A DNA stretch of 63,872 nucleotides, filler included, from Piedraia hortae CBS 480.64 (GCA_010093745.1; 4 parts of 4 records of this genome joined end to end with filler, not necessarily neighbours in it); one strand, 5' to 3'; shown: positions 1 through 63,872, counted from the first letter of the whole stretch. Notes: generated from the sequence alone by a model not told the origin. Numbers and translations are program-made.

Positions 1-34
1 AATAATGCGCGTAATATACCGCATATTCACAACA

Positions 35-349
35 CAAGTCAGCGATACCTCCTACACTACCAGCTGCACCCTAGGTTTTTTCCTCACAGAGGTTTTCTCT
101 CAGGGTCATGTCAGATGTGACATGGCGAATGCGCCCTGCTAGTGTATGACGTGACGTCACCGGCCCACCGGTACAGAATTTTCATTCTGAACGTCCCCTC
201 ATTTTGAAATAGATAGTCCTTTACACTGTCACATCGACACTGGTATTGACTCATATCCATCTGCATCTGTCCTGTCCCTGTTGTCAATTTCCGTTTATCG
301 CTTCGTCCTCTTAGTTCGGGCCGCTGCGCACTCCCATCAACGAGAGCCT
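35..349 (+). repeat. Dispersed repeat A, copy 1 (direct copy at about 21579-21879)
   Basis: Long shared tracts with 21579-21879, e.g. GATACCTCCTACACTACCAGCTGCACCCT and GCTAGTGTATGACGTGACGTCACCGGCCCACCGGTACAGAA. Confidence 0.9.
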
Positions 350-984
350 TATCTCGGCAATACATAGCAGTGTTGATAGATCTTAAAATTACACTTTTTG
401 CACCAATACGACCGCAAACATAGAAGTAAACAGAGTGTGAGGCCAACCGAACGCACCCTCAGCTGTTTGATGAATAACCAGGAAGGGGCTAGGAGATGTT
501 TAATTAACCTAGAGATTCCTCGGATAGCGTCCTAAGAGTACTAAGGTTTGCGCCGCATCCCTACGAAGTGTGTATTGGACCGAGAACACGTACTTAAACT
601 ACACAACTTCAACTAGTTGCTAAAGGTTGTCTTTTGCTGGACAAGGGTTATAATCTTCGACTGAAGGAACATGTCTGCGATGAAGGGTTAATCGGGAAGT
701 GATGAGAGAGACGAGAGAAATAAAATTAAGAAGCTATGCGATGGGCTTTGAACAGACACACCAACGCCAGTCATGAGACAGCGCACAGGGCCTCACACTC
801 GACCGGACCATGAGGCTGAACGCTCGTACGCATGGCTCGCAGCAGGATGATCAGCTTGCACCTCCAACAAGGCACGCTATTCTCACTGGACTGCAGCTAA
901 CTATGCGAGTGTTCGTTTTGCTTGCACGTATCATGAAGCTGCTGATTGCTTGAGTTTCGTAAAACTTTGCGACATGATCGAGGG

Positions 985-1145
985 CTTCAAGCATAATTAC
1001 GTCCAAGTCTGAGTTGAGGAATGCCGAGCCGACGTCCAGCTGTCGACGGCGCCATCCTACTTGGGCTGATAAGGCTACAAGACTTCCGCCCGTCTCTGCC
1101 ATTGGTGTTGGTGCGAATGTCTCGACATAATCGGGACACAACGAC
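985..1145 (-). mobile_element. Ty1/copia reverse transcriptase relic
   Basis: Minus-strand translation DYVETFAPT...ALSAQVGWRRRQLDVGSAFLNSDLD matches the copia RT motifs DYxETFAP and QLDVxxAFL; the rest of pol is not intact. Confidence 0.75.
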
Positions 1146-2788
1146 ATCGTTGATGCATTTGGCCTAGGACAGGTAGGTCCGCCGGTTGACGTGGTCGTGT
1201 ACCACGGCGACGCAGAGAAAAGACGAAATGGGTTTGCCGCCTGTAGGTTAGAAGCGCGCACGAAGCTTCGCTATGGTCTCTTCGTACCATGGCAGGCAGG
1301 AGGAGTACACCATTACAACAAGGTTATCTATGTGCCAAGAAAACAGTAACAACCCTGTCGGAGGCTACGCAACTCCCTTAGCGAATCATGGAAAGGCCGC
1401 ATGCGCGCATAGCAGTCCACCTTGCTTGCTTTGCACTAGTCGATTGATCCATCGTCATAGTTATTCACTACAAATATCCACTTTTCTCGAATAGGCAAGC
1501 CATCAGTGACCAATAGATACCATCGTGCATCCTGCTAACGCCCGACACAGATAACCATGGAAGGGCATATCGACAAACGAAGGTGTAATCTGAGTAACAG
1601 TATATATTACCCATATTGTAAATCCATTGAAGTGACAGAGAGGTACTAGAACAAATAAGAGATGCTTATGCGGGATGTTTCGTGATCATGAGGGAGCGAG
1701 AATTCCGCGGTGATGCCGCAATATGTGTTCGTTGATCACCCATCGGTCAGATGCACCGCCGTCAGCGTGGACCCATTTATGTCTAGAAAAGGGCAGTCGC
1801 TCACACCTATAGGCATTTGCAACCCACTGTTTACCACATTCTCGATTGCAAAGGTGCTGTACGTTTAGCGTGCCGGCAAGACTGGAAACAGGTACGGCCA
1901 GATACCGGTCGCTGCGCGATTGGATGCTGAACCCATTTGATTCGAACCACTTCTCCGTCTGATTACGCGGTATGGCAAGAACGTAGTTTTGCAGCAAGGC
2001 CAGGTTATGGTGTTGGTTTGTCATGCATGAGGTACATGACCCTGTGAACATACGGCCGATTTGTGCAGCTCACAAATGAGCCAGTGCCGCACTTGACCGG
2101 ACCATGGAGCCGTGAGAAGACGGAGCATGAGCCTTGCTCCCAGTTGCTGCGGAATTTGGTCCTCAAAGTGCTGTGGAACGAAAGCTCGGTCTCATGCGGT
2201 TGCGCCAAGCATTGCAAAGGTGGGTTGCCCTCGACAGAAAGGCCAAAATGCTCCCGTATCCTCGGTTCCCGGCAGTACTCTAAGACCTTGTTATGTGCGT
2301 GCGTCATACAGCCCTCTGAACAATGCCGCCAACCGCCAACGCCCATATGGTGTGATGCCATGCGTCTCCCATCCTCCTTCCGATATACAAGGATAGAGTA
2401 TGGTGATTTGTGTTTTCTGCGTTACTGCGAGTGTAAATATTCCCCTTTTCTTGGGATTGCGTGATTGAACTTGGATTCGGTCCGTGCCTGGTAACAAACA
2501 TGGTACATGGCACAGCAGCTGTAGCTTGTTCTTTTTTTTTTTTTTCCATGGTGTCGAAGCCTAGGACAGATTCCCACGCCTCAAGCAGCTCCCAGTTCAG
2601 GACTTCCAGTCTTTGCGAACATTTACTACTGTCGTGGATCTCATCATCATATAGCATCTTGCAGAGTTCTGCTGCCTTAAACCATAGCAGCACTTGCGTT
2701 TCGATACGGCCAGATAATCTTCCTGAGAGGAATAGAACATGGCCAGGGTTGGCGGCCGCATCTGCGCTATGAAGAAAAAATCCTTGTC

Positions 2789-2986
2789 AGAAGGATGTGG
2801 CACCCACCATGACCAGAATTATAGATAGAAGTCGAAACTTTTCAGGGTTTTTATCTCTATAGAGGAAATTTTCTCTGAGACGGGCCATTATCCCGTTCAT
2901 GCTTAAGGGCATAGTTCGCTGACGTTGTCCTGGCGAATGCGGTTAGACTGAGGTAGTGTGGCGAAGGTTTCGATCCTCACCTCACA
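2789..2986 (+). repeat. Dispersed repeat B, copy 1 (direct copy at 24841-25037)
   Basis: Shared AGAAGGATGTGGCACC...GGTTAGACTGAGGTAGTGTGG...CCTCACCTCACA. Confidence 0.9.
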
Positions 2987-3096
2987 GGGAGATAGAAATT
3001 TACATTCACCTTTCAATTAAAGTTGAGTGAACACATTGGTGGTTGATATCTGCTCCGCTTTAGTCCTCTGAGGTTCACCCCTCCGACACATGCTCG

Positions 3097-3242
3097 GTGT
3101 TGTGCAGGTCGCAACGGAGCGATCCGCAGGTGATGACCCACGTCCCTGACCAGGGTTCGAGTACTCGGAAATTTTCTTGTGTAGCTCTAGATACACATAT
3201 ATACTGACACACCTGTGAGGTGCCGCTGCTTATTAGAACACT
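3097..3242 (-). repeat. Dispersed repeat C, copy 1 (inverted copy at 23219-23363)
   Basis: Reverse complement aligns with 23219-23363; both translate to near-identical spurious peptides (VLISSGTS...RATQENFR...EPWSG.WVITCGSLR). Confidence 0.9.
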
Positions 3243-3990
3243 CGGAAATATATTGTACCTGGCCGTGATAATGTATCCCAAGAAGCATCCACGATGGTTC
3301 ATGATAGTGAGGACATTAATGCAAGATGACTCCTAGGATATAGTCGAAATGCTTGCTGGCACGAATCTTAAGGGGTTCCAGAAAACTTGATGTCAGTGGC
3401 CTCCTCCAACTCAAGGCAACGCGGCGTTGTCGGTTTCCACGATCTGAGAGCTTGGCCGGCATTGCAGTCAATTCATGGGCCCAGACATACTGCAAACCCC
3501 TTGGAACCCGCGCGAGACTCGGGTATTTCTTGCGATGCAATCAGGGCCTCAACATGATCTGTTTTAAGGTTCAGCAACTCACCGATTACAGCTTTAAGTG
3601 AGTGTCAATGGCCATACTAATTACATTATGATTGCGCAGACTGCCTCAACGTACAACAATTTCAGCCACCTGATAGGTTATACTAAGCCTCGAAAGTATG
3701 ATAGCGAGGAGTTCCCCGGATTCGGATAGGGTTGCGTTGCCCTTGATGATCCACTTCTTACCAACACCATATGGCTTCTAGATACAGTAGGTTTCACAAA
3801 GTAGGCGATAAAAACTCTGTAAGCGCACTGTCCAGTTTCATCTATTCGACTGTGCGTCTGACCATTAGATTGCGGTTTTCGTCCCAAACGGGAAAGCAAA
3901 ACGAGCTTCTTAGGAACGGGCCGATCCGGCGGGACATCACCACCTCACCTTTACGCCACGAACGCCTTTTCTTGTCGAGAGATCGCTGCG

Positions 3991-4762
3991 ATGGTTCGCA
4001 TTCTACTGGGTCTCACTGCTTTTACTGCCCTTGCAACCGCCGATCAATTCTTCCTCTACTCTACCTCACCGTCCGTCACCCTCCCCGTCTCTCCTGAGCG
4101 AACAGTGATCTAACCCCCCGCAGCCTCTCGACAAGGCAAGCCCCAGGGCCCAACATAGCAGACGCTTCCGAAGTGGAAACGTTCATCTCCCACGAAGTTG
4201 GGCAATGTGCGCATGAAAACTATCTCTTTTTCACCGGCAACGTGTCACGTTTAGGCGGGTGGACGCCGAAGGGAGATAACCGAGTAGAGGTTGATAACGT
4301 CCTCGGAGACGTTTACATGGATACGTTGAGGAGAGATGCTGCGCGGTGTGGCCAAGTTGTCGATATCGATTTGAATACTTGGAAAGGAGCCCTGAAGCAT
4401 ATGTTGGATGATTTGAAGGGAAGCTATCTACTCATCTATGCTTCACAGCAAGGGAGGACAGAGCCGCTTCGTGAGGAGGTGCACACACATCTTAAGAGAA
4501 AGGCAAAGGAAACAAAGAAATCGCTTTTCGAGAAGTATCAGTTTTTGACGCCTGGTGAGTCTAAACGATCCCTTTGAAAAGTGTCCTTGGGAAATGCTGA
4601 GTGATGATTGTTCAAGCACTGTCCATGGCGTTTTTAGTGTCACTGCTGCTGATGATGCTTATGTATGTGGGCATTTCGGCGCTTGCGAACTTGAAGGTTA
4701 GTTATGAGGCTTTTAATAAGGAGATGGGGCCACAGGCGCAGAACAAAGGGAAGCAGCAGTAG
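3991..4762 (+). CDS. V-ATPase accessory/assembly protein, Voa1/BIG1/ATP6AP1-like (3 exons: 3991-4070, 4124-4554, 4617-4762)
   Basis: Signal peptide MVRILLGLTAFTALATA; GT-AG introns (CTAAC branch site in the first) splice in frame; C-terminal LFEKYQFLTP-TM-VSYEAFNKEMGP is typical of this fungal family. Confidence 0.75.
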
Positions 4763-5042
4763 AACTGTATCAATTGGACGATGCCAAAGATCAAGCCGTG
4801 ACAATGAACGCATCATACTATTACGTAGCTACAATGCTGGCGTTTGGTCAGGCACCTCGCACAAGATAGCGCAAACTTTGGCCACCCCTTTACGGCTAGC
4901 GTGAAACCCAAAATAAGAACTAGCGTACGTTATCAGCACAATGATCACCCGACGCATAGGCGGATCATAGGGGCATGATAGTAGACATCGGCCCTATTAA
5001 CGCGTAGACAAACATCCTCAGGGATAGCATAGATTTCTAGAA

Positions 5043-7184
5043 ATGTCTTCCGAGTTTATTGCTGGTTCCCCTTCCCGGGCGTCAGTGACGGCGAGACTCG
5101 CGTCACCCGTCTACGGGACGCCTGTTACTGGAATCGCTCCACAAGGGCGACGTCAAAGTAAGAGCCGCCGGGATTCTCTCAACGCGCCACTCGCAGGAGC
5201 AGCCGCAATAAGCACATCTATCCCGGGTCAATCCTCCCTCTCGCAGGCCCTACGCGGTGCGCCTCGCTCCTTTTCCCCCCGTTCGGTTGTCCCGGAAGAC
5301 ACGCAGTCGCTATTACACAAGCCGTCTGTACAACAACTGGGTCGCAGTCCGCGCGGAACTGAGGATATCGACATTCTTAAGCGACATCTTGTGCCTGAGG
5401 CGTCGGGCTCGTTGCGAGGAAAAGACAGTGTTCCGTCTGGGTCTGATGGAGAAGAGTTCTCTAGTCTACAATTGCAGGGTGGGGACACGACGAGACACAT
5501 ATATCGCTATGCGGAGAAGAGGGAACGTGAGCGTGAAGGTCGACCGCGACGGAGTGCCAGCGTAGGACCTATCGCGCGGGATGATGACGACAAAGAGAGC
5601 GTATCTGGTGTTATGGTACCGGGAGGATTCCGACGAGACCATCTCCGACGCATGGGTGCTTCGCCAGCACCTTCGTCGGTGCGGCCGGTTGTGGATACTG
5701 AGGCTCAGAGTCGGCCCCAACCACAGTTTTTGACAAACAACTTTATTGAGTTTCTGACCCTCTACGGTCACTTTGCCGGTGAGGAGCTGGACGAAGACGA
5801 TGAGGTGCTGGGTCCAGACGAGTACTTTTTCTCGGACGCGGACGGAGATCGGGCGACGGAGACGTCGACGCTGCTGCCGAAGAAAAAACGCATTCGAAAA
5901 CAGCGTGAAGCCGGGAAGGGCGGTCCCATTGGTGCTGCCCTACTGCTGCTCAAGTCGTTTGTCGGTACGGGCGTACTGTTCCTGCCTAGGGCTTTCCTAA
6001 ACGGCGGCATGGTGTTTGCAAACGTCGTCTTGCTTCTCATCGCAGTTTTGTCGTATTACTGCTTTATCCTACTAGTTTCGACGCGACTAAAGGTACATGC
6101 CTCATTCGGCGACATGGGCGGACAAATCTACGGCGACTACTTCAAAGGCCTCATCAACTCTAGTCTCGTCATTAGCCAAATCGGGTTCTCATCCGCCTAC
6201 ATCGTCTTCGTCGCAGAGAATCTCCAAGCCTTTGTCCTCGCAGTAACGCGCTGCGCACAGAGTGTGAGCGTAGCGTGGCTAATCATCCTCCAAATGGCCA
6301 TCTTCCTCCCTCTAAGCCTCTACCGCAACATCAACCACATTCAAAAACTCGCCCTACTCGCCGACATCTTCATCTGCCTCGGTCTGGTATACGTCTACTA
6401 CTACGACATCGCCACCCTAATCAACGCGGGCGGCATAGCAGACATCGTCTCCTTCAACTCCAAGGACTGGACACTATTCATCGGCACGGCGATCTTCACC
6501 TTTGAAGGCATTGGCCTTGTAATCCCCATCCAAAGCGGAATGCGCCAGCCAGAACGCTTCCCCTCTGTCCTCGCAGTGGTCATGATCATCATAACCGTCA
6601 TATTCCTTTCCGCGGGCGCTCTCTCCTACGCAGCATACGGCAGCGCAACTGAAACAGTCATCCTCCTCAACATGCCACAGGACAGCGCGCTCGTCAACGC
6701 TGTCCAGCTAATCTACTCCCTTGCCATCCTGCTCAGCACGCCTCTGCAGATCTACCCCGCGATAGAGATCACGTCGCAGCAGCTCTTCTCCCGGACGGGG
6801 AAGTATAACCCTTATGTGAAGTGGAAGAAGAATCTGTTTCGTTTTGCAGTTGTTGCCTTATGCGGTCTTATCGCGTATGCCGGCGCGGGGGATTTGGATA
6901 AGTTTGTCGCGCTCGTGGGAAGCTTTGCGTGCATTCCGCTTGTGTATATCTATCCGGTAAGATTACAATCACTTTGGTCATTAATTGTGTGTGGACTGAC
7001 TGTGGATAAATAGCCGTTGATGCACTACCGCGTCGTGGCGACGAGGCAGTGGCAGCGCGTTGTGGACCTGTTACTGGTCGTGTTTGGGTTCGGAATCATG
7101 GTCTACACTACCGCTTTGACGGTCAATAGCTGGGTCGAGGGAAGTAGTCAGCCCAGATCGCCGGGGTATTGCGATGGAAGGTAA
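5043..7184 (+). CDS. Vacuolar amino acid transporter Avt3/Avt4 type (intron 6957-7013)
   Basis: LQGGDTTRHIY, PGGFRR, LYGHFAGEEL, LLKSFVGTGVLFLP, FTFEGIGLV motifs; the GTAAG..TAG intron restores the final TM segment PLMHY... Confidence 0.92.
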
Positions 7185-7468
7185 ATGGAATTGCATGTGC
7201 ATAGTTGTATGAATGCATTGTAAATGGTGAGAGTGTGAAAACATCCAAAGGCTTGCCAGGGTAATCGAACGAGCAAAACTCGCAAAGCTGAAAGCACCCT
7301 TAGCTTTGCCGAACTTTGTAAAGCGCACTTCAAAGTTAAGCTCTCAATGCAACGAAACAGTCCCTATGCAAACCTAACCATATTTTAAATTCTGCTAAAG
7401 ATCTCAAACCCCACACTACATTCAGAAACCCACACCCTTCATAACATCCCCTCCCAGATGGTACATAC

Positions 7469-9395
7469 CTAAATTTTACTCCCCCTCCTCCCCCCTTCCC
7501 CCCTGATCACAGAATTCCTCCTGACCTCCTCCACAAACTCCCTCTTCTCCCCCTCCAAATTCGCAAATTGTTTGAACCTCATCTCCTCATCCTCTTTCGT
7601 CTTCTTGATCACCCTCGTATGATTCTTATTCAACCCCATCAAAACCCTCGGCTCCTCGAAAAACATCTGATCGATTTCTTCTAAACTCCGCCCGGAAGTT
7701 TCCACTCCGAAGAAGTATGCTAGTGGAACGAATGAAGCGCACACAATGGCCCAGATCCAGTAGTAGTTTCCCTTTATGGAGGAGAGGCCGATGGGTGTGA
7801 CCATCACCACGACGAAGTTGGAGGACCAGTGTGAGAAGACGCCGACCGCCGTAGATTTATTCCGCACGCGGAGGGGTCTGCGTAGGGTTAGTTGGGGATT
7901 TTGCACGGGGATCGCATGGGTGGGAGGAAGGAGAGGGGGGGGGGGAAGGGAAGGAGATTCTCGCAACAATCCACGAGGACTTTCCCGATAGGGACAGTCC
8001 GCATAATGTAGGGGAAGTGCCAAAACTTACTGAATCTCCGCAGAATAACTCCACGAAACAGGCAGAATGCCTAGCGTGAAACAGTCCATGTAGAGGAACA
8101 TAAACGCCACGGCAGCCGCAACGCACGAGTAGCTCGTGGAAAGAAGACATCCCGCGATGATGGCCATGCAGATTGAACAGCCCGCGGAGGAAAGGATAAC
8201 AGACCACCGACGCCCTAGACGGTCGATGTAGAAGTACGGCGGCCACGAGAAGATGGCGTACTGCGTAAATGCTACACTAGCCAGGATGAGGGACATGGTT
8301 GGTGTGAAGTTCATGTATGTTTGGAGGATGTAGGCGAGGTAGTAACTTAGCTGGCGCGGATGGGTTAGTTGAGGGGGGTTTCGGTGGGAGGGATGATACG
8401 CACCGCGTTGATGCCAGACCACTGGTTCATCATATAGGGACCCATGCCGAGGAGGACGCGCTGTAAATTACGCGATTTGGTACTGTTTGAGAAGACTTCA
8501 GTCCAGGTTGCTTCGCCGTCGGCGGACTCGAGGCCGATGATTTCTAGGATTTCGTTGAGTTGGCCTTGGACTTCTGGGTCGTCTTCGCTTCGGTCTAGGA
8601 GATTGGCAATCACACGCTGGGCTTCGGCTGCTTGGCCTCGTTTTGCGAGCCAACGGGGTGTATCTGGTAGGAATGGGCAGCAGCAGAGGACCATCCCGGA
8701 GAAGAGCATCTGGCAAGCAATAGGGAATCGCCATTGTAGACTGCTGTGGGCGTATAGAGTCGCGAAGCAGAGCCATGACGCTACAACGACCCCAATGATG
8801 ATCAGTGCGGATTGAACTACGAGAAGAGCGCCGCGGTTTCGAGCTGGGAGGGTTTCAGATTGGAGGATGGGAACTGCCACGGTGGAGAGCCCGACGCCGA
8901 TGCCTGCGATGATGCGTGCTACAATCATCTGGGCATAGGAGAAGGCAGCGGTTTGGATTGCTGCGCCGACGATGACTGGAAATAAAGTCAGTCTTGTCCT
9001 GGATATTCAAGGGAAGCAATTCTGTGATGGAGATCCATCTTCAAGGGAAATTTTAACCAGGAAACGTTTTCTCTCTCACTCAAAAATGAAGTCTTTCCTT
9101 CGAATCCCCCAGCTCACAACAACTTACCAATAAAATTCGCAACGATAATACTCCTCTTCCGTCCAATCCTCTCTCCCCAGATAAACGCCGCCACAGCCCC
9201 CAGCGCACATCCAATATCATAGACCCCCGTAACGAGGCCAGTATAAGTCGGCGACGGGTTTCCAAGCGTCTTCTTGAACCGCTCACCCCCCAAAATTCCC
9301 CCAAACAAACCCTGGTCGTAACCAAACAACAAAAAATCAAGCCCCGATGCGATCAGAATCACGCTTGTGAGCGCTTTTCCTTTTAGTTGGGGCAT
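7469..9395 (-). CDS. MFS sugar porter (Stl1-like), 4 exons
   Basis: FLLFGYDQG, GERIGRK, ARIIAGIGVG, WRFP, PDTPRWL, QWSGIN, DRLGRR, ETSGRSLEEID spread over ORF pieces separated by introns. Confidence 0.92.
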
Positions 9396-10083
9396 TTTCA
9401 ACAATCAGGGTATTTCTTCTTGGGGGAGTACCCAGCGACTCGAATGGGAGGTTTGATTGCAAAAGAGCAGGCAGACAAACGCGCCAAAAGGTCGCTTGGC
9501 GGTCACTTGACCATCTGCCAGGTCGGATGCACATTACTTTATAGCGCCCGGGGAACCCCACGGGGAACCTGGACAGCAGATGCATGGGCTAATGCAGAAT
9601 GCAATGGCTGAAAGAGATGGCGAGCGGGGAAATTTCGATGGCTTCCTGCTTTCGGAAAGCCGTGCGCGTTGGAAACGGGGAAACCGTTAGAGGTCGGTTG
9701 GCAATTGGGTTTTCTGGGGAAGAGTTCTTCGCGAAAGGTTCTCTGTTATGTTGTGTAATGCATGCCAGATGCCTCGGTCGAGGGCTGTGTTCTGAGTGAT
9801 GGGGTATCTTTTGTTTTGCAGACCGCCTGCATTGTCCTTTTCGCCAAGGCAGCCACGACGTGGTCTGGGCTGGTCTCGGGTCTGACGATTGCATAATACA
9901 TACTGTGCAGGGCTAAAAATGAAGGTGTCTAAGTAATGCTCCCCAGGACCGAGTTTCATGGATACGTCTGATGTGCATCAGATCGCTATGCAAATGTCAA
10001 CGCATGCAAGGAGTACCTACATAATTTCCAGTAATACGGTCGATGGGACTTCATAACGAGAATTCATACATCATCACTCGTCA

Positions 10084-12672
10084 CTACAACTGTACATTCA
10101 CACTCTCCAGAACAACATTCGCAATAGTACTGGCCAGCCAGATTGCAACCAGGAGCGCTCCCACCCGTCTACTTAGCGTCCATTTATTCAACGGCACGAT
10201 AACCAACAATCCCACCAGCGTCAGCAACAGTGTAGCGCCCGAGATCAGCAGAGTCGTGCTGACTTGTATATGCACCGTTTTGTGGCCTCCAGCGTGTCTC
10301 TTGGCCAGCACCCACGTCCCGCTGAGGCCTATGCCTAGCAGAATGTTCAGCATCGGTCCTCCAAAGCAGGCCGAGAGCGCCATGACAGGGAAGCCAAGCC
10401 GTGCAACTGTGATGTCCGCGACGAGATCGCTGAGCGAATTTCCCACGGCGAAGATCGTAAGTCCCATGATCGCTTCGCTCATGTTAAGAATCACAGCGAG
10501 CGCTTTCAACGCGCCGACGACTTGGCTTGCGATCAGGGAGATCCATGTTATGCTGACGACGAAGCCGAAGAGTGATAAAAAAGAACGGTAGGGTGGCGGG
10601 CGGGAGGCTGATGTTGTCAGAGCCACGAGCGCCGCGAGTGCGGTAGAGACGCCGAGAGTGATGAGTACAGGTTTGACGTTAGGCAGGGAAGAAGAGGATT
10701 GGTAGGTTATTGACACCAGGACGAAGAGAGGCGAGAGATAGATTTGGACGAGAAGCAGCCAGCGGTTCCAGAGGGATGCTTCGCTAGTAGGAGGGTTGCC
10801 GCCGTCGCCTACGGCTTCCACGGCGGGCGCTTGATCTGGCTCATATGTTTCGGTCTGCTCTAGAGGGTCGGTGACAGTGAGTTTGGGAGTGTTTTCTGTT
10901 TCGTCCGAATTGCCGCTCTCTACTACGGGCAAAGTGATGGTAAGCAGAAATATGCTTGGTGCAGCGACGATGCCAAGACAGCGTTCCCACCAGTTTTTGG
11001 ACTTCCAGTGGTAGAAGGTCGGGAACAATGTCGACATGAGGATGCCAACAGACGGAAGCCATGCAGGCCAGTATTTGAACGTCTTGGCAGGAGCAGTCTC
11101 GTCTGCTTCTTCCTCGTGAAAAGGGGACAGAATATCATCAAAGTATGGTGGAAATGGGGAGAGTAATGATGGTGAGCGAGAGCCACGGACAGACTGTTGA
11201 CGGGAAGGCTCCTGAGGGATGACCAGCTGAGGCAAGGGAGAGTCTTGTTCAAAGGCTGGCAGAGGAGGGGCATTTAGCTGCTGCTCGTCTTCAGCAGAAT
11301 CCTCCTGGATGTCTACCAAACTGCTCGAGCCCGACGTTTGAGGCTTTACACGCAGATCCTCGGCATTATTGACAGACTTAGAGTGATTCAGCCGAGGCGG
11401 CTCGACGCGAGGACCGGGGTGTACATCGACCGGGCTTATCGTGCCATGACTAGAACCATTCACCTGACGTTGCTGTGCTGCAGTGAAGGTAGGATCATCA
11501 GAGAACCTCCTCGCATTCAACGGAATAGTCTGCAAACTCCGAGACTTTTGCAGATTGTTCAACACCGACTGAAACTCCAGTGCACCCACCAACGATGGAC
11601 GAACACTTCTCAGCGTGTTCTTACGTCCCCGATGACGGTAAGGCTGCGCCACACGCATATTGCTACTCAGCTCGCCCATCAGCCGCTCTCTGGCTTCATC
11701 GTCATCGTCATCAGCCTCTAGATGCGAAAAGCTCTCCCGACTGACACCTCGGACCATCTCTGGCCGCGGATTGTCCTCTGGATCGTCATGATACTCGTCT
11801 TCCACATCATCAGTGGGAACATAATAGGCCCGTGCAGCAGCTTCTCTTTCTCTCCGTCCCCTTCTCCTCCCAACCCACCAATGCCAGACCACCACAATCA
11901 GCACATATACCACATAGGAGGCCACCATAGCGAGACACTCCCACATGTGCAGCTTCCCATCCCAGAGAAAAAACAACGAAAATGCAGCAGCAACGATGAA
12001 GAAACAGACATCCCGCACAAAACTCTTCCTCGACACCTGAAACGGTTTAATCAGAGCCATGGAGCCCGTCACCACAGCTGATATGAATCCCGCAGCACCG
12101 AAGAGTTCTCCGAGCGCGAGCGATCCGCTGCCTGTATTCATGGCCGCGAACGTGCTGAAGAGGTCGGGGGAGCCGTTCCCAAATGCCAGCAGCGTAACAC
12201 CCGCGACGCTCTCTCCCATGCCGAGAATCAGCGCAATGGTGTTGAGGTTGATGCAGAAGAAGTCACTGGCAGCGATGCCAATGGCGCTGAACAGGAGACA
12301 TAGCCAAGAGGCCAGCAGTATTAAGATGAGCGGTTTCATGTGCTTCGAGCCGCAGAAGAAGACCTCCAGGTAGGCCAAGTAGCCGGGGTCATCGTCGAGG
12401 CAGTGGGTCTTAACCCACTTGCACCGATCAGATACACGGTGCACTTTGCGACATATCTGGTCTGCCGTCTTTGGATCCTCTCCAACTGCGCGACGGAGTA
12501 GAGTCTGCTCAGACGTATATCTATCCTGGAAGAGCGAATATGCAGTTATGAGGGTAAGAAGGACGAAGCCGAGGAAGAACGCGCGGGCGGCACGGTATCG
12601 CGGGCGCATTGTGTCCATCGTTGTCGCGTGATGTTCCTGCTTAGGTATTGCGATCAAACTAGGCCGGCGCAT
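10084..12672 (-). CDS. Cation/Ca2+ exchanger (CCX, Ecm27/YDL206W-like)
   Basis: Alpha-1 repeat GVTLLAFGNGSPDLFS and alpha-2 repeat GLTIFAVGNSLSDLVAD with a long cytosolic loop between them. Confidence 0.9.
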   Translation of the reverse strand: MRRPSLIAIPKQEHHATTMDTMRPRYRAARAFFLGFVLLTLITAYSLFQDRYTSEQTLLRRAVGEDPKTADQICRKVHRVSDRCKWVKTHCLDDDPGYLAYLEVFFCGSKHMKPLILILLASWLCLLFSAIGIAASDFFCINLNTIALILGMGESVAGVTLLAFGNGSPDLFSTFAAMNTGSGSLALGELFGAAGFISAVVTGSMALIKPFQVSRKSFVRDVCFFIVAAAFSLFFLWDGKLHMWECLAMVASYVVYVLIVVVWHWWVGRRRGRREREAAARAYYVPTDDVEDEYHDDPEDNPRPEMVRGVSRESFSHLEADDDDDEARERLMGELSSNMRVAQPYRHRGRKNTLRSVRPSLVGALEFQSVLNNLQKSRSLQTIPLNARRFSDDPTFTAAQQRQVNGSSHGTISPVDVHPGPRVEPPRLNHSKSVNNAEDLRVKPQTSGSSSLVDIQEDSAEDEQQLNAPPLPAFEQDSPLPQLVIPQEPSRQQSVRGSRSPSLLSPFPPYFDDILSPFHEEEADETAPAKTFKYWPAWLPSVGILMSTLFPTFYHWKSKNWWERCLGIVAAPSIFLLTITLPVVESGNSDETENTPKLTVTDPLEQTETYEPDQAPAVEAVGDGGNPPTSEASLWNRWLLLVQIYLSPLFVLVSITYQSSSSLPNVKPVLITLGVSTALAALVALTTSASRPPPYRSFLSLFGFVVSITWISLIASQVVGALKALAVILNMSEAIMGLTIFAVGNSLSDLVADITVARLGFPVMALSACFGGPMLNILLGIGLSGTWVLAKRHAGGHKTVHIQVSTTLLISGATLLLTLVGLLVIVPLNKWTLSRRVGALLVAIWLASTIANVVLESVNVQL

Positions 12673-12919
12673 TACTGCGCATGAAACGTCACTCCATCGG
12701 ACGGGGTGAAGTCACTGGCGTCACGCCGTTCCTCGATTCCCTGATTGACGGAACGCTAGTCCAAAAAAAGCAGTGACGACGGGACGGTCCGCTGCAGCCA
12801 TCCCGAAGCCTTCTCCGCACGCTACGCCCAATACGGAAGTTTGTTACCACGACGCGTCTTCGGGGCAGGTAAAGCTATTTCTGAGTCGCGATAACAGGGC
12901 TCTGGTTGTTTCTGACGAC

Positions 12920-15193
12920 ATGCCACGCGTGCGCAACTCGGCCGTGGGCTTCTCGCCGACCAAGATGCCGCTGAATGACGATGTCGCGGAAAAGGCCAAA
13001 CGGCTCGAGAAGCGCAAGATTCAACAGCAGAAACAGCTCAACGAGCTCAAGGCCGCCGCGACTCCCGCACGGAAGCGTCAGTCTCTTGCGCAGAATGGTT
13101 CACCCATGGACGATGTCACACCCGTCAAGCGTGTGCCCATCCTGGCCAACTTTGAGGAGTGGATGAAGATGGCGACTGATAACAAAATCAATGCGGCGAA
13201 TAGTTGGAACTTTGCTCTTATTGATTACTTTCATGATATGTCGTTGCTGAAGGAAGGGGATGGGGTTAATTTTCAAAAGGCATCGTGTACCCTGGATGGA
13301 TGTGTCAAGATTTATACTAGCAGAGTCGATTCCGTAGCGACTGAAACTACAAAGTTACTCTCCGGCTTGGCGGACAGTTCGTCTAAAAAGTCCAAGGGGA
13401 ATGAGGCGGCGGATGATGATGGGGACAACGACGCGGAGGAGGAAGAGGGGGGGAAGAAGAGCAGAAAGAAGAGAACAGCAAGGTCGGCAGAAGCGACCTT
13501 GGTGAATTCTTTTGATCAGCTTCGGGTGAAGAAGATGGAGCTTGAATTTGCCGTTGACCCGCTGTTCAAAAAGGCCGTGGCTGATTTCGACGAGGGCGGT
13601 GCAAAAGGTCTGCTGATGAACCATTTGTCCATTGATGCAACCGGCAGGATTGCGTTTGATAGCTCTGATGATCCCTCTGCTGATGACGAGGAAAAGGTCC
13701 CAGAGGAGGAAGAAAGTGAAGATGGTCCAGTGGATATGGCCGGGCTTGGCGCAAAGTTCTTCCCGGCTTTGGATCTTCTTGATTCGCAAGACATTTGTCC
13801 ATCGTTGAAGACGTTTGAACTGGGGTCCAGCGATGCTTCGCTAGATCTGCCGTTCCTGAAAGCACCGGAAAACTGGAGAGACGATCAGCCTGATCCAACG
13901 GTAGCTGGTGCTGATGACGACAACGATGCAGGTCCCATGTTTGGCGATGATATTGACGATGACGACGGCGGTGGTTGGGCGCCAGATGCTGGGTTTGGCG
14001 AGGGGGGCGAGGCCTGGGCTCGTGAAACAGCCCTCGTACCCGGCGTGAACCCAGAGAACATGGTGGTAGGAGAAGAGGACGGCGAGTTGGACGTCAACGC
14101 ACCCAGCTACGGAGTCACTCTCCAACGACGAGAAAACGACGAAAAGAACATCTTCCAATACTTTGATATGGCGCTGAACAACCAAAGCAGCAAAAACTGG
14201 GCTGGACCCGAGCACTGGAAAGTTGCGCGAATAAAAGAAGCCCAAAGGGCGGAACCGAAGAAGAGAAAAGAAAAAGAACCTTTTGAAATCGATTTCTTCT
14301 CGCCCATGTCCCAAGAACTCGCCAACCAGCTGTACACCATGGCCCCAAACAACAGCAACATCAGCCTCCCACGAAACCAATGGCAGAGCAAAAACCGCAA
14401 TCTCCTACCCGACGACAAACACTTCAACTCGCAGAATCTCCTCCGCCTCTTCCTCAAACCAAAAGCAATCATCGGCCCACGCAAAGTCGTCCCAGAGGGA
14501 GACGTCGATGAATCCTATTGGGCAGGACAGCAACCTGTTGCGCCGGCAGCAAACACTGACGACGACGACCACAACGACGTCCAAGGTGCTTACGACGCCA
14601 ACTTCTTCCAAGACGACCCGCTTCCCATGGCCGGGGTCGACGACGACGACGATGACGGCGTCTTTGCCGACGCACGAGACCATTTCTCGCCAGACGCGGA
14701 CATGGCTGACGCGGGAGGCGGAGCAGAGCCCACAGCCGTAGGCATCGACGCCATCGTGGCAGGAGATAACAACGCCGCTTTTGGCGCTCAACTGGTCATG
14801 CAGTCACGCAGGATAAGGCCTGAATATGTGCAATACGCACGTGTGGCCAAAAAGGTCGATGTCAGGAAACTGAAAGAGAATATTTGGGCGGGGATTGCGT
14901 TTGATAAGAGGTGAGGTTTTTTCCAGTTAGAGAGAGAGGATGGGGAGCTGACAGCGATTTGTAGTTCTGAAGCGGATGCCGAACCGCCGAGGAGGTTCAC
15001 GGATGTGATGCAGAATCTTACGAGTGTGTATCCGGCAAAGCAGATGGCGGATATCAGTACTTCGTACGGGTTTATCTGTTTGCTACATCTGGCGAATGAG
15101 AAGGGGCTGATCCTGGAGAATACACAGGGTTTGACGGATATTGTGATACGAAAGGATCCGGATGCATATGGGCATGTGGATGGGGCAGAGTAG
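12920..15193 (+). CDS. BRN1: Condensin kleisin subunit Brn1/Cnd2/CAP-H (intron 14911-14964)
   Basis: NFEEWMKMATDNKINAANSWNFALIDYF, NFQKASCTLDGCVKIYTSRVDSV, WAGPEHWK, YARVAKKVDVRKLK, and spliced FICLLHLANEKGL; ATG 12920 chosen over upstream GTG. Confidence 0.95.
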
Positions 15194-15474
15194 AGGGGCT
15201 GTGACGGGTGGTTGGATAATGTATTCATGACGAAACGGAGGTGTATGTACATCCATGCTGTTTAAACTTTTCACGAATGGGAAATATAGGTGCAGAGCTG
15301 TACTTGGAAGCCTAATGATGGTTGCAGACTTGGCGTGCACTGAATTTTGCAAGCCTTCTCACGGTATTCCACTGTCCTTCACGCTCACCGGAGTCTCACT
15401 TTACAATTTTCGGATTCTTCCAAACCTAGCATCCTCCACGGACACATCTTACCCAACGGCAAGTTCCAGCTAGT

Positions 15475-15475
<1 letters not shown>

Positions 15476-15506
<31 letters not shown>
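15476..15506. repeat. (CA)n microsatellite
   Basis: About 15 CA units upstream of PEX1. Confidence 0.95.
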
Positions 15507-15508
<2 letters not shown>

Positions 15509-15624
15509 CTCTTCCATATTCCAACGACTGACGTTAAAATCCCTCAAATCTAATTGGCCAACCTGGTTAACTCCTAACCTCGGCTCTCAAAACCACACCA
15601 AGCAAAGAACCCCGCAACACAACA

Positions 15625-18600
15625 ATGCCCTCGCGAAGCATCCCTACTCCCTCATCCACCCTCGCATCTATCAACCTCCTCCCAACCCTCAAGTCCTGCC
15701 TCGTCAACCTTCCCCCCTCCCTCGTCCATGCCCTCCATAACAGCAACACCCTCCCCCAGAACCTCATCGTGGAACTAACCTACCACCTCCCCAAAAAGAG
15801 TTCACCCCCCCACTCAATCTACGTAGGATGGACCGGCCATCCCTCCCACATCATGTCCCCCCCGACAATCGACCTCGACTCCACCCTCGCGAGGGTCCTC
15901 CAAATCCCCCCCTCAACCCAATGCGCCATAACCCTCCACATCTCCCCTGAGGAAGCAAACACCATAACCCTCGAGCCGCTTACAGCGTCAGACTGGGAAA
16001 TTATCGAGCTCAATGCGAGGTTTTTGGAGGAGAATTTTCTCGCGCAGGTGCGTGCGTTGCCTGTGCCGATGAAGGGGTTGGTAGGGCATCCGATTGTGTT
16101 GCATTTGAGTGAGACGGCGACTGCGAATGTCACTGTGACAGGGGTTACGCCGCAGTCTAAGGGACACTTCGTGAGGGTCGGGGCGGGAGCGGAGGTATAT
16201 GTTGCGCCGAAGACAAGAGAGGCGCCTGCGGCGGCGGTGGAGGGGGAGGTTAAGAAGACGAAGGGGACGGCTGGAAGGGGGCAGGTTTTTTTGAGACCTG
16301 TTGCTTGCTCGATTGAAGGGTGGCGGGAGGAGGAGGAGGAGGAGGAGGGGAGGGGATTGAGGGTTTGGATTCCCGAGGAGGTGGGCAGTGGGAGGGTGCT
16401 GCGTGGGGTTTCGCATGTGGCTGTTTCGGTTGTGAGACCTGTTGGGTTACTTGGGGAGCAACAAGATGGGGAGCCGAGGAAGGTTGTTGCGAGGTTGGGG
16501 ACGTGGAACGATGCGCCGGATGCGGGACATGCTATTTTGTCGGATTTGCTGTGTGAGATTCTTGGGGTGAGTGGGATTGTGGGTGGGGTGGTGGCCATCG
16601 AGGGTGCTCCGCAGCCGGTACAGAGTGCTAGGAAGTTGAAGTTGACCCCGTTTGGGAGTACGGCTGGGGTCAAGTTTGGGGGGGAGGATGCTTCACTAAG
16701 AGTGAAGGATATGTTGAGGGATGTTTTAAGAGGTCCGGTCACGGATTGTATGATACTGCCGAAAAGAGGGGATGTTTGGCCTGGTGGTTTTCTGGATTTC
16801 GATCCCTCGCCTGTGGGGGATGCGGCTAAGACGAGGGTTAATTGGATTATCAGTGGTGAGAAGCTGGATGTGGTCATTCAGGCGGAATCGGCACCGCCTA
16901 AAAAGCAGGCGATCCCCGGTGAGCCCATCCCGGACACGCCGCCGTCTCTGGTGGGTATCGAAGATACGGTGGAGCAGGTAAAGAAGTCTTTGCTATACAT
17001 GTCGTCTGTGCTTGTAACAGGCGGTGTTGGGTCGGGAAAGACTTCCCTCGCCTATCTCGTGGCTCATCAGTTGAAGACGGACTATCTCTTTCACGTTACC
17101 TACTTTTCATGTCGGAATATGGTGACTGAAGATATACGTGTCAAGACTGTGAAGGATACTCTACTGCAGATTTTTGGGCTCGCGCAATGGGGAGCACGCC
17201 TGGGTGGACAGGCGTTTGTTATTCTAGATGACCTAGACCGGCTATGTCCTGTGGAGCAGGAGTTGCAGATGGACGCCAACTCTCGCAGTAAACAGATCAG
17301 CGAGTTACTGTGCACCATTGTCCGTCGATTCTGCGGCCGGGACTCTGGAGTGACTCTTCTTGCCACAGCTCAGGATAAAGAGTCTCTCCATGATACTATT
17401 GTCGGATGTCATGTTATTCGGGATATTGTCACCCTCAAAGCACCGAATAAAGATGGGAGGAGAAAGGTCCTCGAGCAGCTCATTCGCTCAGACGACTCTT
17501 CTGAAGACGCAATACACGTCAGCGAGGACATCGACCTCCTCTCCATCGCCGGCCAGACTGATGGCTACATGCCGGGTGACCTCGTCCCTCTTGTGTCCCG
17601 TGCCCGCTGCGAAGCCTTGATCCGGTCAATAACTACATCCACCGACGACGAAAACGTCACTCTCACCAGCGCAGATTTCACATCCGCCCTCAAAGGCTTC
17701 ACACCCGCCTCCCTCCGCGGCATAACCCTTCACACCCCCTCATCAGACGTCAACTTCTCCTCGGTCGGCGGCCTCTTCACAACCCGCCAAACCCTCCTCG
17801 AAACACTCTCCTACCCAACCCTCTACGCCCCTCTATTCGCTCAATGTCCCCTCCGTCTCCGCAGCGGCCTCCTTCTATACGGCTACCCGGGCTGCGGCAA
17901 AACGCTCCTCGCTTCCGCCGTAGCAGGCGAAACAGGCCTAAACTTCATCTCCGTCAAAGGCCCCGAGATCCTGAACAAATACATCGGCGCGTCCGAGAAG
18001 TCCGTACGGGATCTCTTCCACCGCGCCGAAGCCGCCCGACCCTGCGTCCTCTTCTTTGACGAATTCGATTCCATAGCGCCCAAACGCGGCCATGACTCCA
18101 CCGGTGTAACCGACCGCGTTGTCAACATGCTCTTGACAATGATGGACGGCGCGGAGGGCCTCTCAGGCGTCTACGTCCTAGCCGCAACCTCCCGACCAGA
18201 TCTAATCGACCCCGCCCTCCTCCGCCCGGGACGCCTTGATAAATCCCTCCTCTGCGACCTCCCCGATCGCCAAGACAGGGAGAGTATCCTCTCCACCGTC
18301 GCGAAAAAGCTTACCCTCGAGGACGTCTCCCTCCGCGACCTCGCGGAACGAACCCAAGGTTTCACAGGCGCAGATCTGCAGGCGTTGCTGTATAATGCCC
18401 ACCTCGACGCCGTGCATGATTTACTCGATGTTTTTGCGCCGGAAGCGCAAAGTAGGGAGAGGGAAAAGGGGACTAGGGTTGCTCCGCTTGAGGTTTTTAC
18501 CCTCTCGGAGCCAGAGAAGAAGGAGAGCCGCGTCGCCGAGTATGATGCCCGTCTTGCTGAGATCTTGAAACGGAGGAGGAAGACTCCTACTGGACCCCCA

Positions 18601-18813
18601 GGGGGTGTTGAAAAGGCGAGGAGGGATGCTCCGCAAGTTGTGATTACAAAGAGACATTTGGAGAAGAGTTTGAGAGAGACAAAATCGTCGCTGAGTGAGG
18701 TTGAGTATAGACGTCTCAAGGCTGTGTATGAGGAGTTTTCAAAGGATAGGAATGGACAGTTGCCGGATGGACAGGGAGGGAGTGAGATTGGGGGGAGGGT
18801 TACTCTCATGTGA
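15625..18813 (+). CDS. PEX1: Peroxisomal AAA+ ATPase Pex1
   Basis: N-domain LEPLTASDWEIIEL; D1 GGVGSGKT; D2 LRLRSGLLLYGYPGCGKT, FFDEFDSIAPKRGHDSTGVTDRVVN, ATSRPDLIDPALLRPGRLDK. Confidence 0.97.
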   Translation: MPSRSIPTPSSTLASINLLPTLKSCLVNLPPSLVHALHNSNTLPQNLIVELTYHLPKKSSPPHSIYVGWTGHPSHIMSPPTIDLDSTLARVLQIPPSTQCAITLHISPEEANTITLEPLTASDWEIIELNARFLEENFLAQVRALPVPMKGLVGHPIVLHLSETATANVTVTGVTPQSKGHFVRVGAGAEVYVAPKTREAPAAAVEGEVKKTKGTAGRGQVFLRPVACSIEGWREEEEEEEGRGLRVWIPEEVGSGRVLRGVSHVAVSVVRPVGLLGEQQDGEPRKVVARLGTWNDAPDAGHAILSDLLCEILGVSGIVGGVVAIEGAPQPVQSARKLKLTPFGSTAGVKFGGEDASLRVKDMLRDVLRGPVTDCMILPKRGDVWPGGFLDFDPSPVGDAAKTRVNWIISGEKLDVVIQAESAPPKKQAIPGEPIPDTPPSLVGIEDTVEQVKKSLLYMSSVLVTGGVGSGKTSLAYLVAHQLKTDYLFHVTYFSCRNMVTEDIRVKTVKDTLLQIFGLAQWGARLGGQAFVILDDLDRLCPVEQELQMDANSRSKQISELLCTIVRRFCGRDSGVTLLATAQDKESLHDTIVGCHVIRDIVTLKAPNKDGRRKVLEQLIRSDDSSEDAIHVSEDIDLLSIAGQTDGYMPGDLVPLVSRARCEALIRSITTSTDDENVTLTSADFTSALKGFTPASLRGITLHTPSSDVNFSSVGGLFTTRQTLLETLSYPTLYAPLFAQCPLRLRSGLLLYGYPGCGKTLLASAVAGETGLNFISVKGPEILNKYIGASEKSVRDLFHRAEAARPCVLFFDEFDSIAPKRGHDSTGVTDRVVNMLLTMMDGAEGLSGVYVLAATSRPDLIDPALLRPGRLDKSLLCDLPDRQDRESILSTVAKKLTLEDVSLRDLAERTQGFTGADLQALLYNAHLDAVHDLLDVFAPEAQSREREKGTRVAPLEVFTLSEPEKKESRVAEYDARLAEILKRRRKTPTGPPGGVEKARRDAPQVVITKRHLEKSLRETKSSLSEVEYRRLKAVYEEFSKDRNGQLPDGQGGSEIGGRVTLM

Positions 18814-18976
18814 GTGCAATTTCTGAGGAGATGGGAAAGGAGAGGGGGTCTTGTATGTTGAAGTACCTTTTACTTGGCGCTTATCATTCACCTCTTAAAG
18901 TTACCTTCATGGATATAATCATGTATTCCTGAGATATAGCTACTTCAAAAATCCATCCACATAGAAACTTTCTCGA

Positions 18977-19744
18977 TTAATACCTCTCCCCCTCATGATA
19001 TCTATAATCCTCCCTCTCCTTTTCGAACCTCCGTCCACCCAACCCTCCGAGAATCGCACCCCCCAACGTTCCCAAACCCGGAAAAATCGCATCACCCAAC
19101 ACCGCACCGCCTCCGGCCCCAAGGAAAGTACCGACGCCACTGTTCTTTCCCTTCTGGTTATGATGATGATGGCTGTCGCGACTCCCATCGCGGCTCCAAT
19201 CGCGACTCCTGCTCCTGCTCCTGCTCCTGCTCCTATTCCTATCCCTATGCCTACTCCGACTCCGACTCCGGCTCTGACTCCGACTATACCTCGCCCTCCC
19301 CCTCCTATCATATTCCCCCCTCCCCTTTCTGCCATCCTCATAACAAGTCGGCGTACACGACGAAGTGCGATATTTCTCCTCGTCGGCAAAACGCGCATGT
19401 TTCTCCGGACGGTGGCGGCTATCCCGTCTGCTATACCGGTCTTGATGGCCTGGTGAGGAGTGTGGGCGGGGAGTACTCTGCCCGTACGGAGTGCCACCTA
19501 GGGGGTAGGGAGGGTTACCGCCGAGAGGGGCGAGGTGGGTTGTCTGCTGCTGCGGCGGCGGAGCAAACTGCTGCTGGTAGCCCTGCTGCGGAGCAATCTG
19601 CTGCGGCGGGTAGCCCTGGACGTACCCCCCAGCATAGCCCTGCTGCTGCGGAGGGGTGTACGCCTGATACCCGCCCTGCTGAGGAGGATAGGCCTGCTGC
19701 GCATTGTAGCCTTGTTGCTGGTTATAGTATTCTGCTGCTGCCAT
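18977..19744 (-). CDS. Low-complexity Q/P/Y-rich, RS-repeat protein with C-terminal glycine zipper
   Basis: MAAAEYYNQQQ start, RSRSRS tract, GTFLGAGGGAVLGDAIFPGLGTLGGAILGGLGG. Confidence 0.75.
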   Translation of the reverse strand: MAAAEYYNQQQGYNAQQAYPPQQGGYQAYTPPQQQGYAGGYVQGYPPQQIAPQQGYQQQFAPPPQQQTTHLAPLGGNPPYPLGGTPYGQSTPRPHSSPGHQDRYSRRDSRHRPEKHARFADEEKYRTSSCTPTCYEDGRKGRGEYDRRGRARYSRSQSRSRSRSRHRDRNRSRSRSRSRSRDWSRDGSRDSHHHHNQKGKNSGVGTFLGAGGGAVLGDAIFPGLGTLGGAILGGLGGRRFEKEREDYRYHEGERY

Positions 19745-20559
19745 TGTGGTGGATTGAGGGAGGATAGAGGAGCTTTATGCTGCTCGGGAAAGACATTGCC
19801 ACGGCCGGATGACATCTTGCCGAGCTGACGTCGTCGTGCAGATGATGCGGTCCAGTGACTGATGATGTCATGGCGGGTGATGTCGGAATTACTCCGGCGG
19901 CGGGAATTTTCACGGGTTTCCATGGTGGGATCTGCGCCGCATAATTTCAGTTGGGGGAGTTGATGAGTGGGACAGACGGAGAGAAGACTTGATCAAATGA
20001 GCTTGTATGGGACGGAAAAGTCTTGATTTTGGGGTTGCTTACGACCCGGAATGGATTTTAGTCGCCTATCTCGGTTACGCTTTGCTGAATATGGGAGATG
20101 GATCCCACGCAATAAAGCCATGAGAGCGGTTTGAAGGAGATTGGTAGGCTCCGTTCGTCCGCTATGGCGTAAATACAATTGCGGATGGGACTTATAACAA
20201 TTGTGCCCAAGACAGAGCCTTTGTGAGAAACAAAAAATCCATCTTCCCACCGCGGTTTCAGAGGGCAGATGGTCTGACATGACTGTAAAAGTCAACTAAT
20301 CATTAGCCCAGCGTTATAAGCACGGAAGATGGCACTGAAGTTGACACACTGCCAGCACAACGGCTACTTGGACATCCGCTTGAGTGATGCCGTCCAAGAC
20401 TTTGTGTTGTCCAAGGGCAGCATGCTCACTTCTGCGCAGGTTCTTAAGGCCGTGTAGCGGAGAAGGTGGAAGGGTGGGGGAGAGCGGGGTGGCAGATGAT
20501 CAAATATCTCTGGATGCTAAATAATGCCGTAGAGTAGAGGAAGAACGCAGACCCATTTC

Positions 20560-21340
20560 CATGCTCCCGGGCTATCTCTCTGACGCTGGATGCATGGCCC
20601 GTCCAAAGCGGACTTCGATGATGGGAATCACGGCTCACTGGATCAAAATCTCGTCGACGATGTCCTTGCCGTGCAAGATATCAAGGGTCCACACAGTGGT
20701 GACGCCCGGAGGTCTACTTGGACAAATTTAAGATTATGTCAAAGTCCAAACTGTTACCACAGACAATGCCCCTAGCAATGGCACTTTGGCGGAGGAGCTG
20801 TTCCCCACCCTGCCAATGTTTGACGAGCACCGACACATCCCCTGCTTGGGGCACGTTTTCAATCTGGCCGTGCAGGCCGGATTGAAGGCGCTTGACGTCA
20901 AAGAGGCGCTAGGTAAATATGATGCCCTACAGCTGGCAGGTGATGTGCTGGCAGAGGTGCAAGGTGGAGGGGATCAGATGAGGGCCGAAGGAAGGGCACA
21001 TGAAAAATGCCAAGATGGAAACCGTTGAAACTTGCCGACAGTGAACTAACCTGTGTCTCGCAAGATCAGCAGCATACACCTGATCTGCTGCTGTCCTGAC
21101 TCCGCCGCTTGGTCGCTCTCATGCGGAAGAGTATCCAGCAATGAGATAAGGTCCGTCATCAGTGCTCACACCACAGCCTGGACGGCAATATGGTGTCCCT
21201 GGACGTCAAGACCAGGTGTAATATCACCCTGACGAAGCCTTTCGGAAACTGGAGGTCCTCGAACCCTTGGTGCGCCAGTGCGACCTGAATGGGCGCAGCC
21301 TCTCGCTCGGTGAATGGGAGAAAGTCCGGGTCATCGCTGT
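20560..21340 (+). mobile_element. Degenerate hAT-family transposase
   Basis: Frameshifted fragments SLTLDAW, TVTTDNA, HIPCLGHVFNLAVQ (CxxH motif), LDVKTR in the expected order; no TIRs identified. Confidence 0.8.
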
Positions 21341-21578
21341 TGGAAGATAGTTGTTGCGTAGCATAATCGTTCTGAAGATTGAGGTTTTACAAAAAGATTA
21401 TGTTTTCTGATGTTCGACAGCGAGCTTATATACGAGTAGCTTCTTTGTTCAAACAGTTTCAAATATTACTCCATTACCCCGCTGTCCTCTTTATTATGCT
21501 CTTTTGAGTATTTTGCTATACAGGATTTTTGTTGCAATTAAGCATCGCCGCTAGTGCGTATGCGGGGCACTTGCATAG

Positions 21579-21879
21579 CAAGTCATCGATACCTCCTACA
21601 CTACCAGCTGCACCCTCGGTTTTTCTCTCACAGACGTTTTCCCTCAGGGTCATGTCATATTTGACATGGTGAATGTGCCCTGCTAGTGTATGACGTGACG
21701 TCACCGGCCCACCGGTACAGAACTTTTATTCTGAACGTCCCCTCATAGATATACATAGTCATTCACACTGTCATATCGACACTGGTATTGACGCATATAC
21801 ATCTACGTCTGTCCTGTCCCTGATTCCGTCTATCGCTTCGTCCTCTTCGGGCCGCTGCGCACTCTCACCCACGGGAGCC
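21579..21879 (+). repeat. Dispersed repeat A, copy 2
   Basis: Direct copy of 35-349. Confidence 0.9.
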
Positions 21880-23218
21880 CAAATCGCTACAAATTTTCTT
21901 TGTATAGTCTTTGCTATCAGGCCGAGGTATGGCACTGATACTTCTCAACAACAGTCGTCTCCGCCCTCAAACCGTGCAGAGATGCAACTCGCTGGGTCTC
22001 TGGTCAAATCATGCCACGGCCCCTGGACCTCTTCACCGCCCCGGTGCAGATCGTTGGCGGCCTAGCCATTATGTGAGCATGATCATCCCCAACATCGTGT
22101 TTCACTGCGATACATTCAACCACTTTGGGATGACTGGAGTATACATTGGAGTACCCAAAGCGTGGACGAAGCTCTTGTCCAGAAAACTCATCAGTGTACG
22201 ATAGCGCCCGATATTCGACGACCCTACAGTGGCCTCTGATGACATGTATTGGTGAACGAAACAGGGCCTTGTAGCCGCAGAGGTAGAGAAAGAGTTACGA
22301 CGGCGGACGAAAGTCTCCGGCCGGCCTTCAGGGCGATGAGGCAAACATTGGACCAGTACAGGGAGTTCTTCCGCACCAAGGATGTAGTTGAATCGATGCC
22401 CAAAGTTCACGCATGGCTCAGGCAAATCTATGATGCACATCTTTGCTGGCCCCAGCGATCAGCAATTAGTAACCCCACAGGGGGAGTCTATGAGTCAGAC
22501 CCGTTCTCCATGATCTTCGTGAAGGGGAGCTGCAACAATGTTTCTGTTGGGCGGCCGCTGCCTAAGTTAGGGTTGACGGTCTCCCGGTCAAGCGAAAAGG
22601 GTGAACCATGGGCAAGTGGCTTAAGTTGTAGCTAATCTGGAGAGTTTCCTAGGGGACAAGGATGTATTAGACTCAATTTACTCTATCATACGTCCTGTAT
22701 GGGTTCTTTTCCTCCCCTCTGACAAGTTTGACAAGTTCACCAAGCCGTGTCTACAAAATCCTGGAGAAAGACCCCTACTTTAGGTAAAAGGTGTGAGTCG
22801 CAAGGAATCAAATACAGAGCGGAGGTTTTGTGGTTTCACACTCTTGCCTCTATGAAAAGGTGCCAGGCGTAGCTTGCCCTGCTGTGTATCCCCTTCATCA
22901 TATGATATTTTTCTGCAAGTTCAATGTGGTTGGGTGCGTCGCCTCACTACTAGACTCCCACCGTGGACGAGAGCGTACAACTGATCCTGCTCCCCACAAA
23001 CCTGTGTTCGAACATACAGGGGACGACACAGAATACGGTTCTTCCAAATACAATTGTCCTCCATATTCCTTTCCAGTAAATTTCTGCGTCGAACGGTAGG
23101 TTCAGTTGCGGGATTATGGCAGGGTTATGCAGGTCTTTGTGTGGAGAGTAGCATGTGGGAGTGTTTGAGGATCCTGCTCGAAGGTTTTGCGGTACCCCGA
23201 GAAATTGGTAACATGTTC

Positions 23219-23363
23219 AGTGTTCTAATAAGCAGCGGCACCTCACGGGTGTGTCCTTATATACGCGTATCTAGAGCTACACAAGAAAATTTCCGAATAC
23301 TTGAACCCTGGTCAGGGATGTGGGTCATCACCTGCGGATCGCTCCGTGGCGACCTACACAACA
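23219..23363 (+). repeat. Dispersed repeat C, copy 2
   Basis: Inverted copy of 3097-3242. Confidence 0.9.
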
Positions 23364-23390
23364 TTCAGGGGTTTTGACACATCAAAATCA

Positions 23391-24834
23391 TGAGTTCCGT
23401 TACATTGCACCGATACATTCAAGAGTAGTATCATTCGATAGGCCATTCAAAGGGCTATCTACAGCATGTTGTTTTGTGTTTTAATGTAGTATACTGGTGA
23501 AGATAATTGATGTCAAAGTTGGACGAGTCCGTAGACCAATTTATCGGCGACATTTCCAAATCGCACCTCTGACCAAAGCAACGCGTCGGAAACCACGCAA
23601 AAAGCCTCTACACACGCGCAAGGCTTACACAACGTTCCTTAGAGTTGTGAGTTCCATGGATATTCGATTTGCGCTTTCCTGTTCACCATGCGCCCTCTCG
23701 GAGGATCTAGACGCGACGTGCTTGCGGGCATCAAAGCAGAGAAGTTGCCAAACACATTGGTTGTAGTAAGATGTTGATTCAGAAACTCCGCAAGGGCTTT
23801 GTTGGAAGGGGAGGCGAGGTCGAAACGCCAAGTGCCGGGAAGTCCAGAGAAGCTGGATAAGGTCACGAAGAGGCAATCGGCCAGGTTGATGCGCACGAAC
23901 AAGTGCAAATCGGCGCCAGAGGTTGCCTGTATGCTGAAGCGTGACCTAGGAATCAGCGTCGGCCCTGATACCGTCCGCAAAGCTTTCAAAGAGCAAGGAT
24001 TAAGGGCGGTCAAGAAGAAGAAGGCCCCAGCACTATCGAAGAAAGCAAAGGCTGATCGCCTTCGGTGGGCCACCGAGCACTTATTGGGAGAAGGTCCTGT
24101 TCTCCGACGAAACTAAAATCAACCGTGTTGGATCCGACGTTGTGCAATGGCCATGGATTTCCCACCACGAGACTGGGTTCGAGGAACATAATGTGAGGGG
24201 CACAGTCAAGCACGGCGGCGGGAATGTCTTGATTTGGGGATGCATGTTCGGGCAGGAGTAGGGATGTTCGATTTTGTCGGTGGGTGAATGGATGCGCCGC
24301 AGTACGTCAGTATACTGCGTAATGACCTTCGGGGTAGCATGCACTTCCTCCGATGTTACAAGTTCCAGCAGGATGGAGATAGCAAGCATACCTCGAAGCT
24401 TGCCCGGGACTGGTTTAGGGAAACAGGATCATTGTTCTGGACTGGCCTGTCTACTCCCCGGACCTTAATCCCGTTGAGCATCTGAGGGAGATTGTCAAGA
24501 GGAGGCTGGCTAGATATGAGACCGTTGCCGAGAGCCAGGAGGAGCTGACGGAGCGGATCGAGGTGGCATGGGCCTCCATTACGTCTGAGGAGTGTTATGC
24601 ACTCGTTGAGAATATGCCGAGGCGTTGTGCAGCTGTTGTCAAAGCCAAGGGAGGTCCGATCAAGTTTAGTAGCCCCGCCTGTATATTGGTCACCTGATCT
24701 GTTCAACTTGAACGTCAATTATCTTCACCAGTGTACCACATACCAACACAAAACAGCATGAGTTGAATAGCCCTTTGAACGGCCTATCGAATGATACTAC
24801 TCTTGAATGTATCGGTGCAATGTAACGGAACTCA
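23391..24834 (+). mobile_element. Tc1/mariner DNA transposon, full length with long TIRs and a frameshifted transposase
   Basis: TGAGTTCCGTTACATTGCACCGATACATTCAAGAGTAGTATCATTCGATAGGCC at 23391 is inverted at 24781-24834, with similarity continuing about 160 bp; fragments WEKVLFSDETKIN, VKHGGGNVLIWGCM, FQQDGDSKHTS, PDLNPVEH. Confidence 0.92.
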
Positions 24835-24840
24835 TATGTG

Positions 24841-25037
24841 AGAAGGATGTGGCACCTACCATATCAGAACTGTGGATAGAAGTCGAAACTTCTCGGGATT
24901 TCCACCTCTATAGAGGAAGTTTTCTCTGAGACGGGTCGTTGTCTCGTTCATGCTTGAGAGCATGGTTCGCTAACGTTGTCCTGGCGAATTCGGTTAGACT
25001 GAGGTAGTGTGGGGAAGGTTTCGAACCTCACCTCACA
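24841..25037 (+). repeat. Dispersed repeat B, copy 2
   Basis: Direct copy of 2789-2986. Confidence 0.9.
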
Positions 25038-25141
25038 TAGATATAGTATTATAATTGTGAGCAGATGTGTACCTGCATACAAATCTCTACGGAAAACTAG
25101 TTGACGCGTGAAGTCGAGAGCCGAGCGACGGTTACTAATAA

Positions 25142-25241
25142 NNNNNNNNNNNNNNNNNNNNNNNNNNNNNNNNNNNNNNNNNNNNTTAATTAATTAANNN
25201 NNNNNNNNNNNNNNNNNNNNNNNNNNNNNNNNNNNNNNNNN
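25142..25241. other. Artificial contig spacer
   Basis: 100 bp: Ns around TTAATTAATTAA (stops in all six frames). Confidence 0.98.
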
Positions 25242-25359
25242 TGTGTCGGCTGGACCCCATGTCCTCGACACCATCTTCAATCCCTCTCTCCTCCCCGGCC
25301 CTTCGGCCGGGCAGGGCGCGCAAGCGCCCCTCACCGGCGCGCTTTTCGCGCGGCGGTGG
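25242..25359 (-). repeat. 118-bp triple-hairpin leader repeat, copy 1 (cut by the contig end)
   Basis: Identical to 28040-28157 except one base. Confidence 0.95.
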
Positions 25360-25613
25360 ACGTTCGTGGGGAAACCCGCCGGGGAGACCAGCGAGCCGTC
25401 CCTACAGCGAGGGATCGTCACCCGGCAGGGCGGAGACCCGCGAGGGGCTCCGGGCGGCGAAGCCGGCTAGAGCCCGGTCCCGCCCGAAGGGCGGGCGCCC
25501 TGAAAAGGCTTGAAGGTCACCGATGTAGCTGCGGTCTTGGGTACGTTCTGGCGGCGATCTCGCCTAGTCGTTAAGGCCGGACGATCTTGGCCGACACGAT
25601 GGAGGGAAGCGAC

Positions 25614-25961
25614 ATGAGAAACGCGATGCTGGCGATCATCGGCGCATTTGCTCTGGCGGGCTGCAGCAAGTCGGTCGAGGGCACGTACAACATGGTCAAC
25701 GGCCCCGTGCCGGGCGTGGTCGCAACCTTCGGTGACAAGACCTTCTCGCTTTCGAGCGGCGCGAGCGGTAGCTACGAGGTCAGTGGAGACACCGTCATTT
25801 TGAGCGGCAACTCGCTTGGCGGGACCTACAAGATCGACGGCGGGAAGCTGGTCGGTGATCGCTTCTCGTTCGTCCCTCGCGACCCGAACGACAAGTCGCC
25901 GATCAATCTCGGACCGCGCTCGTCGGGCAGCATGTCGACGACTGGTGGGAAAGCCTTCTAG
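25614..25961 (+). CDS. Small lipoprotein
   Basis: GGAGG RBS; MRNAMLAIIGAFALAGC lipobox; beta-strand-rich mature part. Confidence 0.8.
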   Translation: MRNAMLAIIGAFALAGCSKSVEGTYNMVNGPVPGVVATFGDKTFSLSSGASGSYEVSGDTVILSGNSLGGTYKIDGGKLVGDRFSFVPRDPNDKSPINLGPRSSGSMSTTGGKAF

Positions 25962-26305
25962 GGCCGGGAGTGAGACTTCTCGCCGTTCGGGGCCGTTAGG
26001 CCGAACTCGGCGTCTATGTCGCGACCTGCCGCCTCCCGGATAGCGAACATCTCGGTGTGGGTGATCCGACCATCGACCATGGCTGTTCGGTAGGCCTGCG
26101 CTCCGAGTGGTCCGGCGCGGGACAGGACGATCGCGTCGCGCTCGCCCTTCGCGCTCACAGGCCCGAAGGGCCAAAGAGCGATAGAAACCGCTCCTAGGCC
26201 TGCGGCGAGGATGACAAAGCTGAACGGCGCCCGTCGCCGTGCGAACAAGAAGAGCGCGCCGGCCAGAAACAGGATCAGGACGGCGACGGGAATGAGGTTG
26301 AGCAT
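25958..26305 (-). CDS. Hypothetical membrane protein
   Basis: MLNLIPVAVLILFLAG..., two hydrophobic segments. Confidence 0.65.
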   Translation of the reverse strand: MLNLIPVAVLILFLAGALFLFARRRAPFSFVILAAGLGAVSIALWPFGPVSAKGERDAIVLSRAGPLGAQAYRTAMVDGRITHTEMFAIREAAGRDIDAEFGLTAPNGEKSHSRP

Positions 26306-26366
26306 GGTCCTGCCTCTCGGATGAGCCATCGTATGAGCTGGCGACCGCAGACGCCAGAGCTGCTGG

Positions 26367-26579
26367 TCAGGTGACGCGGATGGCGATCGTCTCGTCGTCG
26401 CCGTTATCGATGACGAGGACGGTGCGGCCATCGCGTGCGGCAGCTGCTGCCGCGTCCGCTGGCCAGTCCCCGTACTCGCGCAACGTCTTGGCCATGTGTG
26501 TCTCGGCGCTGGCGCGATCCGGGTGATCCTTGATGATCGTGTCGAACGATAGCGACTGGTGAAGGGTTTGAATGGGCAT
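26367..26579 (-). CDS. Small hypothetical protein
   Basis: MPIQTLHQSLSF...; GGA RBS; GC3-rich codons. Confidence 0.6.
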   Translation of the reverse strand: MPIQTLHQSLSFDTIIKDHPDRASAETHMAKTLREYGDWPADAAAAAARDGRTVLVIDNGDDETIAIRVT

Positions 26580-26740
26580 AGTGATTTCCAGCGGAGGCCG
26601 GCACATGCGAGGCGTAGCAAGTGTGCGACCCGCAGGGGTCGCCACGACGCGAGCGAGCAGTGCCTGGCGAGCCATCGGGACCGACAGCGACCGACGCGCG
26701 ACAGATGAGGCGGTGCGATCCGATCAGGTGAGGCCTGATT

Positions 26741-27196
26741 TTACCCTGCGGTTGTGGGAACCAGCACGAAGGGTGGCGGAAGGTACGCGCCAGTGGCGAA
26801 ATGCTCCCGCAGGTCGTCGAGGGTCGCGATCTCGCCGGCTTCGTCGGATGTCAGGACGGGGCGGCCGTCTTCGTCGGCGGTGAAGGCGCGACGCTCGCCC
26901 ACGCCCTTCCAGATGACGATCTCGGCGGGGAAGGAACCCGGCGCGCCGCCCGACCAGCGCCAGAACGGCAGGTCGTTCGTGCAGCAGAAGTCCTCGATCT
27001 CGTCGATCTTGCCGTTTGCGATGTCGTGGCCGCGCAGCACGAGTGGTTCACCGTCGGGTAGGTCGTTGGCGGTGAAAGGCTCGCCGTCCCACTCGGTGGA
27101 AAGGTTTTCGGCGTTAGCCTTTTCGATGAGCTCGCCGAGAAGATCAGCGGAAAGTCTTCCACCAATCGAAATCGAGACAGATACGCGGTCAGCCAT
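26741..27196 (-). CDS. Hypothetical acidic protein
   Basis: GAGG RBS before MADRVSVSISIGG; strong GC3 bias. Confidence 0.75.
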   Translation of the reverse strand: MADRVSVSISIGGRLSADLLGELIEKANAENLSTEWDGEPFTANDLPDGEPLVLRGHDIANGKIDEIEDFCCTNDLPFWRWSGGAPGSFPAEIVIWKGVGERRAFTADEDGRPVLTSDEAGEIATLDDLREHFATGAYLPPPFVLVPTTAG

Positions 27197-27401
27197 GGTG
27201 GCACCTCGTGGATATCGTGGCGCGCTGGTCTTGAGCGGTCCTTCGGCACCATTCGTCCAGCTATCCACCGCCACCCCCCTTCCCTTCGGCTAAAAGGTTG
27301 AAAGACTGTTTCTATTAAGGGTCATTGATGCAGCAGAATCTAGTTATGCCGAAGATGCAAGACGGTTTTGGGTCCGTTTCGATGCCTGTCTCCATTTAAG
27401 C

Positions 27402-27434
27402 AAAAAAAGGGCGATGCCTGGGGAGGCATCGCCC
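27402..27434 (-). terminator. Intrinsic terminator downstream of the DUF736 gene
   Basis: 11-bp stem GGGCGATGCCT/AGGCATCGCCC followed by T7 on the minus strand. Confidence 0.85.
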
Positions 27435-27511
27435 GAGTGACGCGCAGGGAGTGGGGGGGAGCCTGCGACGTCTGCCGGTGCCGCGAGGGAGCGAGCGGCA
27501 CCGGGAGGGGA

Positions 27512-28027
27512 TCAGGCGTTCTCGGTCACGCGCTTGCCGCGGCTGCGGCGCGTGGTTTCCTCGACGGGGGCGGTGGTCTCGCCGAGGCCGTCGTCGCCGG
27601 CGCCGGCGCTGCCGCTCATCCCGGCGTCGTCGCTCGAGCCGTCGGCACCGAACGGCGGAGCGGGATCCTCGTCCGACTTGATGCCGAGGGCGCTGGTCAC
27701 GTCGCGGCGCTTCTGCGCGCGCTGCCAGACGATGTTGTACGAGCCGTCCTCCTGCCGGAAGGCCGAGACCTGCAGCGGCTGGGCGAGCGAGGGATCGTCG
27801 ATGCGGCCGTTGAGGAACGCCTCGCCGGTGTTGTTCGACGTGAGTTCGAAGAAGGCGCCGACCTGCACCCACGTGCGGCCGGGAGTCAGCGCGTGGATCT
27901 CGTAGCGCGGCGCGCGCGGGTTGGTGGACTGGACCGGCTTCAGCGCGATCGTCATCGCAACCGCGAGCGTCGAGATGCGGCCCATGAAGATGCCGGCGTC
28001 GTTCTGCTTGATCTGACCGATGTTCAT
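27512..28027 (-). CDS. DUF736 family protein with acidic tail
   Basis: MNIGQI...GRISTL...NPRAPRYEI...VGAFF...IDDPSLAQPL...IVWQR pattern; AGGAG RBS. Confidence 0.85.
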   Translation of the reverse strand: MNIGQIKQNDAGIFMGRISTLAVAMTIALKPVQSTNPRAPRYEIHALTPGRTWVQVGAFFELTSNNTGEAFLNGRIDDPSLAQPLQVSAFRQEDGSYNIVWQRAQKRRDVTSALGIKSDEDPAPPFGADGSSDDAGMSGSAGAGDDGLGETTAPVEETTRRSRGKRVTENA

Positions 28028-28039
28028 CGTAACGTCTCC

Positions 28040-28157
28040 TGTGTCGGCTGGACCCCATGTCCTCGACACCATCTTCAATCCCTCTCTCCTCCCCGGCCCT
28101 TCGGCCGGGCAGGGCGCGCAAGCGCCCCTCACCGACGCGCTTTTCGCGCGGCGGTGG
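28040..28157 (-). promoter_or_regulatory. 118-bp triple-hairpin leader, copy 2, directly upstream of DUF736
   Basis: Hairpins CCCGGCC-CTTC-GGCCGGG, GGGCGC-GCAA-GCGCCC and CCG.CGCGC-TTTTC-GCGCG.CGG; regulatory role is inferred. Confidence 0.6.
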
Positions 28158-28204
28158 TTGACCGGGAGCGACCTTGGGGCGACGTGCTTGGCACGGTGTC
28201 GCCG

Positions 28205-28747
28205 TTACGGTGGACCGCAGGGGTGTTCCGGGATCGGAGCCGGAGGGTGGCGCTCGAGGTGACGCCGGGCGGTTGCCAGTTTGCGCAAGGCAGACGCCAG
28301 AAACAGTCCGTGCGAACTCTCCGCGTCGATAAGCGCCGCGCGCTTCGTCAGCTGGGTCTCCCGGTGCCGGATCGCGTCGATGGCCATCATCACATCGTCG
28401 AGGGTGAGTGCGACGACCGTCTGTGACGGTGAGAGCGGCACGCACCGCAGCGCGAAGGGCAGGAACTGCGGCGCGATCGGCAGATGGTGCGCAAGCGCGA
28501 GCTCGACGGCGTGCCGCCACTTATCGGCGTCGTGGACGGTCTCCCGCAGGATCGCCGCAGACGACATGGGCGCGAGCGAGCGCAGCGCCCCGGCATCGAT
28601 GGTAACCGCGAGTGGGTCGCTGGATGCCAGGCCGATGACGCCTTCGGAGATGATGGCGAGGACGTCGCCCTCCACGATGCAGGGGCTCTCGTCGAGGCAC
28701 GCTTCGTAGGCGGCCGCGCTGGTGTCGTAATAGTGGACGCGGTACAT
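28205..28747 (-). CDS. Hypothetical protein
   Basis: AAGGA RBS; MYRVHYYDTS...; GC3 bias. Confidence 0.75.
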   Translation of the reverse strand: MYRVHYYDTSAAAYEACLDESPCIVEGDVLAIISEGVIGLASSDPLAVTIDAGALRSLAPMSSAAILRETVHDADKWRHAVELALAHHLPIAPQFLPFALRCVPLSPSQTVVALTLDDVMMAIDAIRHRETQLTKRAALIDAESSHGLFLASALRKLATARRHLERHPPAPIPEHPCGPP

Positions 28748-28789
28748 GACCGTTTCCTTCAGGTTCGGGGGTAACGACCGCGATTGCGG

Positions 28790-29074
28790 TCAGGAGTAGA
28801 GGGGTCGCTGGGCTGGGAAGCGCTCGGGCGGCAGCCCCGAGAAGGTGTAGGCGCGGTAGCGCCCGCCGTCGTAGATCACCGACGAGACGTCCGGCTTGTG
28901 CCGCTGCAGGCGCTCGAGGAGACGGTTCGCGCGACGCTGCGCCGCGATCGCGGCCTCGTCGTCGAAGTGGATGGCGATCGCGCGCACGAAGGTGCCGCTG
29001 TCGTACCACCAGCCACCTTCTTCGGGGCCGCCATAGGTCCGGTCTATCTCATAGAAAGCGAGGATGCTGCGCAT
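28790..29074 (-). CDS. Hypothetical protein
   Basis: GGGAG RBS; MRSILAFYEIDRTYGGPEEGGWWYD. Confidence 0.75.
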   Translation of the reverse strand: MRSILAFYEIDRTYGGPEEGGWWYDSGTFVRAIAIHFDDEAAIAAQRRANRLLERLQRHKPDVSSVIYDGGRYRAYTFSGLPPERFPAQRPLYS

Positions 29075-29335
29075 GATGGACTCCCGTCGGCTGCGGGCGG
29101 CTCGATCACCGCCAGCGTTCAGCCACCGCCATCCCCCTCCCCTTCGTTCAGGCGTCCCGGGCGTCATCGTGTCGTTGGTGGCGCAAGGCGCGCGCCAGCG
29201 CTTTCTTTCGCGCGACGGCGTCGGCCCGCGTCGGACATGGTGCCGATAGGCGGCCGTGGCGTGCGCTGCTGTTGTCAAAGACGATCCAGCCAGCGGCGGT
29301 GTGGGCGACGTGCATGCCGTCGCTGCGCGACCCGG

Positions 29336-29890
29336 TCATGACTCCCGTCCCCGTGGGTCACGCTTCGCGGCCTCGGCCTGGAGGAGGCCGATCAAGCTCT
29401 CGCGACCCGACCGGATCTCGCTGTCCGGGGCGGCGATCACGGTCGCGGCTCGCCGCAGCAGGCTTGAGATATCGCGATCGTTCATGGGCAGTTGCGAGGG
29501 TGCGGGATGCGCCGGTTCGTCCCCGGCCTCGTCCATGAGGAGCACGAGGATGGATGGCTTGTGAGCTTCGTCGAGCGGACGGCTGTCGGTCACATGGCGG
29601 CCGCGGCCGGTCACGGCGAAAGCGTTGAAGGTGGGTGATACCCCGTCATTGGCATTGGGGATCGTGGTGCCCCGGTCATGGAACTGGATGTCGACGAAGC
29701 GCGCGGGGCCGTCGTAGCTCTTGCCCATGAAGCAGAAGGTGACCCGGCGGTTCTCGCTGGTCTTCGCCGTGATGGTGAAGGCGCCGTCGGGCACGTCGAT
29801 CGCCTTGTGCGGCACGTCGTTGAAGCCGGCGAAGCTGAGCGAGACGGCGTCGGCGCGGCTCATGACGGGAAGATCGGTGATGTCGGCCAT
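29336..29890 (-). CDS. Hypothetical protein
   Basis: GGAGGAG RBS; MADITDLPVM... Confidence 0.75.
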   Translation of the reverse strand: MADITDLPVMSRADAVSLSFAGFNDVPHKAIDVPDGAFTITAKTSENRRVTFCFMGKSYDGPARFVDIQFHDRGTTIPNANDGVSPTFNAFAVTGRGRHVTDSRPLDEAHKPSILVLLMDEAGDEPAHPAPSQLPMNDRDISSLLRRAATVIAAPDSEIRSGRESLIGLLQAEAAKRDPRGRES

Positions 29891-29962
29891 AAAGCGGCTC
29901 CTCCGGTTTTCATGGGAAAGGGCTGAAGCGGCACGCCCAACCGGGCCGTGCGTTGAGGCTCG

Positions 29963-30205
29963 ATGACGACTGGCGACATCGAGGACCTGTTCGTGACGCT
30001 GTTGGTCGGTGTGGCGGGCGGCAGCGACGCGTCTTGGCGCAAGGCGGTCGGGCCTGTGACGGCGCTGCCGGTGGTGTTCCATCCGCGCTCGAATTGGTCG
30101 ATCGCGCCGCAGGGGTCGGCGCGTCAGATCGAGGCGATCGAGAAAGCCGAAGCGATCATCCGGCAAGAGCACCCTTACGTGCCCAGTCCCGGCTTCCGGC
30201 CCTAG
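29963..30205 (+). CDS. Small hypothetical protein
   Basis: GAGG RBS; 80-aa ORF filling the gap between minus-strand genes. Confidence 0.6.
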   Translation: MTTGDIEDLFVTLLVGVAGGSDASWRKAVGPVTALPVVFHPRSNWSIAPQGSARQIEAIEKAEAIIRQEHPYVPSPGFRP

Positions 30206-31497
30206 GCGGCGCGTCGATCGGCGGCTGCCATCAGGCGGGTCGCGGCACCGAACGTCCGCAGCGTCGTCGCGATCGTGCCTCGCAGTTTGGCTTTGCTTGA
30301 GACGACGAACTCCGGGTCGAGCGGCGTGCCGTCGGTCGTCGCGAAGCCGCAGGCAAGGCCGCTGCGTGTCTCCACGCGAACGAGGTGCCCCCGCCCCGGC
30401 GCCGGTCCTACGTGACGCGCGGTGAACTCGCCGAGACTGCCGTAGAGCGAGGTGATCGCTTTGCCCCAGCGAATGTGGCCTTGGGCGGCAGCGTCAGTCC
30501 CGTTGAAACCACGATCGAGCCAGGTGCGGAGGTGGGTTCGCTGTTGGAGACGTGAGTTGCGGGTCCGCTCCATCGTTCGCGCGAGCGGCAGAATGTGGCC
30601 GATGGTGTCGATCAGGTCGAGATCGGCTCCCTGCAGAGCGACAAGAACATCGTCGTATTCACGATTTTGCAGAAGTGCGGTTAGCTGGTTGGCAGCTGCG
30701 ACGTGATCCATAGACGGCGTAGCGGCGTTCGGCTCGTCGAGTGCCTCGGCGCCGACGAAGCCGCCCGGGGTGAGCACGATGATCGTCGCGGCTTCGGCGC
30801 CCGGACGGGCGAGGGTCAGGGAAAGGAAGTCCCAAGCGGGGTCGCTGTCGATGTGGTCGGCGCCAACGATCATCAGCCGCCGCGACCACCGGGCAGGTCG
30901 GTGGTGGTCGGAGGGCTTCGGGTAACTGCTTGGCACCGGACGTCCGGCGAGGATGATCTGAGGGTCTTTCGGCAGGTTGTCGCGGCGCATGCCGGCGACG
31001 AGGGTGCGCCGCGCCGCATCGAAGAGGTCTGTGCGATCTCCACCGCCATCGCTGAAGCCTTGGTCGTAGGCTGCGTGGCGCTCTTCCAGAGAAGCCGAAC
31101 AGGGGATCGCGTCGGAGTAGTGATGGGGCCATCCGACATGCGCTGCGTACCAACCGTCGGCGTATCGATTGGCGAGATCCCAGCTCAGTGCGTGGTCCTC
31201 GCGCCCTCGCATGATCGCGATGTCGCGGTCGCTGCCGAGTCCTCGGCGGATCTGATCCTCGGTGAAGGCGAAGTTGGTGGCCTCGCGTTGCGCAGCGGCC
31301 TCGGCCGCGATCGCGTCGTTCACGCTCCGCATCGCGGCGATCCGTTCGCGGCCTCGGGCCATTCGGTCGGAAAGGGGCGCGTCGCTCGGCAGATCGGGAA
31401 AGGTGCGCCACGCCGCGGCGATCGCCGCGGCGTGCTCGGGAGAACGTCCGCGCGACAGCCAGGCCGCGGGATCGGCGGGATCGAAGGCTTCGGACAT
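30202..31497 (-). CDS. Hypothetical protein (431 aa)
   Basis: GAGG RBS before MSEAFDPADP; long GC3-biased ORF. Confidence 0.7.
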   Translation of the reverse strand: MSEAFDPADPAAWLSRGRSPEHAAAIAAAWRTFPDLPSDAPLSDRMARGRERIAAMRSVNDAIAAEAAAQREATNFAFTEDQIRRGLGSDRDIAIMRGREDHALSWDLANRYADGWYAAHVGWPHHYSDAIPCSASLEERHAAYDQGFSDGGGDRTDLFDAARRTLVAGMRRDNLPKDPQIILAGRPVPSSYPKPSDHHRPARWSRRLMIVGADHIDSDPAWDFLSLTLARPGAEAATIIVLTPGGFVGAEALDEPNAATPSMDHVAAANQLTALLQNREYDDVLVALQGADLDLIDTIGHILPLARTMERTRNSRLQQRTHLRTWLDRGFNGTDAAAQGHIRWGKAITSLYGSLGEFTARHVGPAPGRGHLVRVETRSGLACGFATTDGTPLDPEFVVSSKAKLRGTIATTLRTFGAATRLMAAADRRAA

Positions 31498-31549
31498 CGT
31501 CGGCCTCGTTCTTGCTGGTGGTCCGCCCAGAAGGACAGCGGGATCGCCG

Positions 31550-32059
31550 TCAGGCGGTCGCGGCCTCGGTGAGGCGCGCGCTGGCGACCGCGGCCTCGTC
31601 GGGGAAGGCGGCGGCCAGGTTGCGGTGCAACGTCTCGAAGTCGGCGATAGGGAAGCTTCCGTCGGGGCTGGGTCGCGTGACGTGAAAGGCGCTGACCAGG
31701 ATCTCGAGCGGATCGCTCTGGACGATCGTTGCCGTGGCGTCGTCGTACTCGACAGGCGCGCGAAAGCCGGCTTCAAGCCAGGTCCCGAGACCCTCTTCGA
31801 CGGCCTCGGCATAGGCACTGACCGCTTCGTCCAGCTCGTTCTCGACGTGGAGGACGAGCGACACATAGCGGCCGAAGTCGTGCCGATTGGACAAGCCGGT
31901 CAGGCGGCATCCTGCTGGCGGCGAACCGTAGCGTGCGATGATCGCGTATTTGTAGGCGAGCACCTCGAGCTCGTTGAGAACGTCGAAATTGGGCGTTTGC
32001 CCGAGCTGCGCGCACGGTTCGTTGGCGGGCGTACCGCCGATGTCGACGAAGTAGGGCAT
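31550..32059 (-). CDS. Hypothetical protein
   Basis: GGAG RBS; MPYFVDIGGTPANEPCAQLG...HDFGRY. Confidence 0.75.
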   Translation of the reverse strand: MPYFVDIGGTPANEPCAQLGQTPNFDVLNELEVLAYKYAIIARYGSPPAGCRLTGLSNRHDFGRYVSLVLHVENELDEAVSAYAEAVEEGLGTWLEAGFRAPVEYDDATATIVQSDPLEILVSAFHVTRPSPDGSFPIADFETLHRNLAAAFPDEAAVASARLTEAATA

Positions 32060-32171
32060 GGGGATCTCCAACGGTCCTGTCTTGACCGTCTGTCTCCTCC
32101 CCCTTCCTTCGCGCCCCAGTCGTCAGCGTGCGTCTTAAAGCGGCGCCCTGCTGCTCGAGCCGGAAGCGTGC

Positions 32172-32846
32172 CTAAGCCTGGTCCTTCTCGACACTAGCCG
32201 TCGGAAAGCGTTCTTCGATCACGAGTGACTGCCATTGCAGACGGTCACGTCCAAGCGCTGTGGATCGATCGAGCATCTGCTCAAGAGTGGCGCTCAAGCG
32301 GTTGAGCGACGCGGCGTAATCGTTGTCGAGCTCGTCGGCCTGCTGCGATGTCGGTGAGACCGTGGCCCGTGCCTTTCGGTGAGCCCGGGTCAACGCAGGC
32401 ATGTGGCGCTGTTCGATACCTTCGAGCTCGATGGTGGCTTCCTCGCGCAACTCTTCGGGTACGGCCTTGAGGCGAGCGAGCAGCCCGGCAATCCGTGCCT
32501 CTGCCATTCGCGCGTCGATGTTCATCGGCAGGGTAGCAGCCAGAGGCTTCGGTCGCGGGGCGGTCCCGTCGGAAGGTCCAGCCAGCTCGATGTATCCCAT
32601 ACCTGTCGCGTAAAGCATTCCGCCTACGAGGATGAGCACAACGGCGAGCAACTTCACGACATTGCCGCTGAGCAGATCGGCTATCTGCTGCAGCGGACTC
32701 GCGGGATCCGCGCCAACGCCGTTTCCGAGTTCGCCGACCTGTGATGTCATGAAGTTCGCCGCTGAGAGAAACACGCCAAGCAGTCCGCAGTGAAGTCCGA
32801 TATCGAAGCCGCCCTTTGGCGATGTGGGCTGACGGTGGTCGTCCAT
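32172..32846 (-). CDS. Hypothetical membrane protein with helical C-terminal domain
   Basis: Two hydrophobic segments followed by an amphipathic helical region; GGAGG upstream. Confidence 0.6.
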   Translation of the reverse strand: MDDHRQPTSPKGGFDIGLHCGLLGVFLSAANFMTSQVGELGNGVGADPASPLQQIADLLSGNVVKLLAVVLILVGGMLYATGMGYIELAGPSDGTAPRPKPLAATLPMNIDARMAEARIAGLLARLKAVPEELREEATIELEGIEQRHMPALTRAHRKARATVSPTSQQADELDNDYAASLNRLSATLEQMLDRSTALGRDRLQWQSLVIEERFPTASVEKDQA

Positions 32847-32862
32847 GTTCAAGCCCCCTCCG

Positions 32863-33180
32863 TTACAGATCACGATCAAAGCGCTGACGCTTCATGGCCG
32901 CCTGCGCGGGTCCATCGAAGCTGCCGAGCGTCTGCAGGCGGTCCGTCTCGAGTGTTGTTCCGAGATCAGTGGGGAGCGCGGCGTGCGGCGTGGCGATCGC
33001 GATTGCTGCGGCCGCGGTGGACAGTTCGCCGGGGGCGAGGCCTTTCCACACGAAGGTGTCGCGTTCGCCCGGGTCCTCGGGGTCGGGGCGAGACACCTGC
33101 ACGTAGAAGGTCTCGAGTGGGCGGTCCCATCCGATTGCGACACTGACGCCGGCGGGCCCGACAAAGGTATGTCGACTCAT
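32863..33180 (-). CDS. Hypothetical protein
   Basis: AGGA RBS; MSRHTF...IGWDRPLETFYVQV. Confidence 0.7.
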   Translation of the reverse strand: MSRHTFVGPAGVSVAIGWDRPLETFYVQVSRPDPEDPGERDTFVWKGLAPGELSTAAAAIAIATPHAALPTDLGTTLETDRLQTLGSFDGPAQAAMKRQRFDRDL

Positions 33181-33232
33181 GAGCGTGTTCCTGGGCTGGT
33201 TCGGTCGCGGCACATCGTTGCTGGCGACGTGA

Positions 33233-33484
33233 TCAAGCGTCGAGGCGTAGTGCGAGGAGTTGGATCAAGAAGCCAACAACGAGGAAGCCTCCGATGAACC
33301 CCCACGTCGCCGTCGCATGGCTTACCGAAAGGACCATGTTTACCAGCGCGTCGCTTGTCACCGTCGCGGGCTCGGGATCACTCCCCAGCAGCCACATATT
33401 CTGAGCGCAGATCATGGCCGCGAGGTAGAAGACAACTGCGAGGGCCGACACAGGTCGGCGGATGAGGAAGCTGATCATAGTCAC
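33233..33484 (-). CDS. Small two-TM membrane protein
   Basis: Two hydrophobic segments; GAGG RBS. Confidence 0.55.
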   Translation of the reverse strand: MTMISFLIRRPVSALAVVFYLAAMICAQNMWLLGSDPEPATVTSDALVNMVLSVSHATATWGFIGGFLVVGFLIQLLALRLDA

Positions 33485-33591
33485 CTCTATGATGTCTCGA
33501 ATGAAGGTTATTTCGGGTTGGTCGGGTCACGTCTAGTCAGCGATAGACGCCCTGGTCGCCGTAACCGCGGCCCTCGATGTCGACTGGGCGG

Positions 33592-33879
33592 CTAAGCCAA
33601 CGAGGCAACGGCTCGGATCACCGAGACGGGCTGCAGGTGATGCGCGCCGATCACGTCTTCGACGCCGTAGCTGAGGCACTCTTCGAGCCAGATGACATAG
33701 CACGCGGCCTCTGCGAGTTCGGTGGCGAGAAGCTCGTCCATCATCGCGGCCTCGCGCGCCATCTGCTCAGGCAGGGCGTCCCAGTCGAGCGCGTCAAGAA
33801 ATCGGTCCCGCCGGCTGATGAAGCGGATCAGGCGGTTCTCGTCGGCCTTGGCGATCGCGATCGCCTGTTGAATGCGCAT
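33592..33879 (-). CDS. Hypothetical protein
   Basis: GAGGAG RBS; 95-aa ORF downstream of a leader motif. Confidence 0.7.
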   Translation of the reverse strand: MRIQQAIAIAKADENRLIRFISRRDRFLDALDWDALPEQMAREAAMMDELLATELAEAACYVIWLEECLSYGVEDVIGAHHLQPVSVIRAVASLA

Positions 33880-33941
33880 GGCTCGTCTCCTCTTGTGGAC
33901 ACGATTCCTGCTCCCCCTCCCCTTCCCGTCGGCACGACGGG

Positions 33942-34748
33942 TCAGGCTCCGAGCTGCTCACGCAGGATGTCGGACCTGATCGGATAGGCGAGACGCGGTA
34001 GCGCTCGGCCCGCGCGCCGCGCGCCGCGGGTGAGCTCGAAGCAGTAGGTGAAAAGGGGTGCCTGTCGCGCCGGGACCAGGATTTCTGCGCGACGGCATCG
34101 TTCGAGCCATTCGCGAAGGTGCTCGTCCGCCTGCGGCCTCGGGGCGCCGAGCCTCACCAGTTGATCGACGGCGCCCGCATGACCTGTCTCGAGGTTTCGA
34201 ATTTTGGACAAGGTGCGATCAGAGATCGTTTCCCCGGCGATGCGGAGCACCGTCCGCGGCCTCGTTCGCCCGCGATACGCCCCGGAGAGCGAGGCGTAGA
34301 CGCAGCCGCAGTGTCCGACCTGAGGGTCGGAGAAGCTGACGACGGACTCGATCACCGGCTTTGCCTGACGCAGCAGCCGGAAGGCCCAGGCGGCGAAATA
34401 GCTTTCCCCATTGGCGGCGACGGAGGGCAGGCAGAGCAGGCGTTGCAGCACGCAGCCGCGGGTTGGCTCGTCATAGCCGGTATGGCGCGTGATGACCGCG
34501 CCCGTCGCGGGCACTCCGAAGACAATGATGCCGTCGAGAGAGGAAGCGCCGCCCCGGCCTGGGCCGAATAGCCCGACGGCCAGCTGTGCGGCGGGATAGC
34601 GATTGAGATAGTGATGGTCTGCGATGAAGGCGCGAGCGGTGTCGTGCGCCACGACGTCGACTGCGTAGCGCCTCGGGTCGATGACGGTGTCGTCGGCCAC
34701 GAAGCGGCTGCGCCGGTCGCGCCAGCGTTGTGAACGGTCGGTAATCAT
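33942..34748 (-). CDS. Mom-like GNAT-fold DNA adenine modification protein
   Basis: FIADHHYL, VGLF, IVFGVP, LQRL, NGESYF, VVSFSDP.VGH.G.VY.S...Y.GRT follow the phage Mu Mom family pattern. Confidence 0.8.
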   Translation of the reverse strand: MITDRSQRWRDRRSRFVADDTVIDPRRYAVDVVAHDTARAFIADHHYLNRYPAAQLAVGLFGPGRGGASSLDGIIVFGVPATGAVITRHTGYDEPTRGCVLQRLLCLPSVAANGESYFAAWAFRLLRQAKPVIESVVSFSDPQVGHCGCVYASLSGAYRGRTRPRTVLRIAGETISDRTLSKIRNLETGHAGAVDQLVRLGAPRPQADEHLREWLERCRRAEILVPARQAPLFTYCFELTRGARRAGRALPRLAYPIRSDILREQLGA

Positions 34749-34760
34749 GGTGAGCCTCGC

Positions 34761-35771
34761 TCAGGCGGCGCGCTGGTGGAAGAGATCGGCCGCCCAGGAT
34801 TCGACCCAGTTGGCGGTGATCTGGTCATGATCGAGCTCGCCGGTCTCGATGAGTTCGCGGATCTGAGCGCGTGCATCAGCGATGGCCCGCTCCCATGGAT
34901 CATCGTCGCCGAGGGAACGCGCCTGGTGGTCGGCGGCCTCGGGCAGCGTGACCGGAGGGGCGAGCGCACGGCCGCACTGGCGTTGATACCATTGCTCCAT
35001 GTGCGAGGCGACCAGGCGATCGCTCTTCGCAACGCCGCGGCGAAGAGCGTCTCGTCGCGCCGCGACGCCGAAGGCCTGGCTGTCGATCGAGGCGATCCAG
35101 CGGGAGAACGGTGCCAGGTAGGGCAAGGCGTCCCCTTTGACGCCGAAGGCGTGGGCACGGACCCCGACCGGGAGCACGCGCGAGAGCCGTTCAACCACGG
35201 CGACGAGCCCCTCCGGGCCATGGATGACGCGTCGGCACATGCTTCCGATGCCGACAACGGTGCCCGGCAGGAGCATGCCCTCGATCGCCTCGAGGCAGCG
35301 GACGTAGTCGTCGGGCGTTCGGCCCTGCAGGACCGGCATGAAGCGATCCCGGATACCAAGGTCTCCAGCGCGGGCGAAACACTCGTGGTTGGTCGCAATC
35401 GTACGGGAGATCCTGTCGAGAACCTCTTCGCGGTGCGACGCGACGCCGTCCTCGCAGCAATAGTCGATCGAGGACACGCGCCGGAACGGGTACGAGGCGG
35501 CAAGCGCCATGTAGTCGGCTATCGACCACGGCAGACCGCCGTAGCGCACCATCATCGAGTAACCGGCGCTGTCGAGGTCGAGGCTGACGAGGCCGTGGGC
35601 GTTGTCGAGGGTAGCCGTGCGCCACCCCGCCCATTCGCGCCAGCCATCGGCCTTGCGCCAGCGCGACAAGCAGTTGGCGGAGATCAGCACCGGTGCCTGT
35701 AGGCGCCGCGCTGTTGCGAGAAGCGCACCATCGGCGAGGTGCGGCAGGCCCAGGATGATTTCGATCGTCAT
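34761..35771 (-). CDS. TGT/DpdA-like base-exchange (transglycosylase-fold) protein
   Basis: LDSAGY (TGT DSGG-like), IDYCCE, PVLQG, GIGSMCRR, HAFGVK, SIDSQA; ATGA overlap with the upstream gene. Confidence 0.75.
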   Translation of the reverse strand: MTIEIILGLPHLADGALLATARRLQAPVLISANCLSRWRKADGWREWAGWRTATLDNAHGLVSLDLDSAGYSMMVRYGGLPWSIADYMALAASYPFRRVSSIDYCCEDGVASHREEVLDRISRTIATNHECFARAGDLGIRDRFMPVLQGRTPDDYVRCLEAIEGMLLPGTVVGIGSMCRRVIHGPEGLVAVVERLSRVLPVGVRAHAFGVKGDALPYLAPFSRWIASIDSQAFGVAARRDALRRGVAKSDRLVASHMEQWYQRQCGRALAPPVTLPEAADHQARSLGDDDPWERAIADARAQIRELIETGELDHDQITANWVESWAADLFHQRAA

Positions 35772-36154
35772 GACGGCTCTCCCCGGTAGATGTCGGGGTA
35801 GCCGCTGATCGTCGTCAGCTTGCCTCCGGCGATCGCGACAGAGATGTTGCCGTGGAGCTCGAGGTGGCGATCGCCGCGACGGCGGATGTAGAAGTCGAGA
35901 AGGCCGCGCCCGTCCGGCGTTAACTCGACGCCGCGCGTGAAGGCTGTCCACGGCTCATAGTCGTCGAGATCGGTGTCCTGCCAGTCGGGATCGTCGCTGA
36001 TCAGCGCGAAGTTGATCGACGTTTCGCCTGACACAAGGCTCTGCCGACGCCCGACCTCGAGCATCACTTGCCCGACCCGTTCGAACTTGGCCTCACGCCG
36101 TGCGGCGTCGCGAATGGCCGCGATGTCTGCCGCAGAGGGGCGGAAGCGAGGCAT
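35768..36154 (-). CDS. Hypothetical protein
   Basis: Overlaps both neighbours (TGATG and ATGA). Confidence 0.75.
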   Translation of the reverse strand: MPRFRPSAADIAAIRDAARREAKFERVGQVMLEVGRRQSLVSGETSINFALISDDPDWQDTDLDDYEPWTAFTRGVELTPDGRGLLDFYIRRRGDRHLELHGNISVAIAGGKLTTISGYPDIYRGEPS

Positions 36155-36513
36155 CAAAGATCCTCCCGCAGCATGAGGGTTAGCACGCGGGCCGTGCGGC
36201 TGGCGTCGGCAGGATCTTCCGAACCCCATTCCAGCGCCGGATCATAATAGTCGATGCGGAAGAAGACCTCGGTGTCGTCGATGATGAAGGAGCCGCGATC
36301 GCGCTCCGGGCAGTCGGCAGCGAAGCTGTGCCGGCGAAGCTCCTGCAGCAGGCGCGCTTGGGCCACGGCCTCCGACGCGAGCGTGTCGGTCGATAGGGTG
36401 GCAAGGCACGTGCGCGTGACGGTGATGCGCGCGGTTCGATCGAGGCCCTGACGGCATCGGTCGTTTAGACGCGCGATCGTTTCGACGCGCGTCTCGGCAG
36501 CATTCTCGATCAT
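36154..36513 (-). CDS. DUF3768 family protein
   Basis: IARLNDRCR...ERDRGSF...FFRIDYYD...GSEDPAD...RVLTLML. Confidence 0.85.
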   Translation of the reverse strand: MIENAAETRVETIARLNDRCRQGLDRTARITVTRTCLATLSTDTLASEAVAQARLLQELRRHSFAADCPERDRGSFIIDDTEVFFRIDYYDPALEWGSEDPADASRTARVLTLMLREDL

Positions 36514-36549
36514 GGGTCGATCCTCGGTTCGTTCGATGGGCGGGGGGGA

Positions 36550-37485
36550 TCAGGCGGCCAGCGTGTCCGGGTGGCCGCGGCCTCGTTCGGCGAAGGCTAG
36601 GTGAAAGCGGTCGAGCCATTCGCCCATCTTCGGGCGCTCGCCGACGGGGATCGCAGCCGCGACGTCCTGGAAGCGGATGAGGTCGGTGGGAGCATCGCGG
36701 ACGATGCGATCGACTTCCTCGGCTCCCAGTAGACCCTCGGCCCGGATGAACGCGGTCATCGATCCGGGACGTGTCCTGGTCGACTTGCGCCATAGCCCTT
36801 CGACCGTATGGAGCCGGGGCGCGGCGCGTGCCTCCACCAGGACGATCAGTCGGAGGCACCATGGTGGAAGGCTGCGGATCTCGTCCGGCTTGTTCGCGAT
36901 GCACAGGATGCACGCCGACTTGGGTGGCACGGGCAGGCCTTCGGTCTCGATGCGCGACACGCATCGCGGGCGGTGCCATTGCCAGTCACGCAGCGGCGAT
37001 CGACACTCGTAGAGTGGGTCGTCGATCGTCAGCGCATGGTTGGCGCGCGCGGTGTCGCGGGGGCCAGCATCATAGCCGATCAGTCGGATGACCCGCTGGC
37101 CGCGGTCCCATGCCTCGACCGCAGGCTGCCACGTCTTGAGGAAAGCGTCCTGCGGGGCCTTCTTGTACTTGAGGCTGCATGACGATCCGCCAAGCGATTT
37201 GCTCGGCAAGGTCGCGTTCGTCAGGCACATTTCGAGGATTCCGAAGTACGGCGGCCAGTGCTTGAACCGCTTGGGCATGTAGGAGACGAGCTCGAACCGG
37301 ATGCCGCGGTCGCGCATCCAGGGGCGGATGATGTCGAGATAGTCGTAGGTTTCCGGCTTCTCGTTGCCGGTGTCCGCGCTGAGGACGAGATCAGGAGCCT
37401 GACCGCGGGCATGCAGCTCGATCAGCAGCGCTGTGCTGTCGACGCCTATCCCGTACGACAGCACGGACGGAGGGGGCGGCAGCAT
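36550..37485 (-). CDS. PP-loop / PAPS-reductase-like protein
   Basis: SYGIGVDS PP-loop variant, ADTGNEKPETY, CSLKYK, IGYDAG, PL..W.W.R..C, PPKSACILC. Confidence 0.8.
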   Translation of the reverse strand: MLPPPPSVLSYGIGVDSTALLIELHARGQAPDLVLSADTGNEKPETYDYLDIIRPWMRDRGIRFELVSYMPKRFKHWPPYFGILEMCLTNATLPSKSLGGSSCSLKYKKAPQDAFLKTWQPAVEAWDRGQRVIRLIGYDAGPRDTARANHALTIDDPLYECRSPLRDWQWHRPRCVSRIETEGLPVPPKSACILCIANKPDEIRSLPPWCLRLIVLVEARAAPRLHTVEGLWRKSTRTRPGSMTAFIRAEGLLGAEEVDRIVRDAPTDLIRFQDVAAAIPVGERPKMGEWLDRFHLAFAERGRGHPDTLAA

Positions 37486-37486
37486 G

Positions 37487-39181
37487 TCACGCGCCCTCCT
37501 CGTTGGTGTCGGTCGGCGGGGCGGCGCGCTCGACGATCTTCACCTCGAGACGCTCGCGGTTGATGACGACCGTCACGGTTCGGTCGGCAGGAACCATGAA
37601 ATAATGTCCCGACAGCTTGTCGCGGATGCGGCTCTCGAGCGCTGCATCGTCACCCTCGAGAAGGCCGATGATCCGCTCGGCCGCATCCGCCTGGAAGCGC
37701 TCTAGCTGAGTGTCATAGCTGTCGGCGTCGCTGTCGGAAGACGGCTCGAACGAGGCTCGCTCGAACAGATCAGCGACCGCGAGGGCGGTCCGGCTGCTCC
37801 CGCGGCACACGAAGATGGACGTCCCGTCGACCGAGTTGCAGGTCCATTCGTCCGGCGCGAAGGCCACATCGGCAGCGGTCGAGGCCTCGATCGACGCGCC
37901 CGCGTGTGAGATGGTGGCCTCCAGCGTGATCGCGTCGACCCATCCGTCCTCGGCCTCGGCAGGCGCATCGAGCGTAGCCGAAACCACGAAGTCGAGGTCG
38001 CCCTGCACGATGCGGAACCGCAGGTCGTCCACGCGGGCGAGGACGTCGTACCAGCGATAACCGGTGAAGGCGTCCTGAGCCATGACAAGGGGCCCGCCGA
38101 ACGGGTTGTGGGTGGCGATCGCCTCCGCAGCCGGTTGTGCGACCAGCGCGTCGAAGTCGGACATGACCACCATCGCAGTGTCGGTGGTGCGCTCGCCCGA
38201 GGCATAGTTCCGACCGCTATCGGCCGCGGGTGCGCTCCATGCGAAGAGGTATGCCGCCGCTTCCGGCAGATCGACACCGAGGTCGACCGCCTCGCGCCAG
38301 CGTTCCGCCGACAGCCGGTGCGATCCTTGCGCGGCGATCGCGCGGTAGATGGCGACGCTCACCGCCCGGCGCAGTTCTGTCAGGCCGTCGTTCTCGATCG
38401 CCTCCTTGCGTGCCGGGAGCACGAGCTGGATCTGTGGCGCGTCGAAGATATCGACGCGCGCGACCCAGTGATGGCCTCGGTCGACCTCCTGGACGTCCGG
38501 CAGCTTGCAGGGGATCGTCAGCCCATGGAAGTTCAAGCGTCCGTCATGGGTCGAGTAGGATGACGGATGTTTCTGGAAGATCCCGATGCGGGTTCCGTTC
38601 CACTCCTCGATATGAACTGCGTCCGCCAGCCAGTCCTCGCGCGGCAGTGCCTTGCCGTCGAGCGTCACCGGCAGTGGATAGTGTTTTGCCGCCTTGGCGA
38701 CGTCGTCAGCGAGCGTCTTCAGCCAGCTGTCCGGCACCTTGATGGTGATGGCGGTGCCGCGCGAGATCGGGTCGGGCGAGATCGCGATCGGCCGGCTCGT
38801 TTCCCAGGCCGAGGCGGGGATGTGTGCCATCCATCCCTGGCGATCAGGACGGGAGAAGGAACGCACCATCACGTCTCGTCCGGCGAGGCTGAAAACTCCC
38901 ATGCCCGCAGGATCTTCCATGCGGCGCGTCTCGTCGGACCATCCCGATCGACCCAGCGTCACGATCGAGGCGGGATCGTCGATCCCATGCCCGTCGTCGA
39001 TGATGTGGAGGAGCGTATCGGGACCACCCGACTGGATCAGCACGGCAACCGCAAGAGCGCCGGCGCGCCGAGCATTCTGGAAGAGCTCGGTCACCACGTC
39101 GAAGGCGGTGTTGTTGAACAGCCGGGTGACCTTCGCGATTGTCTCGGGTGCGACCGCGGTCGCGATGGTGGCGGGGATCAT
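37487..39181 (-). CDS. GHKL (HATPase) ATP-binding protein
   Basis: Bergerat-fold motifs ELFQNARRAGA, DDGHGI, AGMGVFSL, GTAI. Confidence 0.85.
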   Translation of the reverse strand: MIPATIATAVAPETIAKVTRLFNNTAFDVVTELFQNARRAGALAVAVLIQSGGPDTLLHIIDDGHGIDDPASIVTLGRSGWSDETRRMEDPAGMGVFSLAGRDVMVRSFSRPDRQGWMAHIPASAWETSRPIAISPDPISRGTAITIKVPDSWLKTLADDVAKAAKHYPLPVTLDGKALPREDWLADAVHIEEWNGTRIGIFQKHPSSYSTHDGRLNFHGLTIPCKLPDVQEVDRGHHWVARVDIFDAPQIQLVLPARKEAIENDGLTELRRAVSVAIYRAIAAQGSHRLSAERWREAVDLGVDLPEAAAYLFAWSAPAADSGRNYASGERTTDTAMVVMSDFDALVAQPAAEAIATHNPFGGPLVMAQDAFTGYRWYDVLARVDDLRFRIVQGDLDFVVSATLDAPAEAEDGWVDAITLEATISHAGASIEASTAADVAFAPDEWTCNSVDGTSIFVCRGSSRTALAVADLFERASFEPSSDSDADSYDTQLERFQADAAERIIGLLEGDDAALESRIRDKLSGHYFMVPADRTVTVVINRERLEVKIVERAAPPTDTNEEGA

Positions 39182-39261
39182 GATGCGCTCCTCGTGGCTG
39201 GCGTGTCCTTCACGCCCGCCCGGCCCCTCCCCCTCCCCTTCGATCCAGGGTCGTTCCGCGC

Positions 39262-40482
39262 CTATGGCTGCGGAGCAAGGGCGAGGATATCCTGCAGCGT
39301 CGGGGCAGACTCGCGACGCGGACGTCGGCTGAATTTGAGGCCCTGCTTCTCGGCGTACTTGTGGACGCCCGCGTAGTTGCGCCCCAAGGCGACGACGAGG
39401 TCAGGCAAGGCGATGCCATGAGCGTGCGCGAGCGCGAGCGCGTGGCATTCGTCATCGCTCCAAGGTCGATGGTAGCCGTGAACCAATCCTAAGATATTCG
39501 CGCGAGTGAAGAGGGAGGCCTTGGTACGGCCCATCTTGTTGGCGAGATCCGCCATCGGCATCTTGCCATAGTGTTCACGCAGCGTTGCAACGTCGCCCTC
39601 GGTCCAGACGGGACCGCCTCAGAAGCCGTCCCGATTAACGTGAGTACCGCGCAGACCGAGGTATTCGGCCCGCCACTTGATCGAGTGGGTGGTGCGGCCG
39701 AGCCGGGCTATGAGCGGCGTGCGGCTCGTTCCGTCGGCATAGACGCGGGTCAACAGAGCGTCCTCGTCCGGAGTCCATGGACGGCCCCAACCGCGGCCGT
39801 AGCCTAGCTTGCGCAGGTGCGGGCCGAACCCTGCCTTCGTGCGCCGGGGAAAGCCCTCGGCAACCATCATCTCTATGATATCGACGTAGCGATGGCCCTC
39901 AGCCGCGAGTGTCAGCGCGCGGGCCGCCTCGGCCTCGGTCCATCCTGGCGGGTTGTTCGGGTGTCGCAGCCCAAGGTTGCTCGCGTGCGTGATCGTGCCC
40001 GAGAGCGGGCGACCGATCAGCACTGCGATCTGTGCGACCGGTATCGCGCGCTCGAAGCCGGCGCGCAGCTGAGCATCCTCCCACTCGGTCCAGCGTGGGG
40101 CATTGCCTTCGGTAAGGCCGAGAAGGCCGGCACGAGCATAAACGGCGGTGCAGGCTCGTCCGAGATCCTGTGCGAGCGCGGATGCGGGACGTGAGCCGTA
40201 CTCGCGTGTCAGCCAGGCGTCCTCGGCCTCGGACCAGTTCCGCTGCGAGTTTCGGCGCAACCCCAAGGTCACGATCTTGTCGCGGACGCCGTGGATGCGC
40301 CGGCCGATCGCTGAAGCGATGTCGTCTATCGCGATGTCGTCGCGAAACAGGCGCTCCAGCGTTGCGACCTCGTCGGGCATCCAGGCATCGCCACGGTATG
40401 CCATCTCGCGAAGCCGGCCTGTCGGCGCCGTTCGTGCCGGACAGGCGACGAGCTCGACGATATCGGGCGCCAGGTCGGTCAT
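39262..40482 (-). pseudogene. Seven-repeat Myb/HTH-like protein interrupted by one in-frame TGA (39619-39621)
   Basis: Reading through TGA gives ...RDGF*GGPVWTEGDVATLREHYGKMPMADLA... in the same frame; seven W(T/S)xxE(D)xxL...GR...LGL-type units. Confidence 0.8.
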
Positions 40483-41687
40483 AGGGCCACCACTGCGACG
40501 TCGCTGAGGCGGGCACGCAGACGCGCATGGAGACGCGCAATGCGGTCGTCGCCCTTGGGCATCGTATCGACGGCAGTGATCGCCGACAGGAGGTTGAGCG
40601 CCCGATCGGTTCGCTCCGCATCTAGCGACAGGTGTCTTGCGAGATCGCGCGCCGTGCTGGCGTTCGGAGAAATGCGTTTGAGTGCCTCGACGATCGCGGC
40701 AGCATCGGTAGCGGCGGGATCAAGGAGGAAGGCGTCCAGCGCGCGCGTGCCCTTGAGCGCGATCGCAGGGCCGTGGTCTGCCACCTCGGCAAGCCCGGCG
40801 AGGTCGAGTAACCGAGCCGCCTCGGTCGCGTCGACAGAGGCCGCGGCGCGCAGCTCGGGGGTTTTTCCAATATGCTCGGTGATCGTCGGATCGATGTGGG
40901 CGAGGCAGGGTGTCGCCGACAGGGCCGGTCCCATCGCGAAGAAGTCGCCAGGGACGAGCGTGCGGAGCGCATCGGCCTCCTTGGCTGAGAAGCCGAGAAG
41001 ATCGGCTACTCGCGCGATGTCGCGATCGAAGACGTTGAGGCCCACGAGGACGTTTTGGAGTTCGGAAACCACGGAGGTCGACAGCTTGGCGAGCCGTTGG
41101 GTGGCGATTACGGGCGCCAGCCCACGCTTACGGCCGCGAGCGCACAGATCGGTGAGTGTCGCGACGCCGAGGCGTCGCGCTTCCGCGTCTCGAGCGGACC
41201 CGGCGACGTGTGGCGCGAGGAGGTGTCCCTCGTCGATGCAGACAAGGACGGTGTGATCCCAGTCCTCGCGCGGCGCGCCGATGAGGCCGGCGAAGAAGGC
41301 TGCCGCCTTGATGATGCGCTGGTCGGGATCGAGGTCGGTCAGGTCGATGTGGATCGACAGCCGATGATGTCGGCTTCGCGCGGCCGCGGCGGTTAGGCCA
41401 TCGGCGGTCAGTTCGACCGCGCGGATCGTGGTGGCACCGATGTGACGGGCGAGGTTCTCGAACTCGCCCTCCGGGTCGACGATCGCGATCGTCGTGTAGT
41501 CGAACGCTTCTTCAATGATCCGGCGCAGCGTTCGGCTCTTTCCCGCACCCGAGCTGCCCTGGATGAGCAGGCGCCCGGCAAGAAGTCGATCGAGATCAAG
41601 GTGGAGTGCGCCGCTCGAATGGTGGCCCAGCGGTACGCGATTGTCTGCGGCCTCGGGGAGCGGCCTGATGGGGGTGACGCAGGTCAT
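40479..41687 (-). CDS. HerA/FtsK-superfamily ATPase with possible C-terminal winged helix
   Basis: GSSGAGKS, DPEGEF, VCIDEGH, RGRKRG, ATQR; AAGGA RBS. Confidence 0.88.
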   Translation of the reverse strand: MTCVTPIRPLPEAADNRVPLGHHSSGALHLDLDRLLAGRLLIQGSSGAGKSRTLRRIIEEAFDYTTIAIVDPEGEFENLARHIGATTIRAVELTADGLTAAAARSRHHRLSIHIDLTDLDPDQRIIKAAAFFAGLIGAPREDWDHTVLVCIDEGHLLAPHVAGSARDAEARRLGVATLTDLCARGRKRGLAPVIATQRLAKLSTSVVSELQNVLVGLNVFDRDIARVADLLGFSAKEADALRTLVPGDFFAMGPALSATPCLAHIDPTITEHIGKTPELRAAASVDATEAARLLDLAGLAEVADHGPAIALKGTRALDAFLLDPAATDAAAIVEALKRISPNASTARDLARHLSLDAERTDRALNLLSAITAVDTMPKGDDRIARLHARLRARLSDVAVVAL

Positions 41688-41725
41688 AGCGGCATCCTTG
41701 TTCTGGCGTCGTATGGTTTGGGGTG

Positions 41726-42370
41726 TCAGGTCAGGGCGGCGACCTGCTTGGTGATCGGCGCCGTGCTTGCGACCCGCTCTGCCGAGAGCGTGTCGAAGGT
41801 TTCGGGCATGACCCGAGCGTCGTAGCGTGCCTTGTCGACGAGGCCGTAGATGGGCTCGCCCTCGTGGCGCGCGAAGCCGAGCGCATCCACGCTGGCGACA
41901 CGGCGAAAGACGCATCCGACCTTGCCGTCAGGAACCCAGTCCGCCCATGACCCGGACGCCGAGACGCTCTCGTACTGCCCAATGATGGCGGTGTAGGCGG
42001 CGCGACGGCGGACGACGTGGCTTTCTCCGATCGTCACCTCCTCGCCGGTCAAGGCCGTCCAGCGATCCGGATGCCAGCATCGCACCGACCGACGGGCGTT
42101 CTCGACCTGAAGAACGATGCCGGGCACGGGCAAGCGGCGGAACTCGCTCGCAAAACCGTAGAGAACCAGCGCATAGTCGACGTCCTCCTCGTAGAATGGG
42201 TCCGCTAGACGAAGTGCCTCGGGCATCGCGGCTTGACGTTCATCGGAGAGGACGTAGCCGCCATGGCTCGGCGTCGAGACGCGCCAGATGCCGTGAAGAA
42301 CCTGGTCGGCGCGATCGGGTGTTCCCCATGGCGTTGTGTCGGGCCGGGGGCTCGGCTGGAAGCGGGTCAT
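41726..42370 (-). CDS. Conserved plasmid-type protein (DUF7007-like)
   Basis: TPWG...GIWRVSTPSHGGY...FYEED pattern. Confidence 0.65.
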   Translation of the reverse strand: MTRFQPSPRPDTTPWGTPDRADQVLHGIWRVSTPSHGGYVLSDERQAAMPEALRLADPFYEEDVDYALVLYGFASEFRRLPVPGIVLQVENARRSVRCWHPDRWTALTGEEVTIGESHVVRRRAAYTAIIGQYESVSASGSWADWVPDGKVGCVFRRVASVDALGFARHEGEPIYGLVDKARYDARVMPETFDTLSAERVASTAPITKQVAALT

Positions 42371-42429
42371 CTGTCGTCTCCCTTATGGATCGGACAGGTC
42401 CCTCCCTCTCTCCTTCAATGAACCCAGGA

Positions 42430-43749
42430 TCACCCGATATGCAGCTGGTCGAGCACGGCCGCTTCGAGCGCGCCATCTTCCAGGTCCTCGGCATGGATCG
42501 TCACCACCGGAGCGATCTCGCGGAGCTTCTCCACCTGTCGCATCTTGAGGCCCAACGTGTCGGCGTCGTGCCCGGTGACCACCTCCAGCGCCGCTTCCAT
42601 GACCTCTCCTGTTGTGAAGTCACGTAGATCCAGGAGCAGATCGGGGCGGACCTCGCCCGCACTCGTCGCGACGTCGAAGAGCAGCCTCTTGAACCCGATG
42701 CCGATGCCACGCCGGCGGAGTCGGTATTGCAGATCGAGCAGACCCACGATGGTCTCGCGCTCCGCTGCATTATGCACGGCAATGAAGTTGGAGGGGCGAG
42801 CGACAGGCTGCGCATACGCCCGAAGCGCAGCATAGCCCTCGCGCGGGTTATGTTCGCCGATCACTGCAAGGACCAGGAACGGAGGCCCGATCCGGCGCTG
42901 ATGAACGCCGATGTGCCTGATGCGATTTTTCACGATGAGCTCGCGTCCGCCCGCCAGCGTCACCGTCGTTCCCGAAATATCGACGGCGTAGAGCAGGAGG
43001 AATGCCTGCGGCGCATGTTCGGCGGGCCAGTGGCGCGCCGCCTCGCGCAGCTTCGCGAAGACGATGCCGCGTTCGTAGGGGTCTATATGGGTGTAGAGGT
43101 GGCGTGCGAGCGGGATGCCGGGAGCTATCTCGACGCGCTCGGCCGCGCTGCGCAGCCGTCCGAACTCCAGCGCCATCGACGCCTCACGAGGTTCTCCCCT
43201 ACCCAGCGGCTCGACAACGTTGACCCGAGCCATTTCCATTAGCTGCCAGAGCAGGCGCGCAAGGCGCGGTATCGCAACGCCGCGCGTGCGATCATCTGGC
43301 TCGTCGTCTTCAGGAAGCTGGGCGAGCTTCTCAGGCGCGAGCCGGTGCGCGGAGAAGAGACCGTCTGGCTCGTTGATGGTGCGCGGCGTCGCGGTCGCCT
43401 TCTCGCGGATGCGGGGAGGTGCTTGTTCGCGAAAGAACGGGCAGTCGACATGGTGCTCCGGTCGCCGCTGCCGGATGCTCGTAAGGCGCCTGAGGTAGTA
43501 TGTCTCGGCCTCAGACAGATAGGCTGGCGATAGCAGTGGTGGGTCAGCCGCGTCCCCGAGGCAGTCGCATGCGATCCACTGATGATGATCGCGCGCTTTG
43601 ACCACCATGATGACCGAAGCCCGATGATCGCTGTCTTCGCCATCGCCGCTGTACCAGCGCACCAACGCGCGTCGCACGACGTCAGGGACGCCGGTGCGTG
43701 ACGTAAGCCCTCTGGTGTCGCGCGGTACGAGCCACATGAGCGGGATCAT
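42430..43749 (-). CDS. DUF1173-like protein (Cys/His N-domain, possible C-terminal PD-(D/E)xK-like domain)
   Basis: WIACDC...YYLRR...HHVDCPF, LARLLW, RPDLLLD...ALEV. Confidence 0.55.
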   Translation of the reverse strand: MIPLMWLVPRDTRGLTSRTGVPDVVRRALVRWYSGDGEDSDHRASVIMVVKARDHHQWIACDCLGDAADPPLLSPAYLSEAETYYLRRLTSIRQRRPEHHVDCPFFREQAPPRIREKATATPRTINEPDGLFSAHRLAPEKLAQLPEDDEPDDRTRGVAIPRLARLLWQLMEMARVNVVEPLGRGEPREASMALEFGRLRSAAERVEIAPGIPLARHLYTHIDPYERGIVFAKLREAARHWPAEHAPQAFLLLYAVDISGTTVTLAGGRELIVKNRIRHIGVHQRRIGPPFLVLAVIGEHNPREGYAALRAYAQPVARPSNFIAVHNAAERETIVGLLDLQYRLRRRGIGIGFKRLLFDVATSAGEVRPDLLLDLRDFTTGEVMEAALEVVTGHDADTLGLKMRQVEKLREIAPVVTIHAEDLEDGALEAAVLDQLHIG

Positions 43750-43839
43750 ATCGGAAGATCAGAGGGTGAAAAGGTGCCGATGAACACTTGCAAGGTCGCA
43801 GATGTTCACGTTACGTTCGGACGACAGGAGGATTAGGTC

Positions 43840-44364
43840 ATGAAGCTTCAAGATTTCACCGGGCCGATCGATCTCGACCTCACGTTGCGCGACGCCTCGC
43901 TCAACCCCGATGTCCGACCGACCCGCCGCGCCATCGCCGCGGCCTCGATCGGTATCGAGCCGGAAGATGCCTACTATTCCGTGCGTGAGCTGCGGGAGGC
44001 ATGCGAGTGGATCCACGAGGGCGACCCTGCCGGCAAGGCGAAGCTGGCGCAGATGCTCGGCAATCGCTGCGACGATTATCAGCGGTGCATCTACTACAAT
44101 CTCGCGGGTCGTGGCGTGTGTGTGCTGATCGACGATCTGCTGTGGCTGGAGGCGCTGCTGCTCGGACGGGGACGCGTGGCAGGGTATCTGCATCGCACGA
44201 AGGCGCCGAAGCGGATCGCGCCGGCTCCCTACGTGGCGGCCGAGCCCGATGGCCCGGTTGGCCGTTTCGAGGCCGAGTTTGCGATCGGCGCCTCCTGGTC
44301 GCACGACCCGGGTCCCGACTACGATCCGATCGATCGTCCAGCAAAGCGCGATCGCCCGGCATAG
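43840..44364 (+). CDS. Hypothetical protein
   Basis: AGGAGG RBS; ends before a bidirectional terminator. Confidence 0.8.
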   Translation: MKLQDFTGPIDLDLTLRDASLNPDVRPTRRAIAAASIGIEPEDAYYSVRELREACEWIHEGDPAGKAKLAQMLGNRCDDYQRCIYYNLAGRGVCVLIDDLLWLEALLLGRGRVAGYLHRTKAPKRIAPAPYVAAEPDGPVGRFEAEFAIGASWSHDPGPDYDPIDRPAKRDRPA

Positions 44365-44382
44365 GGCTGGAGCCTACCAAAC

Positions 44383-44422
44383 AAAAAAAGCGGTCCGGCA
44401 TCGTCAGCCGGACCGCTTTGTG
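44383..44422. terminator. Bidirectional intrinsic terminator
   Basis: AAAGCGGTCCGGC-loop-GCCGGACCGCTTT between convergent genes. Confidence 0.85.
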
Positions 44423-44437
44423 TAGCGGGTACAGGCA

Positions 44438-44953
44438 TCAGGCCCGCTCGCATGTGAGGCGTTCCCCGCGACGCCATTTCTCGGGATCGATCCAGGCGCC
44501 GGCATGGGCGCCTCGCTTGTTGGTCCTCGCATCCTCGTAAGCGCTCATATACCGCCCGGCGCGATCCGGATCGCTCCTGAGATACTTCGTGGCCGGCACC
44601 GCCCACCCCTGAGCGATCAGTTGCTCGCCCAGGTCAGAGCCGTTCACACTGACCACGGCAACCGGTCGACCGTAGCTGCTACTGCCAACCAAACGGATCG
44701 TCGCCTCCCCCGAGCGGAGCATGCGGGCGGTCGCGTCTTGCGCGAGCTTGCCGCAAGGATAGCAGCCGCTGGAGATCTGGCAGAGTTGCTTCCGCTCGAA
44801 GGCGTCCGCCCCTGAGAACCGGAAGTCAATGCTAATGGTGTCGCCGTCCAGCGCGCGGCCTCGTCCGGTGAGATCCTGTGCGGGCTCGTGCCCGGGCTCG
44901 GCTGCCCCGCAGGCCGCAAGTGCGACAAGGGCAAGGAGGATCGCCGTCTTCAT
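44438..44953 (-). CDS. Thermonuclease (SNase) family lipoprotein
   Basis: Lipobox LAAC; DGDTI, GADAFE, YGRPVA, A...KRG. Confidence 0.85.
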   Translation of the reverse strand: MKTAILLALVALAACGAAEPGHEPAQDLTGRGRALDGDTISIDFRFSGADAFERKQLCQISSGCYPCGKLAQDATARMLRSGEATIRLVGSSSYGRPVAVVSVNGSDLGEQLIAQGWAVPATKYLRSDPDRAGRYMSAYEDARTNKRGAHAGAWIDPEKWRRGERLTCERA

Positions 44954-45162
44954 GCGTAACGCAGCTCGAGCTCGACGTTCGGATCGTCGACGAGCGCCGG
45001 GATGACCCGGAAGGGCTGAAGGATATCTCCGGTACGCACGACCGAGACTTGGCGCGCCCCAGCGTCGAACATGCGGGCGGCGACAGCCTGCGCGTTGGCG
45101 CGGCTGCATAGATGCGATCGCTTGGGGCTGATCGGAGCGGTGAGGTCATCGTGACGAAGCAT
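44950..45162 (-). CDS. Small hypothetical protein
   Basis: AGGA RBS; ATGA overlap with the nuclease gene. Confidence 0.6.
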   Translation of the reverse strand: MLRHDDLTAPISPKRSHLCSRANAQAVAARMFDAGARQVSVVRTGDILQPFRVIPALVDDPNVELELRYA

Positions 45163-45194
45163 GGGATTGATCCTGATGCTGGACGGCTCGGCGA

Positions 45195-45821
45195 TCAACC
45201 GAACACCGTCTTGTGGACGCGGGTCTGGGTCGGCGGGGGAACGATGGTCCACGGCATGTCGCGCAAGCCAGAAATACGATAACCCGGAAAATCGGAACCG
45301 AGCTTGGCGAGCGCGATCTTTCGGCCGCGCTTGTGGACGACGAAGTCAGTGCCCTCGTGCCCGTCAACGAACTTGATGGGGTGTGGCAGCCGGATGTGCA
45401 TGCCGTGCTCGAGCGGCCGCTCGGATCGCTGGGCGAGGCGGTCGAGGCAGCGGCGCCGCCAGTTGAGCGCCGAGGCGTTGTCGGTGTCGCCGAGCAGGGA
45501 GAGGATACGCTCGGGGCACGCGGCCTCGTTCGGCCCCATCGTCTCGTCCATATCCTTGTAGGCGAAGACGAAGCCGTCCTTTGCGCGGGGGTTCCAGCTG
45601 ACCAGGCACACGACGGCGATGGTGGGCTCGTCGATGCCGTCGGTGCTGGGCGTGACGGCCGCGTACCAGACCTTGTTTCGCAGGCACGACGAAGCGACGA
45701 CGCGCAGCGCCCTGCCCTTCCCCTCCGCGTCGCGCCGGTCGTACGTGAATTGCGCGTCGAGATAACTTTTGGGCGTCGAATGAGGGGTCATCGATGACCG
45801 TGGCATGCTGAGCCAACCCAT
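45195..45821 (-). CDS. Conserved plasmid-type protein (DUF6927-like)
   Basis: MGWL...YAAV...AVVCL...YKDMDETMGP...CP...WRRRC. Confidence 0.7.
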   Translation of the reverse strand: MGWLSMPRSSMTPHSTPKSYLDAQFTYDRRDAEGKGRALRVVASSCLRNKVWYAAVTPSTDGIDEPTIAVVCLVSWNPRAKDGFVFAYKDMDETMGPNEAACPERILSLLGDTDNASALNWRRRCLDRLAQRSERPLEHGMHIRLPHPIKFVDGHEGTDFVVHKRGRKIALAKLGSDFPGYRISGLRDMPWTIVPPPTQTRVHKTVFG

Positions 45822-45861
45822 GGCGATGTTCCTTGCTTATAGGGGTCGGAGACGGACCCGA

Positions 45862-46506
45862 TCAGTCCGCCAGGAGCGCCGGCGCCGGCGCTGACGTCGT
45901 CAGCCGCAGCTCTCGCTGCAGTCGTTCAGCGAAACGCTCGGTCGCGAGCAGCTCGCGTGCCATGGCGTAGCGGGCGCGATCACCCAGATGGTCGTGACGG
46001 CCGCGAACACGACGATAGTTGACCTCGTGGCCGGGACCGAGTGCGGTCAGCGAGAGTTGCACGCGCACCTCGTCGGTGTGGAGCGTGATCTCGCCGGATT
46101 GAGACGCGTGGCCGCGGTTCGATCGAAGGTCGTAATCGCCCTCGCTCAGTCCGAGTGCGACAGCGAGGCGGTGCAGGGCCGCGCGTCCTTCGACATGGAA
46201 GAGATCCTTCGCAGCCGCATCGTAGGCGACGCCCCGGATAGCGAGCGTGGCGAGTGCCGGGTGCTTCTTCAGCTCGGCGATCTTGTCCTCGCAGCGGCGT
46301 CGCAGAAGAGAGTCATCGGATCCGGCTCCGGCGATGTGGCCGAGGTGACGCGCGAGGAGCAGCACGCCGGGATCTGCGTCGAACGGCACGCCGGCGTTGC
46401 GACAATCGTCGATAGCGGTGGTGACGGCGTGCAACGCAGCGACGATGGTCGTCAGCGCGCTTGGATCGAGTGCCTGCTGGTGGCGGAAGGCGACGTCGTA
46501 GGGCAT
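45862..46506 (-). CDS. Hypothetical protein
   Basis: GGGAG RBS; RSNRG...SGEITLH motif. Confidence 0.7.
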   Translation of the reverse strand: MPYDVAFRHQQALDPSALTTIVAALHAVTTAIDDCRNAGVPFDADPGVLLLARHLGHIAGAGSDDSLLRRRCEDKIAELKKHPALATLAIRGVAYDAAAKDLFHVEGRAALHRLAVALGLSEGDYDLRSNRGHASQSGEITLHTDEVRVQLSLTALGPGHEVNYRRVRGRHDHLGDRARYAMARELLATERFAERLQRELRLTTSAPAPALLAD

Positions 46507-46840
46507 CGTGGAGGTCTCCCGAGCGCCACATCGCGCTCGAAACCTCGCTCCCCCTTCCCTCTTCTCCCCCGGCTGGATCACGGTGCTCGGAGGTTAATGG
46601 CGCTCACGTCGACCGGAACGATCCACGCCCTAGTCGGAAGGCCCCCACGACGGTCCCGCCATCCCAGTGCCCGCCGAGGATCCCACGCCGTGGCACGCTT
46701 GCGACGGGGTAGCGTCGCGCCGCGAGCAGTCGGGCTCGTCGCGTGTCGCGGTCGACAGGCGTGTCGGTCATGAAGTGAGTCGCGAAACGAAGGGGAAGCA
46801 TGGGTCACCTCCTATCGGGCAGCTGCAAGCAATGTCGGCT

Positions 46841-47038
46841 TCACAGCATTAGGCCAAGCGGGTCGCTGGAATGGGCAGCGGCATCGAAGCCACGATGCCA
46901 GGCACCTGCCAGTCGGCTGCCGCGGCGGTAGCAGCACGCGGAATTGCCCATCACCTGGGCGCGCCAGCCCGCCTTCTCTGCCTCCCATTCGGCATTCGGA
47001 GGACTGGGCGCCAGTAGGTCGAGGAGATGGTGCGTCAC
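46841..47038 (-). CDS. Small hypothetical protein
   Basis: GTGA overlap with the upstream gene. Confidence 0.55.
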   Translation of the reverse strand: MTHHLLDLLAPSPPNAEWEAEKAGWRAQVMGNSACCYRRGSRLAGAWHRGFDAAAHSSDPLGLML

Positions 47039-47526
47039 CTCCCGCCGGCCAACTCGTCGGCTGCGATCATGATGGTGATCGCTTCCTCGAGCGCGGCGTC
47101 ATCGCCATTGACCACGCGCGCTGCGGGCTTTTGACGCTTGATCGCGGACGCCACGGTTTCGGCCGGTCGGCCCTTGAGCGCGTAGGACCAGACCTTTCCA
47201 TCCTCGATGACGACGAGGTTCTTGCGGAAGGTGCGCCGGAGCCGCTTGGCTTCCTCGATCCGGGTCATCAGTGCGGCGACCTCGAACTCCAGCGTGTGCT
47301 TCAGCACAGTGTCTCCGAAGCGGGTTGGCGCGCGGTTGGCGGCGAGCCACACGTCGACGTCGGCTTCGCTGAGCGAGCCTACCGGATGGAATATGTCGGC
47401 CGCGCCATGACCATGGTTGGACGCGAGGAAAGCGCGCTGCCCATCCACCCAGATCTCGGCGCTGTAGCAGGTCGTCTCCTCCGACAGCGCGGCGACGATC
47501 TTCAGCTTGCGCAGCTCGATGTGCAT
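47035..47526 (-). CDS. Hypothetical protein
   Basis: AGGAG RBS; LSEETTCYSA...NHGHG. Confidence 0.75.
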   Translation of the reverse strand: MHIELRKLKIVAALSEETTCYSAEIWVDGQRAFLASNHGHGAADIFHPVGSLSEADVDVWLAANRAPTRFGDTVLKHTLEFEVAALMTRIEEAKRLRRTFRKNLVVIEDGKVWSYALKGRPAETVASAIKRQKPAARVVNGDDAALEEAITIMIAADELAGGR

Positions 47527-47609
47527 GGTCTGGGCTCCTGTGATGACGCGCGGTCATGCCGCGAGCGCTTGCATGTTGCGGGCTTGAGACCCCTCGTCAG
47601 CGGCGTCCT

Positions 47610-47709
47610 NNNNNNNNNNNNNNNNNNNNNNNNNNNNNNNNNNNNNNNNNNNNTTAATTAATTAANNNNNNNNNNNNNNNNNNNNNNNNNNNNNNNNNNN
47701 NNNNNNNNN
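47610..47709. other. Artificial contig spacer
   Basis: Ns around TTAATTAATTAA. Confidence 0.98.
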
Positions 47710-47722
47710 AAAAAAAAAAAAG

Positions 47723-49096
47723 GCTTCCAGGGCGTCCTGTAGCGGCTGCGTCGTCCACTGACCGGCACGCGGAAGACGTTCATCAGGGATGGGAGTGTTC
47801 TCTTGGACCGCTCCACCTCTTCGCCTGGTGACTTTAGACCAAGGCCTGTCCAAGGCGCAGGTAAGAGCGAAACAATCGCGAAGCCTCACGGCCACGGCGG
47901 TAGATGGCGTCGAACGTGTTGGCAAAGGATGCGCCGGCCGCATTTGAGTGGTATCGATTGGCCGTGACGTCTCCGTGGTTGCGCTGGCGGTTGGCATCCA
48001 TTACTTCCTCGTTTGGCTCCTCCTCATGAGCCTTGTCGTCGATGTCAAAGTCATTCCGCACCTGCTGGACGAAAAGGGCCTTGACGACCCCGACCGGGCG
48101 CGCGCCTCGCGCATCTCCGACGACACCAGCTTGACGTTGTCGGCTAAAGGCAGCTCGATATCGCCGTAGTATATTGGCGACAGCTCCGAATCTCCCGTCA
48201 CCTCGTGGCCACCGACATCTCCTCTGGCGACGCCCCAAAGGTAGAGACGGTAGCGCAAGATGTGCCACATGGGCGTTTGCTTTCCCCTGGCGCATGTACG
48301 GAGAGCAAACTTGGCTGATCCTCTCCACAAGGTCCTTGTCCTCTTGTGCGGCGTCACATTCGTCGTCGTCGCTAGTAGTTTCCCTCGCTGCCTTGCCGAA
48401 GATCAGCAGCTGTGTGACCCAGACACACACCGAGAGACCTCAGGTTGATGTCGCTTGCTTTTCCCCACGTCCTCTTCTTCTCTGAGACGGCATGAAGGGC
48501 AAAAACGAGACGACGAGAGACTCGAACTCGTCGTGATCAACGGGGCAGGTTATTGCCGCGCTCCAAAACTCTAGGAGGGCGTCTTGAATGGCCTGAACGT
48601 CGTTGGTCTCGTCGTCCTTGGCTGCCACGGCCGCGTCTCTGGTCATCGGTAATCTTCCAACCGACTTGGGCACTGGTGTCGCCATATTTGCTCGATACGA
48701 AATCGAAGACCTTATCCCCGATAAATGTACCGGCGGCAGAGGGCCAAGAAGCTCTTCGCCACGCTCACGAGGGCCAGGTCTTCTCATCCAGCCCGGGCTC
48801 AAACAGCGAAACTTCACTACGCTCATCGACGTGGGTGTCTTGGAGATGCCCGAGCTCTTTTTGAATCTGGTAGGAGAGCCCGAAGCCATCATTCCCGCGG
48901 AAACAGCACTGATGGTTCGCCCGACACAACCTCTCAAATGCGTCGTACATGACGTCCAGGATTTCGTCCTTCCCCCAACGGGGAACGTGGATGGCGGCTG
49001 CGCACTCAGATTTCAGACACCCGCAGAGGGGCGTATCTCACCCGAGGTGGTGGATCCAGGGAATCGCCTCTGTCTTCGACGGCTGGGTTGCTCCTC
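47723..49096 (-). pseudogene. Frameshifted fungal gene relic, possibly of the telomere-linked RecQ helicase family (non-helicase region)
   Basis: Broken frames with ALLEFWSAAI...DEFESLVVSFL, VTQLLIF, PMWHILRYRLY; family call from memory of the pattern only. Confidence 0.35.
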
Positions 49097-50026
49097 NNNN
49101 NNNNNNNNNNNNNNNNNNNNNNNNNNNNNNNNNNNNNNNNNNNNNNNNNNNNNNNNNNNNNNNNNNNNNNNNNNNNNNNNNNNNNNNNNNNNNNNNNNNN
49201 NNNNNNNNNNNNNNNNNNNNNNNNNNNNNNNNNNNNNNNNNNNNNNNNNNNNNNNNNNNNNNNNNNNNNNNNNNNNNNNNNNNNNNNNNNNNNNNNNNNN
49301 NNNNNNNNNNNNNNNNNNNNNNNNNNNNNNNNNNNNNNNNNNNNNNNNNNNNNNNNNNNNNNNNNNNNNNNNNNNNNNNNNNNNNNNNNNNNNNNNNNNN
49401 NNNNNNNNNNNNNNNNNNNNNNNNNNNNNNNNNNNNNNNNNNNNNNNNNNNNNNNNNNNNNNNNNNNNNNNNNNNNNNNNNNNNNNNNNNNNNNNNNNNN
49501 NNNNNNNNNNNNNNNNNNNNNNNNNNNNNNNNNNNNNNNNNNNNNNNNNNNNNNNNNNNNNNNNNNNNNNNNNNNNNNNNNNNNNNNNNNNNNNNNNNNN
49601 NNNNNNNNNNNNNNNNNNNNNNNNNNNNNNNNNNNNNNNNNNNNNNNNNNNNNNNNNNNNNNNNNNNNNNNNNNNNNNNNNNNNNNNNNNNNNNNNNNNN
49701 NNNNNNNNNNNNNNNNNNNNNNNNNNNNNNNNNNNNNNNNNNNNNNNNNNNNNNNNNNNNNNNNNNNNNNNNNNNNNNNNNNNNNNNNNNNNNNNNNNNN
49801 NNNNNNNNNNNNNNNNNNNNNNNNNNNNNNNNNNNNNNNNNNNNNNNNNNNNNNNNNNNNNNNNNNNNNNNNNNNNNNNNNNNNNNNNNNNNNNNNNNNN
49901 NNNNNNNNNNNNNNNNNNNNNNNNNNNNNNNNNNNNNNNNNNNNNNNNNNNNNNNNNNNNNNNNNNNNNNNNNNNNNNNNNNNNNNNNNNNNNNNNNNNN
50001 NNNNNNNNNNNNNNNNNNNNNNNNNN
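49097..50026. other. Scaffold gap (930 N)
   Basis: Pure N run without linker. Confidence 0.99.
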
Positions 50027-50766
50027 CTCCCCCAACATTTTCCGCTCCAAATCGGCCAAGTCCTGCACACTGACAATCTCCGCCAATCTCCCATCCACCC
50101 GTTTTACATCCCATCGCCTTCAAACACACTTTCTGCAGCGCACCATTTTAGTTACATCTACATGCCCCCTTTCTCCTTTTCAGATGTTTCAATCTTCGTG
50201 CGATGCTGATACAGCAGATGGCCTTGAGGGCATGATGTCACCTCCCCGCTCCACACGTTCCCCGAGCCAGTCAGAGTAAAGCGCATTGACAGGTGACTCC
50301 CATCGAGGGCAAGAGTGTGAAGATGAAGCATGAAATGTCTTCAGTCTATATGTGGATTGAATGGCAATGATGTGCAGAAATCAGAGGGCTAAGCGCCGTG
50401 GCGTTGGACGTTGGGCGGCTAACAGCCTCTGCTGGGAGGCGCCACCTCTCAAAAGCTCATGATTGGGCAGAGATATATATGCTAGATAGAGAATCAAAAG
50501 CCTGTGTGCGCGTAGTGAGATTGATGCTATCTAATTCGAGCCAAATGCATTTGCGGAGGGACAGTTGGGCTCTGACCTCAGGAAGTCGTGTCTCGATTGG
50601 GATCGTGGGACGGGCGAGCACGCAGCATTGGGGGTATTGTATTATCAGTATCGATAAGCAGATCGAGAGATTGAGAACGCAGAGCAGATAGCCTTCCCCT
50701 CCTTGCTACACATACACACATCCCCTACAGCATCTACAGAAAACATTATCCAACCCATTACACATC

Positions 50767-52332
50767 CTAGCCAAGCATCCCCCTCAACACCTCCGCCCCC
50801 GGCCCCGTGACCGCATCCCTCAACTCCCTAATCCCCACAGCCGACGAAACCCTCTTCTCCTCTAACACCCACTTCCTCGGCGACGCAACCCTCCCCGGCG
50901 TCCTCGACGGGGTAATCGGCCCGTAACCCTCCCCGAACTCCACAAGCCCTAACCCCTCAAGGCTAGACACAACCTCCCCAAACTCCGAACTCGTAAGCGG
51001 CTGTAGAAGTCTCTCCTCCCTACACAACCCACAATAAGTCGCATACAACTTCGCAACCGTAGGTGCCCTTGAATCACTCTTCTTCGGCGTTGACGGTCCC
51101 TTCAAAACCACTGTCCCCCCACCCTCGCCTTTCACAAGGGCGCACAACACCGCCTTCTGCTGCAGATTCAGTGCCGCAAGACGCTGGATGGAGTTATTGC
51201 TGAGCACCTGCGCCGTAACGCGAGCGACATGCGCAATCGTAACCTTTGGCGCTGTAGTTGGACTCAGTCTCGCGAGGTTTGTGTTCTCAGAGAGGGGTTT
51301 TGTAGGCGAGGCTTCTAGCTCTGCTTGGGCGGCTTCTTGCTCTACCAGGTCCACGGCGCGTTTGCAAATGTCAAAGGCTTTGCGGAGGTCGCCGGTTTGG
51401 GAGGAGACTTTTTTGGCGCAAAAGGTTATGGCTGCTGGGTGAAAGAAGGGGAGGTCTTGGTTTGGGGAGAGGGTGCTGAGCTTTGAGGTCAGGATGGATG
51501 CGATTTGAGGTGCGGTGTATGGCATAACGGGAAGGAGTTGGGGCCGGAGGTTGCGCGATTTTAGACGGGGAAGGAAGCGGTCAGTGAGGTCCAGAGCGTT
51601 GGCGATTGAGAGGAGGATTAAGCCTGATTTGGGGCTGAGAGACCATTCGAATAGACGGTAGAGGAGTTCCTGGTCGAAACTGATGAGGTGGTCGACTTCG
51701 TCTAGGATTACGAGGTATTTCTTGGTGGAGGTGAAGGCTTTCTTGAAATTGGCGATTTCCAGGTCAAAGGTGAGCTTTTGTTCGAGCTCTTTTGCTGAGT
51801 GGACGCTCATGCAGTTGATTATGGTCAGGCTAACACGAGCTTTGTATGTTTCGATGGTTTCGTTGACAAGGGCACTTTTGCCAGTGCCGGGAGGTCCAGA
51901 GATGTAGAGACAGCCGCCGGATTTGGATGACAAGGCGGAATCGAGAAAGGTTGACAGTTGGCTGCGCTCTTCATCCCGTCCAAATAGACATCCAGTGGAG
52001 CACCGTGAGAACAGCTGACGCGCTTGATGGTAGACGGCTGCCGTGCGACGGGAGGAGGTCACAGGCGTCTTGATTAACCGGCTGGGCGACGGCGATGAGA
52101 CGGCCAGAACGCGTCGTCGCGGAGTGACGATGACTTTGTCGCTGCGCTTCTTCCGCGGACTTTCATCTTCGTAAACCTGGATGACCTCTGGCGGTCGGGC
52201 GTCGATGGCCTCGAGCGGCGCGAACGGATTGTCATCCTCATCTGGCGCATTCAGGACGATGCGGCGCTTAGAACGCAGATTGGGAAGTTGCGTTGAAGAG
52301 CGGGTGCGCTTTCCTAGAACTGTGCCCGCCAT
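50767..52332 (-). CDS. CDC6: Cell division control protein Cdc6/Cdc18
   Basis: LYISGPPGTGKS, INCMS, ILDEVD, IANALDLTDRFLPRLK, GDLRKAFDIC, C-terminal winged helix, S/TP CDK sites. Confidence 0.96.
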   Translation of the reverse strand: MAGTVLGKRTRSSTQLPNLRSKRRIVLNAPDEDDNPFAPLEAIDARPPEVIQVYEDESPRKKRSDKVIVTPRRRVLAVSSPSPSRLIKTPVTSSRRTAAVYHQARQLFSRCSTGCLFGRDEERSQLSTFLDSALSSKSGGCLYISGPPGTGKSALVNETIETYKARVSLTIINCMSVHSAKELEQKLTFDLEIANFKKAFTSTKKYLVILDEVDHLISFDQELLYRLFEWSLSPKSGLILLSIANALDLTDRFLPRLKSRNLRPQLLPVMPYTAPQIASILTSKLSTLSPNQDLPFFHPAAITFCAKKVSSQTGDLRKAFDICKRAVDLVEQEAAQAELEASPTKPLSENTNLARLSPTTAPKVTIAHVARVTAQVLSNNSIQRLAALNLQQKAVLCALVKGEGGGTVVLKGPSTPKKSDSRAPTVAKLYATYCGLCREERLLQPLTSSEFGEVVSSLEGLGLVEFGEGYGPITPSRTPGRVASPRKWVLEEKRVSSAVGIRELRDAVTGPGAEVLRGMLG

Positions 52333-52374
52333 AGTGGTGGTTCTTTGGAAATTCCTGGACGCTGGTGGAGGAAG

Positions 52375-52455
52375 GCGCGACCGCGTCGCGTTCGGCGCGT
52401 GGTAACGCGTGGCGCGACGCGTCTAATTTCGGCGAAATCTCGGAACTGCGCGTCA
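52375..52455. promoter_or_regulatory. MCB (MluI cell-cycle box) cluster upstream of CDC6
   Basis: ACGCGT at 52405-52410 and 52417-52422 plus several CGCG cores within about 125 bp of the start codon. Confidence 0.75.
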
Positions 52456-52463
52456 CATTACAT

Positions 52464-52547
52464 CACATTCACATTCACATTCACATTCACATTCACATTC
52501 ACATTCACATTCACATTCACATTCACATTCACATTCACATTCACATT
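52464..52547. repeat. (CACATT)n hexanucleotide microsatellite
   Basis: About 14 perfect units. Confidence 0.97.
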
Positions 52548-52664
52548 GTCAGCCTGACCAGCTGACGAACTGTCAACGCATGTCAACTTGTCCGCTGCTG
52601 TATCGCCAACCATGAACCACCAGCACATATACCCATCGTAGCAACTCACTCCAACACCATAGAG

Positions 52665-53750
52665 ATGTCCGCGTCATACAAATGTCCACCTCGTAACCTT
52701 AAAAGCCATTCACATGAACGTCTCCCTCCTCCACCTCCAAGGGGCCTTTCTCCCAGCCCAACCCCAACAATGCCGTCCCAAGACCCCATGCTAGCCGACC
52801 TCCCGCCTCCTCGTCGCCCACGCCCCTCCATCTCCCGCCCACCCACCACGCCCTGGGAATCCTACAAACGCGGCGGCCCTCGGTACCCGGAAAGCCTCTA
52901 CTCTCTCCTCCTGACCCACCACCGCCAACACGGCAACAACTCCTTCGCCCTCTCCCTCGACTTTGGTCGCGGCAGCGGTATCTCCTCCCCAACCCTCTCC
53001 AACCACTTCTCCCACACCCACATCTGCGAAGCCTCCCTCCCCGGCCTCGCCGCAACCCGTAAAGCCCTCTCCAAAACTCCTCCCAAGCACGGCGGATACA
53101 CCTTCTCCCCAACGCCCTCATCCTCCCTCACGGACTGCTGCTCCGACTCCTCCGTCGACTTTGCAATCATAACCGAATCCGCGCATCTGGAGAAAGATCC
53201 CGATGCCATGGTCCGTAGCGCTGCGGCCGTGCTTGCTCCCGGGGGGACGCTAGCGATGATCACGCACCGTCCCCTGGCACATGTGGTGGGAAACAAGGAG
53301 GCTGCTGCCGCTGTGGAGAGGCTTTTCAAAGCGTGGGGGACTACGCCGTGGGAGGTTGTGTGTGGGACTGATCAGGAGGCGTGGAAACGTTTCGGGGCGG
53401 GGTTGGATTTTGTGGAGCTTCCACAGGAGCTTTTTAGGGATGTGAGAAGGGTGGCGATTAACGAGGGGGAGTTTTGTTTTCCGGGTGTGGATGCTGCGCA
53501 GAGTAGGATCAGGGAGGGTGAGGAGAGAGTTGTGCTTCATGAGAGGGATGCGTTTGGGAAAGGGTGGAGGCAAGAGGTTGGGTGGGAGGGTTTGAGGAGC
53601 AGGATTGCCATGCTAAGCGCGGAGGGGGTTTTGGAAGGCCTGGAGGGACATCTAAAGGAGGTGCAGGAGGTTATCGAACGGACTAGTCCCACGGGTGTGA
53701 ATGTGCTGTTGGAGTGGGCTGTTGTTGTGGTGCTTGCGACGAGGAGGTAA
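52665..53750 (+). CDS. Class I SAM-dependent methyltransferase-like protein
   Basis: Y...PRYPESLY, LDFGRGSG (degenerate motif I), SSVDF, LAPGGTLA. Confidence 0.7.
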   Translation: MSASYKCPPRNLKSHSHERLPPPPPRGLSPSPTPTMPSQDPMLADLPPPRRPRPSISRPPTTPWESYKRGGPRYPESLYSLLLTHHRQHGNNSFALSLDFGRGSGISSPTLSNHFSHTHICEASLPGLAATRKALSKTPPKHGGYTFSPTPSSSLTDCCSDSSVDFAIITESAHLEKDPDAMVRSAAAVLAPGGTLAMITHRPLAHVVGNKEAAAAVERLFKAWGTTPWEVVCGTDQEAWKRFGAGLDFVELPQELFRDVRRVAINEGEFCFPGVDAAQSRIREGEERVVLHERDAFGKGWRQEVGWEGLRSRIAMLSAEGVLEGLEGHLKEVQEVIERTSPTGVNVLLEWAVVVVLATRR

Positions 53751-54123
53751 GGTGGGGGATTGTACGGAATGTGGATGTAGTTGATGGGTCTGGCGAAGGG
53801 TTGTATCGAGGAATGCGCTTCACCTAGGTGCCTACAGATCTGGGGAGCGTGGTATGGGACCTGATGATTCATTATCTGCTATGTTCAGACTTGACGGTGA
53901 ATGCGTATATAGGTGACAATGCCTTGTTTTCGCGTCATGGTGATTCGGAGCCGAATGAATTTTGACAAATCGATGAATAGCCTTCTGCCCTCCATTGCCT
54001 CTAGTGTGCGAATTCAATCAAGGGACTGGAATCAATAACAAAAGACAAGTATGAATCGCAAAGTAAAAGCACAGCAACTAAGCCAAGCTCGTCGAGTAAA
54101 CTGAAAACGAAGACTGCTTATTC

Positions 54124-55158
54124 TCACACGGAATCAAAAGTCCCCTCTCGACTTGAGTAAGTCCTCCAGACATTTGAGTATAGGATGCAAGCAATGAGAA
54201 CAGAAAGCGGAGGAGACGCGATGGACGATGGCTGTTGTGTGGATTCGATAGACACAAGGACCTCGTCGAGCAACTCCTTGGTTTTGACGGCAGACAGTTT
54301 CCTGTTCAGCCCGCATTCTTCCACCAGCTATCGGCAGTGCTTGCTACGGCGGCCACGCTAATCGTGGCCTCTTCACCGTGACCCGCTTCCCAGATTGCAT
54401 GGAGCTCACTACCTCCAGTGCCGAAATACTGAGCGACGGCGGAGCGAACGCAAGACAGCCGGTTAACCCCTGGCGCATCTGCAAAGCGGTCCACATAGGC
54501 GCGATCGGACGTGGAGATGATTCTTTCACGGAATAACTCAGCATTCGTCTTGAAGCCACCCAGGTTGGCCCAGATGCAGTCGGTTGCCGCTTGATGGACG
54601 CTCTTGGCCGCATCTATGTCGCAGTCAGCGCCAATGAACGCCGCCAACGCATCCTGGAGGTGGGCAAGAAGCTATCGGCGAGCTGGACCCTTTGCAGCGA
54701 TAACAGATGCTTCGTTGAGTCAGGCGATGACGTGAGTGAGGATCTGGGTGATGTCCTTTGCATCACCAAACGACACACCACGCAAGGGGTGGAATCTTGG
54801 GATGATGGGAGCATCCGGCCCAACAAGAAGCTGATGGACCTCGCAGAATTGCTCATCAGGGACCGATGCGAGGAAGCCCTTGGTCCTTTAGCGGGTTCGT
54901 CCAGGTCACTTCCAGAAGAGCTCATCCATTTGCTGGGATACGGGATGACCATCCTTGTCACAAGCCTTGACAAGCTTGCTCCAGTCTACCAGGCCAACAT
55001 GCCGGGTTTCGTCCACTGGGAAGGCTAGAAGGACGTCCAGGATGCGGTCCACAGTTTGCGCCCCAGAGGTGGTCCACCTTGAGCCCGGCCATGGCTTGGA
55101 AGTAGTATAGATGAAACTCTTCCTCCCCAAGGCGCGTGGCACACCATCTGGTGGCCAT
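54124..55158 (-). pseudogene. Unidentified gene relic
   Basis: Protein-like minus-strand fragments separated by stops and frameshifts; no family recognised. Confidence 0.3.
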
Positions 55159-55524
55159 GTCCTTTAGGCCTTCAATGTAGAAGGACAGCCTTCAAGAACT
55201 GCCCCAGGGACACAGCCAAACCCGCAAGATATGATGTATCATAAATTCCCGGGGTTATATGATATTGATCGAATTTTATATAATATTGCGCTTGGGCAAC
55301 CTAATATTATAGTGATACTCCTTGAGGTATCATGTGCATATTTCCTGGTATCTCGCTGCAACGTTCAATCATATACTACGATGACGTTCCCAGGAATGTG
55401 ATGAGAATGCTTGCAGAAGTATCATGATAATGTAGATATGTAGCTCTCGTGGGTGAGAGTGCACAGCGACCCGAAGAGGACGGAGCGATAGACGGAATCA
55501 GGGACAGGAAAGATGTAGATGTAT

Positions 55525-55624
55525 NNNNNNNNNNNNNNNNNNNNNNNNNNNNNNNNNNNNNNNNNNNNTTAATTAATTAANNNNNNNNNNNNNNNNNNNN
55601 NNNNNNNNNNNNNNNNNNNNNNNN
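55525..55624. other. Artificial contig spacer
   Basis: Ns around TTAATTAATTAA. Confidence 0.98.
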
Positions 55625-57410
55625 CATCCGGGTTCAGCAGGCCGGACGATCGCAGGCCGCCATCGTTCCACATCTCCTCGACATAGCCGCCGAAGTCGTC
55701 GGCGAACCATTCAGCCAGCGGCATCTGGAAACCCTGTTTGCGGCGGTCGAGGATATTGGCGGGCAGCCACGGGGCCACAGCCTCGCGCACCGGCCATTTC
55801 CCCAAGCCGCCGCGCAGCTTGATCTGCCCCGGCATCGCCAGCGCGAGCGACACCATCCTGTGCGACAGCATCGGCACTCGGACTTCGAGGGAATGTGCCA
55901 TGCTCGCCCGGTCCACCTTGGTCAGCATCGCACCGGGCAGGTTGAGCTGCAGATCGCACATCGCGAACTGATCGAGCGGATCGGTGGAGATTGCGTCGGG
56001 ATCGGGACAGAAGGATCGCGCCATGTCCGACAACGCGGCTGGACCGTCGCGTCCGTCGAGCGCGGTTCCGGCGAAGAGCCGCCGTCGCAGTTCGGGCGTG
56101 GTTATCTGCGTCTTGGAAAAGAAGCGTGCGACGCCATCGGCCAGCCCCAGCCCCGCCGCGGTCTTCTGCCAGCGCTGGAGCCGGCGGTTCGCACCCGCCC
56201 ACGGCAAGGGCGGGATTCGCGCTGCATGGCGGGCCGCGCCGCGCACCACGGCCGGCAGCCGCCCGAGCCGGCGTTCGGTCAGATGCCGTTTGTAGCCGAA
56301 GAACAACTCGTCGCCGCCGTCCCCCGACAGGGCGACCTTGACGTCCTGTGCCGCCAGGCGGGAAAGATACCAGGTCGGCACGGCGGAAGGGTCGGCAAAG
56401 GGTTCGTCATAGACGCGCTGGATCGCGGGCAGGACCGTTCGTGCATCGTCGGCGTTCAGTCGCATCGTGCGATGCCGACAGCCCAGATGATGCGCCACCG
56501 CCTCGGCATAGCGCGATTCATCGTACCGCGGATCATCGAAGCCGATGGTGAAGGTGCGGACAGGCCGATCGGACACGCGCGCCATCGACGCGACGACCGC
56601 CGATGAATCCACGCCACCGGACAGGAACGCACCGACTTCGACGTCGGCACTCAGCATCTGGTCCCGTATTGTCGCCAGCCACGTATCGCGAAAGGCGTCG
56701 ATCCATCCGGCATCGGTCCGCGATTCGTCGTGCGTATAGCGTGCGGTCCAGTATCGATGATGTTCCGCTGATCCTTGCGCGCCAAGTTCCAGCGTCGCTC
56801 CCGGTTCGAGCATCCGGACCTGACGATAGATCGTCGATGGCCCACGCATGTGGCCGAAGGTGAAATATCCGTGGACGGCATCGGAATCGATGTCGAACGT
56901 CATCCCCGGCAGCGCCAGTATTGCCTTCAGTTCCGACCCGAACGCCAGCGTATGTCCGTTGATCGCGTAATATAGCGGTTTGATCCCGATGGCGTCGCGC
57001 GCCAGCGTCAGACGCCGCGACGACCGGTCCCAGATCGCGACGGCGAACATGCCATCCAGACGTGCCCACGCATCGCGCCCCCATTGCCGCCATGCGGCCA
57101 GCACGACTTCGGTGTCGCCATCGGTGGCGAAACGGTGGCCGAGCGCGGCGAGTTCGTCGCGCAGGCGGCGGTAGTTATAGATTTCGCCGTTGAAGACGAT
57201 CGCATGGCGACGATCGGCGCTGTGGATCGGTTGATCGCTGCCGGCAAGATCGACGATGCTCAGCCGCCGCATCCCGAACCCGAAATCTCCGTCAACCAGC
57301 ACCCCGTCGCTGTCCGGGCCGCGGTGCAGGATCGCATCGCATTGCCGACGTATCGTCGCGGCGACGACTGGACCACGCCCGCGCGCATAATATCCCGCGA
57401 TCCCGCAAAT
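55625..57410 (-). CDS. asnB: Asparagine synthase (glutamine-hydrolysing)-type amidotransferase, 3' end truncated by the contig end
   Basis: CGIAG, HRGPD, RRLSIVD, FNGEIYNY, DTEV, RDAIGIKPLYY, LSGGVDSS, SGDGGDELF, KVDRASMAHSLEVRVP. Confidence 0.93.
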
Positions 57411-57510
57411 GGGGCTTCTCCTCGATCGAACGCGCGGTCTGTAGGCCCGCGCATCGGCGCTGTCACCCATGCGACTTGCTCCGCCCCATCGCGACTTCTA
57501 GGCGATTGCC

Positions 57511-58830
57511 ATGAAGGAAACGGAAAGCGCGCAGGCGGGGTCGGGAAGCAGCCTCATCCACGCCGCGTTACGCAATCTCGGCTGGCTGCTCGCCAGCCGG
57601 GGCGTGCTGGCACTGTTGTCGCTCGTCTATCTCGGCCTTGCGACCCGGACGCTCGGCGTCAGGGACTTTGGCCGTTTCGCGCTGGTAACGGGTGCCGCGC
57701 AGGCTCTGGTTCTGTTCGTCGGGTTTCAGACGTGGCAGGTCGTCGTGCGGTATGGCGTCGAACATTTGCGGCGTGGCGACCGTGCAGCGCTCGGCAGGTT
57801 GTACCGTGCCTGTATCCTGCTCGACGCGACAAGCGCCGTGGTCGGGATCGCGCTCACCGTCGCGATCCTGGTGTTCTTTGGCGATGCGATGGGCATCGAG
57901 GGCAGCATGATGGGCGACACCGTGATCTTCGCGGTGGCGCAGATCATCACCGTCCGTTCCGCCGCCGTCGGCATCCTGCGCCTGTCCAGCCGCTTCCGCG
58001 AAAGCGCGACGGCGGACAGCGTGACGCCGGTCGTCCGGCTGACCGGTGCGGTGATCGCTACGATATTCTATCCGACGTTGCAGGCGTTCCTGGTGACATG
58101 GGCGGTGGCCGAAGTCGCCACCGCCGCCGCCTATTGGTGGCTGTTGGCGAAGAACGGCGATCTGAAGATCATCCGCGAGGGACCGGTCGCGCTAGACGCG
58201 CTTCTGCGCGAAAATCCGCAATTGTTCGGTTTCCTGGTCAACACCAATATCAGCTCGACACTGGGACTGGCGAGCAAGCATGTGCCGCTGCTGTTCGTCG
58301 GCGGCTTTGTGGGACCGGCCGCCGCCGGGGGATTTCGGCTCGCCATCCAGTTGGCACAGGCGCTGGTGAAATTCTCGCAACTATTGTCGCGGGCGGCGTT
58401 TCCCGAACTGGTGCGCGCGATGCGACAGGCACGCTCGGCGACGATGGCCCGATCGTTGCAACGCGGCTTTGTCGCATCGGGAGCGGCGGGCCTCGCCATC
58501 CTTGGCCTGATCGCGCTGACGGGACGTCCGCTGCTGACGGCGGTGGGCGGCGATCCCCGCTATGCAGCGGCCTATCCGTTGCTGGTGTGGATGGTGGCGG
58601 CGGGCGCGATCGATCTGGCGGTCGTCACGTTCGAACCGGTGCTGATGGCGGCGCACCGTTCGACTGCGGCGATGGTGTCGCGCATCGTCGGCGCGGCGGT
58701 GCAGATGGCAACGATGATCGTCCTGCTTCCCGTGATGGCGGCGGAAGGGGCAAGCATCGGCGTATTCGCCGGTTCGCTGGTCAGCGCGGTGCTGCTGAGC
58801 CTGTCGGTCGCGCGGCTGCTGCGCCGCTGA
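57511..58830 (+). CDS. Wzx/MOP-superfamily flippase-like membrane protein
   Basis: Multi-TM protein with RNLGWL...TRTLGVRDFG N-terminus typical of polysaccharide exporters. Confidence 0.8.
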   Translation: MKETESAQAGSGSSLIHAALRNLGWLLASRGVLALLSLVYLGLATRTLGVRDFGRFALVTGAAQALVLFVGFQTWQVVVRYGVEHLRRGDRAALGRLYRACILLDATSAVVGIALTVAILVFFGDAMGIEGSMMGDTVIFAVAQIITVRSAAVGILRLSSRFRESATADSVTPVVRLTGAVIATIFYPTLQAFLVTWAVAEVATAAAYWWLLAKNGDLKIIREGPVALDALLRENPQLFGFLVNTNISSTLGLASKHVPLLFVGGFVGPAAAGGFRLAIQLAQALVKFSQLLSRAAFPELVRAMRQARSATMARSLQRGFVASGAAGLAILGLIALTGRPLLTAVGGDPRYAAAYPLLVWMVAAGAIDLAVVTFEPVLMAAHRSTAAMVSRIVGAAVQMATMIVLLPVMAAEGASIGVFAGSLVSAVLLSLSVARLLRR

Positions 58831-59566
58831 TCCGTGCACGCACGAAGGCGAGGTCGTCCGGGCGATCGACGTCGACCGCCGCCAGTCCGTCGATCGCCGG
58901 CACCACCACCGCCCGTATCCCGGCGCGTCGGCCCAGCGCGTCCACGGCTGCCGCCAGCGTCAGCCGTCCCGTCAGATAGCGTATCAGCAATCCCGGCCCC
59001 AGCCGCAGCACGATCCGCCATGGCCGCTTGCGATCACGCTCCACCCTTTGCCAAAGGTCGATCATGCCCGCCGCCCTGGGGGTGGCGAGATAGAACAGGT
59101 TGCAGCCCGACCAGTCGCCGTCGGCGAAGCGGAGATAGGTGCGGCGCGACCCGGGTGCAGCTTCCTCGATAAGGTCGCGGCGGGCCAGCAGCACGGCGAC
59201 ATCCGCGTCGGGCGGCGTCGCGGCGAGAAAAGCCGTTATCCATTCCCCGCGCAACAGCGCGTGATCGGCGGTCGTCACCAGCAACGGCGCGCCCAGTTCG
59301 GCGAAGGCGACGGCGGTGCTGCCGCTCGGTCCCGCTTCGGCAGGCAACGGTCGGGCACCTGCCCGTCGCGCTTCGGCGACGACGGCTGCGGCGTTCGCCG
59401 ATACCGCGATACGGGTTCCGCCCGCGGCCCCGATCGCCGATACGACCCGCGCCAGCATCGTCGTTCCACCGACGTCGACCAGCGCCTTGTCCGACAGCCC
59501 TTCGCTCACGGCCACCGGGTCCGCTTCCCCCCGCGATCCCGCGAGCACAAGCGCCGACCAGCTCAT
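58781..59566 (-). CDS. MobA-like NTP transferase (CpgD-like)
   Basis: ALVLAGSRG, KALVDVGG..ML.RV, TTADHALL, DVDRPDDL; ATGA overlap. Confidence 0.8.
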   Translation of the reverse strand: MSWSALVLAGSRGEADPVAVSEGLSDKALVDVGGTTMLARVVSAIGAAGGTRIAVSANAAAVVAEARRAGARPLPAEAGPSGSTAVAFAELGAPLLVTTADHALLRGEWITAFLAATPPDADVAVLLARRDLIEEAAPGSRRTYLRFADGDWSGCNLFYLATPRAAGMIDLWQRVERDRKRPWRIVLRLGPGLLIRYLTGRLTLAAAVDALGRRAGIRAVVVPAIDGLAAVDVDRPDDLAFVRARISGAAAARPTGSAAPR

Positions 59567-60468
59567 CGTCCCGCCCCGGAGCGCCATACGCGCCACAGGA
59601 CACCCGGCGCGGACAGGATGGGGTGGCGTTCGCGCCACGGGGTCAGCGCCACGCGGACGCCGGTATGTCGTTCGATCTTCCACAAGGCATAGCGCGCCGC
59701 GCCGTCGAACGTGAACGCGGCCTTGATAAGCCGGGCAGCGTTCAGCCAGCGTCCGAAGCCCGCCCGGGCGCACCACGCCCCGGCAATGATCTCGATCTGG
59801 CCCTGCCGCAGCCGGGGAGAGATGTAGCCGTCACGTTCCTCGAACGCGATACCCGCCTTTTGCCATGCCAACGGCAACAGGCGTTCGTAGCGTGCCGGTT
59901 GATGGGCGACGATCTGTTCGTGCCGACCGGGCGCCTCGACGCGCAATTCGGTATCGTAGGTCGCCTTGAACAGCGACCGCCAATAGTCGAGCGGCCGGGC
60001 CGTCACCGGGCCGTGCAATGCGGCGAAGGTCGCGGCGGTGACGGCGGCGAGCGCGATCGCATCGACGACCCGGTCGCGCACCGACGCATCGCGTGCCGAC
60101 AGCAGGGCGGAGGGTTGCACGAACCGGGTCCAGATCGTCGTGTCGAGCAGGACGCCCGATGCCGACTTGCGAAAGACGTCCAGCGGCATGGTCGCCACCT
60201 TGGCCCGGACGATCTGCCGCGCAACGTCGATCTCGTGATAGCTGATATCCGGCCACAACATCGACCAGCCGGGACGGGAAGACGATGGCGATGCGCGCAG
60301 GACATAGAAATCCTGTACGCCGTCGAGGTCGCCGGTGCGCAGCGTCGAGCCGTAGAAAAGTACCGCGTCCCCTTGCAACCGTTCCATCAGCACCCGTGCC
60401 ACCGTCGTGATGACAGCGGATTGCGGCTCGGACAGTTCGGTCGCGATCAGGGCACGCAGCGACGTCAC
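59563..60468 (-). CDS. Pol-beta/Tam41-like nucleotidyltransferase-fold protein (CpgC-like)
   Basis: LFYGS.LR...DFYV motif; GTG start overlapping the kinase stop (GTGA). Confidence 0.6.
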   Translation of the reverse strand: MTSLRALIATELSEPQSAVITTVARVLMERLQGDAVLFYGSTLRTGDLDGVQDFYVLRASPSSSRPGWSMLWPDISYHEIDVARQIVRAKVATMPLDVFRKSASGVLLDTTIWTRFVQPSALLSARDASVRDRVVDAIALAAVTAATFAALHGPVTARPLDYWRSLFKATYDTELRVEAPGRHEQIVAHQPARYERLLPLAWQKAGIAFEERDGYISPRLRQGQIEIIAGAWCARAGFGRWLNAARLIKAAFTFDGAARYALWKIERHTGVRVALTPWRERHPILSAPGVLWRVWRSGAGR

Positions 60469-61640
60469 GGAACGACGAAACGAAGCGGAGTTCCGGCCCG
60501 GACCGACATGGTGCCACCCGGGAACAATTCCCCGTCGAGAATGAACCCGTTTTCCAACGTGACCTGCGATGGTTTGAGGTCGTTCAGGCGGTGATATCCC
60601 ATGCGGTTGAGCCACCCGGACTCCCGGCCCATCAGGATGGCGGGGGCGACGACCGGCATCAAGCGGGGCGGCGCGTCGATCGCCAGCCCGTTCAACCCCA
60701 CGCCGTCCCGCCCCAAAGGTCGCAGGCCGAGCGGAAACCGCCGAAGCGTGGACAGCAGCATGAGGTAGAACCGCCGTTCGCACATCTCCCCGGTCACTTC
60801 GTTCCGGCATGCCATCATCTCGCCCGCGCGCCACGGATTGCTCCGTTTGCCCAGACACGTCTGCAACACCCCGCCTAGCACCGACAGCCCGACGGCTGTG
60901 CCGTTGAACACCCCCATCCGGTGGGCCCCCTGCGCCAGCATCGTCGCACGAACGAAAGCACCGGCACCAAGGATGAAGCCGCTGAGCGGAACCTCGGTAC
61001 CGTCATAGGTGATTTCTATCGGCGCGCGTTCGGCGATAGTGCTTTTGTGGAATGCCGCGACGATCGCGTCGAGATTCCATCCCGCCGGGATACGCAGGTC
61101 GTTGGCCAGCGCGTTGGTCTTGCCATTCGGCATCACGCCGATCGGTGGCATCCGTTCGCGGAACATCGGCCGGGCGGCGCTCATCACATCGCGCACCGTG
61201 CCGTCGCCACCGTCGATGACCAGCAGGTCGACCTGCGCCTGGGCGAAGCTTTCCAGCGCGTCGACCATCCGTTCGCGCGTGTCGGGAGCAGCGTACAGGA
61301 TGTTCCGATTGTGCCCGCGGTCGTGCCCGTGTCGGGCGGTGCTGCGATGACTGCGCTGGTTGGCGATGACGGCAATGCGGGGACGCGCCGCGTCGAGCGG
61401 CACGGCTTGCGGGCGGAGACGCACAGGCATCTGGATCATCCGTCCGGTCAGGCCGGACAGCAGCGGCAGCAGATCGTCATTGGCCAGCGTCCGCGCGAAG
61501 CGATTCTCGGACGGAATGTCGACCATGGGTCGCAAAACTGTAGCATCGCGCATGTACGTTACTTTCAGCAGGGTCTCGACCCGATTGCCGTAAAGTACAC
61601 GGCAGGGTTTCCTTTTGCGATACTTCCGGCGGACCTGCAA
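60465..61640 (-). CDS. Diacylglycerol/sphingosine kinase family lipid kinase (CpgB ceramide kinase-like); start uncertain
   Basis: VIAN..S, IDGGDGTV, PNGKTNALA, LDGE. Confidence 0.85.
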   Translation of the reverse strand: MQVRRKYRKRKPCRVLYGNRVETLLKVTYMRDATVLRPMVDIPSENRFARTLANDDLLPLLSGLTGRMIQMPVRLRPQAVPLDAARPRIAVIANQRSHRSTARHGHDRGHNRNILYAAPDTRERMVDALESFAQAQVDLLVIDGGDGTVRDVMSAARPMFRERMPPIGVMPNGKTNALANDLRIPAGWNLDAIVAAFHKSTIAERAPIEITYDGTEVPLSGFILGAGAFVRATMLAQGAHRMGVFNGTAVGLSVLGGVLQTCLGKRSNPWRAGEMMACRNEVTGEMCERRFYLMLLSTLRRFPLGLRPLGRDGVGLNGLAIDAPPRLMPVVAPAILMGRESGWLNRMGYHRLNDLKPSQVTLENGFILDGELFPGGTMSVRAGTPLRFVVP

Positions 61641-61686
61641 GCATTACGAACGGCTGAAATTATATCCCGACCGGCTGGCAGCACGG

Positions 61687-62166
61687 TCAGTTCGGATAGC
61701 GCGTCCGTATGAAGATGCTTCGGCCGTCGGCCGGTGCCGCGAAGCGGGCCGCACTAAATGCCGGCAGCCCCATCGTCGCAGGCGCATCGTTGGAGAAGCC
61801 GAACCCTTCTTTCGGCCGGAACAGCGTCCGGTTGAAATCGCGGTCGCCATTCTCGTCATGATAGGTCGCGACCGCATAATGGCCGGGTGCGACCCAGAAA
61901 CAGCCTGTGGTCCGTGACAGGCGCGCCGCCGTCCGCACACGCAGCAGTTTTCCGCCCTTGGCGAGGAAACGCTTCCGATCGTCGGGATACAGAGTGAAGA
62001 CGACTTCGCCCTTTGTGCTTCGTATCGCCGTCGCCACCAGCGTAAGCCTGATCTTTCCCGCACCAGAGGTGCCCGCACAATCCTCCGCCTGCGCAATACC
62101 GGGCATCCCCACCATCGTGACGAGCGCGGCAAGTGATACGAGTGCGGATTTGACTGGCATATTCAT
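61687..62166 (-). CDS. DUF2141 family exported protein
   Basis: Signal peptide; PGHYAVATYHDENG...PKEGFGFSND. Confidence 0.85.
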   Translation of the reverse strand: MNMPVKSALVSLAALVTMVGMPGIAQAEDCAGTSGAGKIRLTLVATAIRSTKGEVVFTLYPDDRKRFLAKGGKLLRVRTAARLSRTTGCFWVAPGHYAVATYHDENGDRDFNRTLFRPKEGFGFSNDAPATMGLPAFSAARFAAPADGRSIFIRTRYPN

Positions 62167-62200
62167 TACATGGGATCGACACGCCGTCGCGCAAGCCGCG

Positions 62201-63322
62201 TCATGCGAGCCAACTGACCATCGCATCGCCGCGTCGCGCCCGTGCCATCGCCTGCATCAGTCGGACCAGATGGACCAACAGCGAGGTCATCGTCCACCAT
62301 GCGACCGCGACGATTCCCCAATCGGGCCGCGCGACCAGTATCGCCGCGAACAGGATGACCATGTTGGGATTGCGCCGTGCGGTGACGAGCCGGAAACGGC
62401 TGTCGAACGGTCGCCACATATGGATGTGCATGCCGAAGCGGACGATGAACGCCCCTTCGATTAGGCGTTGCGCGACATAGCCGAACAGCATCGCCGCCAT
62501 CACGCCCCAGAACACGTCATCCGTCAGCGGCCGCCCATAGGCCGCGCATCCAACGCCCCATGCGTACCACCAGATCGGCGGATGGACGAGATCAACGCCG
62601 TGATCCCACGCATTGCCCAGTTTCGAGGACGTGATCGTGCAGCGTGCCAGCTTGCCGTCGACCGTGTCCAGCACCATGAAGATCAGTCCGGTCGCCATGC
62701 CGGTCCAGAACCAGCCATGCCAGAACGCGATCGTCGCCACGATGCACAGCACCGATCCGATCGCCGTGACTCCGTTGGGGGACAGGCCGATGCGCGCCGC
62801 GATGCAGGTCAGGACGAACGCCCATTCGGGCCACAGATATTTGGTCAGCACATCGGTGACGCCCTTGTAAGCACCGACATAGCTCGCCCGTTCGATCGCG
62901 GGGACGTTGGCTGGCACCAGCCGTTCGGCAAACGGGCGTTCGCGCTTGCGCAACGCCTCGTCGAAGATGCCGCCCTCGTCCTCCGCGGGCAGGATCGTCA
63001 GATGGGGCGGCAGCGTCGTGCCCTGTGTCATGGCATCGCGCACAGCCATACGGTCCGCATCGGCGACATGCGCGAGAACGGCCACGCCGTCGCGCGTCAG
63101 TACGCAGTCGCGGCGACCGCGCAGATGGCGCATCCATGCCGGATCGAACGCATATTCGAGGTTGGCGAGCAGGACCGTGTCGCCTGCGGTTCCGCTGTCC
63201 GGCAGGCCGAGCGCGCTGGCGATGCGGCGCAGCCGTTCCCGCGCGTCCATCCCCCACAACAAGGTCGGGTTGTCCCCGACCGGTTCGACACGGGGGAAAG
63301 GAAGGTCGGTGGTATCCGGCAT
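62201..63322 (-). CDS. CDP-alcohol phosphatidyltransferase (CpgA-like)
   Basis: SPNGVT and the signature DTVDGKLAR...G...D...D. Confidence 0.9.
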   Translation of the reverse strand: MPDTTDLPFPRVEPVGDNPTLLWGMDARERLRRIASALGLPDSGTAGDTVLLANLEYAFDPAWMRHLRGRRDCVLTRDGVAVLAHVADADRMAVRDAMTQGTTLPPHLTILPAEDEGGIFDEALRKRERPFAERLVPANVPAIERASYVGAYKGVTDVLTKYLWPEWAFVLTCIAARIGLSPNGVTAIGSVLCIVATIAFWHGWFWTGMATGLIFMVLDTVDGKLARCTITSSKLGNAWDHGVDLVHPPIWWYAWGVGCAAYGRPLTDDVFWGVMAAMLFGYVAQRLIEGAFIVRFGMHIHMWRPFDSRFRLVTARRNPNMVILFAAILVARPDWGIVAVAWWTMTSLLVHLVRLMQAMARARRGDAMVSWLA

Positions 63323-63326
63323 GATT

Positions 63327-63872
63327 CTACCTGTTTGGCCGCCCGCGTTCCGGCACGGCGTCGTTCAGTATCGCGAGGATTACCTCTGCCGCCCGCGCCG
63401 CGCCCGCCCCGCTCGCATCCCCCGCCGCCGCCTGCGCGATCGCCTGCTGGACGGGGGCGAAGCGGGGATGGGCCGCCCGCGCGCCGTCGATCGCGGCGGG
63501 CAGGTCGTCGAGCGTGCGTACCACTTCCCCCGCATGCCACATCGCAAACGCGGGATCCGCGCGCCAGTCGCGCTCCGCCGGGTCAAGTAACACCGCCGGG
63601 CGTGGACGGACGAGATATTCGATCAACTGGCTCGACGTGTCGCCCAGATACAGGTCGGCCATCGCGGTATAGCTGCCGTCGACCCCGGCGAAGCTGTCGA
63701 GATCGCAGTGAACATGCGTCAATCCGGCGACCTTCGCCAGCACCTCGCGAAGGTCGGGTGCCTGTTCGATCAGCCTCTGATGCGGCGCCAGGATCACGTT
63801 CCAGTCGGTTCGGGCGACGAGCATCGCCACGATCTCTCGCCCCCAGGCGGGCCATGACGAGCGGTGCGCCTG
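63327..63872 (-). CDS. Partial GT-B-like / glycerophosphotransferase-like protein (5' end outside the window)
   Basis: SSW, ILAPH, ADLYLGDTSS..EYL..PRP motif. Confidence 0.55.
   Translation of the reverse strand, partial: QAHRSSWPAWGREIVAMLVARTDWNVILAPHQRLIEQAPDLREVLAKVAGLTHVHCDLDSFAGVDGSYTAMADLYLGDTSSQLIEYLVRPRPAVLLDPAERDWRADPAFAMWHAGEVVRTLDDLPAAIDGARAAHPRFAPVQQAIAQAAAGDASGAGAARAAEVILAILNDAVPERGRPNR

Follow-up and report, generated by a model that had tools for sequence, protein, structure and literature searches.

A six-gene plasmid operon with DpdA-family, Mom-family and PP-loop proteins as a probable stand-alone anti-restriction DNA modification set

The window analysed here is a 63,872-nt stretch of DNA deposited under Piedraia hortae CBS 480.64 (GCA_010093745.1), composed of four contigs joined by N44-TTAATTAATTAA-N44 linkers at 25142-25241, 47610-47709 and 55525-55624. 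One of these contigs (25242-47609, 22.4 kb) is bacterial and carries six co-oriented ORFs on the minus strand (33942-39181). In gene order they are spaced by gaps of 1 and 36 nt, then by overlaps of 1 and 4 nt, and last by a gap of 12 nt, in agreement with a preliminary description of the sequence that had listed six genes with overlaps or gaps of 36 nt or less. The first encodes a candidate GHKL-type ATPase (564 aa, 37487-39181), followed by a predicted PP-loop ATP pyrophosphatase of PAPS-reductase-like type with four conserved cysteines (311 aa, 36550-37485), a DUF3768 protein (119 aa, 36154-36513), a hypothetical protein (128 aa from the second ATG, 35768-36154), a homologue of DpdA-family DNA guanine transglycosylases (336 aa from an internal ATG, 34761-35771) and a homologue of Mom-family adenine-modifying enzymes (268 aa, 33942-34748). 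The GC3 of the six frames is 0.77-0.82, and they were therefore taken as the coding ones. The RefSeq starts in the 97.9%-identical plasmid of strain NY01 are the same for five of the six genes, and the GHKL gene is 29 codons shorter in RefSeq.

The operon is bracketed by exact copies of a leader motif, GAAGGGGAGGGGGAG, on the gene strand, as had been described. One copy (39227-39241) lies 45 nt ahead of the GHKL start codon, the other (33911-33925) past the Mom stop codon and upstream of the next gene (33592-33879). A looser form of the motif was strand-specific: in the contig it has six occurrences on the gene strand and none on the other, and in related loci (the best 80 of 403) the counts are 32 and 0. 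Four leader regions folded with z-scores of -0.47 to -2.95 and had no common structure. Scans of 33500-39700 for sigma-70 promoters and intrinsic terminators returned 0 sites, and an Rfam scan of the contig gave 0 matches at E ≤ 1. In one public run recorded as RNA (X12), contigs were distributed across 30 of 30 bins of the stretch, with 13 of 14 pieces at ≥99% identity to it; contigs from an RNA library are no proof of transcription.

The 22.4-kb contig is 97.9% identical to plasmid p1 (MOBF) of Sphingomonas sp. NY01. On p1, nearly all genes of the region are on one strand. The operon (60.6-65.8 kb) is flanked by ParB and zincin (ArdC-like) genes on one side and by DUF736, SSB, SLOG, T4CP and MobF genes on the other, and it is directed towards the relaxase genes, upstream of and on the same strand as the SSB (76.2 kb), T4CP (81.7 kb) and MobF (84.2 kb) genes. 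In plasmid leading regions, according to the main text of Samuel et al. 2024 (PMC11541004), co-oriented genes for orphan methyltransferases, SSBs and anti-defence functions are over-represented. The operon is likewise a co-oriented cargo between SSB and ArdC-like genes and near relaxase genes, and, judging from the NY01 gene order, its neighbourhood would resemble a leading-region anti-defence island. The presumed task, protection of incoming plasmid DNA, would be common to both, whereas the orphan enzymes described there methylate and the chemistry predicted for the operon would be hypermodification (deazaguanine, ncm6A and a third mark). The words Mom, queuine, deazaguanine, PAPS and DUF736 do not occur in that main text. 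In pWW0, a PP-loop homologue is found beside an orphan cytosine methyltransferase and an SSB gene.

The DpdA-like protein scored above the curated Pfam threshold for PF23859 (52.3 bits, cut-off 27), a domain carried by 120 of 120 DpdA-like homologues among the matches listed, several of them named as DpdA family by NCBI or UniRef. When its AF2 model (pLDDT 91) was compared with the PDB using Foldseek, the first-ranked match was the DpdA preQ0 insertase 7ui4 (E 3.1e-8, TM 0.47/0.39); bacterial TGTs came next, reaching TM 0.58. By sequence, the family lies far from the solved DpdA and TGT: neither the single protein nor the profile gave anything significant against the PDB, and hhalign of the profile with the bacterial Tgt of genome G001 gave a weak alignment (E 0.48, 61 columns, spanning Q149 to GV211). 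In 30 family members D67 (in DSAGY), D103, Q149 and D230 are invariant. Their spacing parallels that of Asp95/Phe99, Asp130, His181 and Asp256 of the S. Montevideo DpdA, as given in a section of PMC10164549, and also fits the DSGGYQ, IQQG and MFDCV motifs of the G001 Tgt. We regard membership of the DpdA family as solid.

The same genome, G001, has a 100%-identical copy of the DpdA gene together with a chromosomal QueC (236 bits), so the host can supply preQ0; its own Tgt is also present. Table 1 of PMC6884629 lists one phage DpdA that by itself placed dPreQ0 in E. coli DNA, and in the phage 9g work presented there dPreQ0 alone gave no protection against EcoRI. The bacterial DpdA, as stated in a passage of PMC10164549, requires the ParB-like ATPase DpdB. 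In 92% of genomes DpdB is found with dpdA. No DpdB gene is adjacent to the DpdA-like gene of the operon; on other plasmids the gene adjoins a PRTRC ParB-family gene instead. The operon protein thus shares its Pfam family with the solitary phage DpdA (9g/CAjan type) and the DpdA of the S. Montevideo Dpd island, with 7ui4 as its best structural match, and, as with the phage DpdAs, no restriction genes are linked to it and its preQ0 would come from the host. It differs from them in being very divergent and plasmid-borne, in having no evident CxCxxC...H zinc motif, and in the absence of DpdB, DpdC and genes for preQ0 or G+ synthesis from the set.

The Mom-like protein also scored well above the curated threshold (PF25680, 80.7 bits, cut-off 27.1), and matched PHROG 1384 and the Mu Mom structure 8bv8 (E 3.4e-5, over residues 29-184). 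H46, Y47, R103, S116, D141 and Y151 align with H48, Y49, R101, S114, D139 and Y149 of Mu Mom, so that six of six are kept; in the solved Mu chain the numbering is shifted by +1 and Ala stands at the place of S114. Mutants reported in a section of PMC7261163 show that these Mu residues are required for activity and for the binding of acetyl-CoA and iron. Membership of the Mom family is likewise solid: both families are supported by profile scores, with fold evidence for DpdA and residue evidence for Mom. The two Mom proteins share a presumed role, the broad protection of mobile-element DNA from restriction. They differ in that Mu Mom belongs to a phage and the operon protein, whose activity is predicted, to a conjugative-type plasmid and an operon with other modifiers, with no Com-like control identified. 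The operon protein is also longer (268 aa versus 232 residues in the solved Mu chain), with an unrelated C-terminal part. Mom is toxic on artificial expression, as a section of a review notes, and constitutive use on a plasmid would therefore need control.

For the PP-loop protein, the fold came from the AF2 model (pLDDT 90). Over residues 2-204, VIA-align matched it to PAPS reductase 7rge (Z 12.6), YcfA (11.2), Cap9 (10.9) and NcsA (10.8), with 28 chains at Z ≥ 8, and among the matches listed nearly all were PP-loop or PAPS-reductase-type enzymes. The protein matches PHROG 424 (E 6.5e-20) and scores under the Pfam cut-off for PAPS_reduct (17.2 versus 22.5 bits), a domain matched by 17 of 44 family members at E ≤ 0.01; searches of the PDB by sequence, with the single protein and the profile, gave nothing. 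The invariant columns of the family include C103, K108, C192 and C195; G12, G14 and S17 of the GxGxDS motif and C175 are nearly invariant, the motif residues being kept in at least 90% of members. A PAPS-reductase-like fold with four conserved cysteines is thus confirmed at the level of the predicted model. DndC had been named earlier as an example of such proteins; 0 of 44 members matched the DndC or SspD NCBIfam models, by which the protein would fall outside the DndC family, and PADLOC gave a weak SspD match at the N-terminus only (17.9 bits, E 4.9e-4). A QueC-like role was set aside (QueC Z 8.1 versus PAPS reductase Z 12.6; the gene is often found without DpdA). Public runs contained an insertion at 36909/36910, within this gene; an intein was considered and dropped, as the loose sequence has an in-frame stop codon at its end.

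The DUF3768 protein is above the curated threshold for PF12599 (62.4 bits, cut-off 25), and all its atlas neighbours are DUF3768 clusters. The 128-aa protein matches phrog_19710 (E 4.4e-25), a family without assigned function. The phage contexts of homologues of the PP-loop and 128-aa proteins (KPP23, PARCL1pr) were uninformative. The GHKL ATPase is a candidate identified from sub-threshold matches and motifs: HATPase_c_3 (18.3 bits) and HATPase_c (15.8 bits) are both under the Pfam cut-off, the NCBIfam MutL N-terminus model matched at E 1e-3, and HATPase_c_3 is found in 22-24% of members of its atlas clusters. A weak alignment with the MutL ATPase domain (E 0.16) keeps E-x3-N and DxGxG, pairing ELFQN with ELVEN (N-box) and DDGHGI with DNGSGI (G1 box). 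Most of the gene identifications in the preliminary description therefore stand, with DpdA, Mom and DUF3768 above Pfam thresholds and the PP-loop fold recovered by model and PHROG 424, and the GHKL assignment remains below threshold.

The distribution of the genes was profiled in related loci, a sample (the best 80 of 403) that leans to close relatives of the operon, and in PLSDB. Across species-representative genomes the PP-loop/DUF3768 pair had 403 relatives, and it was found in 130 PLSDB plasmids including pWW0. DUF3768 lies directly downstream of the PP-loop gene (gap ≤ 500 nt) in 73 of the best 80 of 403 loci, and of the 40 PLSDB records that contain both, 32 have them side by side. Nineteen of these 80 loci carry the ordered five-gene set, six of them together with the 128-aa gene; the latter is present in only four PLSDB records and is a facultative insert. 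Within 7 kb on either side, 23 of the best 80 of 403 loci have the pair without Mom, DpdA or GHKL. Mom is directly upstream of the pair in 18 of the 80 loci, the gap being 188-1079 nt in 15. DpdA and Mom occur together in 26 PLSDB records and are adjacent in five; the GHKL candidate is present in 67. The co-conservation survey, as suggested at the outset, thus recovered a stable PP-loop/DUF3768 pair and an ordered five-gene set in a minority of loci, with GHKL, Mom and DpdA coming and going: the operon genes are separable modules, and no obligate unit.

In line with the earlier statement that a restriction partner was missing, none was found among the contig proteins. PADLOC gave no match for 23 of the 24 other proteins on the contig and only HerA/mad8-like matches for a DUF87 ATPase upstream of the operon; for the six operon proteins it gave only the weak match to SspD, which is a modification component. 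Pfam and PADLOC detected no dpdB, dpdC or dpdD-K among these 24 proteins, and none appeared in the NY01 annotation seen. Dnd or Ssp restriction components were likewise not found in the contig or in that annotation.

Taken together, the operon is probably a polycistronic cargo in the establishment part, which is leading-region-like, of a sphingomonad MOBF megaplasmid, in which three separable modules are stacked for stand-alone anti-restriction DNA modification. This reading starts from what was observed directly (how the genes are arranged, the families and folds assigned to them, which catalytic residues are kept, the modular distribution and the plasmid surroundings); from these we infer substrates, timing and protection, and the products are predicted from homology. 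The plasmid's own DNA would be the target of the modules, which would leave it uncut by a new host's restriction enzymes. In the first, a solitary DpdA-family transglycosylase would replace DNA guanine with a 7-deazaguanine made by the host, in the simplest case preQ0, with Asp230 forming the covalent intermediate and Asp67 acting as acid/base. In the second, the Mom-family enzyme would turn adenine into N6-methylcarbamoyl-adenine, drawing on acetyl-CoA and iron as has been proposed for Mu Mom. The third, consisting of the PP-loop ATPase and DUF3768, here preceded by the GHKL ATPase, would modify nucleic acid in an ATP-dependent (adenylating) reaction that may use a Cys4 metal or Fe-S site. 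The set would be camouflage and no restriction-modification system because no cognate nuclease is linked to it. The earlier count of three base-modifying chemistries is supported to two-thirds, by DpdA and Mom, the PP-loop/DUF3768/GHKL module being a putative third.

Three other readings were weighed against it. The six genes may form one pathway to a single compound base, in which the PP-loop enzyme amidates or finishes the Mom or DpdA product and GHKL and DUF3768 are accessory. QueC and NAD synthetase are PP-loop enzymes that amidate carboxylates. The overlapping stop and start codons, the ordered five-gene block inherited as a unit (19 of the best 80 of 403 loci) and Mom directly upstream of PP-loop/DUF3768 (18 of the same loci) are consistent with such a pathway, as is the Mom route proposed in a section of PMC7261163, whose last step is an amidation without an assigned enzyme. 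We nevertheless consider it improbable, because the genes occur elsewhere in many subsets and orders: the pair stands apart from Mom, DpdA and GHKL in 23 of the best 80 of 403 loci, and DpdA and Mom are adjacent in just five of 26 common PLSDB records. The closest fold of the PP-loop protein, moreover, is PAPS reductase and not QueC. Mu Mom needs no phage partner, according to the same section (PMC7261163), and phage DpdA works alone in E. coli (PMC6884629, Table 1). Of the two readings offered in the preliminary description, stand-alone camouflage is thus favoured over the compound base.

Little probability is also given to a self/non-self defence system of the Dpd or Dnd/Ssp type in which the operon is the modification arm and a restriction arm elsewhere on the plasmid guards the host against phages. 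The Dpd restriction-modification island has dpdA as its signature gene, a PAPS-reductase-like protein with an ATPase and a small protein recalls the Dnd/Ssp core, and the weak SspD match and the matches of the upstream DUF87 ATPase to HerA/mad8 defence models point the same way. Against this stand the lack of DpdB, DpdC, DpdD-K and of Dnd or Ssp restriction components in the 22-kb contig and the NY01 annotation seen, surroundings made up of transfer and establishment genes, and the 0 of 44 matches to DndC or SspD. It is similarly unlikely that the enzymes, in part or altogether, have targets other than DNA, such as tRNA, other RNA or nucleotide pools, and aid establishment or counter defence without camouflage. 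The structural neighbours include the tRNA enzymes TGT, TtuA, NcsA, TilS and ThiI, as well as Cap9 and YcfA, whose targets are a protein or nucleotides; the third module may have a substrate of this kind. The best family and fold matches of two of the enzymes, however, are the DNA-acting DpdA and Mom rather than RNA-acting relatives, G001 already has its own Tgt, and the plasmid surroundings are rich in DNA-handling genes.

Within the favoured camouflage reading, the third module allows a bolder proposal, which we put forward tentatively and consider doubtful. The PP-loop protein with its Cys4 site, DUF3768 and GHKL may constitute a third, undescribed DNA-modification machine, similar in make-up to Dnd/Ssp and from an unrelated family, that places a new mark, such as a thio or amino substitution on a base or in the backbone. 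Dnd/Ssp modification cores consist of a PAPS-reductase-like protein (DndC/SspD), an ATPase and a small DNA-binding protein, as outlined in a section of a review. The operon offers, by analogy only, a PP-loop protein of the PAPS-reductase fold whose cysteines are conserved, an ATPase and a protein of ~120 aa. The ATPase is of a different class (GHKL), there is no linked gene for a cysteine desulfurase, DUF3768 is not known to resemble DndE or SspB, and by the NCBIfam models the PP-loop protein would lie outside the DndC/SspD families. If true, plasmids with the full operon would combine three different DNA modifications other than methylation, which would serve as a general master key to get past restriction in conjugation.

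DNA hypermodification is an established means of restriction escape in phages, and the known tools of conjugative plasmids against restriction are orphan methyltransferases and inhibitor proteins. No published description of this operon was found, in accordance with the earlier remark that no described system with this combination was known. If confirmed, a deazaguanine insertase, a Mom enzyme and a PP-loop module on one plasmid would extend phage-style base camouflage to plasmid transfer. To our knowledge, Mom chemistry has never been reconstituted in vitro, and these plasmids would provide natural hosts for its study. The finding would also point to a widespread, uncharacterised PP-loop/DUF3768 gene pair.

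The operon comprises six open reading frames on the minus strand (33942-39181) of the bacterial contig (contig 2, 25242-47609), encoding a GHKL-like protein (37487-39181), a PP-loop protein (36550-37485), a DUF3768 protein (36154-36513), a 128-aa hypothetical protein (35768-36154), a DpdA-like protein (34761-35771) and a Mom-like protein (33942-34748). With the second ATG taken as the start of the fourth gene and an internal ATG as that of the fifth, the genes are 1 and 36 nt apart at the first two junctions, overlap by 1 and 4 nt at the next two and are 12 nt apart at the last, in agreement with the preliminary description of six co-oriented genes overlapping or at most 36 nt apart. The RefSeq starts in plasmid p1 of Sphingomonas sp. 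NY01, which is 97.9% identical, agree for five of the six genes. The GHKL gene is 29 codons shorter in the RefSeq call, and we kept the long form because GHKL homologues (32-44% identity) align from its residue 1 or 2.

The operon had also been described as bracketed by copies of a leader motif, a short strand-specific sequence preceding gene groups on this contig, and GAAGGGGAGGGGGAG is found exactly at 39227-39241 and 33911-33925. Copies of this purine-rich motif (CCGAAGGG..GGGGAGG) lie on the minus strand at 25284, 27273, 28082, 29131, 32090, 33911, 39227 and 42402. A degenerate form was detected six times on the gene strand of contig 2 and never on the other strand, and 32 versus 0 times in 80 related loci. 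Most gene groups of contig 2 have a copy ~20-70 nt ahead of their likely start codons. The motif matched no Rfam family, its copies showed no common fold on folding, and neither a sigma-70 promoter nor a terminator consensus was found in the scanned stretch around the operon.

The last two proteins are, as proposed, TGT/DpdA-like and Mom-like, both scoring above their Pfam thresholds. The Mom-like protein (268 aa; Pfam Mom 80.7 bits, threshold 27.1) matched the solved Mu Mom chain 8bv8 in the PDB (E 3.4e-5), and its H46, Y47, R103, S116, D141 and Y151 align with Mu H48, Y49, R101, S114, D139 and Y149. According to PMC7261163, alanine at any of these six Mu residues impaired DNA modification, with acetyl-CoA or iron binding gone in five of the six mutants and both kept in R101A. 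The DpdA-like protein (336 aa; Pfam DpdA 52.3 bits, threshold 27) gave a structure model from 30 relatives (pLDDT 91) whose best Foldseek match in the PDB was the DpdA preQ0 insertase 7ui4, followed by bacterial TGTs. Searches of solved structures by sequence, using the single protein or a profile, returned no match, the family being too distant. Invariant in the family are D67 (in DSAGY), D103, Q149 and D230, which, based on motifs and a weak profile alignment (E 0.48), have the spacing reported for Asp95/Phe99, Asp130, His181 and Asp256 of Salmonella DpdA and also fit the DSGGYQ, IQQG and MFDCV motifs of a sphingomonad Tgt. Contig C4 of G001, a sphingomonad genome, carries a DpdA-like gene 100% identical to that of the operon. 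As G001 has chromosomal QueC and Tgt, preQ0 should be available to a solitary DpdA; a single phage DpdA is reported to have sufficed in E. coli (PMC6884629).

Of the other labels in the preliminary description, DUF3768 (Pfam 62.4 bits, a clear match) and PP-loop were borne out, and GHKL remains a candidate assignment, drawn from sub-threshold family matches and from a weak alignment to MutL in which E-x3-N and DxGxG motifs can be recognised. The PP-loop protein (311 aa) fell below the threshold for Pfam PAPS_reduct (17.2 versus 22.5) and matched PHROG 424 (E 6.5e-20). Residues 2-204 of its model (pLDDT 90) resemble PAPS reductase (Z 12.6), YcfA, Cap9, NcsA and other PP-loop enzymes, and the C-terminal 100 residues had no structural match. 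Its family, with 2002 representatives at E ≤0.001, retains the GxGxDS loop and C103, C175, C192 and C195, four cysteines that suggest a metal or Fe-S site. The protein has a weak match to PADLOC SspD; none of the family members examined matched the DndC/SspD NCBIfam models. The 128-aa protein is a member of phrog_19710.

Contigs from public sequencing runs X1, X11 and X12 (three studies) all break at codon 192/193 (36909/36910) of the PP-loop gene, with the same foreign sequence on the lower side in all three and on the upper side in X1 and X11; thus a gene variant with an insertion or rearrangement circulates. The gene is intact in the window and in run X19, and is split or unannotated in several PLSDB plasmids. 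A LAGLIDADG_3 domain (intein-like insert) was found in 4 of the 20 long homologues scanned, and an InPase pyrophosphatase domain is present in two giant homologues of 1718 and 2459 aa (the proteins concerned are P0293, P0334, P0356, P0361, P0304 and P0309).

The window joins four contigs through three linkers (N44-TTAATTAATTAA-N44 at 25142-25241, 47610-47709 and 55525-55624). Contigs 1 and 3 (1-25141 and 47710-55524) have ~52% GC and eukaryote-type genes, including condensin subunit Cnd2 (820 bits), PEX1-like AAA, Cdc6/ORC-like, Aa_trans and Na/Ca exchanger genes. Contig 2, which bears the operon, has ~66% GC, and its other genes are those of a typical alphaproteobacterial plasmid (DUF736, DUF7007, DUF6927, thermonuclease and a DUF87/HerA-like ATPase). 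Eukaryote-type contigs beside a bacterial one indicate that the assembly mixes a eukaryote and a sphingomonad-like bacterium. A 930-N run occupies 49097-50026. Contig 2 begins with one copy of a 118-nt direct repeat (25242-25359) and has the other, 99% identical, upstream of the DUF736 gene (28040-28157); because NY01 p1 has two DUF736 genes, the repeat probably caused the assembly break. Directly upstream of the operon, a 99-aa gene (39262-39561) and a 287-aa gene (39619-40482) share a repeated module (tblastn cross-hits, ~30% identity) with a weak Myb-like match. Next to them is the DUF87/HerA-like ATPase gene (40479-41915; PADLOC mad8, 47 bits, and HerA matches). Many loci keep this ATPase gene upstream of PP-loop, and in many related loci the 99-aa and 287-aa genes accompany it there.

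To reveal the distribution of the operon, we profiled its DNA and proteins in PLSDB. Operon DNA was detected in 78 records, nearly all from sphingomonad plasmids, and five records covered at least 80% of it. By tblastn, the PP-loop protein was found in 130 records, DUF3768 in 128, DpdA in 115, Mom in 86, GHKL in 67 and the 128-aa protein in four. When the comparison was limited to the best 60 rows per table, which together comprise 161 records, PP-loop and DUF3768 shared 40 records (32 adjacent), GHKL and PP-loop 23 (11 adjacent), and DpdA and Mom 26 (5 adjacent). A scan of species-representative genomes gave 403 PP-loop relatives, and we compared the best 80 loci, which are the closest ones, so that their proportions should not be read as frequencies in the population. 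In 73 of these 80 loci DUF3768 lies at most 500 nt downstream of PP-loop, and the ordered set GHKL, PP-loop, DUF3768, DpdA and Mom occurs in 19. In the 19 loci the DpdA-Mom gap is ≤26 nt in 15 and contains a 2.8-kb insert in four, and six have the 128-aa gene. Other architectures are Mom with PP-loop and DUF3768 (16/80), PP-loop and DUF3768 without the others (23/80), and GHKL placed before or after the pair (11/80). A DpdA-like gene is present in 6 of 301 sampled genomes of the order around G001.

Near-identical operon copies (98-100%) were also found in assemblies labelled Arthrobacter and Aurantimonas (MAG), and an 80%-identical copy in a Pseudoxanthomonas MAG (loci L003, L016 and L045). 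At least half of the sampled 31-base words of the stretch occur in 22 public runs (X1-X22) from 12 studies. These copies and runs reflect either broad dissemination or a contaminant or associate that turns up often.

In NY01 p1 the operon (60.6-65.8 kb) lies within a mostly co-oriented gene run, in the order ParB, zincin (ArdC-like), thermonuclease, DUF87, operon, DUF736, SSB, SLOG, and T4CP with the MobF relaxase (81.7-87.3 kb). Judged from gene order, this is the layout that PMC11541004 reports for leading-region anti-defence islands, whose orphan methyltransferases, SSBs and anti-defence genes all point the same way. On Rhizorhabdus plasmid p2, DpdA adjoins a PRTRC ParB-family gene, with Mom, PP-loop and DUF3768 ~8 kb further. 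The TOL plasmid pWW0 has a PP-loop homologue (L087, NC_003350.1 12857-13948), ~39% identical across residues 8-203, whose gene shares its orientation with those of the same block for an SSB, a RecX-like protein and an orphan cytosine methyltransferase. PP-loop homologues also occur in many Pseudomonas plasmids. PADLOC detected no restriction or defence proteins among the 24 other contig 2 proteins except HerA/mad8-like matches of the DUF87 ATPase, consistent with the earlier statement that the operon has no restriction partner.

The single genes are not new, since the DpdA-like protein already carries the DpdA family name in NCBI and UniRef. At the level of titles and abstracts, the literature searched held no description of a plasmid operon combining DpdA and Mom, and the matches listed included no PAPS reductase/ParB/Mom DNA-modification set like this one. 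DUF3768 was not mentioned in the literature searched, and two deazaguanine papers (one being PMC6884629) do not use the word "conjugative" in their main text. Within the titles, abstracts and main texts covered, neither the plasmid operon nor the PP-loop/DUF3768 module has been described. The supplementary tables of the leading-region paper could list these families.

The preliminary description offered two readings, a stand-alone DNA camouflage system or one pathway making a single compound base. The operon genes are shuffled modules with one fixed pair, a misfit for an indivisible pathway, and the compound-base reading is weakened by this distribution as well as by the plasmid context. The same two lines of evidence weaken the possibilities that the operon supplies the modification half of a defence system or that its enzymes act on targets other than DNA. 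Two of the chemistries in the stack are known by homology, and they would be joined by one further module. Stacked stand-alone DNA modification that would shield the plasmid from restriction is the best-supported reading of the operon.
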